This document shows positions 1 through 64,000 of a DNA stretch of 64,000 nucleotides, piece by piece. The notes below the pieces were generated by a model. That model was not told the origin of the DNA. It ran no database searches and saw only the letters and a program-made list of their open reading frames with translations. The DNA lies in the NCBI GenBank assembly GCA_001643675.2, contig LSRY02000054.1, forward strand, positions 62,001 to 126,000, written 5' to 3'. The DNA is from Monocercomonoides exilis PA203. Taxonomy: Eukaryota > Protista > Preaxostyla. A program made the translations under genes and the position numbers. The first letter of the stretch is position 1. Every line of letters starts with the position of its first letter.

Positions 1-1799
1 GAGAAGGAATTGAAGACACTGATTGCATTGTCGAAATTGCATAAGAAGATGATGAGTATGCAGAAGGCGCCGTTCAACGAGGTGATTGAAAAGCAGTAGA
101 TTTCGCTTGCGCAAAAGAAGCAGGAGAAGATGAATAATTCAGCTTCATATGAAGAGATTGCTTAATGAATGTCTGGTTGAGTGAAGAAGCTGGAAGAGAA
201 TGTGGTGCAAGAACACTTTGGATGGAGCAGGGAGGAAGGGAATAGGAGAAAGGGGCAAGGGAGATGGATGAAGGAAGGAGGAGGAAAAGGAACAGAAGCT
301 AATGCGTAGAATACGAGGAATCAGAGGAGTGTGAGAAGGCAGTTGAAAGAATTGCAAGCGCGCTGTATGGGATTCCGCTGTCGCCGCACAACAATCCGAA
401 GAGAGAGCGGGATGATTGGATGCATACTGTCGTTCCAACAGTGGCAAAGAAAGGTGAAGGGAAGGCGACTGTTGTGCAGCGGATGTTCATGCTTCTTGAG
501 CAGACGACAGACAGCAGAGGCAGTGAAGAGTCGGAATGGCCTGTGACTTCGCCTGGTGGATCGGGGGCAGGGCTGTCTAGCGCAGGCGACGTGCCTTTGC
601 AGGCTGGGTCAACAGCGAGGGAGAGGCCGATGAGTGCAGTGTCGGGGTCGCTGGAACAGGAAACGTGTAAATCAGCACATGTGCTTCGGGTGCCACACTC
701 GCGGAGGTCATCCGTGCAAATGAAGCGTTTGTTGAATTTGCTGAAGATAGGTCTGCAGCCGCAGCTAGTGTGGACGCTGATGTAGATTCTGTGGATATTC
801 GGATTCAAGATTGCAACAGACTAGGGTGGGTGTAGTCTCTTGCGGGCAGGGGCGGGTGCGGGGAGGAAGGGGTTTGGGGACTTTGTGGACATGTGGCTGG
901 GGGAGAAGCAAGCGGTGCAGAAGAAGAGCGATGCGGTGCTGTGAGCAAGGATACATGGGAAGAACTGTTCCGGAAGGACTTTTCAGAGATGGAACTGTTT
1001 AAGGAATTTGCGATGAAAAAGTTTACTTGAGGTGAATTGAAGTTTTCCTGCAAATTGAATGGTGTTTGAAGGGGTGAAGGAAAAGAGATTAAAATGTCTT
1101 TTGGTTGTTTGAGTGGATGCTGTTGGAGAAGACGTATGCAGATACCTCTATGTTTGTGGTGTTTTTACTGAATAACTTCAGGGAAGAAGCAGCTTCCTTA
1201 TATTTGCGATGAAGCTTACCAGTTATAGCCTTTATTGCAGTCTTTGAATTATGTGATTGTGAAGGCGCCAAGATGGTGTTGGTCAACTTGGAGTTTAAGT
1301 TTCATTCAGTATCGAAGGTGATGTGTGAATGGTTTGGGCTGAAGCAACATGCGTAGATTCTTCAGTCGGTGGAAGAGAAGAAAGAATAACGGTGGGCGTT
1401 GTTCCATATTGTGCGGCTGCTGGAAGGGATGGTGAGGCTGCATCTGTGAAGGACATGCAGTCAATGGTGGAGAAAAATGAAGGACAGTGTGCGCTTGTGC
1501 ACTTCGTGAGAGATGAAGTTACACAAGAAAATGGCATTGTAGATGGAGTGAAAGAATAATTTTACAATAATTCATCAACATCTGTTTCTTCATCGCTGTT
1601 GAAAACAAATACTGAATGGAAAGTGAGGAAGATAAACAATGCGCTCCGATCATTTGGTGGATATTGGATGTGATCAACCATCAAATTATCAAAACAATAT
1701 TTTCATCAGCGTTTTCACTCGTCGTAACCATCTTCTTTTTCCCTCTATTCCTTCTTTTTGCAATGAAACTTGATCATTTTTAAAGAATTTGAGGGAAGA

Positions 1800-2008
1800 A
1801 GAAGGAGAAGAAGGAGATGAAGAAGGATTTGAAATAGAAGAAGAAGAAGTAGTAGAAGAAGAGGAAGAGGAAGAGGAAGAGGAAGAGGAAGAGGAAGAGG
1901 AAGAGGAAGAGGAAGAGGAAGAAGAGGAAGAGGAAGAAGAGGAAGAGGAAGAGGAAGAGGAAGAAGAGGAAGAGGAAGAGGAAAAAGAGGAAGAGGAAGA
2001 GGAAGAGA
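1800..2008. repeat. (GAAGAG)n / purine-only microsatellite tract
   Basis: Near-pure GAGGAA hexamer run from ~1858 to 2007. It reads as poly-Ser on the minus strand and poly-Glu on the plus strand. Confidence 0.95.
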
Positions 2009-2029
2009 AGCCAAAAGAATTGAAGCTAC

Positions 2030-2889
2030 TTACGAATTCCTTGAGCAATTCTTGAATGAGGAGCTTCCAATGGAAATTGATCCAGAAGTTGAATCATTTA
2101 TTGAAAAAATACATCCATCATGCAATTTCACTCCATCTGTATCAATTCCATTGAACACAACTTTTTTGTTCCGATCAATCTCAAATGCATTTGCCATTGC
2201 CCTGATATTTTCCAGTTTCGCATTTGTAATATTTAATACATCTCCATTTAGCAGAAATGAAGGTTTCTTGAATGAAAGTATTGAAATTGAGCAGTTGTCA
2301 ACATGACGAATTCCATTTGCAATGCTCAGCAACGATGAGTTGAGAACAAGAGGTTGAATGCTGTTTGACTCACCAACTGATGAAAAATCAACAGATGAAA
2401 GAGATAGCTGGACGTTTGCTTCATGGATAATGGAATTTGCTGAATATGAAAAAAACCGACCAAAATTGAATTTCAATCTCTCTATCCAAACTTTCTCTGA
2501 GGTTGAGATAAGATTTCCCTCATTGATATTAATTGTTGGGTTAAGATGGACTAGAGCAGCTGAGGAAGATTGCAATGAGCAGATGATCAAATCGTTTGCT
2601 TCTTATTTCCCAATAATAACCGTCTCCTTCGAGATCAACAGATGCGAATATGATGAAGAAATGATGTGTAACAATCCAACATCCATTGATTGATAAGGTA
2701 TACTGAACTCTCCACATTTCTTGATGTTTGTGTGATAGTCTGCAACTGAAGACACAAATATCGTCTCGCTCTGATATTTCATCACCCTCAGAAGAAGATC
2801 TTCTTTCCTCACAAATGAGTCTGAAGCGCAGCCCCAAATAACCATTTCTTTCATGTCAGGCTCTCTGATAGTACTGCGAATTTGCCAAG
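2030..2889 (-). pseudogene. Degenerate fragment of a large expanded surface/beta-helix-like protein family
   Basis: ORFs 2603..2854 and 2030..2590 are in the same frame, separated by one stop. They contain DLLLRVMKYQSETIFVSS...KKCGEFSIP and Ser/Asn/Ile-rich beta-helix-like segments (SSFKNCS). The frame is lost at ~2030. A probable GT..TTTTAG intron lies at 2956-2890. Confidence 0.55.
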
Positions 2890-3365
2890 CTAAAAAAAAT
2901 GAACAATATTATTTGAATTATTAAATAAAACATTCAAATAAAAGCTGAATGAAAACCTTTTGATATGTATGTTTTCCATCTTTGTCAAACTTGTGGGAGT
3001 AATCTACGCATAATTTCAAATTCCAGGCACATTCTATGCAATGAAAATTTTAAATCAGATAAGAATTTCATCTATCAACGAATCTCAATTTTTTGATGAA
3101 AGAAAATCGAAACACACCTTGTTCATTTCATTAATAAACAATTGCAAAGTTGTTCAATCAAGTGAAACTCTTTTTCGTTGAAAAAATGAAATTTCAATTT
3201 TGATCAAAAAATTTGATACATAATTTTTTGAAAAAAATTACATCTTCTCATTAAGAAGTTTGTTATGAGCCAACAACCATCGTTGTGAAATTAATAAGTT
3301 ATCATTTGTATTATGGGAACGGAGTGTTTTTTATTAACTTTCATGGGACATTTTTTTGATCTGTG

Positions 3366-3389
3366 GCGACTTTTCAAAAAGAATTACCC
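3366..3389. mobile_element. Right terminus remnant of the 240-bp foldback element (subfamily A)
   Basis: GCGACTTTTCAAAAAGAATTACCC followed by ATAT matches the right ends at 47046, 57306 and 58527. No intact left end is visible. Confidence 0.6.
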
Positions 3390-6307
3390 ATATATAGAAA
3401 AATAAATAAAGACCAAACTGCGCTTCGGCTGTATTTTGCCAACAGCTTCATTTCCACAGCCATCATCGTTCAAAATAATTCAATCTCTTCATTTCAGTTT
3501 CAGAATGGCTGAATGCAGCATGGAATGCATCTTCACAAAAATTTTCATATATCTCGCTGGAGGGTCTTTTCAGCCCGTACACATTGTGATGGATGTCCAG
3601 AGGTGTTTTTTCTGTTTTTGGCATGATCCTCTCCTTTAATAATATTCTCAAATACCCAAAGAAGTATTTGATGTTTATCTCATCAACACCCTGCACAGGA
3701 GGGATATGGGGCAGAGAAGAGATGGAAGAGGATTATTTGTGGGAGAGGGCAGGAGCTGCGTATTTTATGGAATGCAAATATTTCAAGAGAGATTATTTGA
3801 ATGGAGGAAATTCTGAGGCAAAGTGGTGGGGAAGAGTGGGTGGAGATTTGGAGAAGATAATGAAATAAATATATATAGAAGTGGCTGAGGATGATGAAGA
3901 AGATATTTGAGACATTTTGGAGAAATGGAATTTAAAGAGAAAGAAAACAGGGCTAAAGTTTGTTAGAAGAGGAAAATTGAGAAATGTTCGAATGGAAGAG
4001 GGGTAATTTTTGTGAGGAGAAGATTATTTGGAAGAGACTGCAAAAGATGAAGAAAAGGAAGGGATTGATATTTTTTAAGAAGTTTGTGAGCTGGATGAAA
4101 AAGGGGAATGAAAAGGAAAAGAAAATGAGAGATATTATCATTTTCAATTTAGAAAAGAAAAGACTGGGAAGTCACAGAAAGAGGACAAATGACTTCGAGG
4201 GAATCCGACTTCATTGATTGATTATAGAACATCAGCCAAAATATTTGCAGTTTGGGTTTTTGTCTCGTTGCGAAGGAAACTTGTTTTATACGACGTTGCA
4301 TCAATCACCAACATCATGCAAAAATATCAACTTCTTCTCGAAATTTATTGGAATATAAATGGATTTCTCAATCATCTTGTCTTCTTCACCTTCTTCTTTT
4401 GTGCCTCATCTCGCTTCGTGATGGATAAGAACATTGATCTTCTGATTCATTTATTTCTTTCAATTTGGAAGAACAACTTTTCAAACCAAAAGTTATTTAT
4501 TTCTGTTTCTTTTCTCTCAACATCACTATCATCGTTATCAATGCATTCTGCAGCTTCGCTATTTGTGCATTTGAACTGTTTTTTCTTCCCCAGAGGCGTA
4601 TTCCGCTCTGCTTCAGCATTTCATATGGCTTCCGCGCTCCGACTGTGCTGAACGGAGTGAATGTGGTGAATGGGAATCGCACGAGAAATAGTAGTGGGAG
4701 GGGGAAGGAGTTTCAATGCACATTGCGTTCATCTGCTCGCTTTATGACACCGCCAAGAAGCGAAGAGAAAGAAGTTCAAGTTCAAATGGAAGAAGCAAAG
4801 AAGATGGATTTCAGAAGCAAGTTAAGCGTGGAGACGAGGAAAGGAAGACAGCAGGAAGAGCCAAAGGCGAAGACGAAGACGAAGGAGAAAGACGAGTTTT
4901 GCACAATGCAAATTAACGCTTTCGACACAAGGTTTCCACATGTAGAAACAGAAAGGAGGAGGAGGGACATGAGAAGAGAAGAAGAAGGAGGTGACAATCA
5001 TGATGAACAGCAGCAGTTATTTTGCTCATTTGAGCAAACTCTCATCTATCCAGTTGCACACTCAAAACACCACAGCCTCTTCGACAATTGCCTTCCCTCC
5101 ATTTTCTCCCTTGCTACACGCCCAATTATCTGCCACTTCTCTGCTTGTTGGTACTCCATTGCCTCCAGCCACAGACACCTCATCACTCACACAGAAGTCC
5201 TTCTACACAACTGGACCAAGCTCATCTTCTTTATCTCCTTCTTCTTTTTCTTCTTCCTTTTCTCATTCTCATTATCTTCTTCTCATTATCCTCCTTCAAA
5301 TTCATTTCTTTCTTCCTCTTCTTCCTCCTCCTCCTCTTCTTTTTCTTCCTTCGGCCACCTCTTCAATCACACAGAACCGGCTGATCTTTTCTTCAAGGAA
5401 AGAGTTCGCATGCGGAAGTTTGTTGATTTCTGCGTGCCAAGTTGACGCCGCTCGTGGAACAGCTGAACTTGTTGAAGTAGTTGAGAAAGAAGGTGTTCAT
5501 GAGAGAAGTGAGGTGTAATATACAGAGGTTGCGGAAAATGAGACTGGAAACGAAGGTATGGTTGAGGAAGAAGGAGCTGGCTGAAAGGAGAAGATAACAA
5601 AGAAAATGAACGAAGCGAATTCGCAGAAAATGCTCAATTAGTTCTTTTTTCGTATGAGAAATGATTTAGCAATGTAATGAAACATTGAATATGAAAACAT
5701 TGGAGGATAAAGAAGAAAACACGTGCAACATTATCAAATGTGGGATTCATATGAAGTGGAATAGAAGCGGAAGAAAGATGGGAAGCGGATGGAGAATAAA
5801 TCAAAAATAATTTCATAAGAAGAATGAAGAAAGAAAACTCCAAATTGACTCTGCTGAGATCGTCCATTGTTATTTCCTTTCCATTTGGTTCATTATTATT
5901 ATAAATCGTTGAACTGAACTACTGGAGCAGGAACTTGGTGATGATGTTTCAGAGACATAAATATAAAACACATTTTATAAAATTTAGAATAAACTTATTA
6001 TATATGTTCATATCTGTCTATTTAATTTAAAACATATTATTTTGTTCAACAAGAAATGAAACTTGTCATTATATTTTCATATTTATTTATTCATTTTTTT
6101 ATATTTTGTCAATTCTTATAAAACTTGATCAAAAAATTCTTTTTCACCAAAAACATTATAAAGGTATGTTTTTTTTGCATATTTAAATAAAATAAATATA
6201 TTTAACAGAAATAAAAGCTAAATACTTGTAAAAAAACAATAAAACTCTTTGATCATTAAATAACATAAAAGATTTTATTTTTTCTGTTTTTGATCTTTTT
6301 TTATGTA

Positions 6308-6666
6308 GTGTGTCACAAATCCGGGACATGTCACAAATCCGGGAAAGTGCATAAATTTCAGCTTTTATAAAACTGTTCACTTATTCATTTGTTTCAAATC
6401 AAATGAAGGAAGCATTTGAAGTTATAAGAATAACTTTTTTAATAATACTGTGTTCTCAAAAACTATTTTTCTTCAAATTTCGTGTTTGAGATAAAATATG
6501 AAGAAAAAGGGTTTTTGCAAACACAGTATTATTAAAAAAGTTATTCTTTTAACTTCAAATGTTTCCTTTATTTGATTTGAAACAAATGAATAAGTGAACA
6601 GTTTTATAAAAGCTGAAATTTATGCACTTTCCCGGATTTGTGACATGTCCCGGATTTGTGACACAC
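6308..6666. mobile_element. TA-flanked foldback MITE (Tc1/mariner-like), 359 bp
   Basis: TA-GTGTGTCACAAATCCGGGACATGTCACAAATCCGGG...CCCGGATTTGTGACATGTCCCGGATTTGTGACACAC-TA. The arms are ~145 bp and nearly perfect, with an 18-bp tandem repeat at each terminus. Confidence 0.88.
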
Positions 6667-7866
6667 TATGGTGTGTAAAAAAATCACCCATTTATCTAAA
6701 ATAGTCCATCAAGCTTTAACTCTTTTGAAATAAGTAAATTCAAATCTATTTGTTGCGAGAATAAGTGCATTGTGGAGAAATTTTATTGTTTGATTTTTTG
6801 ACAAAAATGATCAAATTATGTTCTATTTTATTCAACCAAAATATCCAACATTTGCGACTTTTCAACAAGATAAACCCATGGATTAAAAATTTTTTATTAT
6901 CTTTTCAATATCACAACAAAGAAATAATCAACATTAATGTTTGCACATTTCAAAAAAATGAAATTCAAAAATATCACAAAAAAGGTGTTTGAAATCTGTT
7001 TTTTTGACACAGATTGAAAGCTATAAGAAGAAGTTATACATTATGTATCACCAGCTTCTTGGGAGATCTCCAATTGGCTTGTAAATATCCTTTCAAATTT
7101 TGCAAATATTCGAAATTTCTATTCAATAATTGAATTAAAATACAAAATCAAACAACAAAATTATTTTCTGAAACAAACAAGAAAGTATTGTAAATGAAAT
7201 GAATTTCATAAGAAACTTTTCATTTATTTGCATCTTCAAAAAAGTTAAAATAACAATTGGATCATTTTTTTCCATTTAAGAAAATAATAACGATTTGTTC
7301 CATACGTTTTCTTAAATGTCATCATTATTAATCTTTCATTATAATGTTAAGAAATACAGAAAAATAAAACAAATGAGAAATAATAGGAAATAACATCGAA
7401 TGGAACTAATTCATATTTCAAATAATGTTGTTCCAATTTGAAAATAAGTCCCATGAAAAATATAACATATGAAATTCTTTTTTTTGAATCGTTAGAAAAA
7501 CATTGATAACAAACAGATATAACTGATAATTGAATGTTTTTATTTCATTATTACACACCTCTTTTTAAGAAATTTGAATCAAATTTCAATTAAATGTTCA
7601 CAACTTTAACATTTAAAACAAAATTAAGATGATAAAAATACAATTTTATTTGTTTAAAAAAGATAATCAAATCGTGAAAACTTCGAAATGAAAGAAATAT
7701 CACTTATAAAAAAATGCGATTACATTTTTCTCATCAAACTGAAAAGTGAAAAACATTAAACAATTGTTTCATAGTGCATCCAATAAAAAAAGAATAAAAA
7801 TAGCATAAACACAATAAATATCCCATTATAACAATTAACAATAACATAACAGCAAAATTTTCAGCT

Positions 7867-10800
7867 TCATTTCTGAACAAATGCTTTGCTGGAATCAAAT
7901 GAAGTCGATGAGCCTGTAGAATTAGAAGAAGATTTCTCATCAAGCAAGGAAGTTGATTTGCGAGAATATGAAGTTGAATTGGACAAAATTGTGGGAGGAG
8001 GGGAGCGATGGCTAGGCATCGTTTTGCTCATTCCAGAATGAGAGGTCAAATTTGATTTTGTTGAAGATGCAAAAACCGAAGAAGGAGATGCTGCATTGCT
8101 TGATCCTCTCATAGTCTTTGACGAAGAAGGCGTTGAAAAGGTTGATGAAGAGGTAGAAGTGGACGAAGAGTGCGTAGAAGAACTTTGAGGAACAGAAGAT
8201 ACTAAAGTAGATGCAACTGGATTCCACTGGAGAAAAGGAGAAGAAAGATCAGAAGACGAAGGCGGATGGAATGGCTGGCTCATCGACATTGAGCGGTAGT
8301 GCCGTGTGGAAGGCGTTGGCGATGCCAGAAAGGAGGCTTGACGAGGAAGCATTTTGCGAGGTGTGTCCTCTTTGTTGACAAGAAGAGAGGAAGTCAGAGG
8401 GGTGTGCTCGAAAGAGAAGCTGGAATGACCCTGTGGAGTAGACAACAATGAAGTAGATGATGCAGAAGAGGAGGAAGATGAAGAGGAGGAGGAAGAAGAA
8501 GAAGATGAAGAAGATAACATCTGAGAGGAATTTGTGGGAGTTGACAAACCGAATGATGTTATTGGTGAAGAAGCAGGCACCGCATAGGAGCGAGTGCGAC
8601 TGTGCATAAAAGAGCTGCCGAGCAAGTTGTGCTGTCGTGTGTGAGCAGCAGCAGTATGAGAAGAGGAAGAATGGATAGATGACTTGTGGAAGGAAGGAGA
8701 GGCAAGAGACTGATAAGAAGGAGAATGGACAAGACGCGGCTGGTGTGCAGATGTTGGAGAATGCGAAGACATGGCAATTGGTTGTCTTGCCATTTTTTGC
8801 AGTTCTGACTGTCTCATTGGAGAGAGCTTGTTGAGCTTCAAAGTATGTGAAGAAGAAGAAGAAGAAGAAGAAGAAGAAGAAGAAGAAGAAGAAGAATAAG
8901 GAGATGATGATGATGATTCACCAGAAGCTGCATGCATTGAACCTCCAATAGTTTCTTCAGCATTTGAACCTTTTGTGTTTGCGGAAGTGACTTGAGAAAG
9001 CAAATTCTTCTCTTTCACTTGTGAAACAGAAGCACTAGTGCTTGTTTCATTCTTTATATCCTGTTGATTTGAAGCACCTTCATTTGAGTGCTCATTGGCT
9101 GTACTTGTCTTTTGAGATGAAGACTCAGCTGGAGATGAAGGAAGCACCAAAGATGGGAAAGAGGAAGGCGACAGAACAGAATGTACAGAAGCAGACGCTG
9201 TTGAATGCGAAATATCAGACAAAGAATCAAATGTCTCAGAAGAAGCAGCACCTGAACGATCACTTTGTGCTGAAGGAGACATGAGCGATTTTGAGGAGCC
9301 TTTTGCGTTTGGTGAACAAACAACATTTCCTTCATTTTGTTTCTTTTCTCCTGTTTTGTGCAGAATGCTCATGAATTCTGATGGATCGACAGAACTCATC
9401 TGATAAGGAGAAGAAAGAAGATTATTGGAAAACACATTTGATGAAGCAAATGCTGGAACAGATCCGACAGATGTTGAAGATGAAGAGGAAGAGGAAGAGG
9501 AAGAAGAAGAAGAATCCTGCTCAGAAGAGACAGACACCCTCCTCCGATCAGCTTTCTCTTGTGTCAGCAAAATGGGTGCAGTGACAGCAACAGATGGACC
9601 ATACAGCCCAAAAGAGGAGGAAGACGAGGAAGGAGAGGCAGACAGCGATGGACTGTGTAGTATGCTTTGTGTGTTTTTGGAGTGTGTTCCCACAATGACA
9701 GCATCCATCGGTTCAGAAGAGAGCACTCCATCACCGCTGGGGAAGAGAATTCTGCGTGCAGCTGCGGGTGTCTGTGGATCAGGTGAAGGAGAATGAGAAT
9801 TGGATGGAGAGAAGGAAGGAGAAGGCGTTGTTGACTGAGTAGGAGAGATGGAGAAGTCAACAGAAGGAATCGAAGGATAAGGATGATGCGGTTGTGGATG
9901 AGGCGATTTTGAAGTGAAAGCACTTGGAATGCTTTCACTTGCATCAGATTCAGTGCTATCGAATACTCTGTTGGCTGATGGATTCTCCTGAAACACTGTC
10001 TGAGATGGCTCTAATGGCTGCTTCTGTGAAGAAGATGAATAGGAAGAGGCAGACAAAGCATTTGCGAGATTGGCTTTGGAGATGAGAGAGGAAGAAGCAT
10101 TAGATGCAATGGGCGCAGTGTGCGATGTCTTGGATGAGCCATCAGTTGGAAGAGAAGAGAGAGAAGAGAGAGTTGTGTCTGTTGCCACAGAAGGAACAGA
10201 AGAAACGCAATTTCTGTCTCCTTCGCTTGTGTGAGCAGAAGAGGACGAAGAAGAAGACAGATCGACAGGAGAGGAAGAAGGAGAAGCGAGTGAAGGAGAC
10301 AAATAAATAGGAGTGGATGAATTGCGTGAAGAAGTTGGTGAAGCTCTCACATCTCCATCAACACTGTTCAACAATGCAGCAAGTGATGGAGATATGCCAG
10401 AAGGAGGGGCAGGTGCAGATGAGGAAGAGGAGGAGGAAGAGGTTGATGCACCTTCTGTGTTTGAAGATGAACTGTAAGAGAAAGAAGTGTCTGTAGGTGA
10501 GTTTGATGGAGAAGGGCTGACAAAAGGAAAATGACTGAAAGCAGAAATAGATTCAGAGGCAGGAGACAGCATCATTCCATTTAATGAGGTTGTGTTGCAA
10601 TATGACTCAGAGACAGAATATGAATCACTCTGAACAGATGCCGACTGAGAGGAAGGTGGGTAGTTGTGGTGGCTGTCACTTGTGGAAGAAGAAGAAGAAG
10701 AAGAAGATGATGATGATGATGAAGGATAAGGCATAAGAGTTACACCTACATCATCTTGTATCACAGGAAGATGCATCTTTGGTTTATTGAACACATGCGA

Positions 10801-13800
10801 TGAATGAGAATGTTGCTGTTTAGCTGACTTTAGAGAAGAAGAAGTTGGAGAAGAGGAAGGAGAAGTGCTTGTATCAAATGATGAATCCGATAAATGAAGA
10901 GACTGCTGCGAATGAACAATAACAGAGGAAGGAGTTGAGCTGGCTGAGGGATAAGAAGAGTCAGATGTTGACAGAACAGTCACAGCAGAGGCATCTGAAT
11001 GGGAAAGGGCGGCTGCAGAAAACTGTCTCGATGCAGATGAGAGGAAAGGAGTCTCCAAAGAGATGGCAGCAGTATTTGAGGGAGAATGAGAGGGAGAAGG
11101 CAAAGAAGGTGGGAGTGGAGCATGTTGAGATGTGTCTTGTGCCCCATTCACATCAAAGTTCTGAGAGAGAGTGGAAGAATCAACTGTGCTGAGGGTGGAG
11201 GAGGAGCTGGTGGAGAGAGTAGATGCATTTGTTACAAGAGAGCCAAAGTTGGATGAGTTGAATGGAGGAAATGCATTCACATTCTGTTTGTTTGTGGGAG
11301 AAAAGCAGATTGTCTGTCTGCGAACAAGGGGAGGAGAAGCAACAGGAGAGGATTGCTTGAGAGATGAGGATAAATTGAATGGAGAATGAGAATGGAAAGA
11401 TGGAATGGATGCAACAGGAGATGAATATGTTGAGTTCAGATTTGAACCAAATGAAGATGAAAAAGAAGAGGAAGAAGAAAAAGAGGAAGAAGAGGATGAT
11501 GAGGAAGAAGAAGATGAGGAAGATGATGAAGCACCAAAGATGCGATGAGATTGCATGTTCTGGAAAGGATCGTTTGCAGGGAGAGAAGGCGGAGGAATCG
11601 GAATCTGCCCATTGTGAGTGCTCTTTCCATGCAGCATTGCTGGCAGCTCCAGCTGTTGAGGCAGCAACAATCCTGTCTTCCCCTTCTTTTTCTCTTCTTC
11701 GGCGTCTGAAAGCGAGCGAGGGCGCTGAGGAATAGACACAAATGGCATGTTTCGAGGCATCCCAAATGGCTGAAATGGATTCTGTGCGAAGCGTGTTCTG
11801 TTGCCAATGCTGAAACCAGAGACAATTCCGCTGCCTCCTCCAAAAATGGTTGTTTGTCTCTTTCTGTGGAAGGAGGAGGACATTGTTGACAAAGAAGGAG
11901 GAGTAATGGAAGATGAAGAGCATGAGGCAGAGGCAGAGGAGGAGGAAGAGGAAGAAGAAGATGATGATGCAGAAGATGTTGAAGATGAAAGAGGAGATTG
12001 GAAGAAAGGAGAGAAAGTTGAAGGTGATGCAGCGAGTGTGGAAGATGCAGCCATCAGTCCAAAAGGAGTTCCATTCTGTACGTCTCCTCTCATTTGTCCA
12101 ATGATCCTCTGTCTGAGTGTCCCTCCCATCTGCTCTTTTCTCGCCACAAATGGAATTCGAATGGTTCCAACTCTGTTTTTGTTGTCAAACAAAGAAATGT
12201 ATTTATAGTCCTTAAGCTCCTTCTGAATATCGCCAAATGATTTGTGTTTCTTCATTCCATCTCCAATCGGAGGAGAATTCAAGTCTTCTTCTTCTTCTTC
12301 TTCTTCTTCCTCTTCCTCTGTCTCCTCTTCTTCTGTATATTCTTCATCCTCTTCTTCATCTTCATCTTCGTATTCATCCTCTTCTTCATACTCTTCGTCT
12401 TCATCAATTTCTTTTGTTTCTTCTTCTTCCTCCTCCTCATCATCATCTTCACTTTCAACTTCATATTCATCGTCATCCTCTTCATTATCATCCTCGCTCA
12501 TCTCTTCTGACTCCTCACTAGATGTCTCGTAAGACTGCCATTCTGTCGACTCTTTGTCTGACTCTAATTCTGGACTGGGAACAATCAAGCTTTCTGTTGG
12601 ATGCATTTCATCATTTGCATCCATCTCTCCATCTTCATATGACTCTCTCTGTCCTTCCTTTCTGAATGGCGCTCCAATGATGATGTTCCCTCCTCCTTCT
12701 CTTCCTTCTTCATCTTCTCTTTCTCTTTCTCTTTCTCTCTCTTCTTCCTCTCCTTCATCCAACTCTCTCTGATTTGCAGGTCTCTGCTTTACTGATGCTA
12801 TAACTTCTGAGAATGGAGAGATCAGCTGCTGAGAAGACAGAACAAGAGGCGAATGGCAGATATAAGGAGAAGCTGGCTGCTGTCTCTCGTTGAGTGAGGA
12901 AGAAGGAGAATTGGTTGGTGTCTGTGAATGCGATCGTGATCGAGACGGTGTGTGAGATCTCGAACGAGATTTGGAGGCAGAATTCTTGCTGCTACACGAG
13001 GCACTTCTGCTGACTGAGCGAGAACGAGGTGTCAACGTCTTCTCTTCTAACATTCTGTTTGAATGAGTACGAGCCATATGAGTCACATGAGACACATCAT
13101 TCACTGATTCATTCATGCTATTTGATGAGATATCCAACACATTTCTCTTAACAGAAGGAGACGGACTTTTTGGAGATATGGATGTAGCAACAGGATAAAG
13201 TTCTTTTTTGCTTTCTTCTCCTTCTCTCTCTGTTGTTGCTTCTGTTTCTTCGCTTTCTGTGACCCACTCCCATTCCCACTCATCTTCATCTGTCACATCT
13301 CCATATTCATTCTGTACACTTCTCAAACTTTTGTCAGAAGACATTTTGAGAAGATGGCGCGAATCATCAGATGTTGGTGAGCATAAAGATGATGATGCTA
13401 ACAATGAAGGTGTTGATGTTGACGATGAAGAGGATGAGGAAGAAGCCAAACCAGATCTTTTGGATACAAACATATCTCTTGGCTTGATCAGTTCTGTTGA
13501 GCTGTTTGCTCTGCGCTGTCTGATACGAGATGGAAGCAGAGAGAGAGGTTTGAGTGGAGGAAGAGGAACAAATGGATCAGCAATTGTCAATGTTGTTGTT
13601 TTGAACTCATCTTTTGCATTCTGATCAGATGGACCATTTGCAGATTTGAAAGGATCTTTTGTTTCATTGTTGTCTGTTTTCAATGCAAAAAGAGAATTCT
13701 TGTCAGAAAGATGAGAATGCAAAGAAGAAGTTGACTGGCTTTTAGTTGGCTTCTTTTGATCTTTCAAATGCTGGCTTGATTCAACTTTTGGCTTTGGTAG

Positions 13801-16800
13801 GCTTGAAAGTCTCTTCAGTGAATGCCTTCCAACTGTAATAGGAACATCGCAAGAAGGAGAAGGAGACAAGGAAAGTCTGTTCTTTTTCCTCATTCCTTCT
13901 CTTCCCACACTCAATCCTCTTCTCAATGGCCCCACTGTGATTGCATCTCTCTTCTTCAGTGCACTTTTCTTTTTCCTTCCTTCCAACGATACTTCATCTG
14001 ATGCTGATGCTGCTGAAATATCAATTGCCTTCTTTTTCTTTTTTCTGATGAGCTTCTTCTTCTTCTTCTTCCTTTTGATTTCTGTTTTCTTTTCATTTGC
14101 TGCTTCAGAACCAGCAAGCTCATCCAGCTCTCCTGATGCCTTGTGCACAATCCCCAATCTTGAGTGTGGAGCATCATTCTTCTTCTTCTTCTTCAGAGGA
14201 GATGATCGTGCTGATGAAAGAGAGCTTAATGATGCTTGTGAAGCTGATCGATGGAATGTTCCAAAAAGTTCATTCCCAAAGTGTGTTAATGACTTTGTTT
14301 TTGAGTGATTCACCACATTTGTTGTTGGAGTGTATAATGCTTCTAAAGGCAACTGTTCATTTTTGAATGGATCAAAACCATCTTTTGATGATTGCGCAAA
14401 AGTGGAAGATGTTATCAGTTCTGTTGACAAATCTTTTCCATTCAATCGATCATTTTGGTGATGAGTCATCTCCCTCTTTGATTTCAATGAAGGAATGGCA
14501 AATGGATCAACCGAAGAAGGCGTATGGTATGCTGTCATCCTATCAACACCTTGTGGTTGTGTCTCATCTGTTAATTCTTTCTCTGGTTGAGTTATTTTGA
14601 ATACTCTATCTCCATAATTATCACCTGAGATGTTTTCAATTAATTTGTCCTTTGAAGAGGAATTCATTTTCAATTCATTGTTTTTATTAAGAGCAGAATA
14701 TATTCTATTATCATCCTTTTGTAAATCGCTCTCGTTTTCTGACAAGTCAGCCAAATACAAACAGCTGGATGATTGAGATCTCTTCATCCGTTTATTCTTT
14801 TGTGGTTCTTCTTCATTTTCTTGTTGAATAATATCTGAAGTTAAACATTTGTCATCCAATCCTTCTGTTTGTCGAATATCATCTTTGTTTGTTGACTGCT
14901 CCTTCCCTGTTTTTATTTCATCGTTCTTTTTCTTTGAGAATGAAGGAATAATCATTTTGTATTGAACTGCCTTCGATTTCGCTTTGTCCACCTCTGCCTG
15001 TCTTTCATCTTCTTCACTCAACGACCACGCTTTCCTTTGCATCTTCCCCCTTTTTGATGATCTTCTCATTACACTCCTTCTTCCTCTTCTTCCTCTTGTC
15101 TTCCTCTTTCTCGATGGTGCATCTTTGTTGATCGCTAATCTTCTGTTTCCTCTGAAGTTAACATCTGCTTGTGTCTTTCTCCTCCTCGTCCAATCAACAC
15201 TTCCATTCAATGAAATCATTCTCTGTGATTTCATCATCACTCCATTTACTCCTTCCTCTTCATTGCCTATTTCTCTATCTGCATCGTTAGTGTTTCTGAT
15301 ATCTAACAATCCTGTTCCTTCAAACTGCTCTTCCCAATAGCCCTCTCCATCACTCATTTCTTTCTGTTGATCCTTGCTGATCAATTCGAGTGTCTGCATG
15401 GCATAATGAGAAGATGACTGAGAAGAGAGAGAGGAATATCTTCTGTTTGTGTGTTCTTCCTCTTCTCCTTCTGCATCGCTTGACTCAGTTGGAATGAAGG
15501 GAGCCATTGGAGAGTGGAAGTGAGAGTGAGACAGATCTCTTTGTTTTGGTGAGAGGAAGACTGAGGAAGAGGGAAGCATATGCTGAGTGGGTATTGGAGT
15601 GAGGATGGAGATATTTGATGAATGAGGAGAAGATGACGAAGGAGAAGAATGAGAACGAAAACGAGAAGATGAAGGAGAAGATGCATGAGAAGGAGAGGCA
15701 GAAGATGAAGGAGATGGAAGAGACGAGTGAGTGTTTGTGTGCGTATGAGTATGAGTATGAGAAGGAGAGGAAGAAGGAGAAGGAGAACGGCTGGTGTTCA
15801 TATCCAAATGAGAAGAGTGGAGAAGAGGAGAAGGTTTGGGAACACAACCTTTACTTTCAGATGAGTTCAAAGAAGACTTCGAAGAAGAAGTGGCAAAACC
15901 AGAAGTTGCTCCATTGAATGAAGGAGAAGAAGGAAATGAAGAAAGAGAGGCAGAAGAAGATCTTTGAAGTCTGTTTGGAGAGCAGTTTGGATGAGAAAAG
16001 GCAGTGAGAGTGAACGCCCTGTGCGATTTGCCATCTACAGCCTGATTGATGAAAGGAGAAAGAGAAGGAGAATGAGTCAGCTGCTGGCTGGATGCAGCAA
16101 ATATGCTGGATGCGATGAAGTCCTTCAATGTTGGTGTGATAGAGGCAGAAGGAGTATCACTCTTCTGTGCAAGTATCTTCCCTTCCATCTCTTCTTTCCT
16201 CTTCTCCTCGTCTTCCTTCTGCTCTGTCTGCATTTGAGAGAGCAATGACTTACCAGAGAGACTTGTGTGTGAACGAGACAGAGTGTCTGTCTTTCTGCCT
16301 TCGAATGTGGCATTCGATGAATCAGAAACAGAACTCAGTCTTCGTGCTGTTTCTTGTGTTTGTGGCAGGTTCTGCTCATTTGACATACTCAGAGGAGGAG
16401 TTGGCGAAGATCTTAATGAAGACGAAGAAGACGAGGCAGAAGAAGTGGCTGAAGAGAAGGCAGTTGAGTTGGCATATGTGAGAGAAGGAGAGATTGAGCC
16501 AGAAGATGCCACTTCTCCATTGATGAATGAAACATTGCCTGTATGTTCAGCAAATATTGGTGGCTCTCCATCAGTAACACTTATGGCATGAAATGCATTG
16601 GCCATCGAATCAGATTCAGTCATCCGAAGAATGCCAAGTGAAGAAACAGAATGAGAAGATGAATTAGAAGAGGAATTGGATGAAGAGTTTGATGAAGAAT
16701 TGTTAGATGAATTAGGTCTTTGAGGAGCAATGAGAGGGCTGGAGAGAGGGCTGTGTGTGGGAGTGATAGGAGGAGAGAAATGGGCAGATGATTTAGAGAG

Positions 16801-19800
16801 AATAGAAGAAGGAGACACGCTGCTTCTGCCAAAGTGAGAGGTGTACGGAGGAGGAGAAGGGGAAGGGGAAGGAGTGTGCTGAGAGGAGGAGATGAGCATA
16901 GCGCCAGAACCAGAACCAGAGACAGAGCCTGAGACAGAACTGGAAGAGACAGAAGGAGAGGAGGTGTTCATGGCAGGATAGGGCAGTTCAGGCAGAGGGA
17001 TTGTGTCAACACTCTGAGAGATGATGTGAGGCGAGGGGGTGTGGAGAGAGGATGTGGAAGGAGGGCGCTGTGGATGAGAGATGGGAGAGTTCATCAGATG
17101 AGGAGAGATGCAGAGACGAGAAGGAGATTCAGACACACTCTCTTTTCTGTCTCTGATTCCGAACAGTCTGCTGAAGAGTCCTCTTTTTGGCTGATGTTTT
17201 GTTGATCCGCCGAGAGAAGTGCCGTCAGAGAGAGAAAGAGGAGGAGAAGGAGTGGGTACATGGAATGCAGGTGAGTGGATGTCTCTGGGTGTTGTTGGGG
17301 TGAGGGAGGAGGAAGGAGAAGAGAGACGAGATTCTCCCAATGAAGGAGTGGGTGAGTGAGAATGGGAGTGCAGATGAGAGTGAGAGTAGCATCTGCAGAT
17401 GGGAGGAGTGGAAGAGTTGAGGATGGAGGAGTCATTTCTGTTGGAGGCATAGAAAGAGGACAAGATGGCAGAGGAAGATGTGGATGAGGAGAGGGTGCTC
17501 TGGCCGTTGTATGCATAGTCTGATGGATGATAAGAGGCATTTTGAGTGTTTTGAGTATTGTGAGTATTTTGTGCATTTTGAGAGATGGAGAAGACAGAAG
17601 GAGGAGGAACAGGAGGAGTGGCATGATGATGATGATGATGATGAGAGAGAGAATGGCTACTCGATGAAGAAGGCTGAGGAGAAGGTGAAGGAGAAGAAGA
17701 TGAAGAGGAAGAAGGGGTTGTTGAAGCAGATGAAGATGATGAGATGTTCTGTTGATATTCATAATCTGGTGATATACGTTGACTATTTGAATGAATATCT
17801 TTCTCTTTTTGTTGATTCTTCAGTGAAGTTGATGGAGAAACAGATGAATTATCTGAAGAAGATGATTTTGTGAGAAGAGGAGAAGTTGTAATCGGTTGAT
17901 TCTGATGAGAATGATGAGAATGATGAGAAGAAGAAGAAGAAGAAGAATTCTTTGGAGGTGTTGTTGTGCGTGAAGGTGGAGGAGACTCACAAACAACCTT
18001 CTTTGGCGATACATCAGACGAAGATCTCTTCAACACTGGGGTGCTTGGATGATCATTATGACTCCCTTCTTTCCTCTCAAATTGCTCTTCTTTTCCCTTT
18101 TTGTTCTTCAATTTGAGATATTCTTTGACCTTTGGCGAGGCATAAGACTCAGAAATCATCAGAGGAGAGTCAACAGAACTGCTCTGTCCAGCTGGCTTCC
18201 TCAGAACAACAGAGTAAGAAGCATAGAATGAGTCTGCGTCCACTGACTGATTGGCAGCAGAGGCAGATGACTGAGAATGGAGAGAGGTTGGTTCTATTTG
18301 ATTGTCCTGTGAATGAGAATTAGAATGAGAGTGAGAGTGAGAGAGTGAATGAGAGTGGGTGAGAGAGAGAGAAAGAGAAAGAGCATCTTCTTTGTTGGCA
18401 ATGCTGGAAGGACGGATGAGTTTGGAATGAGAAGGAGATGAGGCGATAAGAGATGTGGTTGATGGAGTTGAGGGGAGATGAGAAGTTGAAACAGATGAAG
18501 ATGATGAGGAAGAGGAAGAGGAAGAAGAGGAAAAAGAAGAAGCAGAAGAAGAATTCACATTGATAGCAGACAGAGCAGGAATAGGGCCAAAAGCGTGTAC
18601 AGAGCGAGGGGTGTGGATGATGATGCCGTCGACAGAGGCAAGTGTGGGGGAAGGACAAGAGATGCTGGCAGGAGAGTGAGGAAGAGAGATGCCTAATTGA
18701 GTGCGAGAGGCTGGGCTGTCTGTTGATTGGACACGTTTTGTGTGGGAAGAGAAGTGAGGAGAGGATTCGTGTGAAGGAGATGGAGAAGAGAGGTTGGATG
18801 GAACAGAAGAAGAAGAAGATGATGAGGTTGAAGAAGAAGAAGAAGAAGAAGAACTTGAAGAATATAAAACATTTGTTGATGAAGACTCAACAGGAGAAGA
18901 GATGAAATTAGGAAATGCATCTGAAGACATCGCAGATTTGTCTGTGTTGCCTTTCAAACTTTCACTTGTCACTTTGATCATTGATTCATTTGATTGATCC
19001 AATTCTGTTGAAATAGCCTTTTCTTCTCTCTTCTCAACAGAAGAATTGTCAACTTCTGCTTCTTTTCCTGCATTTCCATCAGAATGACTGGGCATAAAAC
19101 TGTTCGTATTGCTTAAAGGAGACAAAGGCAAAAATGTGTCCTTTTGATTGTTTTCTCCCTTTTCAAACTGAACTTTTGGCAGTTTTTGGTTGATAAATCT
19201 ATCATTTTGTGGATGAGAAAGAGAAATATCTGAAGTTTGAGTGATATTCTGTTCAGTTTCTGTTTCTGTCAAATGAGATTCTTCTTCATTGCATCTTTGT
19301 TCATATGCTGAATACATCGAAGATTTGACACTTTCTTCTTCATCCGCATCAACATCATCTTCCTCATCTTCCTCTTCTTCTTCGTCTATTGCTTGTGGAG
19401 AGGCAGGAGGATAATGCTGTTGAGAAGGGAAAAGAGAAGAAGAAGAGCCATGAGAGAGGAAAGGAGAAAGAGATCCAGCAGAAGAAGATGATTGTGTTTC
19501 GGTAGAAGAGGAAGAAGAAGAGGAAGGAGAAGGAAAAGCAGGAGGAGGAGAAGGAGGAGAAGAAATTGTATTTTGAGAAGAATTAGAAGAATTAGAAGAG
19601 TCTGAAGAAGACGATGAAGAAGGAGAAGAAGTTGCAGAAGAAGGTATTATTGAAGAAGAAGAAGAAGACGACGACGAAGATGAAGATGAAGATGATGAAG
19701 TTGTAGTTGTAGAAGAAGGAGAAGGTTCCACCTCATTTGGAGTAGATTCATTCATTTGAGTGCCATCTGAGTGCAAAGAGAGGCAGATGTGAGTGTTGCA

Positions 19801-22800
19801 GGTAGATTCATCGGCTGTTGGGGATGTCATTTCCTGTTGAGAGGAAAGAGTGCTTGTGATGGCTGTGTGACGAGACACAACACCTGTTGAGTTGTTGGTG
19901 GTGCTGCACAATGACTGAGGAGAGGAAGAAGAAGAGGAGGAGGAGGAAGAGGAGGAGGAAGAGGAGGATGAAGAAGACATTGAAGAAGAAGAAGATGAAC
20001 TTGAAGATGTGGATATAGAGCCAGATGAGTTTGTGTTAGAAGAAGTTGTATTTGTAACAGAAGGAGAAGGCGAAGGCGAAGGGAAAAGAGGAGTGAATGA
20101 AGGAGAAAAAGCAGCAACAGGAGAAGCAATCAAAGAGACACCGCCAGTTCCAAAAGTGGGCAAAGAGGCAGGTATGACGATGGTTGAGGCAGGCCTGGCT
20201 GGTCTGTCAGACATCGACGTGTGCTGCAGAGGGAAAGAGGAAGGGGTCATGTTCTGTGTGAGCTGCTCACTTGACTCAGAGGCAGATGTCATGGTGGCAG
20301 TAACTGAAGGGCTGGTGCCAGAGAGAGAAGGAGAAGAGCGGGTGGGTGACTGGAAGAGAGGAGGAGAGAAGGAGCGGAGATTGTCACCGGCAAAGACAGA
20401 AGAAGTGCTTATTGTTGTGGCTGTTGCTGATGATGCTGTGGCTGATGTGGATGAAGATGTCACTTTCTGATCATTCGCATCATTCCTTTCATTTTGTATC
20501 AGACTCAATGAATATGGCCGAAATTCCTGTTTTGCTGGCTTCTGTTTGGAATGTTGCACAAAAGTGTCTGCAAACACAGAAGAACGATGAGTCTTTGGCT
20601 GAGAAAAGAGAGCAGATGAAGAAGGCATTGAAAACGACTCTTGTGCAGCAGAAGTGTCAGAAGAGGATGCATTTGACAAATTGGTTGTACTTTCAGAGAT
20701 AGGAGGGGCAAAAGAAGAGCAAGAGGCAGGAGTCTCAGAAGAAGGGATGGTCAAACTGGAGGAAGATGAAGTAATACCAGAGGAGGAAGAAGAATAAGAA
20801 GAAGAAGAAGAAGAAGATGATGATAATGACTGAAACACATTCATAAGATTAGTATTCTTTGGTTCAATTTGTATGAGTGATTGCCCAGGTGCCAGAGGTG
20901 ATTGTACCTCTCCCACAATAAACTCTCCTTTTGTTCTTCTTTTCTCTTCCTTCGCTTTCTTCTTCTTTCGATCTCTCTTCTTCTCCTTTCTTCTCTTTCT
21001 CTCTTTCTCTCTTTTCATTTCTTTCAATGCTTCATATTCGTCTTTCTCTTCTTCCCCTGCAAATCTTCTGTTGCTGAATATCATATCCACTCCTTCTGCT
21101 TCAATTCCTTTCAGATATTCCTTTCCTTTCCTTCTTCTGTCGTGTCTGTGTTTGTGAATGCGATGATGACTGTGGTGATGGCCATGCTTGCTTTTATGAT
21201 GCCTCTTTTCTTTTATCTTTTCTTTCCTTTGTGAATGAGAAACAGAACCAACTGAATTTTCTCTGAGCAAAACACCTTCTTCGTTGATCATTCCTTTCCA
21301 CAACTGATTCCAATTGGATATATCATCATCTTTTGCTCCATTTTGGTTATTTTGTTGAATGTTTTTGTTTTGTTGTTTAATGTTCCCCTCATCTTCATCT
21401 CCAACAAAGCCATCTTCACTCATTCTCCCTTCGTCATTCTCATCAGCTCCACCTGAAAGAGGAGGAGGAAGTGCAACTGATCCTTTGCTGCATGAGGACA
21501 ATGAATGATTGTCAGATGGTATAGACAGTGATGACATTGTGGGTGATGTTGCCCAAGAAGATGAAGCAGAAGAAGAAGAAGAAGAAGAAGAAGAAGAAGA
21601 AGAAGAAGAAGAAGAAGAAGAAGAAGAAGAAGAAGAAGAAGAAGAAGAAGAAGAAGAAGAAGAAGAAGAAGAGAAGGAGGAAGAGGAATAAGAAGAAGGA
21701 ATTGCAAGATGAAGATCTACTTTCTTTCCACTTTCTCCTTCTGAAGTGAAAGGCTCATCTTTGAGCATTGTATTACCCTCAGAATCTGTTGTTGTTTCAT
21801 CTTTGCTCTTTGTGGAAGATGCAATTGAACGCAATGTGGAAACAGCTGTTGCTGGTTGAGTGATATCATCATCTGTTCTGTCAAATGCTCCTTCCTCTTT
21901 CAGAATATCTCCATCTTTCCATATCTTCTCTGCATTCTTCGCATTCACATCATACACCCTCACAGTTGTTGCTATGATCTTCCTGGGACTTGCCTCAAAT
22001 TCATGATGAGAATGTCTAGAGTGATGCAGATGTGTGTGCTTGTGATGCTTATGCTCTTCTTTCTGGTCATCTTTGAGATCGTCTCTGTGTTTCGAGTGAC
22101 TTTTGCTTTTGTGACTGCTTTTGCTGTGATGATGATGATGATGGTTGTGATGATGCTGATGCTCTGATTTTCTATTATTCGCATCCTTTTGATGATCTTT
22201 CACAGACAAATATGGAGTAAGTCTATCAAATGCCATTTGTGTTGTATCAATTTGTCCATCTTTTGTTTCCATATCAACGTCTATTGGTTTTCCAACGTTA
22301 CTCTTTTCAACTTCACTGCCTTCAGTCCCATCTCTCTTTCCCATCTCTTCTGTTTCCACTCCTTCTTCACTGTTTGTATCCACAACTGGCAACAGCTCTT
22401 CTTGTGGAGGTGATCGTGAAGGCGATCTCATCTTCATTCTGCCTATTCTTTTGAGAGTGTTTGCTCTTCTCTCTTTCTTTGCCTCGTCTATCAGATTCTG
22501 CACAGGAGAGGCAAATCCAACAACAGTCATTGCTCTCTTAGAGCGTGTGAGTGTGTGCGGATGAGGAGGATAAGGACGCTTTGAAGAGTTCTGTGGTGTT
22601 GTTGTGCTGGGAGAACAAGCTTCATTTGACTGAGGAGAGGCAGTTTGATCTGATTGAGAGAAGGATAGAGGAGGAAAAGCAGATGGAGTGGTAATACCTG
22701 ATTCTGATGAGGAGGAGGTAGAAGAAGTGGAAGAAGAGGAGGGAGGTGAATCAATTGAAGAAGAAGAAGAAGAAGATGAAGAAGAAGTATTAGTTGAGGA

Positions 22801-25800
22801 GTCAAAATAAGGAGAAGATGAAGGAGAGCAGAATTGAGGAGACAGATCAATCATCTGTTGAGCAGATGTCTGTGTTTGTGAAGAGATGGGAGTGGAAAGA
22901 GCAGACTGAGCTATCTTCTGAGGAGGAACAGGAGCAGGTGAAGGAGTGGATATTGTGACAGTATATTGATGAGTAGGGGAAGGAGTGAATGGAGTCGGGG
23001 CAGTTGTTTGAGTGATGGAAAGAGAGCCCAAATAAGATGAATTGGCAGAAGAGACAGAACGAGGGGTGGAGAAGACAGATGTTGTGGTTGAGGGTGTGGC
23101 CAATGCAGACTCACACAAAAGAGAAGGATGAGTGGGAATGATTGAAGAGGAAGGAGAAGAAGAAGAAGAAGATGATGATGATGTTGAAGCAACATTAACA
23201 GTATTCGCCATCCTTTGTGAGTAAACTCTTCCAACAGGAGGAGAAGGAGAAGGAGAGACAGAGAATAAAGAGAGGGTGTCAGGCAGAGCAGGAGATACTC
23301 CCATTGGAGAGACAGTCTCAGATGAAGAGAGAGCAGTTGTTGTGGCTGTGGTGGCGAGTGAGGTTGAAGTGGCATTTGATGTGAGTGCTTCTGCATTGTC
23401 TGCAGCATATGAGGGAGAGGGAGAGGCAGAGGGAGAAGCAGAAGGAGAGGGGGAGGGAGAGGGAGATAGAGAGGAAGCAGAGGGAGAAGAAGAAGGTGAA
23501 AGAGAAGGAGAAGGAGAAGGAGATGAAGATGGAAGAGACGCATCAGAAGAAGAGGATGAGGTAGAAGTGGTGAATGTTGTCATAGTCATAGCCATAGCAT
23601 CATCAGAGTCATCGTTGTCTCCATTTGAAGATGACTCAGGGGGAGAAGGAGAAGGAGAAGGGAAGACAGAAGACAGAGGCATCATAACTGTTCTGCTGCG
23701 TGTGTGTCTGAAGGAGGCAGGGAGGGTCATTGTGATACGAGGATTGTTGAAGAATCTGTCTGCCCCATCGCCATTTCTTGTCTGAGGAGACTCCATTGAA
23801 GAAGAAGAGGAAGAGGAGGAGGATGAAGATGTTGATGATAGAATATTATTCAGTTGAGACAGAGCATCATTCCCATTCTGCATATTAGCCATTCCCATTC
23901 TGCTCTCCTTCACTTTCGCTGCAGTGTCTGTGCGTGTGCGTGTCAGAGGAGGTCTTACAATGTCATCACTCACTTCTCCCCAGGGTGTCTCAAATGCCAT
24001 CGTCTTCAGATCAGTCGGGTCAAACGAGGCAATTGAGATGGCATCCACATCACTCGATGAGACCGTTGAGAGAGAAGAGAGAGTGGGTGAGTGGCCTCGT
24101 GACTTGGAGGATTTTGTAGGTGAGGAATGTGATTGAGATTGAGACTGTGAATGGGAATGGGAATGGGATTGGGAATGGGAATGAGAATGAGAATGAGAGT
24201 GAGAATGTGATGAATGTTCATGTGATTTTGAGGAAGACGATGAAGATGTGTTTGTAGATGTGACAGAAGTTGAAACAGTTGATCTTGTTGCATTCAAATC
24301 AAATGAAGAAGATGATGAAGAGGAAGAAGAAGAAGACGCTTCAGAAGAGAAGCTATATGCTTGTGTGTCAGCTGTTCTGAATGAAGAGTTGGATGAAGTC
24401 GAAGCATAAGGGAATGTGGTTGTGTGAGTGAGAGAACGAATATCCAGTGCATGTTCAGCGTGTTGTGTTCTGCTTCTCTTGAGTGAATGTTTGTGTGGAT
24501 GAGGAGTATTCAGAGGAGATGACAGCAATTTGGATGAGGCAGCCATGTTGAATGAGGATGTGACTGTGCTGTGTGTGGCAGAGGAGGAAGAAGAGGAAGG
24601 GGAAGAAGAAGCTGAAATGGAGGAAGCATTGAGTGAATTGTCTGATGAGTCATATTCTGATGATGATCCTTCGATTGATGAAGAAGAATAAGAAGATGAT
24701 GATGATGTGGATGATGACGAGGAAGAGGAGGAAGTATAAGAACCTCTGTCCTCATCAGTATCACACATATATTCATCACCATCATTTCTGTCATCATCAG
24801 AATCAGAAGAATCAGATGAAAAAGAGGAAGATGAAGAGGAAGAAGAAGAAACAGAATCTTCATCACTTGAAGAGTCAGCCATTTCTTTCTCACTCAAAGC
24901 AGATGTGGCAGAGCGAGTGATGGTGTGTGACTTGTCAGAAGGAGACAAATCAGATGAATAAGCATTTGATGACAGACCTTTTGAGTTGGTTGTTGTTGGA
25001 ATTGAGTCTGGAATGGATGGTGCATTGGATGCTGGCAAGGATGAAGAAGAAGAAGATGAAGAAGAAGGAGAGGAGGATAAAGCAGATGAATCAGAAGAGG
25101 AGGAGGAAGAGGAAGAATAAGAAGAAGAGGAAGTGATGCTTGAAAGTGTTGTGAGAGTAGCAGTAGAAGTGAACACAGCAGAACGGGTGGCATTTGAGTA
25201 GTTCAAAGAACCCTTCCTCATTTCCGGAGAGAGATGAAGCATGAATGAAGTGGCTGTGTTTGACAATGGAGTCTGACTGGGTGAAGAATCAAGAGAACAC
25301 AAAGTGGAATTGCCGACAATTGAGGAAGGTGTATGTCTCTCAGAATAAGATGAAGGAAACTCACTTTGATTGACTTGTTCTGTTGAGACAGTCATCAACT
25401 CATCACTCACATCACTCAGCAGCTTTCGCAGATAATCAAAGGACTTCTTGTTATCTTCTGCATTGCTGGAGTCTTGTTCGATTGTTCTTTTGCCTTTTTC
25501 CCCTTCAATTTCTGAGTTAACTCGTGACAGTTCTGTCTGACTTGACTCATTCAACTGATAAACAGCACTTTTGTGCTTGATTGGCTTGTCATTCCTGAAC
25601 ACTCTCTCTTTCTCGTGATGAAGCTCAAAATTTGTGTCTGAGGAAGAAGAAGCTATCTGCCCTGGATGCTCATATGAAGAATGCAACTCTTCCAATGAAG
25701 AATATTCTGAAATTGGCTGAATATTCATCTCATCATCATCATTGTCGTCATCATTTTCTATTTTCCACTTCTTTATCTTCATCGTCATCATCTTCTTCTT

Positions 25801-28800
25801 CTCTTCGCTCTCCTTCTGCATTGATGGATAATTAGACTGGAACAAATGGACATCTGCATCCACCACAGACATCGACTGTGAACGAGGTGTGTTTCTGACA
25901 GGTGTTGTTTGACTGGACAGGAGTGCAAGAGGAGGAATCTGAAGAGAAGCAACAGAAGGATAGTTGGAACTGCTTGGAGATGTGCCATGGGTGATGGAGA
26001 GGGAGCGATCAAGCATTGTTGATTCTTCTCTTTGAAGTGATATTCCACTTGTTTGATTATTGGATACTCCTTCTTTGAGATGATGTTGTTCATTGCTCAT
26101 ATCTCCATTGGTGTTGTCTTGTATGTTTTGGAATATTCTTCTGAATTTCTCTTCAAATTTTCTGTTTTTGGCTTCTTTTCTTTCTCTCCTTCTTTTCTCC
26201 TTCATTTCCTTTTTCAATCTCTTTTCTTCCCTTTTCCTTTCCTTCTTCTCTCTCTCTTTCTCTTTATCCTTCCCCTTCAATTTCTCCATCCTTTTCTTCT
26301 CTTCATCAACACTTATCCTCTTAATCACAATTGTTCTCTTCTTCTTCCTCTCCTCTGATGACATTTCATCCACTCCATCTTTCTTCTCATATCTCATCTC
26401 TTCTATCGGAGCAAGTGTGCTTTCCATTCCTTTCTCTCTCCCACTCTCTTTCAGATGCCCTGACTTCCTCATCGACAGATGAGGAGTGAAATTCTGCCCA
26501 AAGAGTGTATTTGCATCTGATGAAAGAGAAGGAAAAGAAGAAGAAGCAGAAGAGGAGGAGGAGGAGGAGGAAGATGAAGTTGAACCAGATGTGACTGAAG
26601 ACATAGAGAATGTTGGAGAAGGAAGAGGGGGCATACTTCCGTTGACAGGAGGAGAAGTGGAAGATGTTGGATTGAGTGACAGAGAAGGCACAGAAGATGA
26701 CAGAACACCAAATGAAGGAGAACGAGGCATAGGATGAGTGAAGGTGGACGATAGCAATGGATAGAATGAGACACGAGACGGAGACTCAGAAAGAGATGGG
26801 AAAGAAGAAAAAGAGGAAGAAGAAGGAAGAGAAGAAGGCAAAGTTGAATGAGCATGTGACGAATGACTGGCATTGGAAGTGAAGGGGACAAAAGATTTGA
26901 GAGCAGCAGCGGAGGAGGAGGAAGAAGAAGAAGGATTAACAGCAGAAGGATTAAGAAGTTGAGGAGATGAATGAGAAGGAGTGACATTGTATGACATAGC
27001 AAATGATACAGTGTTTGCTCGTCTGTGTTTTGGATGAGTGAACATCAGAGGAAGAGGAGAAGTTGGAAGGACGTTGATGTTGCCCTTGGGAGAGCGAACA
27101 AGATGGCTGATGTCATTTGATGATGATGCACTGAATGAAGAATGTGTGGATGTTGTTCCAATGACAGGAGGATGAGGACTGCCAGGGTGAGTGACAAAGG
27201 AGACAGCATGTGGGGGCATTGAAAGGAAGGAGGAAGAAGAGGCTGAAAGAGAATAGGAAGGAGAAAGAAGAGGAGAAGCAATGGAGGAAGAAGAGGAAGA
27301 TGAAGAGGAGGAGGAGGAAGAAGAAGAAATAACATTCATTGAAGATTGCCTCCGATGAGTGCGATGTCTTGTTGGTGCCTTTGGTGATGTTGGAGGTAAA
27401 AAATGTTTTTGAGCCAGTTCAGAATAAATAGATGAAGAAAACTGCTGTTTTGATAAGGATTTCATTGGAAGGTGAGTATTCTGATAAAATGAATGCATCT
27501 GATCAGCAAAATGCTCAGTCAACAAGAGAGTGTTTGAAGGGAGTGAACGAGAAGGAGAAGAGGAAAGAGGAAGAGTGGCTGATGAGTTGAAGCGAGGAGA
27601 GCGAACACACAAAAGAGGAGTGAGAGAAGAAGTTTCCAAAGCAGATGAGGAATGAGTATAAATAGAGGAAGAAGAAGATGCAGAAGAGGAGGAGGAAGAA
27701 GAATATGTTGAAGAAGGAGAGTCTGTTTGTGGATAAGGCAATTCATGTGGATGTTCAGGAGATGATTGAGTGAAGACAGAAGGAGAAGCAAATGACTCAG
27801 AAGGAGCAGAGGGTAATGCTGAGCTGAGAGAGAGGTCAGTGAATGAGGCAGATCCCTTTGAATCAGCCTCAGATGAATGAGATCGTTGCTTCTCTTGTAT
27901 CAATGGATGGATCGATATTTCAGACAAATTGCTTTCTTCTGATGCATTTTGTGTGGATAGTGTGGAATGAGAGGATAACGTGGGAACAATAAATTCTCTT
28001 CCTTTTATTTGCTTCTCATTCTGATTGTCTTTTGCTTTATTCATTCTGTTATTTTGATTGATTTCATTGTTCTTATCATCAACTGATGGGATGAGCTTGG
28101 CAGTCTCAAAGACACTTGCAGGAATCAATGCTAATTTTGCTTCTTCTTTCTCTTTCAATTCATTTTTGAGATTCATTTCTTTGTTGTTGTAAAGTTCTGC
28201 TTCATTTTCATTAACATTTTTGTTATCTTTTGATAGCTTTTCAATTGCCTTCAGAATAGAATTAGGCGATCGATGTCTTTTGTGATGCTTTGAACTAGCA
28301 TTTGAGTGATGTCTCTTCTTCTCTTCTTTCTCCTTTTCTTTCTCTTTTCCTTTTCTTTCTTGTTTGTCTTGTTTGTCCTTCTTTCCTTTTGGACTTGTTT
28401 TATCTTCATCTTCCTTTTTCTCGCTTTTCAACTTATCTTCTTCAGCTTTTTCTTTTTCTTTCTCTTTCTCTTCATCTCCTTCTAAAGCATGATGATTATG
28501 TCTATGTTCATGATTATCTGACTTCTTTCGTGTCTCATTCTTCATCGACATCTTTCTCTTCTTAATCTTCTTCTTCTCTTTTTCTTCTTCTCCTTCTTCT
28601 CCTTCTTTCTTTCCATCAACTTCTTCTTTTGCTTCTTTTGATTCTTTATCTTCTTTATCTTCTCTTTCTTTCTCCTTTCTGCTTGTTCCTGCTTTTGATC
28701 GAGTGTGCTTAGAAGATGTGTGATGAATGGATTGTCTTCTGTTTGAGTGATGTTGTGTCTCATTCACTCCATCTGATGTTGTTCTGTTTGAAACTGACTC

Positions 28801-31800
28801 AACATTTGGAATGGTATCTGTGGCTGATGTTGTATTGTCTCCAACTTTGAGTGTGGTTGCTGTTGCACTCGAAGAAGAAGAAGAAGAAGCAGAAGCAGAA
28901 GAAGAAGATGATGATGATACAGCTGTTGAGGCTGTTGATATTGCCTTCTTCACTTTTGGTATGCTGTCACGATGTGTTGAGTGTGTGTGATGTTTTGTTG
29001 GACTTGTCAGATTGCTTTTCTCTTTCTTTTCATTTTGATTGGATTCTCCTGTTGTTTTATCTTTCTCTTTTTCTTTTTCCTTTTCTTTTGTTTTTCTTTT
29101 CTCTCTTTTCTTTCTTTCTGCTCTTCTTCTTTCTTTCTCCTTATCTTTCTCCTTCTCCTTCTCCTTTTCATTGATTCTTTCCTTTGCTTTTTCCTTTTCC
29201 CTCTCTTTAACCTTCTCCTTCTCTTTCTCTCTTTCTTTCTCTTTCTCTTTCTCTCTTCCTGTTTTGTGCATATTCAGTTCCTTCATCCTCCTTCTGCTGC
29301 CACGTGGATGCAATTGCAGTCTTGTCAGCTGTTTCTGCTTCGACTTCCTCGTCTTGTGATGGAGCAACCTCTGCTTCTTAATCTCTGCTGCTGACTCTTC
29401 AAACAGCTTCTGTCCTCTTTTGATTCTGGCTGCTCTGATGTCTTCACTCACATCCTCCATCCCAATGTTCTTTGTCGGAAATCTTGCTTCTCTGTTCTCA
29501 AAATACTCTGTTGTCACTTCATCTCCTTCGAATCCTGGCAGAAATACAGGCTCACAATCATAAACAGTCTCCCACTCAACTCCTGCAAAGAATGAATGTC
29601 TTTTAATCTCTTCTGCTCCATGGCTGCCAGGCACCATCTCATTCAGCTCATCTCCTTCCCCTTCTCCTTCTCCTCCACTTCTATTCCCATTCCCATTCAC
29701 CACATCATTCGAACCTAATCTCTTGTCTGGGTCCTTGTTGAGCAGACCAAGCAGCAGTTCAATTGCCTCGTCTGATGTCTCTTCGGGAAGTAGAGACAAA
29801 TCCACATCCTTCTTCAGAATGTTGTCAAATACCTGGTCTCGTGTTTCTGCATTGAATGGAGTGATTCCAGTGAGCATCTCATAGAAGATGATACCCACAG
29901 CCCACCAGTCCAATGCAAATGTCATTGCACTCTCTCCCATCGTGATCACTTCTGGTGCAATATAATCAGGTGTCCCTATGATATGTACTCCTGATGACTG
30001 CTTGTTATTCTCCTCTTGTTCTTGTGGCTGCTCTGTCACCTGTTCATTCTCTTCTTGTTCCTGTTGCATTTCATCTCCTTCAACCTCTTCATCTCCTTCA
30101 TTGTTGTCTATTGCTTCATTATTCTCTCCATTGAAAGATGCCTCTCCTTCAAATGCTTCTTGTTTCTCTTGTTGAATGTGTTGATCCTCTCCTTCATTTT
30201 GAATAAGATCTGATGGAATATCTTTTTCATTCAATAAGTTTTGTGAGTTGTGCAAAGAAGTATTTTCTGATTGAGGAATATTCGATAATTCAGCCGTATT
30301 CATCTGTTGTTCTATTATTCCTACTTCTCCTGTCTGAATGCTTGTCTGACTGTTATTCTCTTCAGATGTTTGTTGAACATTCAATTCATTTGTTCCATCT
30401 TCTTTCTCTTTTCCTTCAAAACCCAATAATGTTGTATTGTTATTGTTATTATTGTTATTCTCATCTGATTGTTTTGGTGTAGATGGCAATGAAGTCACCA
30501 CCCCCAACACACTTCCTTTGATTTCGACTGATTCATCCACACTTCCCAGTTCATTTGAAGAGAAAGCAAAAGAGATTGAATGTTTTCCTTGTTCTGTGCC
30601 ATTCCCAGTCTGATCCATTCCAATCAGCCCATTTGATGATGAAGTCAGATAAGTTGTGGGAGAAAGAGGAGGAAAGACTACAGAAGAGGCAGTTGTGTGT
30701 ATATGTGAAGAAAACACAGGAAATACATCAGAAACAGAAGATGCATCAGATATGAATGAAGATGTGGATGAAGATTCTTTTAAAAGGTTGACTGATTCTT
30801 GTCTCTCTAAAGTGTTCACACCTTCTTCTTCTTTGACAGAAACAGAAGGAGAAACAGAAGAGGAAGGAGAAGGGGTGGGAGAAGGAGAGGAAGAAGCAGA
30901 GGCAGAAGAAGAGGAAGAAAGAGATGATGGAATGTGAGGAGGAGTTGGATGATGAGGTGAGCGAGGGCTGTTTTGATTGCTGCTACGAGGTGTTGGAATG
31001 CCAGAGGAGTTGTGTGAATTGAAGGGTGAAACAGGAGGAAGTTGAGATGAAATGAAAAGAGAGTTGGAAGAGGAGTGAGATGGTGAATAACATGCAGAGG
31101 AAGAAGAAGATGATGATGACGATGATGAAGTGAAAGAAGAAGAAGAAGAAGAATTCAGAAATGTTACAGAAGAAGTTTCTGAAGAAGAAGGAGGAAATTG
31201 AAAAGTCTGTTCGTGTTTTGGTGAAGAGAAGAGATTTGGTACATTAGAAGACAAACCAGGTGGAGTGAGTGGATGGCGAGGAAGGCGCTGTGGCTGAGGG
31301 GCAGCTAATGAAGAGCTGGATGAATCTTTCACCATCTGCTGAGATGCCATGGAAGATGGAGTGATTCTGCTGAATGATCTACTCCTGTGCATTCTGAATG
31401 ACTCGTTCGATCCTCCTCCTCCTTCTTTGATATCTGCTCCAATCTTCCCCTTTCTCCTTTCTTTCATCATCAGCTCCTCTTCAAATCCTCTTCTGGAAAC
31501 ACTCTTCTGTCTGGGTGTCTGTGTCTGTGTGTGTGTGGGAGAGGATGATGAGATTGGGAGTGGGGCAGGTGTATTTCTTCTGGAGGTGGATCTTCTGCTG
31601 TGCTGGCCAGATGAGACAGCAGAGGAAGGAGACAGAGGATGAGGTGGAGACTGAGGAGAAGGCGGATCGAATGTGAATTCAACATAGTTTGGGGAGTTTA
31701 ATGATGCAATGGATGAAGAGAAGCCACCAAGTGAAGGAGTGATGATGGAGAGGATGGGCCTTTTCTTCATTCCTCCTGGCTTGTTCTGTGTGTTTGATGA

Positions 31801-34800
31801 GGAAAGAGCACCAGAAGAGGAAGGAGTGATGGAGAGAGAGGAAGGAGTGACCGAACCAAGTGCTGGAGAAGGAGAGCGAGAAGATCGCTTTGATGAAAAA
31901 GAATATGAATTGGAAGAAGAAGAAGAAGAAGAAGTTGAAGAAGAAGATGATGATGAAGTATTTGTAAATGATTGATTTGGTTGTTGTGATTGGAGCGTGG
32001 ATGTGGCTGTGGATGTGGATGAATTAGCAGTTGAAGCGGAAGAAGAAGATGAGGAAAATGATGAAGAGGAAGAAGTTGAAGTGGATGAATTATGAGCCAA
32101 AGGAGAAGGGCCAGGGGAGACAGAACGTGCCTGTTTGGGAGGGGAAGGGTTAGAGAGAAGTGGAGAAGACACATTCTGAGTGGAAGATGGGGGAGTGTGT
32201 GATGATCGCAGGGAAGAGACAGAAGAATGAGAACGTTTGAGAGAAGAAAGAGAAGAAGAGGATGAGATGGAAGAGAGGGATGAAGTGTTTGGCGTGTGAG
32301 AAGTGAAAGAGGAAGAAGAAGAAGAAGAAGAGGAGGAAGAGGAGGAGGAGGGGGGAATTGGAGGGAGAGGAGAAGAAGTGGATGAAGGGACAGAGAGATT
32401 AGAACTGGAATGGAAATGAAATGAATGAAGATGTGGTGAAGATGAAGCAGAAGAGGATGAAGATGATTGTTCAGAAGATGGAAAAGAGGAGGAGGAAGAA
32501 GAAGAAATTGGAAATTGAGAAGAAGGAGAAAGAGGGAGAGGAACAGGAGGGAGAGGAGCAGGAGCAGTGACAGATGCGCGTGAGTGAGAGAGAGGAGGAG
32601 TGGGAGAGTTGTGAGAGGAGGAGATGGAAGAGCGAGAAGGAGAATCACTCGAAGTAGGATGAAGTGGAGAGGGAGTTCTGATGGAAGAGGAAGGAGAAGA
32701 GGAAGGAGTGGGTGTGGATGAGAATGAAGAGGAGGAGGAGGAGGAAGAGGAAGAAGAGGAAGAAGAAGAAGATGGATTGTGACATGGTTGAAATGAAGTG
32801 GCTCTGATTGAAGGGGGAACATGAGGAAAGCAATAAGAGGTGGAAGAAGAGGAAGAGGAAGAGGAAGATGAAGATGAAGAGGAAGAAGAGGAAGAGGAAG
32901 AAGAAGAAGAAGAAGAAGAAGCATGTGATGTGGAGATGTGATAAAACCCTTCTCTTTCATCTTTGGCTGAAGGATGCACAATTTGAGGAGTGGATATAGT
33001 TGCTTTGACTGTGTTCTGTTGAGATGTATTGGAAGATTGATTATTCGAAGAAGAAGAAGAAGAAGAAGAAGAAGAATTAGAAGAATTAGAAGAAGAGAAG
33101 GAGGAAGAGGAAGAGGAAGATGATGAATTAGAAGATGAATTAGAAGAAGAAGAAGAACAGTTATTCATCAGAGGAGAGTGAGAAGGAGAGGTAGATGAAG
33201 AAGCGATGGTATCAAAGAATGCACCAGATGAGTAGTTGAAAGAAGAATACTGATGAAATGGAGTGGGAGCAAGGGGAGTGGTGAAGATGGTGGTTGGCTG
33301 GTATGTTGATGGCCTCATGTTGAGTGTGTCTTCTTTGTCTGACTCAAACATCGATGTGGATGAATTAACAGCAGTAGAAGAGGAAAGAGATGAAGAAGAG
33401 GAGGAAAGAGAAGAAGAGGAGGAGGAAGAGGAAGTTGAAGAAGAAGTTAAAGAAGAAGATGATGTAGCAGACTTCAATGGAAGAGAAACAGCCATCTGAT
33501 GTGAATGGAGTGTGCCATTCTCTTCTTCTTCTTCTTCTTCTTCTTCTTCTTCTTCTTCTTTTCTGTCAGAAAGTGCTGTGTGTGAATCAGATCTGAAAGT
33601 GTTATTTCTCTTCTTCTTGTCAAACTGGAGTGAGACACATGAACCAGAGTGATCAGTCGTGTCTTGTTCGATTGTCTGAACAGAGACAGCTGGAGATGGG
33701 AAGGCAGATGAAGGCTCAGATGACACAGCTGCGGATGATGTTAAGGGAGAGTGTGTTTTGGATGATGGAGTTAAAGTTGATGAAGAAGTGGAGGAAGAGG
33801 AAGAAGAAGATGATGATGATAACGAAGATGAAGATGCAGATGATGTAGTTGTTGCAAGTGTCTTAATGGTCATCACAGGAGATATCTTTGGAGTGGAAGG
33901 AGGAGTTGATGAAGGAGACGAAATAGTATCTTTCAGCCTGTTGTGTGAGTCAGAAGGTTTCAAAGAGTCCATTTTAGATGAAGAAACACTCTCCAACTGA
34001 TCATTTGCCTCAGATGTTGTCTGGTGGATGTCTGAATAAGAGTTAGATCTGCTTCTTGTCTGCTCAGAGACAAAAGAGGAGAGCGAATGAACTGATCCTG
34101 TGTGTGCATCAGATGTGACGGTGGCTGTGGAGTTCGATGGAGAAGAGGCAGAGAAAGAGAGAGAGAGAGGAAGATGAGGCACAGACATTGGAACCATCTT
34201 GTGTGTGTGTTCAGTGTCGAATGAGAATGCCATGTCTGAATGTTTGCTGAGCGGAATATGCTCAGGAACTGATGACTCACTCATTCGACGTGTGGTAACT
34301 TTGCTCTTTTTGTGGTGTTTTCTCAAATTTCTCTGGTTTGATCGCTTTTGATGGCTTCCTTTCTTGTCTTGTTTGGTTGAGCCTTCCTCATCTTCACCCT
34401 CATCCTCATATTCTTCTTCGTCGTCGTCGTCTTCGTCTTCTTCCTCCTCTTCCTCTTCCTCTTTGAATTCATCAACTGTCTCATTCTCTTCCTTCAATCG
34501 TTTGCTCTCATCATCATCTTCATCTGCCTCTTCTTCATTTTCTTCTTCATTCTCCTCATTCTCTTCTTGCACAGTGTGTGGACAGCTCTGTTGTGTGTCT
34601 GCAGATTCAGATAATGTTGACGATGTTGATGTTTCAGTCAGAGAGTGTTGCAGATGAAGTGATGAAGGAGGAATGAGTTGCTTGAAAGGAAGAGTTGCCT
34701 CAAATGGATGAGCAGATGAGTTACCAATTAAACAAGAATTGGCACTAGCTTCATCTCCTCCTACTTTAATTTGTGTCCGAACATCAGACAAAGAAGAAGA

Positions 34801-36924
34801 GGATGAATTGGCTAAAAGACTGTTTGGTGACTCCTTCTGAGGATTCGGAGCATCAACAGCAGAAGGAGAAGGAGAAGCAGCAGAAGAAGAGATAGACAGA
34901 CGAGAAGGTGAAGTGAATGAGTTTGGAGTGTTACCAGGAGAAGGCGAATGAGTGAGGGAGAGGGAGAAAGATGATTGAGTGACCAATTGAGATCGATTGG
35001 CTATTGGTGACTGAATGTGTGGCTGTTGGTTGGTTGAAGCAGGAGAGCCAGAAACAGAGTGATGAGAAGAAGAAGAAGAGGAAGAGGAAGGAGAATGAGA
35101 GGGAGTGGATGAGTTCTGGAGGACAGAAGAGAGAGAAGCCAAAGAGGAAGCAGGATGTGGTGTGTGTGAGCGAGGGGATGAGGCAGGAGAGCTTAGAGGA
35201 GAAGAAGAGGATGAAGTGTTTGGCTGTTTGACAGGCAGATTCTCAAAGGAAGGAGGAGTCATCGAAGGCGAAGGAGAAAGAGAAGAGCGGATGAAGTTGA
35301 GGACAGGAGAATCGAAGTGCCTGAAGGAGGAGCGAGGTTGATGGTGAATGCGGTTGGCAGAGGAAGGAGAAGGAGAAGGCGAAGGAGAAGGCATCCGATG
35401 AGAAGAAGAACTGATTGGTGTGTGGTGACGAGATGTTGAGTCTTTGTTCTCTTTGTCCTTCTCCTTCTCTGATCCTCTTTCTCTCTCTCTCTCAATTGAT
35501 CTGTTGCTCTCACGTGAAGTTGAAGATGGATGCGTATGTGATGCACAGGTCTCTGAATCATTCACAGATGACTCTAATTCATTCATCAGCTCCCTGTGCT
35601 TCTTCACCGTTGTTGGAGATAGAAGGCCACGTGAAAGGTTGTCACATCCTGCTTGGCTGGACTCTTCGCCATCTGTTGTGTTCACTTCAGCATCTGTTCT
35701 GTTCTCCACTCCATTTTCTCTCTCGTTGCTGGGCATTCGCTGTTCTTCTCCTTCTGAATAGCTCCCTTCATCCATCTCCATGTCTGTCTCTGGATAGGCC
35801 TCCTCTTCTTCCTGCTCGCCATGCACATTCTTCCAAAATGCAGGCACAGACAATCCAAAGTCAGTCAGCCTCAGATGCCCATCTTCGCCAATCAAGATGT
35901 TATCTGGCTTTAAATCACAGTGGATGATGGCGTGCCGGTGGAGGAAGTCAACAGCAAGCACTATTTCTGCCAAGTATTGTTTGGCCACGTGCTCTTCAAA
36001 GCATCCAAATGACACAAGAAGTGAGAACAGATCCCCTCCTGGCTGAAATTCACTTACAAGATAAAAATTCTCTTTTGTCTGAAATGAACAGGCCAAAGGT
36101 ACAATGAAATCGGTTCTGACTTCTCGTTCTTCTTTAACATCTTCTTCATCTTCTCCGTCTTGTAATCTTTTTGTTTTGCTCCCATCTAAAGTCCGCGCCT
36201 CAACGGATAATGACGCCAAAATTTCATATTCCAATATTAGACGCTTTTGAACTTTAGCTTCGGTCATGGAAGAACGCTTAAGCACCTTCATGGCATAAAG
36301 CCTGGTTTTCTTCTTTTTGATTATTTCTTCTTTCGCTTTCTCCTTTTCTTTTTCTTTCGTTTTGCTAAATAATCCTTTATTAGATTCTCTTTGCGACGTC
36401 CATCTTTGAAGTTGCCTGGCGGGTCTCACCAATAAAACACGCCCATACGCGCCAGCGGTAATTGGTTTTATAATTTCAAAATCGGCAAGCGTAAAAATTG
36501 GAGGAGGAGGAAGCGGAGGAGGTGGTTTTTTAGCTTCAACGCCTGGTGAATGTGAAGGTGAAGTATTTTGGCTCGTTACAGGTTGGGGAGATGATGACGG
36601 TGATGGAGAAGTATTTTCTTTTGCTTTTTCTTGTTTTTTAGTATTTTCCTCATTATCAGAAGATTTCTCAAGTTGATCATCTCTTTCTTCGAGTTGAGGT
36701 GGAGAAAACTTCTTTTCTCCACGTTGAAGAGAATCTTCATTTCCATTAGTTCTGTGAAGATTTTTGAAAAGCAAATTTAATTTTCATTAAATATGAAAAG
36801 TTAACATGGGTGAAATAAAATAATTTCTTAAATCATCATAAAGACAAAGATAATTTTCATACGATTCGCTAGGAGTGAGTTCATAATTAATTTTCTCACC
36901 CTCAAGCTTTGTAAGCTGGCTCAT
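7867..36924 (-). CDS. Giant Greatwall/MASTL/Rim15-type AGC Ser/Thr kinase (~9,648 aa); join(36924..36863, 36751..7867)
   Basis: N-part: DFEIIKPITAGAYGRV, YAMKV, EFQPGGDLFSLL, HCDLKPDNILI, LTDFGLS (~36490-35848). C-part: IIGTPDYIAPE, DWWAVGIIFYEMLTGITPF, DPDKRLG and an AGC tail ...TTEYFENRE (~29980-29490). The frame is stop-free for 28.9 kb and ends in TGA. The ATG is supplied by a predicted upstream exon. Confidence 0.9.
21569..21670. repeat. Pure (GAA)34 microsatellite encoding poly-Ser (TCT) in the giant kinase
   Basis: Uninterrupted 102-nt GAA run. Confidence 0.95.
36752..36862 (-). other. Predicted 111-nt spliceosomal intron (phase 2)
   Basis: The minus strand reads GAA TC|GTATGA...TCTTCACAG|A ACT AAT GGA. 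Splicing joins MSQLTKLEGEKINYELTPSES in frame to TNGNEDSLQ. The intron is AT-rich, and the long ORF has no in-frame ATG before kinase subdomain II. Confidence 0.8.
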
Positions 36925-37205
36925 TTGAACAAATAAAGAACTCTCCCCAAAAAATTATGTGTGATCTTTGTTCCGTAATAAGTAAATAAGTTTTGAGTTC
37001 GTTCAATTACAAAATAACGAAAAACAAATGTTTATTAAAAATTCTATTCCATTCATTTATGTATTGAAAATTGAAATAATTTTATCAATTGTCCAGTTTT
37101 GAGAAAATTGAAAAAAATGAAATAAAATTGGGTAATTTTCGATCGGTTTTTATTGTTGTAAAATCCTGTTTTCCCAAAAGCCGATTGCCATACGGCCCCC
37201 AAAAA
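36925..37205. promoter_or_regulatory. Putative bidirectional promoter between the two kinase genes
   Basis: 281 bp of AT-rich sequence between divergent ATGs at 36924(-) and 37206(+). Inferred from geometry only. Confidence 0.55.
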
Positions 37206-38663
37206 ATGGAACAGTATACAAGAGATCGCATGATAGGGCGTGGCAATTATGGATGCGCTTGGCTTGTACATCGGAAATCTGACAATGCACCATTTGTTCT
37301 GAAGGAAATTCCTTTGCATGGCTTGTCTGAAAAAGAAAAAGCAGATACAAAAAATGAAGTTGCAATTCTATCGAGTGTATCACATCCGAATATTGTGAAA
37401 ATGCACGAAAATTTCATTTCCAAAGGAGCTCTTTGTATTATTATGGATTATTGCGATGGAGGTGACTTAAATACCGTTATTAAAGCAATGAAAGGAAGAC
37501 CAATTAGCGAAAGGCAAATTTTGGATTGGTTTTTGCAATTGTGTTTGGCGGTCAAGCATTTACATGAGAGAAATATCATTCATAGAGATCTGAAATCTCA
37601 AAATGTGTTTTTGACTCACAAGCGCAGGGTTGTCAAGTTGGGTGATTTTGGAATTGCTAAATTGCTTGGCAGTAAAACAAAATTTACCCACACGTCCGTT
37701 GGAACTCCGTATTATTTGTCTCCTGAGATATGTGAAGATGGAGGTTACAATGCAAAAGCAGATATTTGGTCACTTGGTTGTCTCCTTTACGAAATGGCGA
37801 CTCAACAGCATCCATTTGATGGACAAAGCCTTCCTTCTTTGATGATGAAAATAGTTAAAGCACAATATAAGCCTCTTCCAAATGATCTTTATTCACCATC
37901 TTTACAAAGTTTGGTTGCACTAATGCTTCAGAAAAACCCAAATGATCGCCCCACAATTCAGCAAATTATCAAACTTCCAATAATTCAAAAACGAATTCAG
38001 ATTTTGCTTTCACCTGAAATTGTGAAGGTGGAGAACAGAAAAATGCCTCAACGTTCAAGTTCGTCTTCATCTTCAACTGAAAGAACTTCTTCTCATTCTG
38101 ACGAAAAGAAACCAAGCGAAAAATCAACAAATGATGATGAATTGCCCCCTCTTCTTGCTTCAGATACGTCTCCGCCACAGAAAGACAAGCTGAAATCTGC
38201 TCAACATTCAAGTGTTTCTTCAACCTCATCATCATCATCAGCTTCTTCTTCTTCTTCTTCTTCTGCTTCTTCAACTTTTCAAGCACGCAACTTTGTGTCA
38301 GCTTCTGATGATATGCCTCATCGACGACTGGAAGAGCTGAGACAGCTGAGGAAAGAACAAAAATTGAGAGAAAAAGGGTTGATTGAGCATGACAATATGA
38401 ATGGAATTAATGAAGGTGAGAGAAAGAAGAAAGAGCAAACAAAAGGAAGAGCTGTTTCTGCTTCTCCAATGAGATTGGTTATAACTTCAAAGGAAACATC
38501 ATCATCATCTACACCTTCCTCTCCTTCTTCTCCTTCTTCTCATCCTCTTTCTTTTCCTGCTGAAATATCAACACCAACTGGAACATCAAAAGCGTTACAG
38601 AAATCTTTATCACCTCCACCAAGAATAAGACAAAATTCTTCATCTTCTTCTTCCTCTTCCTCT

Positions 38664-38695
<32 letters not shown>

Positions 38696-41600
38696 AACTT
38701 TTTCAAAAGTGACACATCGCAGACAATCTTCAGCCACATCACGGCCAGTTGGATTCATTTCACTTGTTGACGTTGAAACTACTCCAGTTAAACATCAGCC
38801 ATCAAGAAGACCTTCAACTGCTGCTCCATCCACATCTTCTGTTTCATCTGCTATCACATCAACTTCCTCCTCCTCTTCCTCCTCCTCCTCCTCTTCCTCT
38901 TCCTCTTCTTCACATCAGCCAACATACAGTTCAAGATATGCAAGAAGATTAGGAATAACCCCATCTTCTTCATCTTCTTCCATTAGTTCAACACCTTCAT
39001 CCCCATCAACATCTATCTTATGCTCCCCAACTGTTCAATCATCTCATCATCCAATTTCTGTCTCCACGTCAATCTCTTCATCTTCATCTTCATCCTCCTC
39101 TTCATCCTCATCCACTTCATCCTCCTCTTTTCTCTCCACTCCTCTTTCTTCTCCTCAGCAGGGCCATTACAACCCTTCTTCCCTTAGACGCAACAAGAAG
39201 CAGACAAGAATAGCAGTCTCCATTGTAGATGATTTAGACACAGATGATGTGAATGATGTGGAGATAGTCACGCCAACAGGAGAGGAGGAAGGGAGAGTGC
39301 TGTTGAAGGATCCATTTGATACACTCACAGCAGATGACACAAAAGAGGAGAAGATTTCATCAATAAACAAGCAAAGTTCTGATGGAATTTCTTCTGTTCC
39401 GTCTGAGAATGAAATGAAAGAGGAGAGAAAGAAGGAGGAAGAGATGATGAGTGAAGAGGAACTGTTTCTGAGAGATGAAAGTTTGGAGAGGATTATCAGA
39501 GAAAGACTGAGTCTTCTTTCTATTGGGCAGAAGAAGAAAGAAGGGGAAGGAAAAATGAATGTCATAAATGCTGATTATGATGCAAAAGAGAAAGAAGAGG
39601 AAGAAGTTGATGGAAGTTTAATGAAACAGAAAAGCAGTGAAATAGATGCATGGGAGAGTGATGAGAAGGAAATGGAAAGCTTATTAATCAAAAGACAAAA
39701 GAAAGAAGAAAAAAATTTTGATGGAAATGACTTGTCAAAAGTTCAATTGATCAAAATTGACTTGAATGAAGATAAAGAAGATATGGATGAAAGTTGCATA
39801 CAAAGTGAAGAAGATGCACAAAATGATAAAGGAACAGATGATTTTATTGAATTATCTGCAGAAGAAGAGAAAAAGAATGAAGAAAATAACATATTCTTCA
39901 AAGGAGATATGGATGATGATAGTTTCTGTTTGGTTTCAAATGAAGTGATTGAAGAAGACATTGAAGAGATTGAAGGATTGAGTGAAAGAGATGGGAATGG
40001 CAATGATGATGATGATGATGGTGATGATGAAGACGAAAACAATGAAGACGAAGAAGAAGGCGAGCATACCTCATTAAGCGATATTGAGAACAAAGAGAGA
40101 AAAGAAAGGAAAGAAGGGAAAGAAGGGAAAGAAGAGAGATCACAAGAAGCATTTATAGAAGACTCAGCAGAGATGAATGACACAGAAGCTGTGTTTGATG
40201 ATGGTATTCAAACAGAACTAGAGGCAGTTGTTGAAGAAGAGGAAGAGGGAAGAGGAGGAGGAGACGAAAATGATGAAGATACAAAGGAAACAAAGAGATT
40301 GCTAGCCACAATAAAAGAGGTGTATGAAGAGATGATCAATGAGAGAGAGAAGAAGAAGAAAGAAGAAGAAGACAGAAAGAAACGAGGAATACGCCAAACT
40401 TCAGCCAGACACACGTATTTCAATCCATCCAAACACAAATCAACAAAATACACTCGTTTTATGAGCAATGAACAAGAGTCATCCAATCAAAAACCCACTC
40501 CATATGCACCTTCATCATCTGCCTTGTCTGACAGCAGACAAGGAAACACTCGTTCATCTTCTGTTCTCTCTCCCTCAAACAGTTCAAATGCCTTTGTGAG
40601 TGTCAGTTCATTGCATCACCCGCAAAGAAGCCAGCCTCATCCGAATTCTTGTCATGCTCCTTCATTCCGGTCAGACAAAACACGCAATGCAGACATACAC
40701 TCTCTCTTTGACACAAAAAGAAGGAGAGATTCTTCGATATTCTCTTCTGCTGGAGACAAAATCAGTTGTAGCAGTAACAGCTGCAGACCTTCCTCTTCTC
40801 ATCTCTCCCAAAGGAGTGTGTCGTCAACTGGAATTGGACAGGCACCTTCTGTCAGACCTTCTTCTAAACGATCAAGTTCTTCCACTTCGCCTTCTTCCTC
40901 TTCTTCTTCGAATTCTTCATCATCATCATCTTCTTCTTCTTCTTCTGTTAATAAATACAAACCTGTCAGACAGAGAATGTCACATTGGGATGTTCCTCCA
41001 CGAAAGAGAGTGAAGACTCAATCAGAAAATATACCATCTTCTTCTTCCTCTTCCTCTTCCTCTTCCTCTTCCTCTTCCTCTTCTTCTAATTCCAACAACC
41101 CAAATAAAGAAGTTGTTAAGCGTCGATCTGTCACACCCACATCATCCACACTGCAACATGACAAAGCAGCAGAAAGAAGACTTTCCATTCAAAAAAAGAG
41201 AGAAGAGAAAGAAAAACTGGAAAAGAGGAAGAAAGAGGCAAAGGAGCATTCACAACAGTTTCGAGAGAAGCTGATGAATGCGAAGTCGCGTCTGTCGTTG
41301 AGGAATATGATTCCGTTTGAGTGGATGAAGAAAGAAGGAGAAGAAGGGTGGGAGAGAGGGAAGAGCGAGTCGAATGACAATTCATCAGAGAATGAAGAGG
41401 GAAAAGAGAAGACAAAAGATAAAAGAGAGGAGTTTGTCATCACATTTGTGGGTGATAAGGCAGAAGTCGAAGATTTCAATAAAAACGGAACAGACAATGC
41501 TGAAAATACAGAAACTGAGAAAGAATCAGCAAAACAAGAAAGCGAAACAGAAAAAGAAGGAAAAGAAGGAAAAGAACAGGAAATACAAGAAAAGGATTCT

Positions 41601-44252
41601 ATTTTGAACAATTCGAGTGATTCAATTGTGAGTGCATCTCAAGTGGCTGTTAAGAGTTCTCCATCTGATGGAAATATCGAGACATCCAATTTGAATGAAG
41701 AAGCAGAAAAGAATGAAGATTACAGAATTGAAGATAAATCATCACAAACAGCTTCTGTTCAACAGCAATCAAATTCAACAGAGTTATCGTCTTCAATCAC
41801 AAATGACAATTCTTCTTCTAATTCATCCAATTTGTCCAGTGATAACAGCAAAGAGAAACTGGAAAAGCCAAACTCTTCTGAATCATCATCTTCTTCTGAT
41901 ATACACGATGAAGAACACAAAAAAGAACAAACTGAAAATGAAAGCTCAATTTCAGTTGAGATAAATCAAAATGAATCTTCCACACACATCATTCACCCTT
42001 CTTTCTCTCCTCCATCTCCTTTCTCTTCATCTGATGAGACAGAAAACACAACATCATCTTCTTCTGATTCATCTCATGTCACTTTCTCTCTTCCTGTGGA
42101 TACTTTAGTATCATCATCTTCTTCTTCCTCTTCTTCCTCCTCTTCTTCCTCCTCTTCCTCTTCTGCTGGCTCTGCTATTTCTTCATCTTCACCTGTTGAT
42201 CACTCTGATACTTCCTCATTTCATTCACCCACTCAAACAACACCATCTTCATCTTCCTCCATTTCTTCTGTTGAACGCAATGCTTCCTCTGATTCATCAA
42301 GTTCTGCTCAGAATTCTCCCTCTTCTTCCTTATCTGAGTCAAAAGACTCGTCTCATTGTACCTCAGCTTCTCCTTCTGACAATATGCCATCCTCACTTCA
42401 TCCGTCGCAGCTGACGATGAATTCAAATGCTCTGTCTTCTCTTGTTGATGAGTTCACCACCACCATTTCGAGAAGTGGTGTTGCCTTGTACATTCCATTT
42501 GAGTCATCTCATTCTCTCCACCACAACACCAGCCATCACCAGCGCTCTCATTCAAAGGCATCTGACTCTTCTTCTGTCAGCCACTCCACTCGCTTTGTTG
42601 CCATTCCCATTGAGACAGACAGCTCTTCTGCTGAAACACATCACTCGAATCCTTCTTCTTCTGATGGAGATGATGTTGTCATTCACTCAAACACATCGAC
42701 ACTTTCAAAGCATGCAACAAAACCAAATGATTTTTCAATAGTTGTTTCAAAAGGTTCAATTCACAATTATGAAGCTGGTTCAGATTCAACTAATGTTTTG
42801 AAAGAAATGTCTGATTCTTCTTTGAACTCTTCATCTTCTCCAACAAACGCTTTAAACGCATATTCTCTTCATTCAAATGATTCATCACAACAACAACACA
42901 CTTCATCCTCATCCTCTTCATCCTCTCCTTCTTCCTCTTCATCTCAACAGCCATCCAACTCTGTTTCTGTTAAAGCAGACAATTCTGAAAGTTCTTGTTT
43001 GCCTCCTTCATCCTCTTCCATTCCATCTGCTCATTCATCAGCAGATCCACTTTCTCCTCTCCAGTCACTTCAGAGTACAACCATCTCCATCTCATCAGCC
43101 AACGATATTGTTCAGAATCTTGTTCCTCTTTTGGAATCAGCACTTGGAGGTGAGCATAAACTCAAGCTCACAATATCCTCTTCTGACTCTTCTTCTTCTT
43201 CTTCTTCTCCAAACTCTTCTCATTCATCTGCACAACTTTATTTCACACTTGAAAATCAACAGTCACATTCACAAAAAGATGATATCAAGAATGACATTCG
43301 CCTTGAGTCTTCGAATTGCTCAGAAGGGGTTGGCCAAGCTGTTCATTCTGGTCGTCTGTTGGCATCTCATTCAGCTTCTTCTAATTCTTCTGATGATTTA
43401 CACAAAGACAGCGAAGGAACATCTGCTCCTGCTTCTTCCGTTGTCACTTCTGGTGTAGCTCCTCCTTCCTCTCCAAGTGTAATTACTGTACCTGCTTTTC
43501 ATTCTCGTCCAATTATTCCTCCTCTTCGCACCAAGTCTTTGTCTCCTCAGTCGTCTAATTCATCATCCTTGTCATCCATGTCATCTTTGTCATCCTTATC
43601 ATCCAGACATCCATCAACATCACGTTCATCTTTTTCTTCCTTTCGAGGAATAAACTACACTGACAAAGGCGAATGTTCTCGCAAACCACTAACCGAACGA
43701 AAGTATTCTTCTTCATCGCAGTTGGAATCAAAGGATTCATTCATCAAAGCAAATTCATTAAGAAAGCATTCTCCTTCACATTCAAAAATCCAGCCTCAAT
43801 CATCCAATTCCAGTTCTTCCACAAACTCGTTCCATGTGCCTTCTTCGTCCTCTCAAACAGACGAAAATGTGGAAAAAAGAAAAATTGAAAGAATTCCGTG
43901 GAAAGAGATTAAGAAAGCAGCCTTGTTGGAGCAAAAGAGGAAAAGGCAACAAGCTGCACAGCAAGGGGAATGCTCTTCAGATTGGTTTAAAGAAGGAAAT
44001 GTCGAATTTCAGTTACTGCTCAAACCAGAACAATTGTCTGAAAAACAAATGGAAATGAAAAAAACTGAAAGCTCATTTGAAGAAGATCAACGTTGTGAAG
44101 TCGAAATTCCTTCAAAAGATGCTTCAAATACATTACAGTCACAGTCCATGAAGAAAAATACTGATGTTTCAGACATTGAGACAAATTTGCCTTTGAACTC
44201 GACTTTTTCAGAAGAGAATAGACAAATTATATCTTTTTCAATAAATACATAA
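37206..44252 (+). CDS. NEK (NimA-related) Ser/Thr kinase, NEK1/3/5-like catalytic domain with long Ser-rich/acidic tail (2,348 aa)
   Basis: The first ATG at 37206 gives MEQYTRDRMIGRGNYG, followed by VLKEI, HPNIV, MDYCDGGDL, HRDLKSQNVFL, KLGDFGIAK, VGTPYYLSPE and ADIWSLGC. The ORF-track start at 37089 is a TTG. Confidence 0.93.
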
Positions 44253-45269
44253 AGGTTATATATTTTTTAATTTTAATTTTTTCAAAAAATTTCGAAATGC
44301 CATATGTTGTCAAAAATAGTTGAAAACGTTGAAAATTGATTGTTTTAAATTTAGTTTTTTTTCAATTCAATTCCGGTCTTTTTCAAAAATAAATATCAAA
44401 TAGATGTCTTGTTTGAAACATTGTTGTTGTTGAGCTAATTTTCTTTTTTAATAAATGACATTTCTAGAAAACAAAGTTCTTTTCAAAATTTTGTGAAAAA
44501 ATTCTTTTGTTTTATTAGTGGTGCATTTTCTTTTTTAATTTTTTCAATGAAGAGTAACTTGACTATTATTTCATTATTTTGATATTTGAAAACGGTTTTT
44601 CATTAAAATATTTCTGAAAATAGATAGTTGAAAAATTCGTTCATTCAGTTGTCAAAATTCAAACAAAATCTGATAAAAAATACTTTTCAAATGAAAACTT
44701 GAATATGTTAACAACAGTTTGAAATTTGACTGATTAATATCATAAACACATTAAAAAAAAAAAGATAAATATAAAATAATCCAAAAATGGTTATTTTAAA
44801 CTTTGGAAAGACAATCATGATGTGAAATATTTTCTCATAAAACTCAAAATGATAAACAGTGGGTAAAAAGGCCGGTCCATTATCTCATTTCAACAAAAAT
44901 GCTAAGGTGATTATAACTTTATTTTTTTGATAAAAAGTATTTTTCAAAAAAAAAACTTTTCCTTATAATTTATTGTTATTCATGAAAACAGAAATTGTCT
45001 TTCAGACACATAAGTTGATTCTAATGAGACAAGCTTATTCGAACAATTTATTGAAAAACAGTTATCTCGCGTGCATAATTGCGTTTCATCGGACAATGCA
45101 AATTCTTGTTTTTTGGATCTAACACACTTTAACATATATTCAATTCTTTTATAAAATAGTTAAAAGGAGCGTAAAACATTTTCAACAAAATTGTAAAAAA
45201 ATTTAAAAATGTGACAATTTATGGATTTATTTCTGTTTAGGGTTGTTGAAAATCAGATAATGATCAAAA

Positions 45270-46591
45270 ATGGCATACCCAAGAGAAAAAAAATCTTCTG
45301 TTTTCGATAAAACTTGTTCATTTATAAAAGAAGAGATAGCATGTGATTGGTTATTTCATCACATTTTGGAAGATAAAAGTCCAGAATGCAGAATTCATAA
45401 GAAAAAGAAGGTTTTGGTGAAAGAAGGAGTATTTTATGGGTGTTGGACGTGTTGGAAATGTGAAACAAAAAAATCAATGCACAAAGGAACTAATTTGGAG
45501 ATAACAAGATGTGAAATTAAAAAGTTTTTACTCATCATCTTGTTTCTTTAGCTTGGGATTTCGCAATCAAACATCCAAAAAATGCTTAATTTGCATGATT
45601 CAGTTGTTGGCAATTGGAGCTGTGTGTTAAGATGTGCTTGTATGGATTTTATCAACAACAATCCAATCAGACTTAGAGGTGAGGTGGTTATTGTAGAGAT
45701 TGATGAGTGCGAATGGAGACGAAGAAAATATTAAAGGGGTAGAAAGAAAAAGCAAATTTGGATTTTTGGTGAGATAGAAAGTACAGAAAATAAAAAAGAA
45801 ATTTTGAAGAAATTCTGCAAAATTGTTCCTGACAGATCGGAAAAAACTCTTCCTCCGATTATCAGACAGCACATTTTTCCAAGAACAATTATCATGAGTG
45901 ATAAATGGAAATTTTATTCATCACAGGAAGCATTCGGATACATTCATAAAACAGTCTGCCGTAAGAGAAATTATGTCTATCCGGTGAGCGGTGCTTGTAC
46001 AAACACGATAGAAAGTATGTGGTCGCATTTGCGGGAAAGTTTTTCAAAACATGGTATCAGAGAACGGTTTTTGGGGGATTATCTGGCATTTTGGATGATG
46101 AAAAATACAAAACAACTAGCTTTTCAAGATGTTGTGCACATGATCGTTTTACAGAAAGGAAGAGGAAATGGAAGAACAAATTTTGGAAGAACAGGATGTT
46201 AAAGAAGACAACGAATTAATATACGAAAATATTCCAAATGTCTAAATTTATTTGAAAAGTTCCTTTTGTTTAATTTTCAAATAAAATAAAAACTTCATAT
46301 TTCGATCATATTTCTGTTCCAACGAACGAAACCTTTCAAAAATGGATTTAATAACATTACCAAGATTTTGTTTCAATTTGGGTGTAGTTTTATAAGAGAA
46401 AACAGAAATTTAATCGAAATATGAAGTTTTCATTTTATTTGAAAATTAAACAAAAGGAACTTTTCAAAAAAATTTAGACAGATATTGAAAGTTTTTATTC
46501 TAAAGAATCTTCCAATGAGAAAATTGATGAATCAACGGATTGTTTGTATTTATCTGATGGTGCTGATTCATCGAAATGGGTGGATGAATAA
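45270..46591 (+). pseudogene. Merlin/ISXO2 (IS1595-family-like) DDE transposase pseudogene 1
   Basis: One frame carries a Zn-ribbon-like region (CRIH...WTCWKC), VIVEIDE, RRRKY*RGR..QIWIFG, IIMSDKW and HKTV...TNTIESMWSHLR. In-frame stops are at 45549 (TAG) and 45732 (TAA), with a probable frameshift near 46150. The acidic tail is split by a 240-bp insertion. Confidence 0.9.
46240..46479. mobile_element. 240-bp palindromic element, subfamily B
   Basis: GTCTAAATTTATTTGAAAAGTTCC...GGAACTTTTCAAAAAAATTTAGAC, flanked by AAAT/AGAT. Removing it restores the transposase tail frame. Confidence 0.85.
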
Positions 46592-46806
46592 TTGCAGTTG
46601 AATATTTTTTTAATTTTTCAATTCTTTTTCACTGTCTCACAATCAAATATTTTTGAAAAAAAGAAAAATAAAAAAAACTTAATTTTGATAAACTTCAGCG
46701 ATTTTTTAAAATCCAAAACATTAATATAACTGATTAATAAATATTTCTATTTGTATACAAATTAATTTCTCAATATCAGATATAACGCGAAATGGAAGTT
46801 TTATAT

Positions 46807-47046
46807 GGGTGATTCTTTTTGAAAAGTCGCAAATGTATAATTTACAAATAATGTTAAATCTTCATATTTTTCTCAAATTTTTGTTTCAGCTCACAAATCT
46901 CCTCAAGAATGTTTGAAATAGCATTATCCAGAAATTGATTCCATATTAGTGAAGTTTGGTGTTTGTTAACAAAAATTTAAGCAAAATGTGAAATTCTTGA
47001 TTTATTTGAAAATTAAACATTTGCGACTTTTCAAAAAGGATTACCC
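46807..47046. mobile_element. 240-bp palindromic element, subfamily A
   Basis: ATAT-GGGTGATTCTTTTTGAAAAGTCGCAAATGT...ACATTTGCGACTTTTCAAAAGGATTACCC-ATAT. Confidence 0.88.
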
Positions 47047-47449
47047 ATATTTGAAACACCAATAAAGTGATTCAATAAGTGGGAGAAAGTTAACTCGTCT
47101 GTATAAAGATATTTTCTGATTTTTGTTTGTTTTCTTGGTTTGTGAGAACAAAACGGTTACTTGAAAAAGCTTTCGGTTTATTATCTTTCAATAGAAATTT
47201 CAATGATGTGTTATAAAGAATTTATTTTTGTGGTGAATGAAAAGAAATGAAAGTGCACGAGGATTTAAAAAATTTTAAATATTTCTTAAAAGTAAAAAAA
47301 ATGGAAAAATGTGAAACAAAAATTACATTGAACACTCATTCTCAGATACAGATTAACCATCTCCTGCTCCCAAACTGTTTCAACTGCTGCTGGAATCAGA
47401 GTCTTTCACAAAGAGGGAAATTGAATCATTATCTTTATCAGTTTAACTT

Positions 47450-48255
47450 TATTCATCATCGTCTCCTTTTTCAACTGTGGCAAGTGTGTTCATTATTTCT
47501 TCAACAAAATTCGTGAAAGATTAATTCTTTGATAAATGAAACATGAAATTCGAAATGAAATCATCAATGAATTTATTTTATTGCAAAGTTCAACGAAAAA
47601 ATGTTCGAAATCTCAATCTCAAACACTCTATTCAAATTGCACAATTACCAATAATCTGGTCAACAAAATGATATTTGTGACACATAATCAGGTGAGAGAA
47701 GTTGTAATCTTTTAGGCTGTTGAAAGCGAGTCATTCATCGCTGTAAATTGAAATCATTTGTTTGATGAAATCGAAAAATGCAGAAATTATATTCTTTTTC
47801 TTTTGTTCTTCACATTAATAATAATAAATCTTCCTCCTCCATCTTCACGCTTTCTTTCTATTCCTCCAAAAAGCCAGACTTGTGCCTTTTTCCTTCCTTT
47901 ATGAAATTTTCTTTTTCTCAACATAGCTTCGTCGACCTCCACTATATGACCCTCTCCTCTAATTGGTTAGAAATTCTTCAAATAATTTTTGAAGAAATAG
48001 ATGTGCAATGGAAAAACCAGAACATAACTTTCTTTCTGTTGATATTAAGCAAAATGCTTGATTGAGTGATGCTCAATTTTGGAGAAAAATACAGAAGAAT
48101 ATGAAGAAGTTTGTGGACTTGAATTTTTGAATATTTGAACGAAGTTCCATCAAAAATGCTTATTGCTTTTCCACATTAAGAACATCTATATAACCTCATT
48201 GTCTCCGATCTGGTATGTATATGCATTTTATTCTTGCATTTTAAACATCGTAAAT
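47450..48255 (-). pseudogene. Merlin/ISXO2 DDE transposase pseudogene 2 (not in ORF track)
   Basis: Manual minus-strand translation gives CLKC...YRCS*CGKAISIFDGTSF and PIRGEGHIVEVDEAMLRKRKFHKGRKKAQVWLFGGIER (VDE at 47936-47928), then IYSDE*, HLIMCHKYHFVD and *IECL. There are several stops and frameshifts, and the ends are approximate. Confidence 0.85.
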
Positions 48256-48539
48256 CCTTATTTTGAAGAATGCTCCCAAAAAAGTTAAGAAAGAACAAGG
48301 AAGGCAAGAGAAAGTTTCATTCATTTTGTTTATTTCGCTGTTTGAATCGTTCAAACAGGATGTCATAAGGATGGAAATATACAAAAAATTAAAAAAAATC
48401 AATATTTATATATTTGTTAAATACATCAATAATAAAAAAACTTGAACATAAAATAATTAGACACATCATGTGCATGGTAAATATTTATGAAAAATTTGGT
48501 GTTTTTTGACATTATTATTCACAGAAAATATGAATCGAT

Positions 48540-50891
48540 GGCAAGATCCAAATATATGGACCTCGGATTTTTCTGATTTCTTTTGAATAAAACAATAGAT
48601 AATATGATGTTAATTAACAGAAAATTACTTTCATTTGTCGAAAATTAGATTTAATGAACTTCACAACAGAAAATTTGATTTGTCCCATATTTTTATTTTA
48701 ATTATGCAGTAAACAAAAATTTGCTGGCAAGTGGGATGCACTGAGAAAATGTTTTTGAATCTTATTTGATCTTATTAAATGCATCATTTTCATTAACTGA
48801 GTGAACGTTGATTTTTTTTTTCCTTAAAAATAGTCGTTATTTTCTTGTGAGAATTTCATTTGTGTGTGTTACAAACGTATTACATTCGAAAACATGTTTG
48901 ATGTAATTTTGACACTCTTTTTGTAATATATTTGTTGAGAAATTATTCAATATATGTTTCGTTTTCGATTTTTCATTTCATATAATACTGTATTTCAACA
49001 TTTATTTAATCACATGCATCTGACGCTTCTTATAGAAGAAGTGATGAAAAATTTCCAAGATCACGTTGGAAATGGATTGGAACAGCAAAAATGTCATGAA
49101 TGCAGATGATCCTGGTTGTGTTTAAATGCTTGATGTAAACACAGAGTTGATTGTCTTGGATGCGCTTGTGGTGTGTGACAATCTGTGGAGGCAGATCAAT
49201 AAGACACACTTCCAGATATGCTTTGACAAGCATGGAAATGCACCGCAGAATGAGATCAACATGGTTTGCCGATGTAAACAATTGAAATAACCAATGAATT
49301 TTCTTGATCTGATTTTTGCTTACCCGAAAGACACAATTGAAATGAGTTTTCTGGAAAGGAGAAACAGGGATGTTTAATGGAAGTGTGCAAATGTGGAGCA
49401 GCCAAACTCGATCGTTGGCTATGGACTTAAGCGTTAGTCGCGCAAGGTGGAATGCAGGCTGATAGAGAATGAAAAAAGAATGGCGGATCATGAGATGGAG
49501 TTTGAGGACATTAGTATGCTGTAGCGAGGAAAGGCAGAAACCGAGGTGTCAGATGCTTGGAGGATCGGGCGAGAGAGGAAGAGAGTTGTTGAGTTCTGAG
49601 GAGCCACAATGATGATGATGCTCACACTCCTGTTTGAAGAACTGTGGGAAAAGAACATTGAATTCAATATAGATACAAAGGTGGAAAAGATACGTTGGAT
49701 GGATGTGAGTATTGGACGATGAAAAGAAATAGTTGAGGAGGAAAAGATATTTTGAGAAAATTGGACTAATGAAAGGAGTTTTTCAAACAGATCACCATAG
49801 TTTTTTTAAGGACAATTTCTTATTAATGTTATAGCTGATGGAACATTAAGGCTTTTAAAAACAGAATTGAAGGATATGGAAAGAAAAATAGTTGAAGAGG
49901 TGAAGAAACAAAGATTGAAGCATCTGATTATTGAAATAATTGTGCTTGTTGCTCGACGATGAAAGTGAAAACATTAATTGTCAGATTTGTGAGACATTTC
50001 TAGTTATTATTGCAAATAGGGTGTGAAGGATTTTGATATGGAAATGATGGAGATGTTTCCGAGGTGGCAACGGGAAAGAGCAGATTAAGTGGCTACGAAT
50101 GAGTTTTTATGTTTAGGTTTGAAAAAAAAGTCAATTTTTAATGTTGTGGTTATCTAATTTTTTCTCTATGAGATTCTATTTTTTTTGAACTGACACTATT
50201 AAAATATTTTGTTGAAAGGAATGTTCAATTAAAAAAGTGTAGTTCTTTTGTTGCAAAATTGTCGAATGAAATATGTGCAAAATTCAATAATTAAATTTTA
50301 TTTTTTTTAATTATTCAATTAATATTTTCAATATTCGCTCTTCAAATCATATTTTTTTGTAATCAAAGCTTTTAAAAAAAATAAAAGCTCTTCGAAATGT
50401 TCAAAAGGATTCAAATGATTTGTTTTCATTGCAAGAAAAAATTGAGAGATTTGGGAAGAGCATCAAACCAATAAAATATGTTAGATTAATAATTTCATAT
50501 TCATGGTCATTCAATTGCCTAATTTGATTATTATTTAAGTTTTATAAAATATCTGTTAAGGAAACATGCAAATGAAATTCTCACAAGAAAATAACGACTA
50601 TTTTTAAGGAAAAAAAAAATCAACGTTCACTCAGTTAATGAAAATGATGCATTTAATAAGATCAAATAAGATTCAAAAACACTTTCTCAGTGCATCCCAC
50701 TTGCCAGCAAATTTTTGTTTACTGCATAATTAAAATAAAAATATGGGACAAATCAAATTTTCTGTTGTGAAGTTCATTAAATCTAATTTTCGACAAATGA
50801 AAGTAATTTTCTGTTAATTAACATCATATTATCTATTGTTTTATTCAAAAGAAATCAGAAAAATCCGAGGTCCATATATTTGGATCTTGCC
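48540..50891. mobile_element. Non-autonomous Merlin-like TIR element with 323-bp TIRs and captured cargo
   Basis: TIRs at 48540-48862 and 50569-50891 (GGCAAGATCCAAATATATGG...) are almost identical, with one mismatch seen. The flanks GAATCGAT / AAATCGAT match 7 of 8 as a TSD. Confidence 0.85.
49050..49525 (+). pseudogene. Host gene-family fragment carried inside the TIR element
   Basis: A plus frame with stops reads ...NLWRQINKTHFQICFD...NFLDLIFAYPKDTIEMSF...DV*WKCANVEQPNSIVGYGL. This resembles the DLL..Y.S.TI.VS...CG...P motif of the fragment at 2603-2854. Confidence 0.45.
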
Positions 50892-51112
50892 AAATCGATT
50901 AACACTTGTTTCAGCCTATTAATAATTGAAAAATAAATTTGAATCCAAGTATTAACTATACGTTTTGTTCCCACTCAACATTTTTTTTCTCAGTTCCATC
51001 ATTGTCATCGTTAATGAGGTTTTTTTTACCAACTTCATAAAAACTTTTTGTTTGCATCTTTCTGTTTGTTTTTATCTGGAAGGAAGAAAAATACAATTAT
51101 TTTAAATTCATG

Positions 51113-51351
51113 ATATATATTTTTTAGAAAAGTTCCTTTTGTTTAATTTTCAAAAAAAATGAAAATGTCAGATTTCAATCAATTTTCTGTTCTCTCTCAT
51201 GAAACTTCACAATAATGGAAATAATATCATTGTTTTGGTTTTGTTTCCATTTATGTGAAGTTTCGTGAGTGGGAACAGAAAATTGTTGAAAATTTGAAAT
51301 TTAAATTTTATTTGGAAATTAAACAAAATGAAGTTTTCAAAAAATTTAGAT
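51113..51351. mobile_element. ~240-bp palindromic element, subfamily B, degenerate
   Basis: GAAAAGTTCCTTTTGTTTAATTTTCAAA...GGAAATTAAACAAAATGAAGTTTTCAAAAAATTTAGA is homologous to 46240-46479. Confidence 0.75.
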
Positions 51352-52286
51352 ATATGGAATGTTTCAGTTTTTCGACATCAGTGATATGGTCTTTCAGGTG
51401 TTATCATTGATTAATAAGGCGCTTTTGCTAAACTTTTTGCGATTAACTTAACAAATATAATCTGTTCACTTTTTTGACAGATGTTTGAGTTTGTTTAATA
51501 CATTTTGCATTCAAATTAATAATGTCTGTTTGCAGACATGAAAATCTTTGTAATTTTGAAATCTGAAAAAGTTTCAAAAAATCAGAAGTGAAACAAATTA
51601 TTAAAAATTTGTCCAATAAAAGCTTGAAAAGCCTGGTTTTCACTCAACCTTTTGATTGTTCCTTTGGATTTTTCAAATTGGTTGAAAATGATATTTTAAT
51701 GAAATTGCTTTACCAAAAAATGGATTTTCATATTATCAAGTTCATTTCTGGATGTTGAAACTTTCATTTCATTTAACCACTAACTCAATTCTTTGTTTAT
51801 TTTTAGTAACCTCAAAGAAAAAGCTTATGTGTCGAGTGTAGAAACAGGTTTTTTATGGAAATAAAGCACTTTCATTTTTGTTGCTTTAAGTATTTTGTGA
51901 TTTTTTCATGTGGTAAATGATCTGCAATATGAAGTTCTTGATATTGTGAAGAAATGTCCATGGAAATGGATTCAACGTTGATTTCTTTGAACGGAGGTTT
52001 TGTGGTTCATACCAATGCATAGACTTCCATCACAGGGCAAACACTCGTTTCAAAGAAAGAGGACTTAAACTTTGATAGAGCTGATGGATCTGCAACTGTC
52101 TGAAGGAGTGCTTCAATCAGTGAAGATCTGTTTCCAACAATGAAAAACTGGTTTGGTGTTCAAAACTTAAGGCAAAGAGTATTTTTCAAATGAGATAACA
52201 CAAATGAATTGAATTGTTGAAGTAGACAAGCCATGATTAATTGGAAATATTTTAAAAATAATCATTTTTTATCACTTTCAACAGTA

Positions 52287-55235
52287 TTCAGAATATTTCT
52301 TATCGTAACTTTGTTCGAAGAAAGATCTTTTTTTTCATAATTGTGGTTTGAAATGAAAAAGGCAAAAATACATGTTTATAAGTGCAGTGTGAAAGAATTT
52401 TGATTGAATTTTTGAAAACCAAGTTACTTTGAGAAAATCTTATAAATTTCATTATTACATTAATTTATTGAGTTATTATTAATATTTTATTTATTTAATA
52501 TCACGACTTCCTACAAGTCCAGTTATTGATTATTATAGAATATTATTTGAGTGTGATTTATGATATTACTTTTTTTCTTTTTTTTTCTTTTTTTTTTTTT
52601 ATTTTATTTTATTTTTTTTTTTTTTGTGATTTGAATAAACTTTCACCTGAAAATGAATGGATTATTAATTCAAAAAATTAAGAAGTGAAATTGATGAAGT
52701 TATTATTTTGTGTTATATTTTTTTTAAATTTTTATTTATGCAATGAATAATCCATACAGAATTGTGAAGATTTGTGAGGTCTAAGTAGAGATTTTTTGTT
52801 TGCAATAATGAGGCAGAGATATCGCAGATGAGCTGGCTGACAAGAAAACAGATATTTTTAAAGTAACACAAGTGAAAGAGGAATGTGCGTGAATATCAAA
52901 AATAAATGGAGGTGTGGATAATTATTTTTATTTCATTTATTTTTATTAAAAAAGGATTTAATAAGGTATTTAAAGTCAATCCGCACACGTAATTTGAAGA
53001 TAGACAGCTTTTGAAACGAACCTGAAATGCTTGCAGAAGGCAGCAGATGAATTGCGTATAAAGAAATGAAGAAAAAGAAATGAAAGAAATGAATTGAAAA
53101 GATAAAATTTGCAATGCTCATATCGCGAAACGAAAAGATGGAGTCGAAGTGATTGAAGAGAGAGAGCGAAATTGATGATAAGGCAGAAGGAGGAGTGCTG
53201 CGAAAGTTGAGAAGAAGAAGGTAATTTTTCTGAACTTCAACGAAAAGAGAAAATTTGATGAAGAAGAATAAGATAAAAGAAAATTTGGGAAATGATTTTT
53301 TGAGGGACATTTGAAGAAAAGTGGGAAAGGGGGAAGTGGACGAGATATTTATATGAGGAAATTGATATGGAGCGCGTCTGTTGAGTTGAAGGGGTGACGA
53401 TAGAGAAGATGACTACGACGACGACAACAACAACAACAACGATTTCGAAGAAGAAGAAGAGAAGGAAAATAAGGAAGAAGATGGTGATTATGAATGCATC
53501 AATGCTTATTGGACTTTGGTTTTGCAAATTTAAGTTATTTTGGTGGAGAAGCAAGTTTTTTCTGATGGGAGAATAGAAAAAGACCTGCCTTCAGAAAAAA
53601 GCGGAGAAGCAAATTAAACAAATAACGATAACAGTCTTATTCGGAAGTGCTCACACAATGTTGCACTTTCACTTCGCTTCCAACTCTTCAAGGCACCTGA
53701 AGGCACCTGAAGGAGATGTGAATTTTTAAGGACAATTTAAGTTTCAGAGCAAAAACTATCTTAACAAAATGATGCATTTGAAGAAGCAGCAGCAAAAGAA
53801 GATGATTATGGATAATCGAAACAAGCTTCTTGGATTCAGACATTGTTATAAGAGTCATTGTTTCCATTACGAAAGAAAAGAAGAATCAGATAATTTGAAC
53901 TTTGAAGATAGAAACAGCGAAACATCCAGTTCTTATTCAGAATCAACTTTTAGCAGCAACATGTTAAGTGACTCGAGTTCATCCTGCTCCAATCACTTGC
54001 TGTTAAATCATTCCTCATTGTCTTCTCATTCATCATCACCATCTTCTTCCTTATTTTCCTTCTCTTCTTCTTCTTCGAAATCGTTGTTGTTGTTGTTGTC
54101 GTCGTCGTAGTCATCTTCTCTATCGTCACCCCTTCAACTCAACAGACGCGCTCCATATCAATTTCCTCATATAAATATCTCGTCCACTTCCCCCTTTCCC
54201 ACTTTTCTTCAAATGTCCCTCAAAAAATCATTTCCCAAATTTTCTTTTATCTTATTCTTCTTCATCAAATTTTCTCTTTTCGTTGAAGTTCAGAAAAATT
54301 ACCTTCTTCTTCTCAACTTTCGCAGCACTCCTCCTTCTGCCTTATCATCAATTTCGCTCTCTCTCTTCAATCACTTCGACTCCATCTTTTCGTTTCGCGA
54401 TATGAGCATTGCAAATTTTATCTTTTCAATTCATTTCTTTCATTTCTTTTTCTTCATTTCTTTATACGCAATTCATCTGCTGCCTTCTGCAAGCATTTCA
54501 GGTTCGTTTCAAAAGCTGTCTATCTTCAAATTACGTGTGCGGATTGACTTTAAATACCTTATTAAATCCTTTTTTAATAAAAATAAATGAAATAAAAATA
54601 ATTATCCACACCTCCATTTATTTTTGATATTCACGCACATTCCTCTTTCACTTGTGTTACTTTAAAAATATCTGTTTTCTTGTCAGCCAGCTCATCTGCG
54701 ATATCTCTGCCTCATTATTGCAAACAAAAAATCTCTACTTAGACCTCACAAATCTTCACAATTCTGTATGGATTATTCATTGCATAAATAAAAATTTAAA
54801 AAAAATATAACACAAAATAATAACTTCATCAATTTCACTTCTTAATTTTTTGAATTAATAATCCATTCATTTTCAGGTGAAAGTTTATTCAAATCACAAA
54901 AAAAAAAAAAATAAAATAAAATAAAAAAAAAAAAAGAAAAAAAAGAAAAAAAGTAATATCATAAATCACACTCAAATAATATTCTATAATAATCAATAAC
55001 TGGACTTGTAGGAAGTCGTGATATTAAATAAATAAAATATTAATAATAACTCAATAAATTAATGTAATAATGAAATTTATAAGATTTTCTCAAAGTAACT
55101 TGGTTTTCAAAAATTCAATCAAAATTCTTTCACACTGCACTTATAAACATGTATTTTTGCCTTTTTCATTTCAAACCACAATTATGAAAAAAAAGATCTT
55201 TCTTCGAACAAAGTTACGATATGAAAAATTCTGAA
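52287..55235. repeat. Large near-perfect inverted repeat: arms 52287-53496 and 54027-55235, 530-bp spacer
   Basis: Identical mirror ORFs occur at 52933..53310(-)/54213..54590(+) and 52896..53114(-)/54409..54627(+). The arms match through microsatellites. No TSD was seen. Confidence 0.95.
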
Positions 55236-55411
55236 CCGTGCCTAAGACACATTTGATTTAATGTTTTCAGTGATTATCCATTAATGGAAGAGCAAGATGA
55301 GTTGGAGATGGTCTTGATTGGTTGATGATATTCAAATAAGACTTATTTTTCATAATGGATTATAAAATTTCTTTTATGATCCATCATGAAGAAACAATAA
55401 TGAAGTGAATA

Positions 55412-55861
55412 CAGTCTTAACCGGATATAATCATATCGAATATAATCACATTCGTTTATAGTCACATTTTTCCATGCACCGACATTTTTGTCAATTTTTT
55501 CATTCATTTCACATCGCATATTGTCACAGGGCGGAAAATATATAATCACACTTTTTATCATAATGGGTGATTTTTTCATTGAAAAATCGATTTTTTGATC
55601 AAAAATCTCAATTTTTCGCGTTTTCAAAAATGTGCTTAAATAAGTAAAAATAATATGCATTGATGCAAAAAATTAATTTCGCAAGTGAAAAATGCGTTTT
55701 GATGAAGAATATTCAAAAATGAAAAAATTAACACAAAACAAATTATATGGAAAATTAATTTTTATTTTTTTCTGTGTTAAACAGCATCGTATATTATCAC
55801 AATCGGATATAGTCACAAAAAGTTGTGCAAAAACCGATGTGATTATATCCGGTTTGGACTG
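55412..55861. mobile_element. pogo/Tigger-like (Tc1/mariner) MITE, 450 bp
   Basis: TA-CAGTCTTAACCGGATATAATCATATCG...CGATGTGATTATATCCGGTTTGGACTG-TA, with internal repeats of TATAATCACA/TATAGTCACA. Confidence 0.88.
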
Positions 55862-56569
55862 TATTGAAAATATAATGAGAAGAGATATCTGAAGAAAGAT
55901 TTTTTGTAGGTCAAAGAAGAAAGCTTGGCAATGAAAAGCCATCATAGCAAACGAATATTTACAAAAAATAATTAGCAACTTTTGGAAGTGATTGAGTTTT
56001 ATTGGGATTTTTCTCCAAATGAAAAATAACAAGTGTTAATGTTATTTATCCTATTGAAAAAGATAATCTGTTAATATTGTGAAAATCAGAAGAATAGTTT
56101 TCGTTCTTCGAATTAAGAGACGATATAAAAGAGAACACAGAGCTCACTTTATCAGAAATTGGTGCTTCAGTTTCTTTATCTCCTTCAATCTCGATATTGG
56201 AACTCTGTGACAAAACATAAGAAAAATGAAACAATGACAAAATGACTGACAAGATTGTTATAATATATCAGAAATGGAATATTAAACGTTTACACAATAT
56301 TTGATTGTGCAAAAACATTATTAATGAATCAATGTTAAACAATTCAAGATATTTTGAAGATATAAGTGATAATTTTTGAAATCATTTAATTTCAATCTGA
56401 TATTTCGACTTGAAAATTTGATTTTAACATTAAGAATATGCGCTGAAAAGGAATAATGCAATTTTGTTGATATTTTTTCTCTTGCATTTATCTCAGACAT
56501 TGGCCTATAGTAACAATTTTAAAATTTCACATTTGTATCAGAATAATTTTAGTTAATTCCATTGAATGG

Positions 56570-56800
56570 AGTTATGTTCAGCTCCCCGAAAACAGTTATG
56601 ATTTCAAAAATAATCACCCATATTTTGATCAAATTTCTGTTCACACTTACTAATTAATTCAGGAATGAATATAATTGTGTTATCAAAAAAAACTTACAAT
56701 TAAGTGAAGTTTCGCGAGAATGAAAGAAAATTGGATTAAAAGAAATATTTATTGTTTCGTTTAAAATTTATTAAAATGTTTCATACAAATTATTTATGCC
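56570..56800. mobile_element. Highly degenerate copy of the 240-bp palindromic family
   Basis: CATATTTTGATCAAATTTCTGTTC and GTGAAGTTTCGCGAG match internal motifs of the copies at 46240, 51113 and 59933. The termini are not recognisable. Confidence 0.45.
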
Positions 56801-57066
56801 CAACGAAAAAAAAAGATAATATTTCATTTTTAATTTTTTCTAAACTTTTATGATTTGTTTCATTGTTAAATGCATTGTAATTAAAAGTTTTGAATATATA
56901 ATATCTTTTTTTTCCATTCGCATTTCTTAATCTTATCGTTTTTTGTGAGAAGGATGATTTTCAAGAGGAAAAACTGTTTATTTCGTATTCGATTGATTTT
57001 TATTTTTATTTCGATTATAGAAATCTAATAAGAAACGATGATTGTTTCGAAGATTGATGAAAAGAT

Positions 57067-57306
57067 GGGTAATTCTTTTTGAAAAGCCGCAAATGTTTCA
57101 TTTCGAAATAATTCAAAATCTTCATATTTTGCTCAAAATTTTGTTAGCATCCACAGACCTTCACAAATATTATATCTATTTCATGATAATGCCATTTCAT
57201 AAATACTTTTGTAGATTCATGAGCGGTCACAGAAATATGAGCAAAATATGAAAATTTAGATTAATAAAGGAATAAAACAATTGCAACTTTTTAAAAAGAA
57301 TAACCC
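57067..57306. mobile_element. 240-bp palindromic element, subfamily A, with diagnostic AGAT/AGAT TSD
   Basis: AGAT-GGGTAATTCTTTTTGAAAAGCCGC...CAACTTTTTAAAAAGAATAACCC-AGAT. The 4-bp direct repeat is non-palindromic. Confidence 0.88.
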
Positions 57307-58287
57307 AGATTCATCTTGAAGATGATGGAAAAATTGTACGTGGAACGATTTCAAAGTTCGACATTAAAATGACAGCAATCGACTGGAACAAAGATAAAAA
57401 AAAGACAAAGAAGATCTATCCTCTTCATAACACAAACATTAAAAGTCGAATATGCGGTTTTCTGGGGAATTGGATGTGTGGGGAAAGCTGATTTCTCAAG
57501 CACGCTAACATTTTACATGAACAATCTCCGCATTTAGCTGAAGTCACATCGAAATTTAACATCTTGTTTTCTCCAATTTTGTGAGTTTTCTAAACTTTTT
57601 TTTATTGCTCCAATCATTTCTACAAATTGTTTAACAACTGTTCCAACATTTTTAAAAGTTCCACTAGATAAAACAAAGTTGGTTGTTGAATTTTGTTTTG
57701 AGCAAGAAAGCTATTTGAGGATGAAGAGTTAGAAAAGAAAATGAAAAAATTATTAAAACTTCAACAAGTGAAACCCGAATAAATTTGTTCAATCTCATAA
57801 CATTTATAAATTACAATAACCAATTGTGTAAATTTTTGTATGAATAACATTAAAAGTGCAAAAGATAATTTCATTTAAATGAAAATAAAATTTTTGACAA
57901 ATCCATTTCTCTTTTATCATTAATTAATTATTATTATATTTATGAAATACTTTCTAGTAATGCTTTTTAAAAATTGTTGCCACAATTTTAATCATCATTT
58001 GACATTTATGAGACTTGTTAAAAATCTGTTTTGTGTGTGATATTAACCAAAAATAACAACTTGATTAACAAAGCAATTTATTAATTTTTTTATAAAGCAT
58101 GATTATCTTCATAAACGAAATTAAGATAATTTAAAGTGGTGATATCAAGAAATTGAAAAGTCAATTGAAAAAAGACAAAAAAAGTATTTACACATATAAT
58201 TCTGATAATACCATAATTGATAATAATAGTATGTAAACAAACGTTAATAACAATGTTTCGCAATAATTGTTTGATATTCATAAATAT

Positions 58288-58527
58288 GGGTGATTCTTTT
58301 TGAAAAGTCACAAATGTTTAATATTCAAATAAATCAAAAATATCATATCTTGATTAAATTTCGGTTCCCGCTCATGTAACTTTACCAAAGCGGAGGACAT
58401 AATTTGACAATGCTATTTAACACATTCCTGTGAAGTTGTATGAGCGGGAACCGAAATTTGATCAAGATATGAAATTTTTGATTTATTTGAATATTAAACA
58501 TTTGTGACTTATCAAAAAGAATCACCC
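58288..58527. mobile_element. 240-bp palindromic element, subfamily A, best-preserved copy
   Basis: ATAT-GGGTGATTCTTTTTGAAAAGTCACAAATG...CATTTGTGACTTATCAAAAAGAATCACCC-ATAT. The ~90-bp arms are nearly perfectly complementary. Confidence 0.9.
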
Positions 58528-59932
58528 ATATGTTTTTTTTTTATCTGATTTTCTTATTAAATAACAAACGAGGTAGTTTTTTATTCTATATTAATGCTCT
58601 TTTCATATAAGTTGAAAATATTGAAAATACATGTTGTAATTATTCTTTTTTCCTATTTGTTTCATTACATATCACATTTTCATAAATATACGTGATTCAC
58701 AATTGTAATATCATAGAAATTATCTGGTTGAATGCAACATAATATATATTTTGATGTTTTCCATATACAAATATCCAAAAATAAAGGAAATGAAATGGAT
58801 AAAAATTACATGGTTTAAAAAACAATATTTTCTTTAAAATTATTATAGATTATTTGACGAGTTATTTATTTTTGTTTTCTCAAAAAAAGTTCACAGTATA
58901 GGATTTCTTTAAATGATAAAAACATTGAAAATGTTTAAAAAATTAAAGTCGAAGGAAAAAAAAAAATGCGTAACAAAATAGAATTTTGTTTTTTTAAAAA
59001 AATAACAAAAAGAAAGAATTAATAAGATCTTCAACTGAAAGGGTGAAGGATTTTATTACAATTTGGCAAATGATTTTTAGAATAAACTCAAAAATAATTT
59101 TTTCAAAAATCGAAAAAACTCTTATTGTAAAAATTCGAAATGTTTTTCTAAGAAAACAAAAAACTTTTAAATCAGTCAGAGATAAAATAATGTTTTTTTT
59201 CAAGAAAAGATAGCATAATTGATAAAAACTTCCATTTCAGTAATATTTAAAACCACTTGAAAGAAATGTAACAAAATCTTTCTTGAAAAATGGATTTTGT
59301 GACTTATGATGAGACTGCAAAAATAGCATCAACCATTGAAGACATAAATGGAGATGCTTCTGCAACTCCGTTGCCTGAAGGAAATTTTTCATTTCCTGCA
59401 TGTCCATCACCATTGTTGAACATTCCTCGTTATTATCTGCAAAGTTCCACTAAGTTTTGTTGAGGATTAAGAACATATGGAAACGATGTGTTTTACACTT
59501 GTCTCAAAAGGGGTTTGCCATCTTCACAGGAAATGATCAAAAGTCATAGGTGGTCGTTTGTTATGTATATTTTGTTCTGTCAAGCATATCATTTTGAACC
59601 ATTTCCGCTTGACCCAAAAGCAATACATGGATTTGTGAAACTTCTTGGAATTGCATTTGATTATTCTTATGATTCCATTGTATCAGTCATAGAACCATCA
59701 ATTTTCAAAATTTCTGAAATACGGACTATGAGGTTTGTTTCATCAGATGTCAAGTTAATGGTTAAACAAGCAAAAGCTGAAGTTAAAAAAGCAAAAGCAA
59801 TAAAGGAAGAAGAAGGAGGAGATGATTTTAATATACTAAAATTCAAAAAGGAACCATGCATCGTTGGGATATGAAAAGAATTTAGAGTTTAATGTCTGAT
59901 TGGATTTTTAAAAAAACCAACTGAAATAATAC

Positions 59933-60170
59933 GAAAAAATATTTTTTAAAAGTTCCTTTTGTTGATTTTTCAAATAGAATAATAATTTCACATTTCGATC
60001 AAATTTCTGTTTCTACTTGCAAAATGTTGTTGTTATGATTATAAAATCTTGACAATGTTATTATTTCCATTTTTGTGAATTTTCATGATTGGGAACAAAA
60101 ATTTGATCGAAATATGTATTTTTTATTCAATATGAAAATTGAACAAAAAGAACTTTTCAAAAAAAGGAAC
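59933..60170. mobile_element. ~240-bp palindromic element, subfamily B, inserted in the recombinase gene
   Basis: AAAAGTTCCTTTTGTTGATTTTTCAAA...GAAAATTGAACAAAAAGAACTTTTCAAAAA is homologous to 46240-46479. Confidence 0.78.
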
Positions 60171-60225
60171 AATATTATTGTTCATTTTTGCTCTTTCAAC
60201 TGGAGCACGAAGTTATTTTTGTTCA

Positions 60226-60499
60226 TGTGGGACAAAATATTTGACTTCAGGCATTTTCATCGAAAAATTATTCATCTAAGATGATCATTATGAGATCAAA
60301 ATACACAATAAAAATCAGTTTATTTTTTGATATTCCTGAAATGTTGGAAAACTTTATGTTATTTTATCAATGATGTTAGCTTTCAGATTTCAAAATCAAA
60401 TTTATTTTGAAATTTGAGAAAGAGATCTTAAGTTATGAGTGAAGAAATTTTTCTATGCCTTGTGCAAAAAACGCTTGAAAGTCCGTTTTTTCCCCCATA
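60226..60499. mobile_element. Degenerate foldback MITE inside the recombinase gene
   Basis: The start TGTGGGACAAAATATTTGACTTCAGGCATTTT resembles the reverse complement of the end, TATGGGGGAAAAAACGGACTTTCAAGCGTTTT. Confidence 0.45.
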
Positions 60500-60501
60500 T
60501 A

Positions 60502-61526
60502 CACCAAAAATAATTCTAATTCGAAAAAAAATAATTCAATTTCGTAATTAATAATTCGAATTCGAAAAAGAATAATTCGATTTCGGAATTAATAATTCAA
60601 AATCGAAAATTAATAATTCAATTTCGTAATTTATTAATTCGATTTCGAAAAAGAATAATTCAATTTCGTAATTTATTAATTCGATTTCGAAAAAGAATAA
60701 TTCAATTTCGAAATGAAAAATATTTTGATTTGTGGAATGAATAACTTGTGTTTTGTGTTTTGAATTCTCATTATTTTTATTTCATCAGTTCACTTTGCTT
60801 ATCTATATTTGAAAAATGATGCATTTTCTTCAAATAATTTTCATTCATTTTGATTGAAAATATTTTGTTTTGAAGTATATTTGAAAAGAAAATGAATTCA
60901 TTTTTGTATTTAAAATTGATGATTTTAATATATTTACCAAAGTAAAAAAAATATTTTTATTGGTAAAAAAATTCTTGTTTTTTGTTATTCAATAAACGTG
61001 ATTGAAATTTAAATATTTTTATTTTGTTATTCAACAGAATGAATTTTTTTATTATTTTAATCATTTGAGTGATGATTTTCGAAAATGAAAAAATTTTCAA
61101 AAAATCTATTTTTTGATTGTTTCATTTTTAAAAAACAGTTTTCTTTGAGTAATAATATTTGTTTGGAAAAAAATAACTTGAACTTTTCCGAAATCCATTC
61201 TCTAGAAAAATAGAAAATTTCAGTTTTTAATGAATTTCGAAATTGAAATATTCATTTTCGAAATTGAATTATTCTTTTTCGAAATCGAATTATTAATTCC
61301 GATTTTGAATTATTAATTTTCGATTTTGAATTATTAATTCCGAATTTGAATTATTTTTTTCGAATTCGAATTATTAATTCCGATTTTGAATTATTTTTTT
61401 TCGAATTCGAATTATTAATTCCGATTTTGAATTATTCTTTTTCGAAAATGAATTATTAATTCCGAATTTGAATTATTTTTTTTCGAAAATGAATTATTTT
61501 TTTTCGAATTAGAATTATTTTTGGTG
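60502..61526. mobile_element. Foldback-type element with CACC...GGTG termini, TA flanks and tandem-repeat TIRs (1,025 bp)
   Basis: TA-CACCAAAAATAATTCTAATTCGAAAAAAAATAATTC...GAATTATTTTTTTCGAATTAGAATTATTTTTGGTG-TA. The arms are built of ~21-bp AATAATTC(G/A)ATTTCG units. Confidence 0.85.
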
Positions 61527-63427
61527 TAATAACTAAAAAGACACATAAAGAGTTTTTGCATTAGAAGATTCAACAATTGTGAAAATAGCTGCAAGGTTGA
61601 AATTTGGAAAAAAAACAAAAAAAGATGATTATTGTGTGACTGTTGAGAGGGACATAAGCAAAAAGCAAACGTTGAATGTAGTGTGGTGGCTGAAGAAATA
61701 TTTTATTCAGGAATATGGATTGAGTCTGACTTATTTTGATGATTGGAATCTTGGAATTTTGGGAAAACAGTTTTTGTTGGGGATAAGAAAAGGTGCAATG
61801 AGAGTCAGACTTCAAAAAAGAGCAAAACAAGCAGGGTACCCGGAAACCATGTTTGGATTTCATTCTCTTCGTTCTGGATTTATCTGTTCTGCTTTGCTGA
61901 AAATTGGAAACAACCCAGATCAAAAAGAATCTGTTATGATGGCAACTGCTTATGTTGCCAAATGGATGGAAGGTGGGGAAGTTCAAAATGAATATGTCGA
62001 AAAAACTCTAAAAGCTACAATAGTTGCAAACAGATTGAACTTTCCGGATGAAGTTGTGGAGGAGGATTCATTATTTGATACTAATTTAGCGGAGCCTACT
62101 GTTTATCACAATGTTCAATTAAAAGATAGTGAATGGAACATTCGGATGATCATAGAAACATTCAACACTTATGTTTTGGAGGTGATAAAATATTCTTGGA
62201 GTTTATTGCATTGTCCATATTTGTTTGCAAATAAAACTGAATAGGATGGCAGCAGAAAAATACATCAAAAGTGAAAATATTAAAAAGGAAAAAGGGGAGA
62301 CTGCATTATCAGCAGCTCGAAATTATATTTGTCAACAATTAACTGATGTAAAATTGGATGTCATTTCCATCGCAGCAAAATATTTGGAGCATATCAAGGA
62401 ATATTTGGATGGAGACGTTATATTGGATATCAAATCAGCAAAGGTGAGAACGAAACTACGAGAGGAAAGAAAAAAAAAAACTTTTCAAAGAGAATCGATC
62501 AATGTTCATGTATTCAAAAACAAAAAATGAATTATTGATCAAATTATTCGTTTGCCATAACGAAAAATAACAACTTCATACAGAAAAATATTTCTTAAAA
62601 TTAGAGGATAAAAATTTATTGAATATTTTTCTTTCATTTATTAAAAAATTTCTCTCTTTGAATATTCAAAAAATTAATGATAATTTTCAAAAATTTGATA
62701 ATAACAAATTGTGAATAAAAGATCTTCAAAAAAATAGCATTTCACATTGCCAAAAGTAAAATTTTCAAAAAGATGGAACAATAGAAATTAAAAACAGATT
62801 TCTAAAAATACCTGAAAATTATTCTTATTAACATAACAAACTAACTCACAATAATATGAACATCTTAAAATCTAAGATTTATTTCCAAGACTTAAAAAAC
62901 ATTTTAAATAAATACTTTTTAAATATCAAATTGATCTATTTTTAAATCCTTCTTTCATTTCACAAACTAATTTTATCATCCATTTTCTTTACAAATAAAA
63001 TTTAAAAAATTACAAAATATTTCTATTCATATTTTACCAAAAATTTTTATAATTAAATATAATTTTTTAATATCATCAAATTTCTAAATAAAGAATTTTT
63101 ATATATAAAACAAAAATTTTCACAAATAAAAAATTTTTATATTGATCATCGAATATAATCTTTCGAAAAAATAAATATTAAATGATAATTTCCATCTATA
63201 TAAAACTTTGAAATAACATCTTTATAAATTGAAATTATCAGACAAAAAAATATTCATTAATTCGAAAAAATTAAATTACAATTGAAATTATTTGTCTTCA
63301 ATTGTTCTTATAAACAGAATTGGTAATTTTTTACTTTTTCATGTTATTTAAACAATTAATTAAAATCTAGATATATATAAATTGATAAATGAATACACTT
63401 TGTTTGATTTTTTATTTATTATTGTTA

Positions 63428-64000
63428 AACCAAAAATATTTCAAATTCGAAAAAAGTAATTCATTTTCGAAAAAGAATAACTCAAAATCGGTATTAATAA
63501 TTTAATTTCGTAATTAATAATTCGAATTCGAAAAAGAATAATTCGATTTCGGAATTAATAATTCAAAATCGAAAATTAATAATTCGATTTCGGAATTAAT
63601 AATTCAAAATCGAAAATTAATAATTCGATTTCGGAATTAATAATTCAAAATCGAAAATTAATAATTCGATTTCGGAATTAATAATTCAAAATCGAAAATT
63701 AATAATTCAATTTCGTAATTTATTAATTCGATTTCGAAAAAGAATAATTCAATTTCGAAATGAAAAATATTTTGATTTGTGGAATGAATAACTTGTGTTT
63801 TGTGTTTTGAATTCTCATTATTTTTATTTCATCAGTTCACTTTGCTTATCTATATTTGAAAAATGATGCATTTTCTTCAAATAATTTTCATTCATTTTGA
63901 TTGAAAATATTTTGTTTTGAAGTATATTTGAAAAGAAAATGAATTCATTTTTGTATTTAAAATTGATGATTTTAATATATTTACCAAAGTAAAAAAAATA
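63428..64000. mobile_element. Second copy of the CACC foldback element, truncated by window end
   Basis: It begins TA-AACCAAAAATATTTC and has an expanded 42-bp unit. The interior ~63700-64000 matches ~60650-60950. Confidence 0.88.

Follow-up and report, generated by a model that had tools for sequence, protein, structure and literature searches.

In the 64-kb stretch of Monocercomonoides exilis DNA analysed here (64,000 nucleotides, the window), one open frame on the minus strand holds both DFGLS (35862-35848) and GTPDYIAPE (from 29976), separated by 5,871 nt or 1,957 codons, as the first-pass annotation observed when it described a Greatwall-type kinase with a giant insert in the activation segment. 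The question raised by this locus is whether two kinase halves so far apart can make one working enzyme and what the loop between them does. Our preferred reading, to which we give a probability of about 0.45, is that this is a spliced, RNA-covered gene of 9,648 aa whose halves form one active AGC domain, with a motif of the loop serving as the hydrophobic-motif switch that is missing from the tail.

Gene model and transcript support

The gene is made up of the following parts:

36863..36924, minus strand: exon 1, 62 nt, ATG at 36924 (MSQLTKLEG...), in frame with exon 2 once spliced
36752..36862, minus strand: GT-AG intron, 111 nt, 21% GC, skipped in RNA runs
7867..36751, minus strand: exon 2, a single 28.9-kb stop-free frame terminating in TGA
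7870..29385, minus strand: Ser-rich (26%) C-terminal region, ~7,200 aa, without a Pfam domain, seen as an open frame only

The spliced coding sequence (36924..7867, minus strand) predicts a protein of 9,648 aa and ~1.03 MDa; before splicing, the stop-free frame spans 36783..7867 (9,638 codons). This frame reaches well beyond the interval 29976..35862 described at first, extending ~7,200 aa past the kinase, and translation of this C-terminal region is read from the open frame alone. Recoding of TAA/TAG to Gln is not needed because neither codon occurs in the kinase frame. No tRNA genes were found in the 64-kb window. BLASTP of the insert and the C-terminal region against 10 Preaxostyla relatives gave a single match (E 0.51), and a search among proteins of 5,300-16,867 aa returned obscurins only (8 of 152 candidates).

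The RNA evidence consists of contigs from three runs of one study, compared over positions 29450-37100. The 111-nt intron is spliced out in runs X2, X3 and X5 (sides of 94-101 nt), a contig of X3 joining 36863-36963 directly to 36751, and it is present unspliced in the DNA run X1. This intron near the start is the only one that the check for in-frame introns revealed: no GT-AG joint is among those listed for the RNA of the insert, and its sequence has no low-GC GT-AG pair. RNA contigs continue from each kinase half into the insert, and the long RNA pieces listed cover at least 4,316 of its 5,871 nt. The insert is free of stops in the coding frame, whereas each of the remaining frames contains 51-158; base composition leads one to expect ~82 (P(0) ~1e-36).

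Kinase halves and the oxymonad subfamily

The kinase and its insert comprise the following features:

35848..36489, minus strand: kinase N-terminal half (Pfam Pkinase and conserved motifs)
36453-36436, minus strand: G-loop GAYGRV, in the N-terminal half
36294-36286, minus strand: AMK lysine, in the N-terminal half
36234-36217, minus strand: alphaC, LEYEIL, in the N-terminal half
35922-35899, minus strand: catalytic loop HCDLKPDN, HCD and not HRD
35862-35848, minus strand: DFGLS, end of the N-terminal half
29977..35847, minus strand: activation-segment insert, 1,957 aa, Ser/Pro/Glu/Thr-rich, with imperfect short codon repeats and no credible Pfam domain
31666..31686, minus strand: hydrophobic-motif-like site YVEFTFD, conserved in the insert
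29476..29976, minus strand: kinase C-terminal half and AGC tail (Pfam Pkinase; PVFLP...YFENREARFP up to 29476)
29976-29950, minus strand: GTPDYIAPE, start of the C-terminal half
29910-29893, minus strand: DWWAVG, in the C-terminal half
29386..29475, minus strand: tail extension EDIRAAR..., predicted long helix, subfamily-specific, at the relatives' hydrophobic-motif position

Both halves are intact, as had been supposed: Pfam Pkinase matches them with E 6e-29 and 8e-20, and the catalytic residues are all kept (beta3 Lys, alphaC Glu, catalytic Asp/Lys/Asn, DFG Asp, APE and alphaF Asp). Judged by these residues the kinase is catalytically competent, its activity being a prediction. The domain begins at ~residue 110, carries two more inserts, acidic/basic, in its N-lobe and shows the superfamily signatures KPI(S/T)xGA(F/Y)GxV (G-loop), DFGLS, GTP(D/E)Y(L/I)APE and the YFxxR tail. 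Pfam scanning of the whole frame in six pieces gave no match to PAS, receiver, DUF1908 or PDZ domains.

Tested for membership of one family, the two halves fall into the same oxymonad-only clade (SH-aLRT 99 for the N half and 100 for the C half; 100/100 joined). The clade comprises the window protein, Blattamonas nauphoetae P0009, P0010, P0012-P0015, P0129 and P0132, and Streblomastix strix P0011; these relatives are annotated merely as putative Ser/Thr kinases. The window kinase is 64% identical to P0129 over 315 kinase columns. The HxD residue is C in 10/10 clade members and R in 50 of 52 relatives, and DFG+3 is F/V in 10/10 members. By sequence, the window kinase is a member of an oxymonad-only HCD subfamily of the MAST/Greatwall/Rim15/IRE superfamily. 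The clade forms part of a polytomy within this superfamily, with which it groups against RSK/citron (94/85, mixture tree); in the C-half tree the outgroup is not monophyletic. The window kinase lies outside the Rim15 clade (100/100, mixture tree).

The AGC tail, also reported as intact, is so as far as PVFLP...YFENR and the turn-motif region, following the C-tail path (PxxP, NFD-like, turn region; a Pkinase_C-like match is a lead only). The hydrophobic motif is absent after that: neither FxxF(S/T)F/Y nor F(S/T)FxN occurs after the C-lobe of the window protein. Such a tail motif is matched in 49 of 144 relatives and in one of nine clade members, there ~630 aa downstream and likely by chance; the tail extension of EDIRAAR type is kept in 9/9 complete members. 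The motif-like tail site TRFAQNPF of the window protein (frame residue 8332) does no better than chance (66/500 shuffles).

The insert and its conserved motif

The insert is low-complexity sequence rich in Ser, Pro and Glu (S30 P9 E7 T7) and ~4 times longer than that of human MASTL (1,957 against about 500 aa), both as first described. It is the longest activation loop among 153 kinases measured, exceeding ~2.5-fold the 785 aa reached at most by the non-oxymonad relatives compared. The available part of 10.64898/2026.02.19.706771 gives about 500 aa for the longest human activation loop, so that the tolerated length is raised to ~4 times the human record. A Ser content of 26% is also found in the C-terminal region and in the neighbouring kinase; the length of the insert is mostly local Ser-rich bloat, not peculiar to the loop, and taken alone mostly a matter of genome style. 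Giant Ser-rich proteins appear to be frequent at this locus. Two candidates within the insert were discarded: a Voldacs match below the cut-off (an acidic stretch) and KKRPILSIITP, a basic-LxI docking-like motif that is not conserved. The insert is probably translated as a loop round an active kinase.

The site YVEFTFD is flanked within the insert by stretches of 1,388 and 570 residues, and the RNA piece 31161-31898 contains it. The pattern [FY]xx[FLMP]TF[DE], derived from the same sequences in which it was counted, occurs once in the insert of 8/8 complete insert-bearing clade members (8 matches in 4,902 insert residues versus 0 in 13,799 tail residues) and in 0/144 non-oxymonad inserts. In a held-out test, a profile of five Blattamonas paralogues gives the window site the top rank among ~9,600 positions, and the P0015 and P0132 sites likewise come first in their own proteins; block shuffles reached the site scores in 15, 25 and 31 of 2,000 cases. 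The strict FxxF form is confined to the window protein, five paralogues having FxxL/M and two F/YxxP. The window site resembles the tail motifs FSNFSFKN and FGEFTFKN of the IRE and Rim15 relatives compared, which lie ~190 aa past GTPDY. In P0014 the loop is 8 aa long and lacks the motif, perhaps through an error of the gene model; the partial P0011 has a 730-aa insert stretch without a match.

Such conservation indicates that the insert motif is under selection, and it is very probably functional. The conserved insert motif is a new finding here; published M. exilis kinase tables reportedly exist and may bear on its novelty. The complete insert-bearing members form a natural length series, from 164 to 1,957 aa, in which all of the loop varies bar one 7-residue motif, and the role of the insert thereby becomes testable in small paralogues.

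Structure models and the N-lobe pocket

The AlphaFold2 model of P0012 has 275 residues with pLDDT >= 90 and an insert below 50, and it matches AGC kinases with Z 36-37 and rmsd ~2 Å over ~300 residues; the C half of the window kinase is modelled with pLDDT 75. According to these models the two halves are predicted to assemble as a canonical AGC fold and the 1,957-aa loop to be disordered. The earlier proposal of a functional kinase round a disordered loop thus stands as regards the intact residues and the paralogue halves that fold as one AGC domain, loop and activity being predicted only.

Residues 571-578 of the P0012 model correspond to PKA 338-340 (also Akt 449-451), the match ending before the hydrophobic motif of these kinases. 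The tail extension is modelled as a helix with pLDDT ~88 in the window half and 89-97 in P0012. The P0012 motif (residues 301-310) is unfolded, with pLDDT ~31-34, in a model whose alignment has the motif in just ~6 of 54 rows and which includes no phosphate. At the alphaC position that follows the conserved Glu, 9/9 members have Y/F where 49/52 relatives have R/K; at the floor of beta5, 9/9 members have F where 45/52 relatives have L; from PDK1 and PKA we take these positions to be binders of the motif phosphate and phenylalanines. When the two kinase halves were modelled as a complex with a motif peptide of 33 aa, the score was 0.07 (mark 0.34; run without alignments, peptides being outside the calibration), which speaks neither for nor against docking.

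Proposed mechanism and alternatives

We propose that the two halves would fold into one active AGC domain round the disordered 1,957-aa loop. Its activity would be independent of activation-loop phosphate, because the RD arginine is missing and GTPDY is preceded by no phospho-acceptor. Loop and tail would for the most part be tolerated Ser-rich expansion, with the role of phospho-sponge and long tether. The invariant Thr of the motif would be a phospho-site, and the motif would dock on the N-lobe of its own kinase, in the alphaB/alphaC/beta5 groove, and set alphaC. That this N-lobe rather than a partner is the target can be put forward tentatively. It is less probable than not that oxymonads have rewired AGC activation as a whole, giving up both the loop phosphate (HCD) and the tail motif and shifting a hydrophobic motif into the loop as cis switch within a 1-MDa protein.

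It is also possible that the same active kinase with its translated loop uses the motif in trans, with PDK1, TOR or another upstream kinase, a phosphatase or an adaptor recognising it as docking or phospho-site, while its own C-terminal helices set the N-lobe. Inserts of Rim15 are regulatory landing sites; so are those of Greatwall in the available part of PMC11961639. A trans partner would agree with a motif that is conserved but lies unfolded off the kinase in the P0012 model, with the altered pocket residues across the clade, with the confidently predicted helices of the conserved tail extension and with a PKA/Akt match that stops short of their hydrophobic motif; however, the motif occurs exactly in the clade without a tail motif, and no candidate partner was found. 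A pseudokinase, in which the loop blocks folding or HCD abolishes activity and the protein is a giant disordered scaffold, is very improbable: over 95% of the protein is low-complexity, the RD arginine is lost and the N-lobe has its two acidic/basic inserts, but Lys, alphaC Glu, Asp/Lys/Asn, DFG, APE and alphaF Asp are kept together with the 64% identity to P0129, and catalytic status rests on those key residues and not on Arg in the part of 10.64898/2026.02.19.706771 available. It is hardly credible that in-frame introns remove most of the insert, be it in the major isoform or in a minor one, or that most of it is an assembly artefact. None of the contigs listed crosses the whole insert, at least seven RNA-only joints (sides of 18-22 nt) occur and depth is lower in the RNA piece 33569-33778, but CT..AC ends occur in 0/14 of the non-intron joints listed, and seven of these joints recur in the DNA run; the contigs of RNA and of DNA end at the same repeats and differ over the insert by no letter or indel; GC stays at ~27% or more per 110 nt, against 21% in the true intron; and the paralogues have inserts at the identical place.

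The first-pass annotation called this a Greatwall-type kinase. On a further reading it is the Greatwall of the organism, a mitotic kinase that phosphorylates endosulfine and so inhibits PP2A-B55, with an overgrown NCMR. We consider this unlikely, and the name holds as far as the superfamily. Human Greatwall is the best PDB sequence match of each half, which gives only a superfamily placement since MAST, IRE and Rim15 are absent among the top 60. The kinase lies near the N-terminus, without DUF1908, PDZ, PAS, receiver or tail motif, and endosulfine phosphorylation is possible for MAST-family kinases generally; yet Greatwall, with two named members in the set, is never sister to the oxymonad clade in four trees. 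The AU tests conflict: grouping with Greatwall is not rejected on 70 rows (p 0.36) and has p 0.028 on 27 rows, a low-power set in which the RSK control (p 0.066) is itself not rejected and grouping with MAST costs least (p 0.50). At least eight Blattamonas paralogues instead of one gene, HCD, the 7,200-aa tail and an insert whose 83 S/T-P include just 3 full CDK consensus sites also speak against Greatwall. As to the predicted endosulfine/PP2A-B55 module, oxymonads are included in the B55 orthogroup table, a weak indication as Giardia is too, though its MAST kinases are lost; the 11 supplementary files covered, one in part, showed no endosulfine annotation. The literature covered, mostly open-access papers, yielded no Monocercomonoides Greatwall kinase, no account of endosulfine and Greatwall in Giardia, Trichomonas or evolution, none of endosulfine and B55 in excavates, and no survey of long insertions in protist kinomes.

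Comparison with known systems

The window kinase shares with the oxymonad HCD subfamily the HCD, DFGLS[F/V], the EYE of alphaC, the insert position, the TF[DE] motif, the YFxxRxxRFP...ED(I/L)xxAR tail and a long disordered C-terminus. These relatives are smaller (480-3,057 aa with 9-15% Ser, against 9,638+ aa and 26%), and their inserts have 8-717 aa, or 730 and more in the incomplete protein of Streblomastix, against 1,957.

MAST1-4, KIN-4 and Dop have the same superfamily kinase core, but DUF1908 and PDZ, both absent from the window protein. The loops of the MAST kinases compared are short (29-31 aa from DFGLS to GTP), and MAST depends on a basic DFG+3 and the HRD arginine, both lost in the oxymonad clade, and keeps the tail motif. 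MAST activation without loop phosphate is described in the accessible part of PMC12732324.

With Rim15/Cek1/Ppk18 and plant IRE the window kinase shares the G-loop, DFGLS, GTPDY(L/I)APE and an activation-segment insert (65-190 aa in the Rim15 compared, ~40 in IRE). In contrast to it, these kinases have N-terminal extensions and, in Rim15, a PAS region at the N-terminal side and a C-terminal receiver domain, and many have FxxF(S/T)FxN in the C-tail, which is absent from the window tail; IRE has a long N-terminal extension and the FSNFSFKN tail motif, whereas the window kinase starts from ~residue 110 and has no FSNFSFKN.

Greatwall/MASTL (human 5LOH/8V5H; Hydractinia P0277; Ptychodera P0296) also has its kinase close to the N-terminus and split by a long non-conserved DFG-APE insert, and it lacks both a tail hydrophobic motif and a phospho-acceptor directly before GTPDY. 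It differs in its shorter insert (human about 500 aa, the other two compared 401 and 785 aa), in HRD, in an end that lies 140 aa past GTPDY in the proteins compared, where the window protein has ~7,200 further codons, in inserts without a significant match to the motif and in its position in the trees. The parts of PMC5342071 and 10.1101/2020.06.30.179580 available describe a pocket that works without a tail motif and suggest NCMR residues as a possible filler, the role of the insert and the filler of the empty pocket being open questions there. Should oxymonads have rewired AGC activation in the way outlined, their kinase would show in nature the kind of in-loop filler suggested earlier for the empty pocket of Greatwall.

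Gene structure and transcripts

A six-frame scan places DFGLS (35862-35848) and GTPDY (from 29976) in the same minus-strand frame, 1,957 codons apart. One open frame separates the two motifs, as the first-pass annotation had claimed: the insert has no stop versus ~82 expected, and each of the remaining five frames has 51-158. The stop-free frame extends from 36783 to 7867 (9,638 codons). Its two kinase halves match positions 52-145 and 151-259 of the Pfam Pkinase profile; no Pfam match above the cut-off was found in the other four of its six pieces. For either half the best-scoring PDB sequence is that of human Greatwall (E 4e-31 and 3e-24). The kinase split by a long insert is real. The main exon is a single exon of 28.9 kb, and ~7,200 predicted in-frame codons without recognisable domain lie beyond the kinase (7870-29385, minus strand).

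Between 83 and 94% of the words sampled from 29500-36900 are present in eight public runs (two studies in all), four of them recorded as RNA. Contigs from three RNA runs of one study (X2, X3, X5) and one DNA run were aligned over 29450-37100 only. Among the 15 joints listed, 36752-36862 alone combines CT..AC ends with long sides of 94-101 nt. Each of the three RNA runs shows this joint and the DNA run does not, so the RNA contigs are cDNA; its splicing brings the ATG at 36924 in frame, with a predicted product of 9,648 aa (about 1.03 MDa). The other 14 joints (7 RNA only, 5 DNA only, 2 both) have non-canonical ends and 18-22-nt sides within purine repeats. In each RNA run one contig passes from the spliced 5' end beyond DFG to 736 nt inside the insert. 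From the C-lobe side another contig of X2 and X3 reaches 1,112 nt into it, and in X5 this stretch is spanned by two overlapping pieces. The long X2 pieces listed cover at least 4,316 of the 5,871 insert nt. RNA and DNA contigs are interrupted at identical places, and no differing letters or indels were among those listed for the aligned contigs (29450-37100). Thus RNA enters the insert from both halves with no canonical splice joint across it among those listed, rare isoforms being dropped in contig assembly. The insert sequence contains no low-GC, intron-like GT-AG pair.

The standard code, the 111-nt intron (21% GC) and the coding DNA (41-47% GC) agree with values reported for Monocercomonoides exilis, whose introns average 119-124 nt and 25-28% GC (PMC6759080, PMC8767320).

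An oxymonad subfamily

Two oxymonads, Blattamonas nauphoetae and Streblomastix strix, supply the closest proteins, at E 1e-48 to 1e-56; the next appear at 1e-32. Trees were built from 324 trimmed kinase columns and 70 fetched rows hand-picked for spread, incomplete and multi-kinase rows being excluded. The window protein groups with nine oxymonad proteins in a single clade, supported at 100 with the halves joined, at 99 (N half) and 100 (C half) with each taken alone, and at 100/100 under LG+C20 (42 rows); the two halves thus share one family. The assignment as Greatwall-type holds at superfamily level: the clade groups with the MAST, Greatwall, Rim15 and IRE kinases, apart from RSK and citron (94/85). 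Greatwall orthology does not follow, however, since the clade is placed in a polytomy and AU tests of its grouping with Greatwall disagree (p 0.36 with 70 rows vs 0.028 with 27). The 27-row values for other placements are 0.055 (Rim15), 0.50 (MAST), 0.18 (IRE), 0.11 (Paratrimastix) and 0.066 (RSK control). Two named Greatwalls cluster with chytrid, Mortierella and dictyostelid proteins (99/91).

Residue marks were counted in 10 oxymonad members versus 52 relatives. Members carry C as the middle residue of HxD (10/10; R in 50/52 relatives), Y/F next to the alphaC Glu on its C-terminal side (9/9; R/K in 49/52), F at the beta5 floor (9/9; L in 45/52) and F or V at DFG+3 (10/10; R/K in 31/51). The AGC tail, previously described as intact, keeps YFxxR followed by a predicted helical RFP...ED(I/L)xxA(R/K) in 9/9 complete members, but at this place none of the nine carries a hydrophobic motif. 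A match to that motif is present somewhere in the tail of 49 of 144 non-oxymonad relatives.

Oxymonad inserts measure 8, 164, 176, 198, 201, 205, 546, 717 and 1,957 aa; that of Streblomastix P0011 has at least 730 aa, the protein ending inside it without a C-lobe. Non-oxymonad inserts have a median of 80 and a maximum of 785 aa (144 relatives, some near-duplicates). The maximum belongs to the Greatwall-like P0296 of the hemichordate Ptychodera flava and lies above the roughly 500-550 aa usually quoted. Blattamonas P0014 has only 8 residues from DFGMS to GTPDY and is closest to P0013 (198-aa insert); its short loop reflects either an intron predicted in error or a genuine loss of both loop and motif. 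Blattamonas P0132 is missing the beginning of the N-lobe. In these genomes, giant loops are a probable cause of broken gene models (cf. P0011, P0132).

The insert and its motif

The pattern [FY]xx[FLMP][ST]F[DE] occurs exactly once per insert in 8/8 complete insert-bearing oxymonad members. The copy in the window is:

31686-31666, minus strand, YVEFTFD

The pattern is absent from 13,799 tail residues, the 2,078-aa tail of the neighbouring kinase, all 144 non-oxymonad inserts, the partial insert of P0011 and P0014, which has no insert. Because the pattern was defined post hoc, held-out sequences were used: with a profile from five short-insert paralogues, the motif site is the top-ranked position in the window protein, in P0015 and in P0132, its score being reached by 15, 25 and 31 of 2,000 block shuffles, respectively. 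Greatwall inserts are at chance (1,562 and 204 of 2,000). The AGC hydrophobic motif is given as FxxF in 10.1101/2020.06.30.179580; fetched IRE and Rim15 tails carry FSNFSFKN and FGEFTFKN.

The window protein exceeds the length that can be folded in one piece; the Blattamonas paralogue P0012 (205-aa insert, 54-row alignment) was modelled with AlphaFold2. Both halves have pLDDT of about 90-98 and the insert, including the motif, below 50. The model superimposes on PKG, Akt, PKC and PKA (Z 36-37, rmsd 1.7-2.3 A, 296-309 residues), the match stopping at the turn-motif region, before their hydrophobic motifs. The window C half alone has mean pLDDT 75, with about 88 in the extension helix. The paralogue model supports the earlier proposal of a kinase folded around a disordered loop.

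Most likely, the window protein is a predicted active kinase needing no loop phosphate, with a giant loop that is mostly neutral apart from one selected motif. The kinase would be active independently of loop phosphate, most of the loop would evolve neutrally, and the motif under selection would serve as a hydrophobic-motif-type switch; we give this whole chain a probability of about 0.45. Only somewhat less probable is a rival reading, in which the motif is a trans docking site and the tail helices set the N-lobe. This rival is favoured by the altered pocket residues, whose roles here we assume from PDK1 and PKA, and by the motif being left unfolded in the P0012 model, which gives no support for its docking onto the kinase.

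Human Greatwall without its insert is reported to be still active in vitro (PMC5342071), although mouse cells were reportedly not rescued by insert deletions (10.1101/2020.06.30.179580). Of the predicted endosulfine/PP2A-B55 module, the B55 part was recovered: its orthogroup includes Monocercomonoides, Blattamonas, Streblomastix, Paratrimastix, Trichomonas and Giardia in a published orthogroup table (PMC10703272 supplement). An endosulfine annotation, however, was not found among the entries listed in 11 supplementary files, where small proteins are easily missed. Giardia is reported to have lost MAST (PMC3218828), so B55 alone predicts nothing.

Sequence surroundings

Ser content is 30% in the insert, 26% in the 7,178-aa window tail and 26% in the neighbour's tail; all three share one TCT/TCA bias and have imperfect codon repeats. 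Blattamonas paralogues have 9-15% Ser and are 3-20 times shorter. Insert and tail may have expanded together, most simply via repeat slippage tolerated in disordered regions. The neighbour (37206-44252, plus strand; 2,348 aa, Pkinase E 6e-68) is a second kinase, presumably NEK-type by its motifs, head to head with the window gene. Their ATGs are 281 nt apart, which suggests a shared promoter. Further elements are:

45735-46202, plus strand, ISXO2-like (IS1595) transposase fragment (Pfam E 5e-14)
46238-60194, MITE-like repeat family, about 250 nt, partly palindromic, 6 copies, 61-70% identity to reference
48539-48867 / 50564-50892, second inverted repeat, 329 nt, 99%
52287-55235, long inverted repeat with a 530-nt spacer between its 926-nt arms (100% complementary); outer arms 338 nt, 97%
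60468-63802, tandem arrays (20/21-nt units, both orientations) flanking ORF 61549-62244

The two inverted repeats are either a foldback element or an assembly artefact. ORF 61549-62244 has no Pfam match at E 0.01; we take its FHSLRSG stretch to resemble a tyrosine-recombinase box.

Comparison with known kinases

No description of the oxymonad subfamily, the insert motif or the window protein was found in the literature searched, most subscription titles and the M. exilis kinase tables lying outside it. Long-loop split kinases as such are already known (PMC12024977, PMC11961639, PMC12732324), and the MASTL insert of roughly 500 aa is termed the longest in the human kinome (10.64898/2026.02.19.706771).

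Follow-up and report, generated by a model that had tools for sequence, protein, structure and literature searches.

Several described transposon groups resemble the repeat considered here. First, insect Sola1_NA MITEs are non-coding, measure 194-709 bp (248 bp in Heliconius), use a 4-bp AWWT/AWDT target, start with GG and carry TTTTGAAA at end positions 11-18 (PMC3845634). Second, in Dictyostelium fasciculatum and Polysphondylium pallidum, Sola2 elements have G...C ends and make ATAT, AAAT or ATTT duplications (PMC3627910). Third, size uniformity is already known for other MITEs: Drosophila mariner MITEs are unexpectedly uniform, for which a constraint on size or structure has been proposed as a putative cause, and their long inverted repeats formed when one end was replaced by a copy of the other (PMC4161770). 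Fourth, Merlin elements are abundant in Monocercomonoides and have GG ends, and all seven families (F1-F7) make 8-bp duplications (PMC8101967). In the M. exilis assembly, unclassified repeats make up about 35% (PMC8767320). The window analyzed here, a 64-kb stretch of M. exilis DNA, contains a 240-bp repeat that is a real, non-coding, non-autonomous class II element (MITE) with terminal inverted repeats.

A 240-bp element that duplicates 4 bp on insertion

The family has two subfamilies, with GGG...CCC and GTC...GAC ends; no strand is assigned to any of its copies or fragments. The GGG...CCC subfamily is represented by copies B (46807..47046, flanks ATAT/ATAT), C (57067..57306, AGAT/AGAT) and D (58288..58527, ATAT/ATAT), the last with arms that are 96% alike over 80 bp. 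Copy A (46240..46479) has GTC...GAC ends, with AAAT on its left (46236..46239, + strand) and AGAT on its right (46480-46483). The first-pass annotation had given these termini and flanks for the four copies; all were reproduced, and each copy measures 240 bp. It had also listed degenerate copies at 51113 and 59933, and both belong to the GTC subfamily: copy E (51113..51352, about 239-240 bp) is decayed, with neither its ends nor its duplication clean, and copy F (59933..60172) is decayed, with eroded ends and no clean duplication. The six copies, which lie within about 14 kb, align over 240 columns without a gap at 58-77% identity (both strands checked). A profile search of the window returned the six full copies (E <= 2e-48), one remnant (E 2e-11) and one weak match (E 0.83), while the reversed window, used as a control, gave zero matches; an Rfam search with the element also gave zero matches. 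Two further fragments are isolated GGG-type right ends, one at 3350..3389 (about 25-40 bp, with ATAT next to it) and a decayed one at 6838..6877. The E 2e-11 remnant is internal (56620..56741, with the profile match starting at 56617; profile positions about 55-180). Of the remnants proposed earlier, the one near 3370 is thus a lone right end, but the one near 56600 is the end of a 256-bp sister element that adjoins this remnant.

The 240-bp element duplicates 4 bp on insertion, as proven by paralogues without the insertion. For example, a Merlin paralogue contig (runs X1 and X3) provides the empty site for copy A: it skips 281 bp and has 37 other letters in their place, a net difference of 244 bp, or 240+4, and AGAT is single in the paralogue. 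Two further cases are insertions within published Monocercomonoides Merlin alignments (PMC8101967 supplement file 4, in part). In LSRY01000552, a 240-bp insertion is flanked by ACCT/ACCT, and ACCT is single in the six sister rows that span both flanks (by eye); in LSRY01000493, the flanks are ATTT/ATTT, and ATTT is single in its three sister rows. A perfect 4-bp duplication is seen in 7 of the 10 copies whose two flanks are visible (6 from the window, 4 published), against a 1.2% chance per copy of a random 4-bp flank match; one of the others matches at 3 of 4 bases, and two decayed copies do not match. At position 46480, 69 contigs (X1) and 75 contigs (X2) exit the element into unrelated flanks, with an agreement of 0.46-0.47 and the consensus ATAT. 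The empty sites therefore back the earlier view that the repeat is mobile and duplicates 4 bp, but the target is wider than the A-N-A-T that had been proposed: those seen are A-N-N-T, mostly ATAT, and include ACCT, ATTT and AAGT.

Could the neighboring transposases be responsible? Copy A interrupts the 3' portion of a broken Merlin transposase gene of the IS1595/ISXO2-like DDE type (45270..46591, + strand; PF12762, E 4.7e-14), which has an M. exilis relative. A second broken Merlin transposase gene (47330..48390, limits approximate, - strand) agrees with P0001 at 35 of 60 residues. The two genes are convergent, with copy B between them. A recombinase-like remnant also lies near the 240-bp copies (by eye). 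That copies A and B are flanked by two Merlin genes, in a genus where Merlin is plentiful and has GG ends, would fit mobilization of the element by the adjacent Merlin transposases. This is extremely unlikely: Merlin is rejected as the partner because its duplications are 8 bp in all seven Monocercomonoides families, which the 4-bp empty sites contradict. Moreover, the Merlin ends seen (GGCA...) differ from those of the element, and the element interrupts Merlin copies, i.e., it is a passenger. Membership of Merlin itself would call for a duplication of 8-9 bp, against 4 bp in the element. The first-pass annotation had found no partner transposase in the window; it overlooked the two broken Merlin/IS1595 genes, although these are hosts rather than partners.

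Length and the sister family

How constant is the length? Net length change was 0 in 17 of 23 contig pieces, and 6 of 23 deviated by 1-3 bp, in one sample from one study in which the pieces were the longest, at least 80% alike and perhaps repeated across runs. One published copy counts to 238 bp. Gaps in the contig pieces numbered 30 per 701 substitutions, compared with 8 per 136 in Merlin paralogues, and mostly canceled out. Hence 240 bp is the modal length rather than a fixed rule, as had first been supposed.

A sister family shares the ends and target of the 240-bp family but lacks the long palindrome. Its relatives are 254-257 bp, about 16 bp longer. The sister element in the window (56364..56619, no strand assigned; 256 bp, flanks ATAT/ATAT) has short inverted repeats only; its right terminal 18 bp are near-identical to the 240-bp family, and its left end is eroded. 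No 10.5-bp helical periodicity was found, and the difference between 240 and 256 bp is a non-integer number of helical turns. A size constraint on the 240-bp element, as suggested at first, is plausible, but the length is not absolute and the sister family exceeds it by about 16 bp despite sharing its ends.

Hairpin and arm similarity

Copy D is predicted to form a hairpin with z = -24.65, a value equaled by 0 of 200 shuffles. The stability of the predicted hairpin, and the recombinase-like remnant close by, are what single-stranded hairpin transposition by an HUH or tyrosine enzyme (REPIN-like or Helitron-like), with direct selection on the fold, would lead one to expect. We consider such a route very unlikely, since the exact 4-bp duplication suggests a staggered DDE cut and the long palindrome is missing from the sister family, whose ends and target are the same.

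Concerted evolution of the two arms had been proposed for the family as a whole; support for it is confined to some lineages. Arm homogenization is clear in 2 of the 6 window copies, A and D, for which the nearest neighbor of each arm is its own partner arm. In B, C, E and F, the two arms of a copy do not group together, and a tree of left and right arms from the window copies, the check suggested at the outset, supports own-arm pairing only in D. Copy D and LSRY01000162 are close: they have a core in common, with 13 differing positions on the left and 10 on the right (counted by eye). Six of these positions are mirrored (1.3 expected; P = 2e-4, presuming equal variability at all sites) and five are compensatory. 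The latter (5, 23, 36, 48 and 65) lie well inside the arm, and mirrored changes are spread along the arms of the element. There are also seven compensatory changes between B and D, compared with just 0-2 in the within-subfamily pairs B-C, A-E, A-F and E-F. Both sides changed in 27 of 100 pairs, against 18.0 +/- 2.8 in shuffled data; this control ignores relatedness, and the division into two subfamilies accounts for much of the signal. In LSRY01000493, both arms are 1 bp shorter. The assembly is 454-based, however, the positions lost fall in A-rich runs and the copy contains an N gap, so a read error may explain this mirrored loss.

These patterns suggest that, in some lineages, sequence is probably copied from one arm of the element to the other. 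A different history would need no arm copying: a few symmetric founders and selection for matched ends would account for the arms, and few sources with a low net indel rate would keep the length steady. It bears solely on the arm and length steps and would leave room for a Sola partner. The absence of arm pairing in 4 of 6 window copies, the 0-2 compensatory changes in the pairs B-C, A-E, A-F and E-F and the 1-3 bp length deviations in some copies all favor it. It sits poorly with the five compensatory positions between D and LSRY01000162, the seven between B and D, and the mirrored 1-bp loss in one published copy; we regard it as possible but doubtful. PMC2775673 contains nothing on arm conversion.

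Transposase class and comparison with known systems

What moves the 240-bp element? Sola elements make a 4-bp, AT-rich, AWWT-like duplication, and the ANNT target, mostly ATAT, agrees with this. Over 18 positions, the insect Sola1 MITE end matches the element's end at 12, among them the TTTTGAAA stretch at 11-18 (P = 6e-4, post hoc). Among the few Sola ends compared, the Repbase end rule (positions 1-11, at most 1 mismatch) fails for the insect Sola1 end, which matches 5 of the first 11 positions. The amoebozoan Sola2 end starts GTTAAATTTTTTT, compared with GTCTAAATTTTTTT in the element, and the match requires a 1-bp offset. Sola2 has 5'-GRG ends, which the GGG subfamily fits and the GTC subfamily does not. 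Amoebozoan Sola2 ends also start GAA, GAG or GTT, and the P. pallidum (PPa) 5' end resembles that of the GTC subfamily, again with a 1-bp offset (PMC3627910). The initial suggestion of a Sola-type element, based on the 4-bp duplication and G-R-G ends, is supported by published ends and targets. From the resemblance of ends and target, in comparisons that are post hoc, AT-rich and divided between Sola1 and Sola2, a Sola-type transposase encoded elsewhere in the genome probably mobilizes the element.

Pfam scans of the window and motif scans of viral and prokaryote sequences detected no Sola transposase. A solitary end, in LSRY01001357, offers a lead to the partner. In the window, six read-through frames of 1-7900 gave nothing in Pfam, and 51 short frames of 44250-64000 (frames of at least 62 aa plus one 59-aa Merlin piece) gave sub-threshold noise only. 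Scans for Sola2-like protein motifs gave 1 + 5 viral and 18 prokaryote-genome matches, treated as chance; a transposase context was absent in the 6 viral matches and in the 17 of 18 prokaryote-genome matches that were re-found. An end-motif scan gave 0 matches in viral contigs and 26 in metagenomes, the latter never with an inverted partner above 15/20 or a full-length match, and these too were treated as chance. No Sola record for oxymonads was found in the literature searched, and the terms "Sola", "MITE" and "transposase" are absent from the M. exilis supplements.

The partner could instead belong to another, or undescribed, DDE superfamily that makes 4-bp duplications. No partner was detected, the ends on which the class assignment depends are short and AT-rich, and there is no single best fit, Sola1 or Sola2, for both subfamilies. 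We nonetheless consider this unlikely, given that G-starting ends and an ANNT target are shared with insect Sola1 and amoebozoan Sola2. Named candidates also mismatch: piggyBac must have TTAA, whereas the element uses ANNT, and Ginger2 has ends starting TGT and the target TATA, whereas the element's ends start with G. Kolobok likewise targets TTAA.

Our preferred reading, which we hold to be fairly probable, is a MITE that inserts at A-N-N-T with a 4-bp duplication, likely by Sola-type DDE cut-and-paste driven from elsewhere, and whose arms are likely re-matched by copying. The transposase would recognize, at each end, the terminal G and the TTTTGAAA motif (positions 11-18) and make a 4-nt staggered cut. 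Gap repair following excision would raise copy number, and, as the 100-bp palindrome is repaired or replicated, fold-back or template switching within it could transfer changes to both arms. Elements of about 240-257 bp may be moved best, which would explain a steady length despite sequence drift. A more tentative extension, which we think is rather less than an even bet, is size gating by an oxymonad Sola-type transposase: passengers unrelated to one another would converge at 240-257 bp, and one lineage would retain a near-exact 240-bp fold-back form through 30-40% sequence divergence and altered terminal bases, because repeated arm copying would carry changes into both arms and length variants would fail to amplify. 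If true, this would provide a natural system with many copies in which intra-element conversion could be measured, as well as an oxymonad Sola record.

What are the implications? The 240-bp family and its sister would put a name on part of the unclassified repeats of M. exilis and hint at a Sola-type transposase that has yet to be annotated. With its many same-length copies, the 240-bp family could be used to test whether size limits MITE mobilization and whether copying homogenizes long inverted repeats. With respect to known systems, the mariner target is TA, unlike the ANNT of the 240-bp element. Drosophila mariner MITEs are also longer, at 460-970 bp (PMC4161770, in part). Insect Sola1_NA elements have inverted repeats of 28-36 bp, compared with about 100 bp here, and a known autonomous partner, and the target of the 240-bp element also accepts ACCT and AAGT (PMC3845634, in part). 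Amoebozoan Sola2 elements have short, imperfect inverted repeats of 12-22 bp; members of the DFa-1, DFa-2 and PPa-1 families span 12-14 kb and carry transposase and Fanzor genes (PMC3627910). The Merlin families, from the same genus, have 8-bp duplications and unrelated ends; their copies are hosts, and the 240-bp element sits as an insertion in their published alignments (PMC8101967, in part). The 240-bp family does not seem to represent a novel type of system. Rather, it is of an ordinary kind, a MITE family that is undescribed, judging from the published literature, and whose length is unusually steady.

Copies, fold and mobility

All six copies of the 240-bp family in the window align without gaps, with identities of 58–77% in the better orientation. 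For the four copies with intact ends (A, 46240–46479; B, 46807–47046; C, 57067–57306; D, 58288–58527), measurement bore out the 240-bp length, ends and flanks claimed in the first-pass annotation, and the copies it called degenerate, E (51113) and F (59933), are indeed both decayed. There are two subfamilies, GTC (A, E and F) and GGG (B, C and D), and this split has tree support of 100/99. Every copy is palindromic, its ~100-bp arms enclosing a core that is looser and oriented; the predicted fold of D has z = −24.65. A profile search of the window returned the six copies, one remnant and one weak match, and no matches when the window was reversed as a decoy. The 240-bp element is also present in published Monocercomonoides PA203 scaffolds.

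The element is mobile and duplicates four bases. Copy A sits within a broken gene for a Merlin transposase (PF12762). From a paralogous contig (sequencing runs X1 and X3), 281 bases of the filled site are missing and 37 different ones are present, which makes the filled site longer by 244 (240 + 4) bp; AGAT is present once in the empty paralogue. This empty site is a paralogue ~10% diverged rather than an allele, and the four runs represent one sample. Unrelated flanks follow the right end of A in 69 X1 contigs and 75 X2 contigs, and the consensus of these flanks begins ATAT. The summed contig depth of the arms is ~1000 times that of single-copy flank, a ratio that does not equal copy number. 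Similarly, supplement file 4 of PMC8101967 (in part, by eye) contains a Merlin row with a 240-bp insertion flanked by ACCT/ACCT and a second with the element flanked by ATTT/ATTT, the sister rows being empty in both cases. Two more full copies in the available part of the published data are each 240 bp with ATAT/ATAT (by eye). The duplication is perfect in 7 of the 10 copies with both flanks, matches at three of four bases in one, and is absent in two. Thus, the proposed 4-bp duplication is upheld by the empty sites, but its restriction to A-N-A-T is too narrow: the target is ANNT, as ACCT and ATTT indicate.

Possible arm copying and element length

Concerted evolution of the arms, also proposed earlier, is supported for some copies only. 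Over 80 bp, the arms of A are 94% alike and those of D 96%, and they are mutual nearest neighbors in both; the arms of B, C, E and F, however, are 75–81% alike without mutual pairing, and the tree supports arm pairing for D only. Changes on both sides occur in 27 of 100 pairs versus 18.0 after shuffling, a control that ignores relatedness, with the subfamily split providing much of the signal. A better test is the comparison of D with a close relative that has the same core, on the published scaffold LSRY01000162. The left arm mirrors 6 of the 10 right-arm differences, and five of the six are compensatory, at positions 5 to 65 (P = 2e-4 on the assumption that every site is equally variable). 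These mirrored differences favor occasional arm copying, although selection acting on symmetric founders is a possible alternative. With arm copying, one arm would now and then have been copied onto the other in source lineages, and copies would decay plainly after insertion.

Is the length fixed? Removing 9 of 32 listed contig rows (4 self or unique-flank, 5 Merlin) left 23 element pieces, together containing 701 substitutions and 30 gaps. Net length change is zero in 17 and 1–3 bp in 6, and all four Merlin paralogue pieces counted are altered, by 1–3 bp. One copy in the available published sequence is 238 bp (by eye) because each arm is 1 bp shorter. Given these exceptions, 240 bp is a strong mode rather than the absolute length first claimed. 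A sister family, represented at 56364–56619 (256 bp, ATAT/ATAT) and by elements of 255, ~257 and ~254 bp (the last extrapolated) in the available parts of published scaffolds, agrees almost fully over the terminal 18 bp and also has the ANNT target, but not the inner palindrome. Two unrelated interiors of like size suggest that a transposase common to both families prefers a certain size. MITE size uniformity has been interpreted likewise for Drosophila mariner (PMC4161770, in part). Helical periodicity was looked for and not found.

Genomic setting

The window contains serine-rich kinase genes of great length. Among named relatives, those closest to its kinase (52% identity) and to its Merlin transposase (43%) both come from Monocercomonoides exilis, an oxymonad. 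Together with the PA203 scaffolds noted above, this points to M. exilis or a species close to it as the host. On the minus strand, 7867–36783 is one unbroken, serine-rich reading frame; it has 9638 codons and encodes a kinase domain at the N terminus. A distinct 363-bp near-perfect palindrome (93%; 6306–6668) with internal 18-bp repeats is unrelated to the 240-bp family.

The region from 44250 to 64000 is AT-rich and full of repeats. An element of 2.37 kb (48533–50900) has inverted repeats of ~325 bp (99% alike) that start GGCAAG, and it is flanked by a near-perfect 8-bp repeat; it resembles a Merlin-type element that is non-autonomous and carries a fragment of a gene. A 1.2-kb inverted duplication (52287–53496 and 54027–55235; 99.7% identical, 530-bp spacer) reflects either recent fold-back or an artefact of assembly. 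At ~55410–55866 there is a probable TA-flanked CAGTC...GACTG element of ~455 bp, with relatives in Monocercomonoides scaffolds; judged by its ends, it is probably mariner/pogo-like. Copy C breaks a short reading frame of ~70 codons (57034–57066/57311–57490), which stays in frame across it once 240 + 4 bp are discounted (by eye). Two halves resembling a tyrosine-recombinase gene (59300–59870 and 61549–62244; FGFHSLRSG motif, by eye), neither with a Pfam match, lie on either side of copy F and 41-bp tandem arrays, and are possibly a Crypton- or DIRS-like remnant. Tandem arrays of 41–42 bp, inverted and direct, occupy 60500–61528 and 63426–64000, where one stretch of 445 bp occurs twice (96%).

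Relationship to known transposons

No description of the 240-bp family was found in the literature, most of it judged by listing alone, and the family is unnamed in the available portions of the PMC8767320 text and supplements. PMC5199201 and PMC10294476 contributed general background, and PMC2775673 offered nothing that bears on the family. It is best filed as an undescribed addition to a known kind of MITE, and may already be catalogued in Repbase or Dfam. Because its length stays steady over deep divergence and its arms show signs of copying, its value is that of a system for tests and not of a new mechanism.

What moves the element? The first-pass annotation saw no partner transposase in the window. 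It overlooked the broken Merlin gene around A, but Merlin is excluded as the mover because the Merlin families of Monocercomonoides duplicate 8 bp (PMC8101967, in part). Consistent with the annotation, no Sola transposase was found by Pfam in six read-through frames of 1–7900 and 51 short frames of 44250–64000, and motif scans for Sola2-like proteins in viral contigs and prokaryote genomes also yielded none. The TTTTGAAA motif is kept in both subfamilies and in the sister family. A GRG rule is usually given for Sola2 ends; GGG fits it and GTC does not. An insect Sola1 MITE has the target AWWT/AWDT, and its end matches the 240-bp family at 12 of 18 positions, TTTTGAAA at 11–18 among them (PMC3845634, in part), a post hoc comparison. 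The target duplications of amoebozoan Sola2 elements are ATAT, AAAT or ATTT; in a comparison that is again post hoc, one of these elements starts almost as the GTC subfamily does (PMC3627910, in part). Neither the Sola1 nor the Sola2 comparison follows the strict Repbase end rule (PMC4455052, in part) without a gap. The element acts like a Sola MITE, and it likely belongs to that group.
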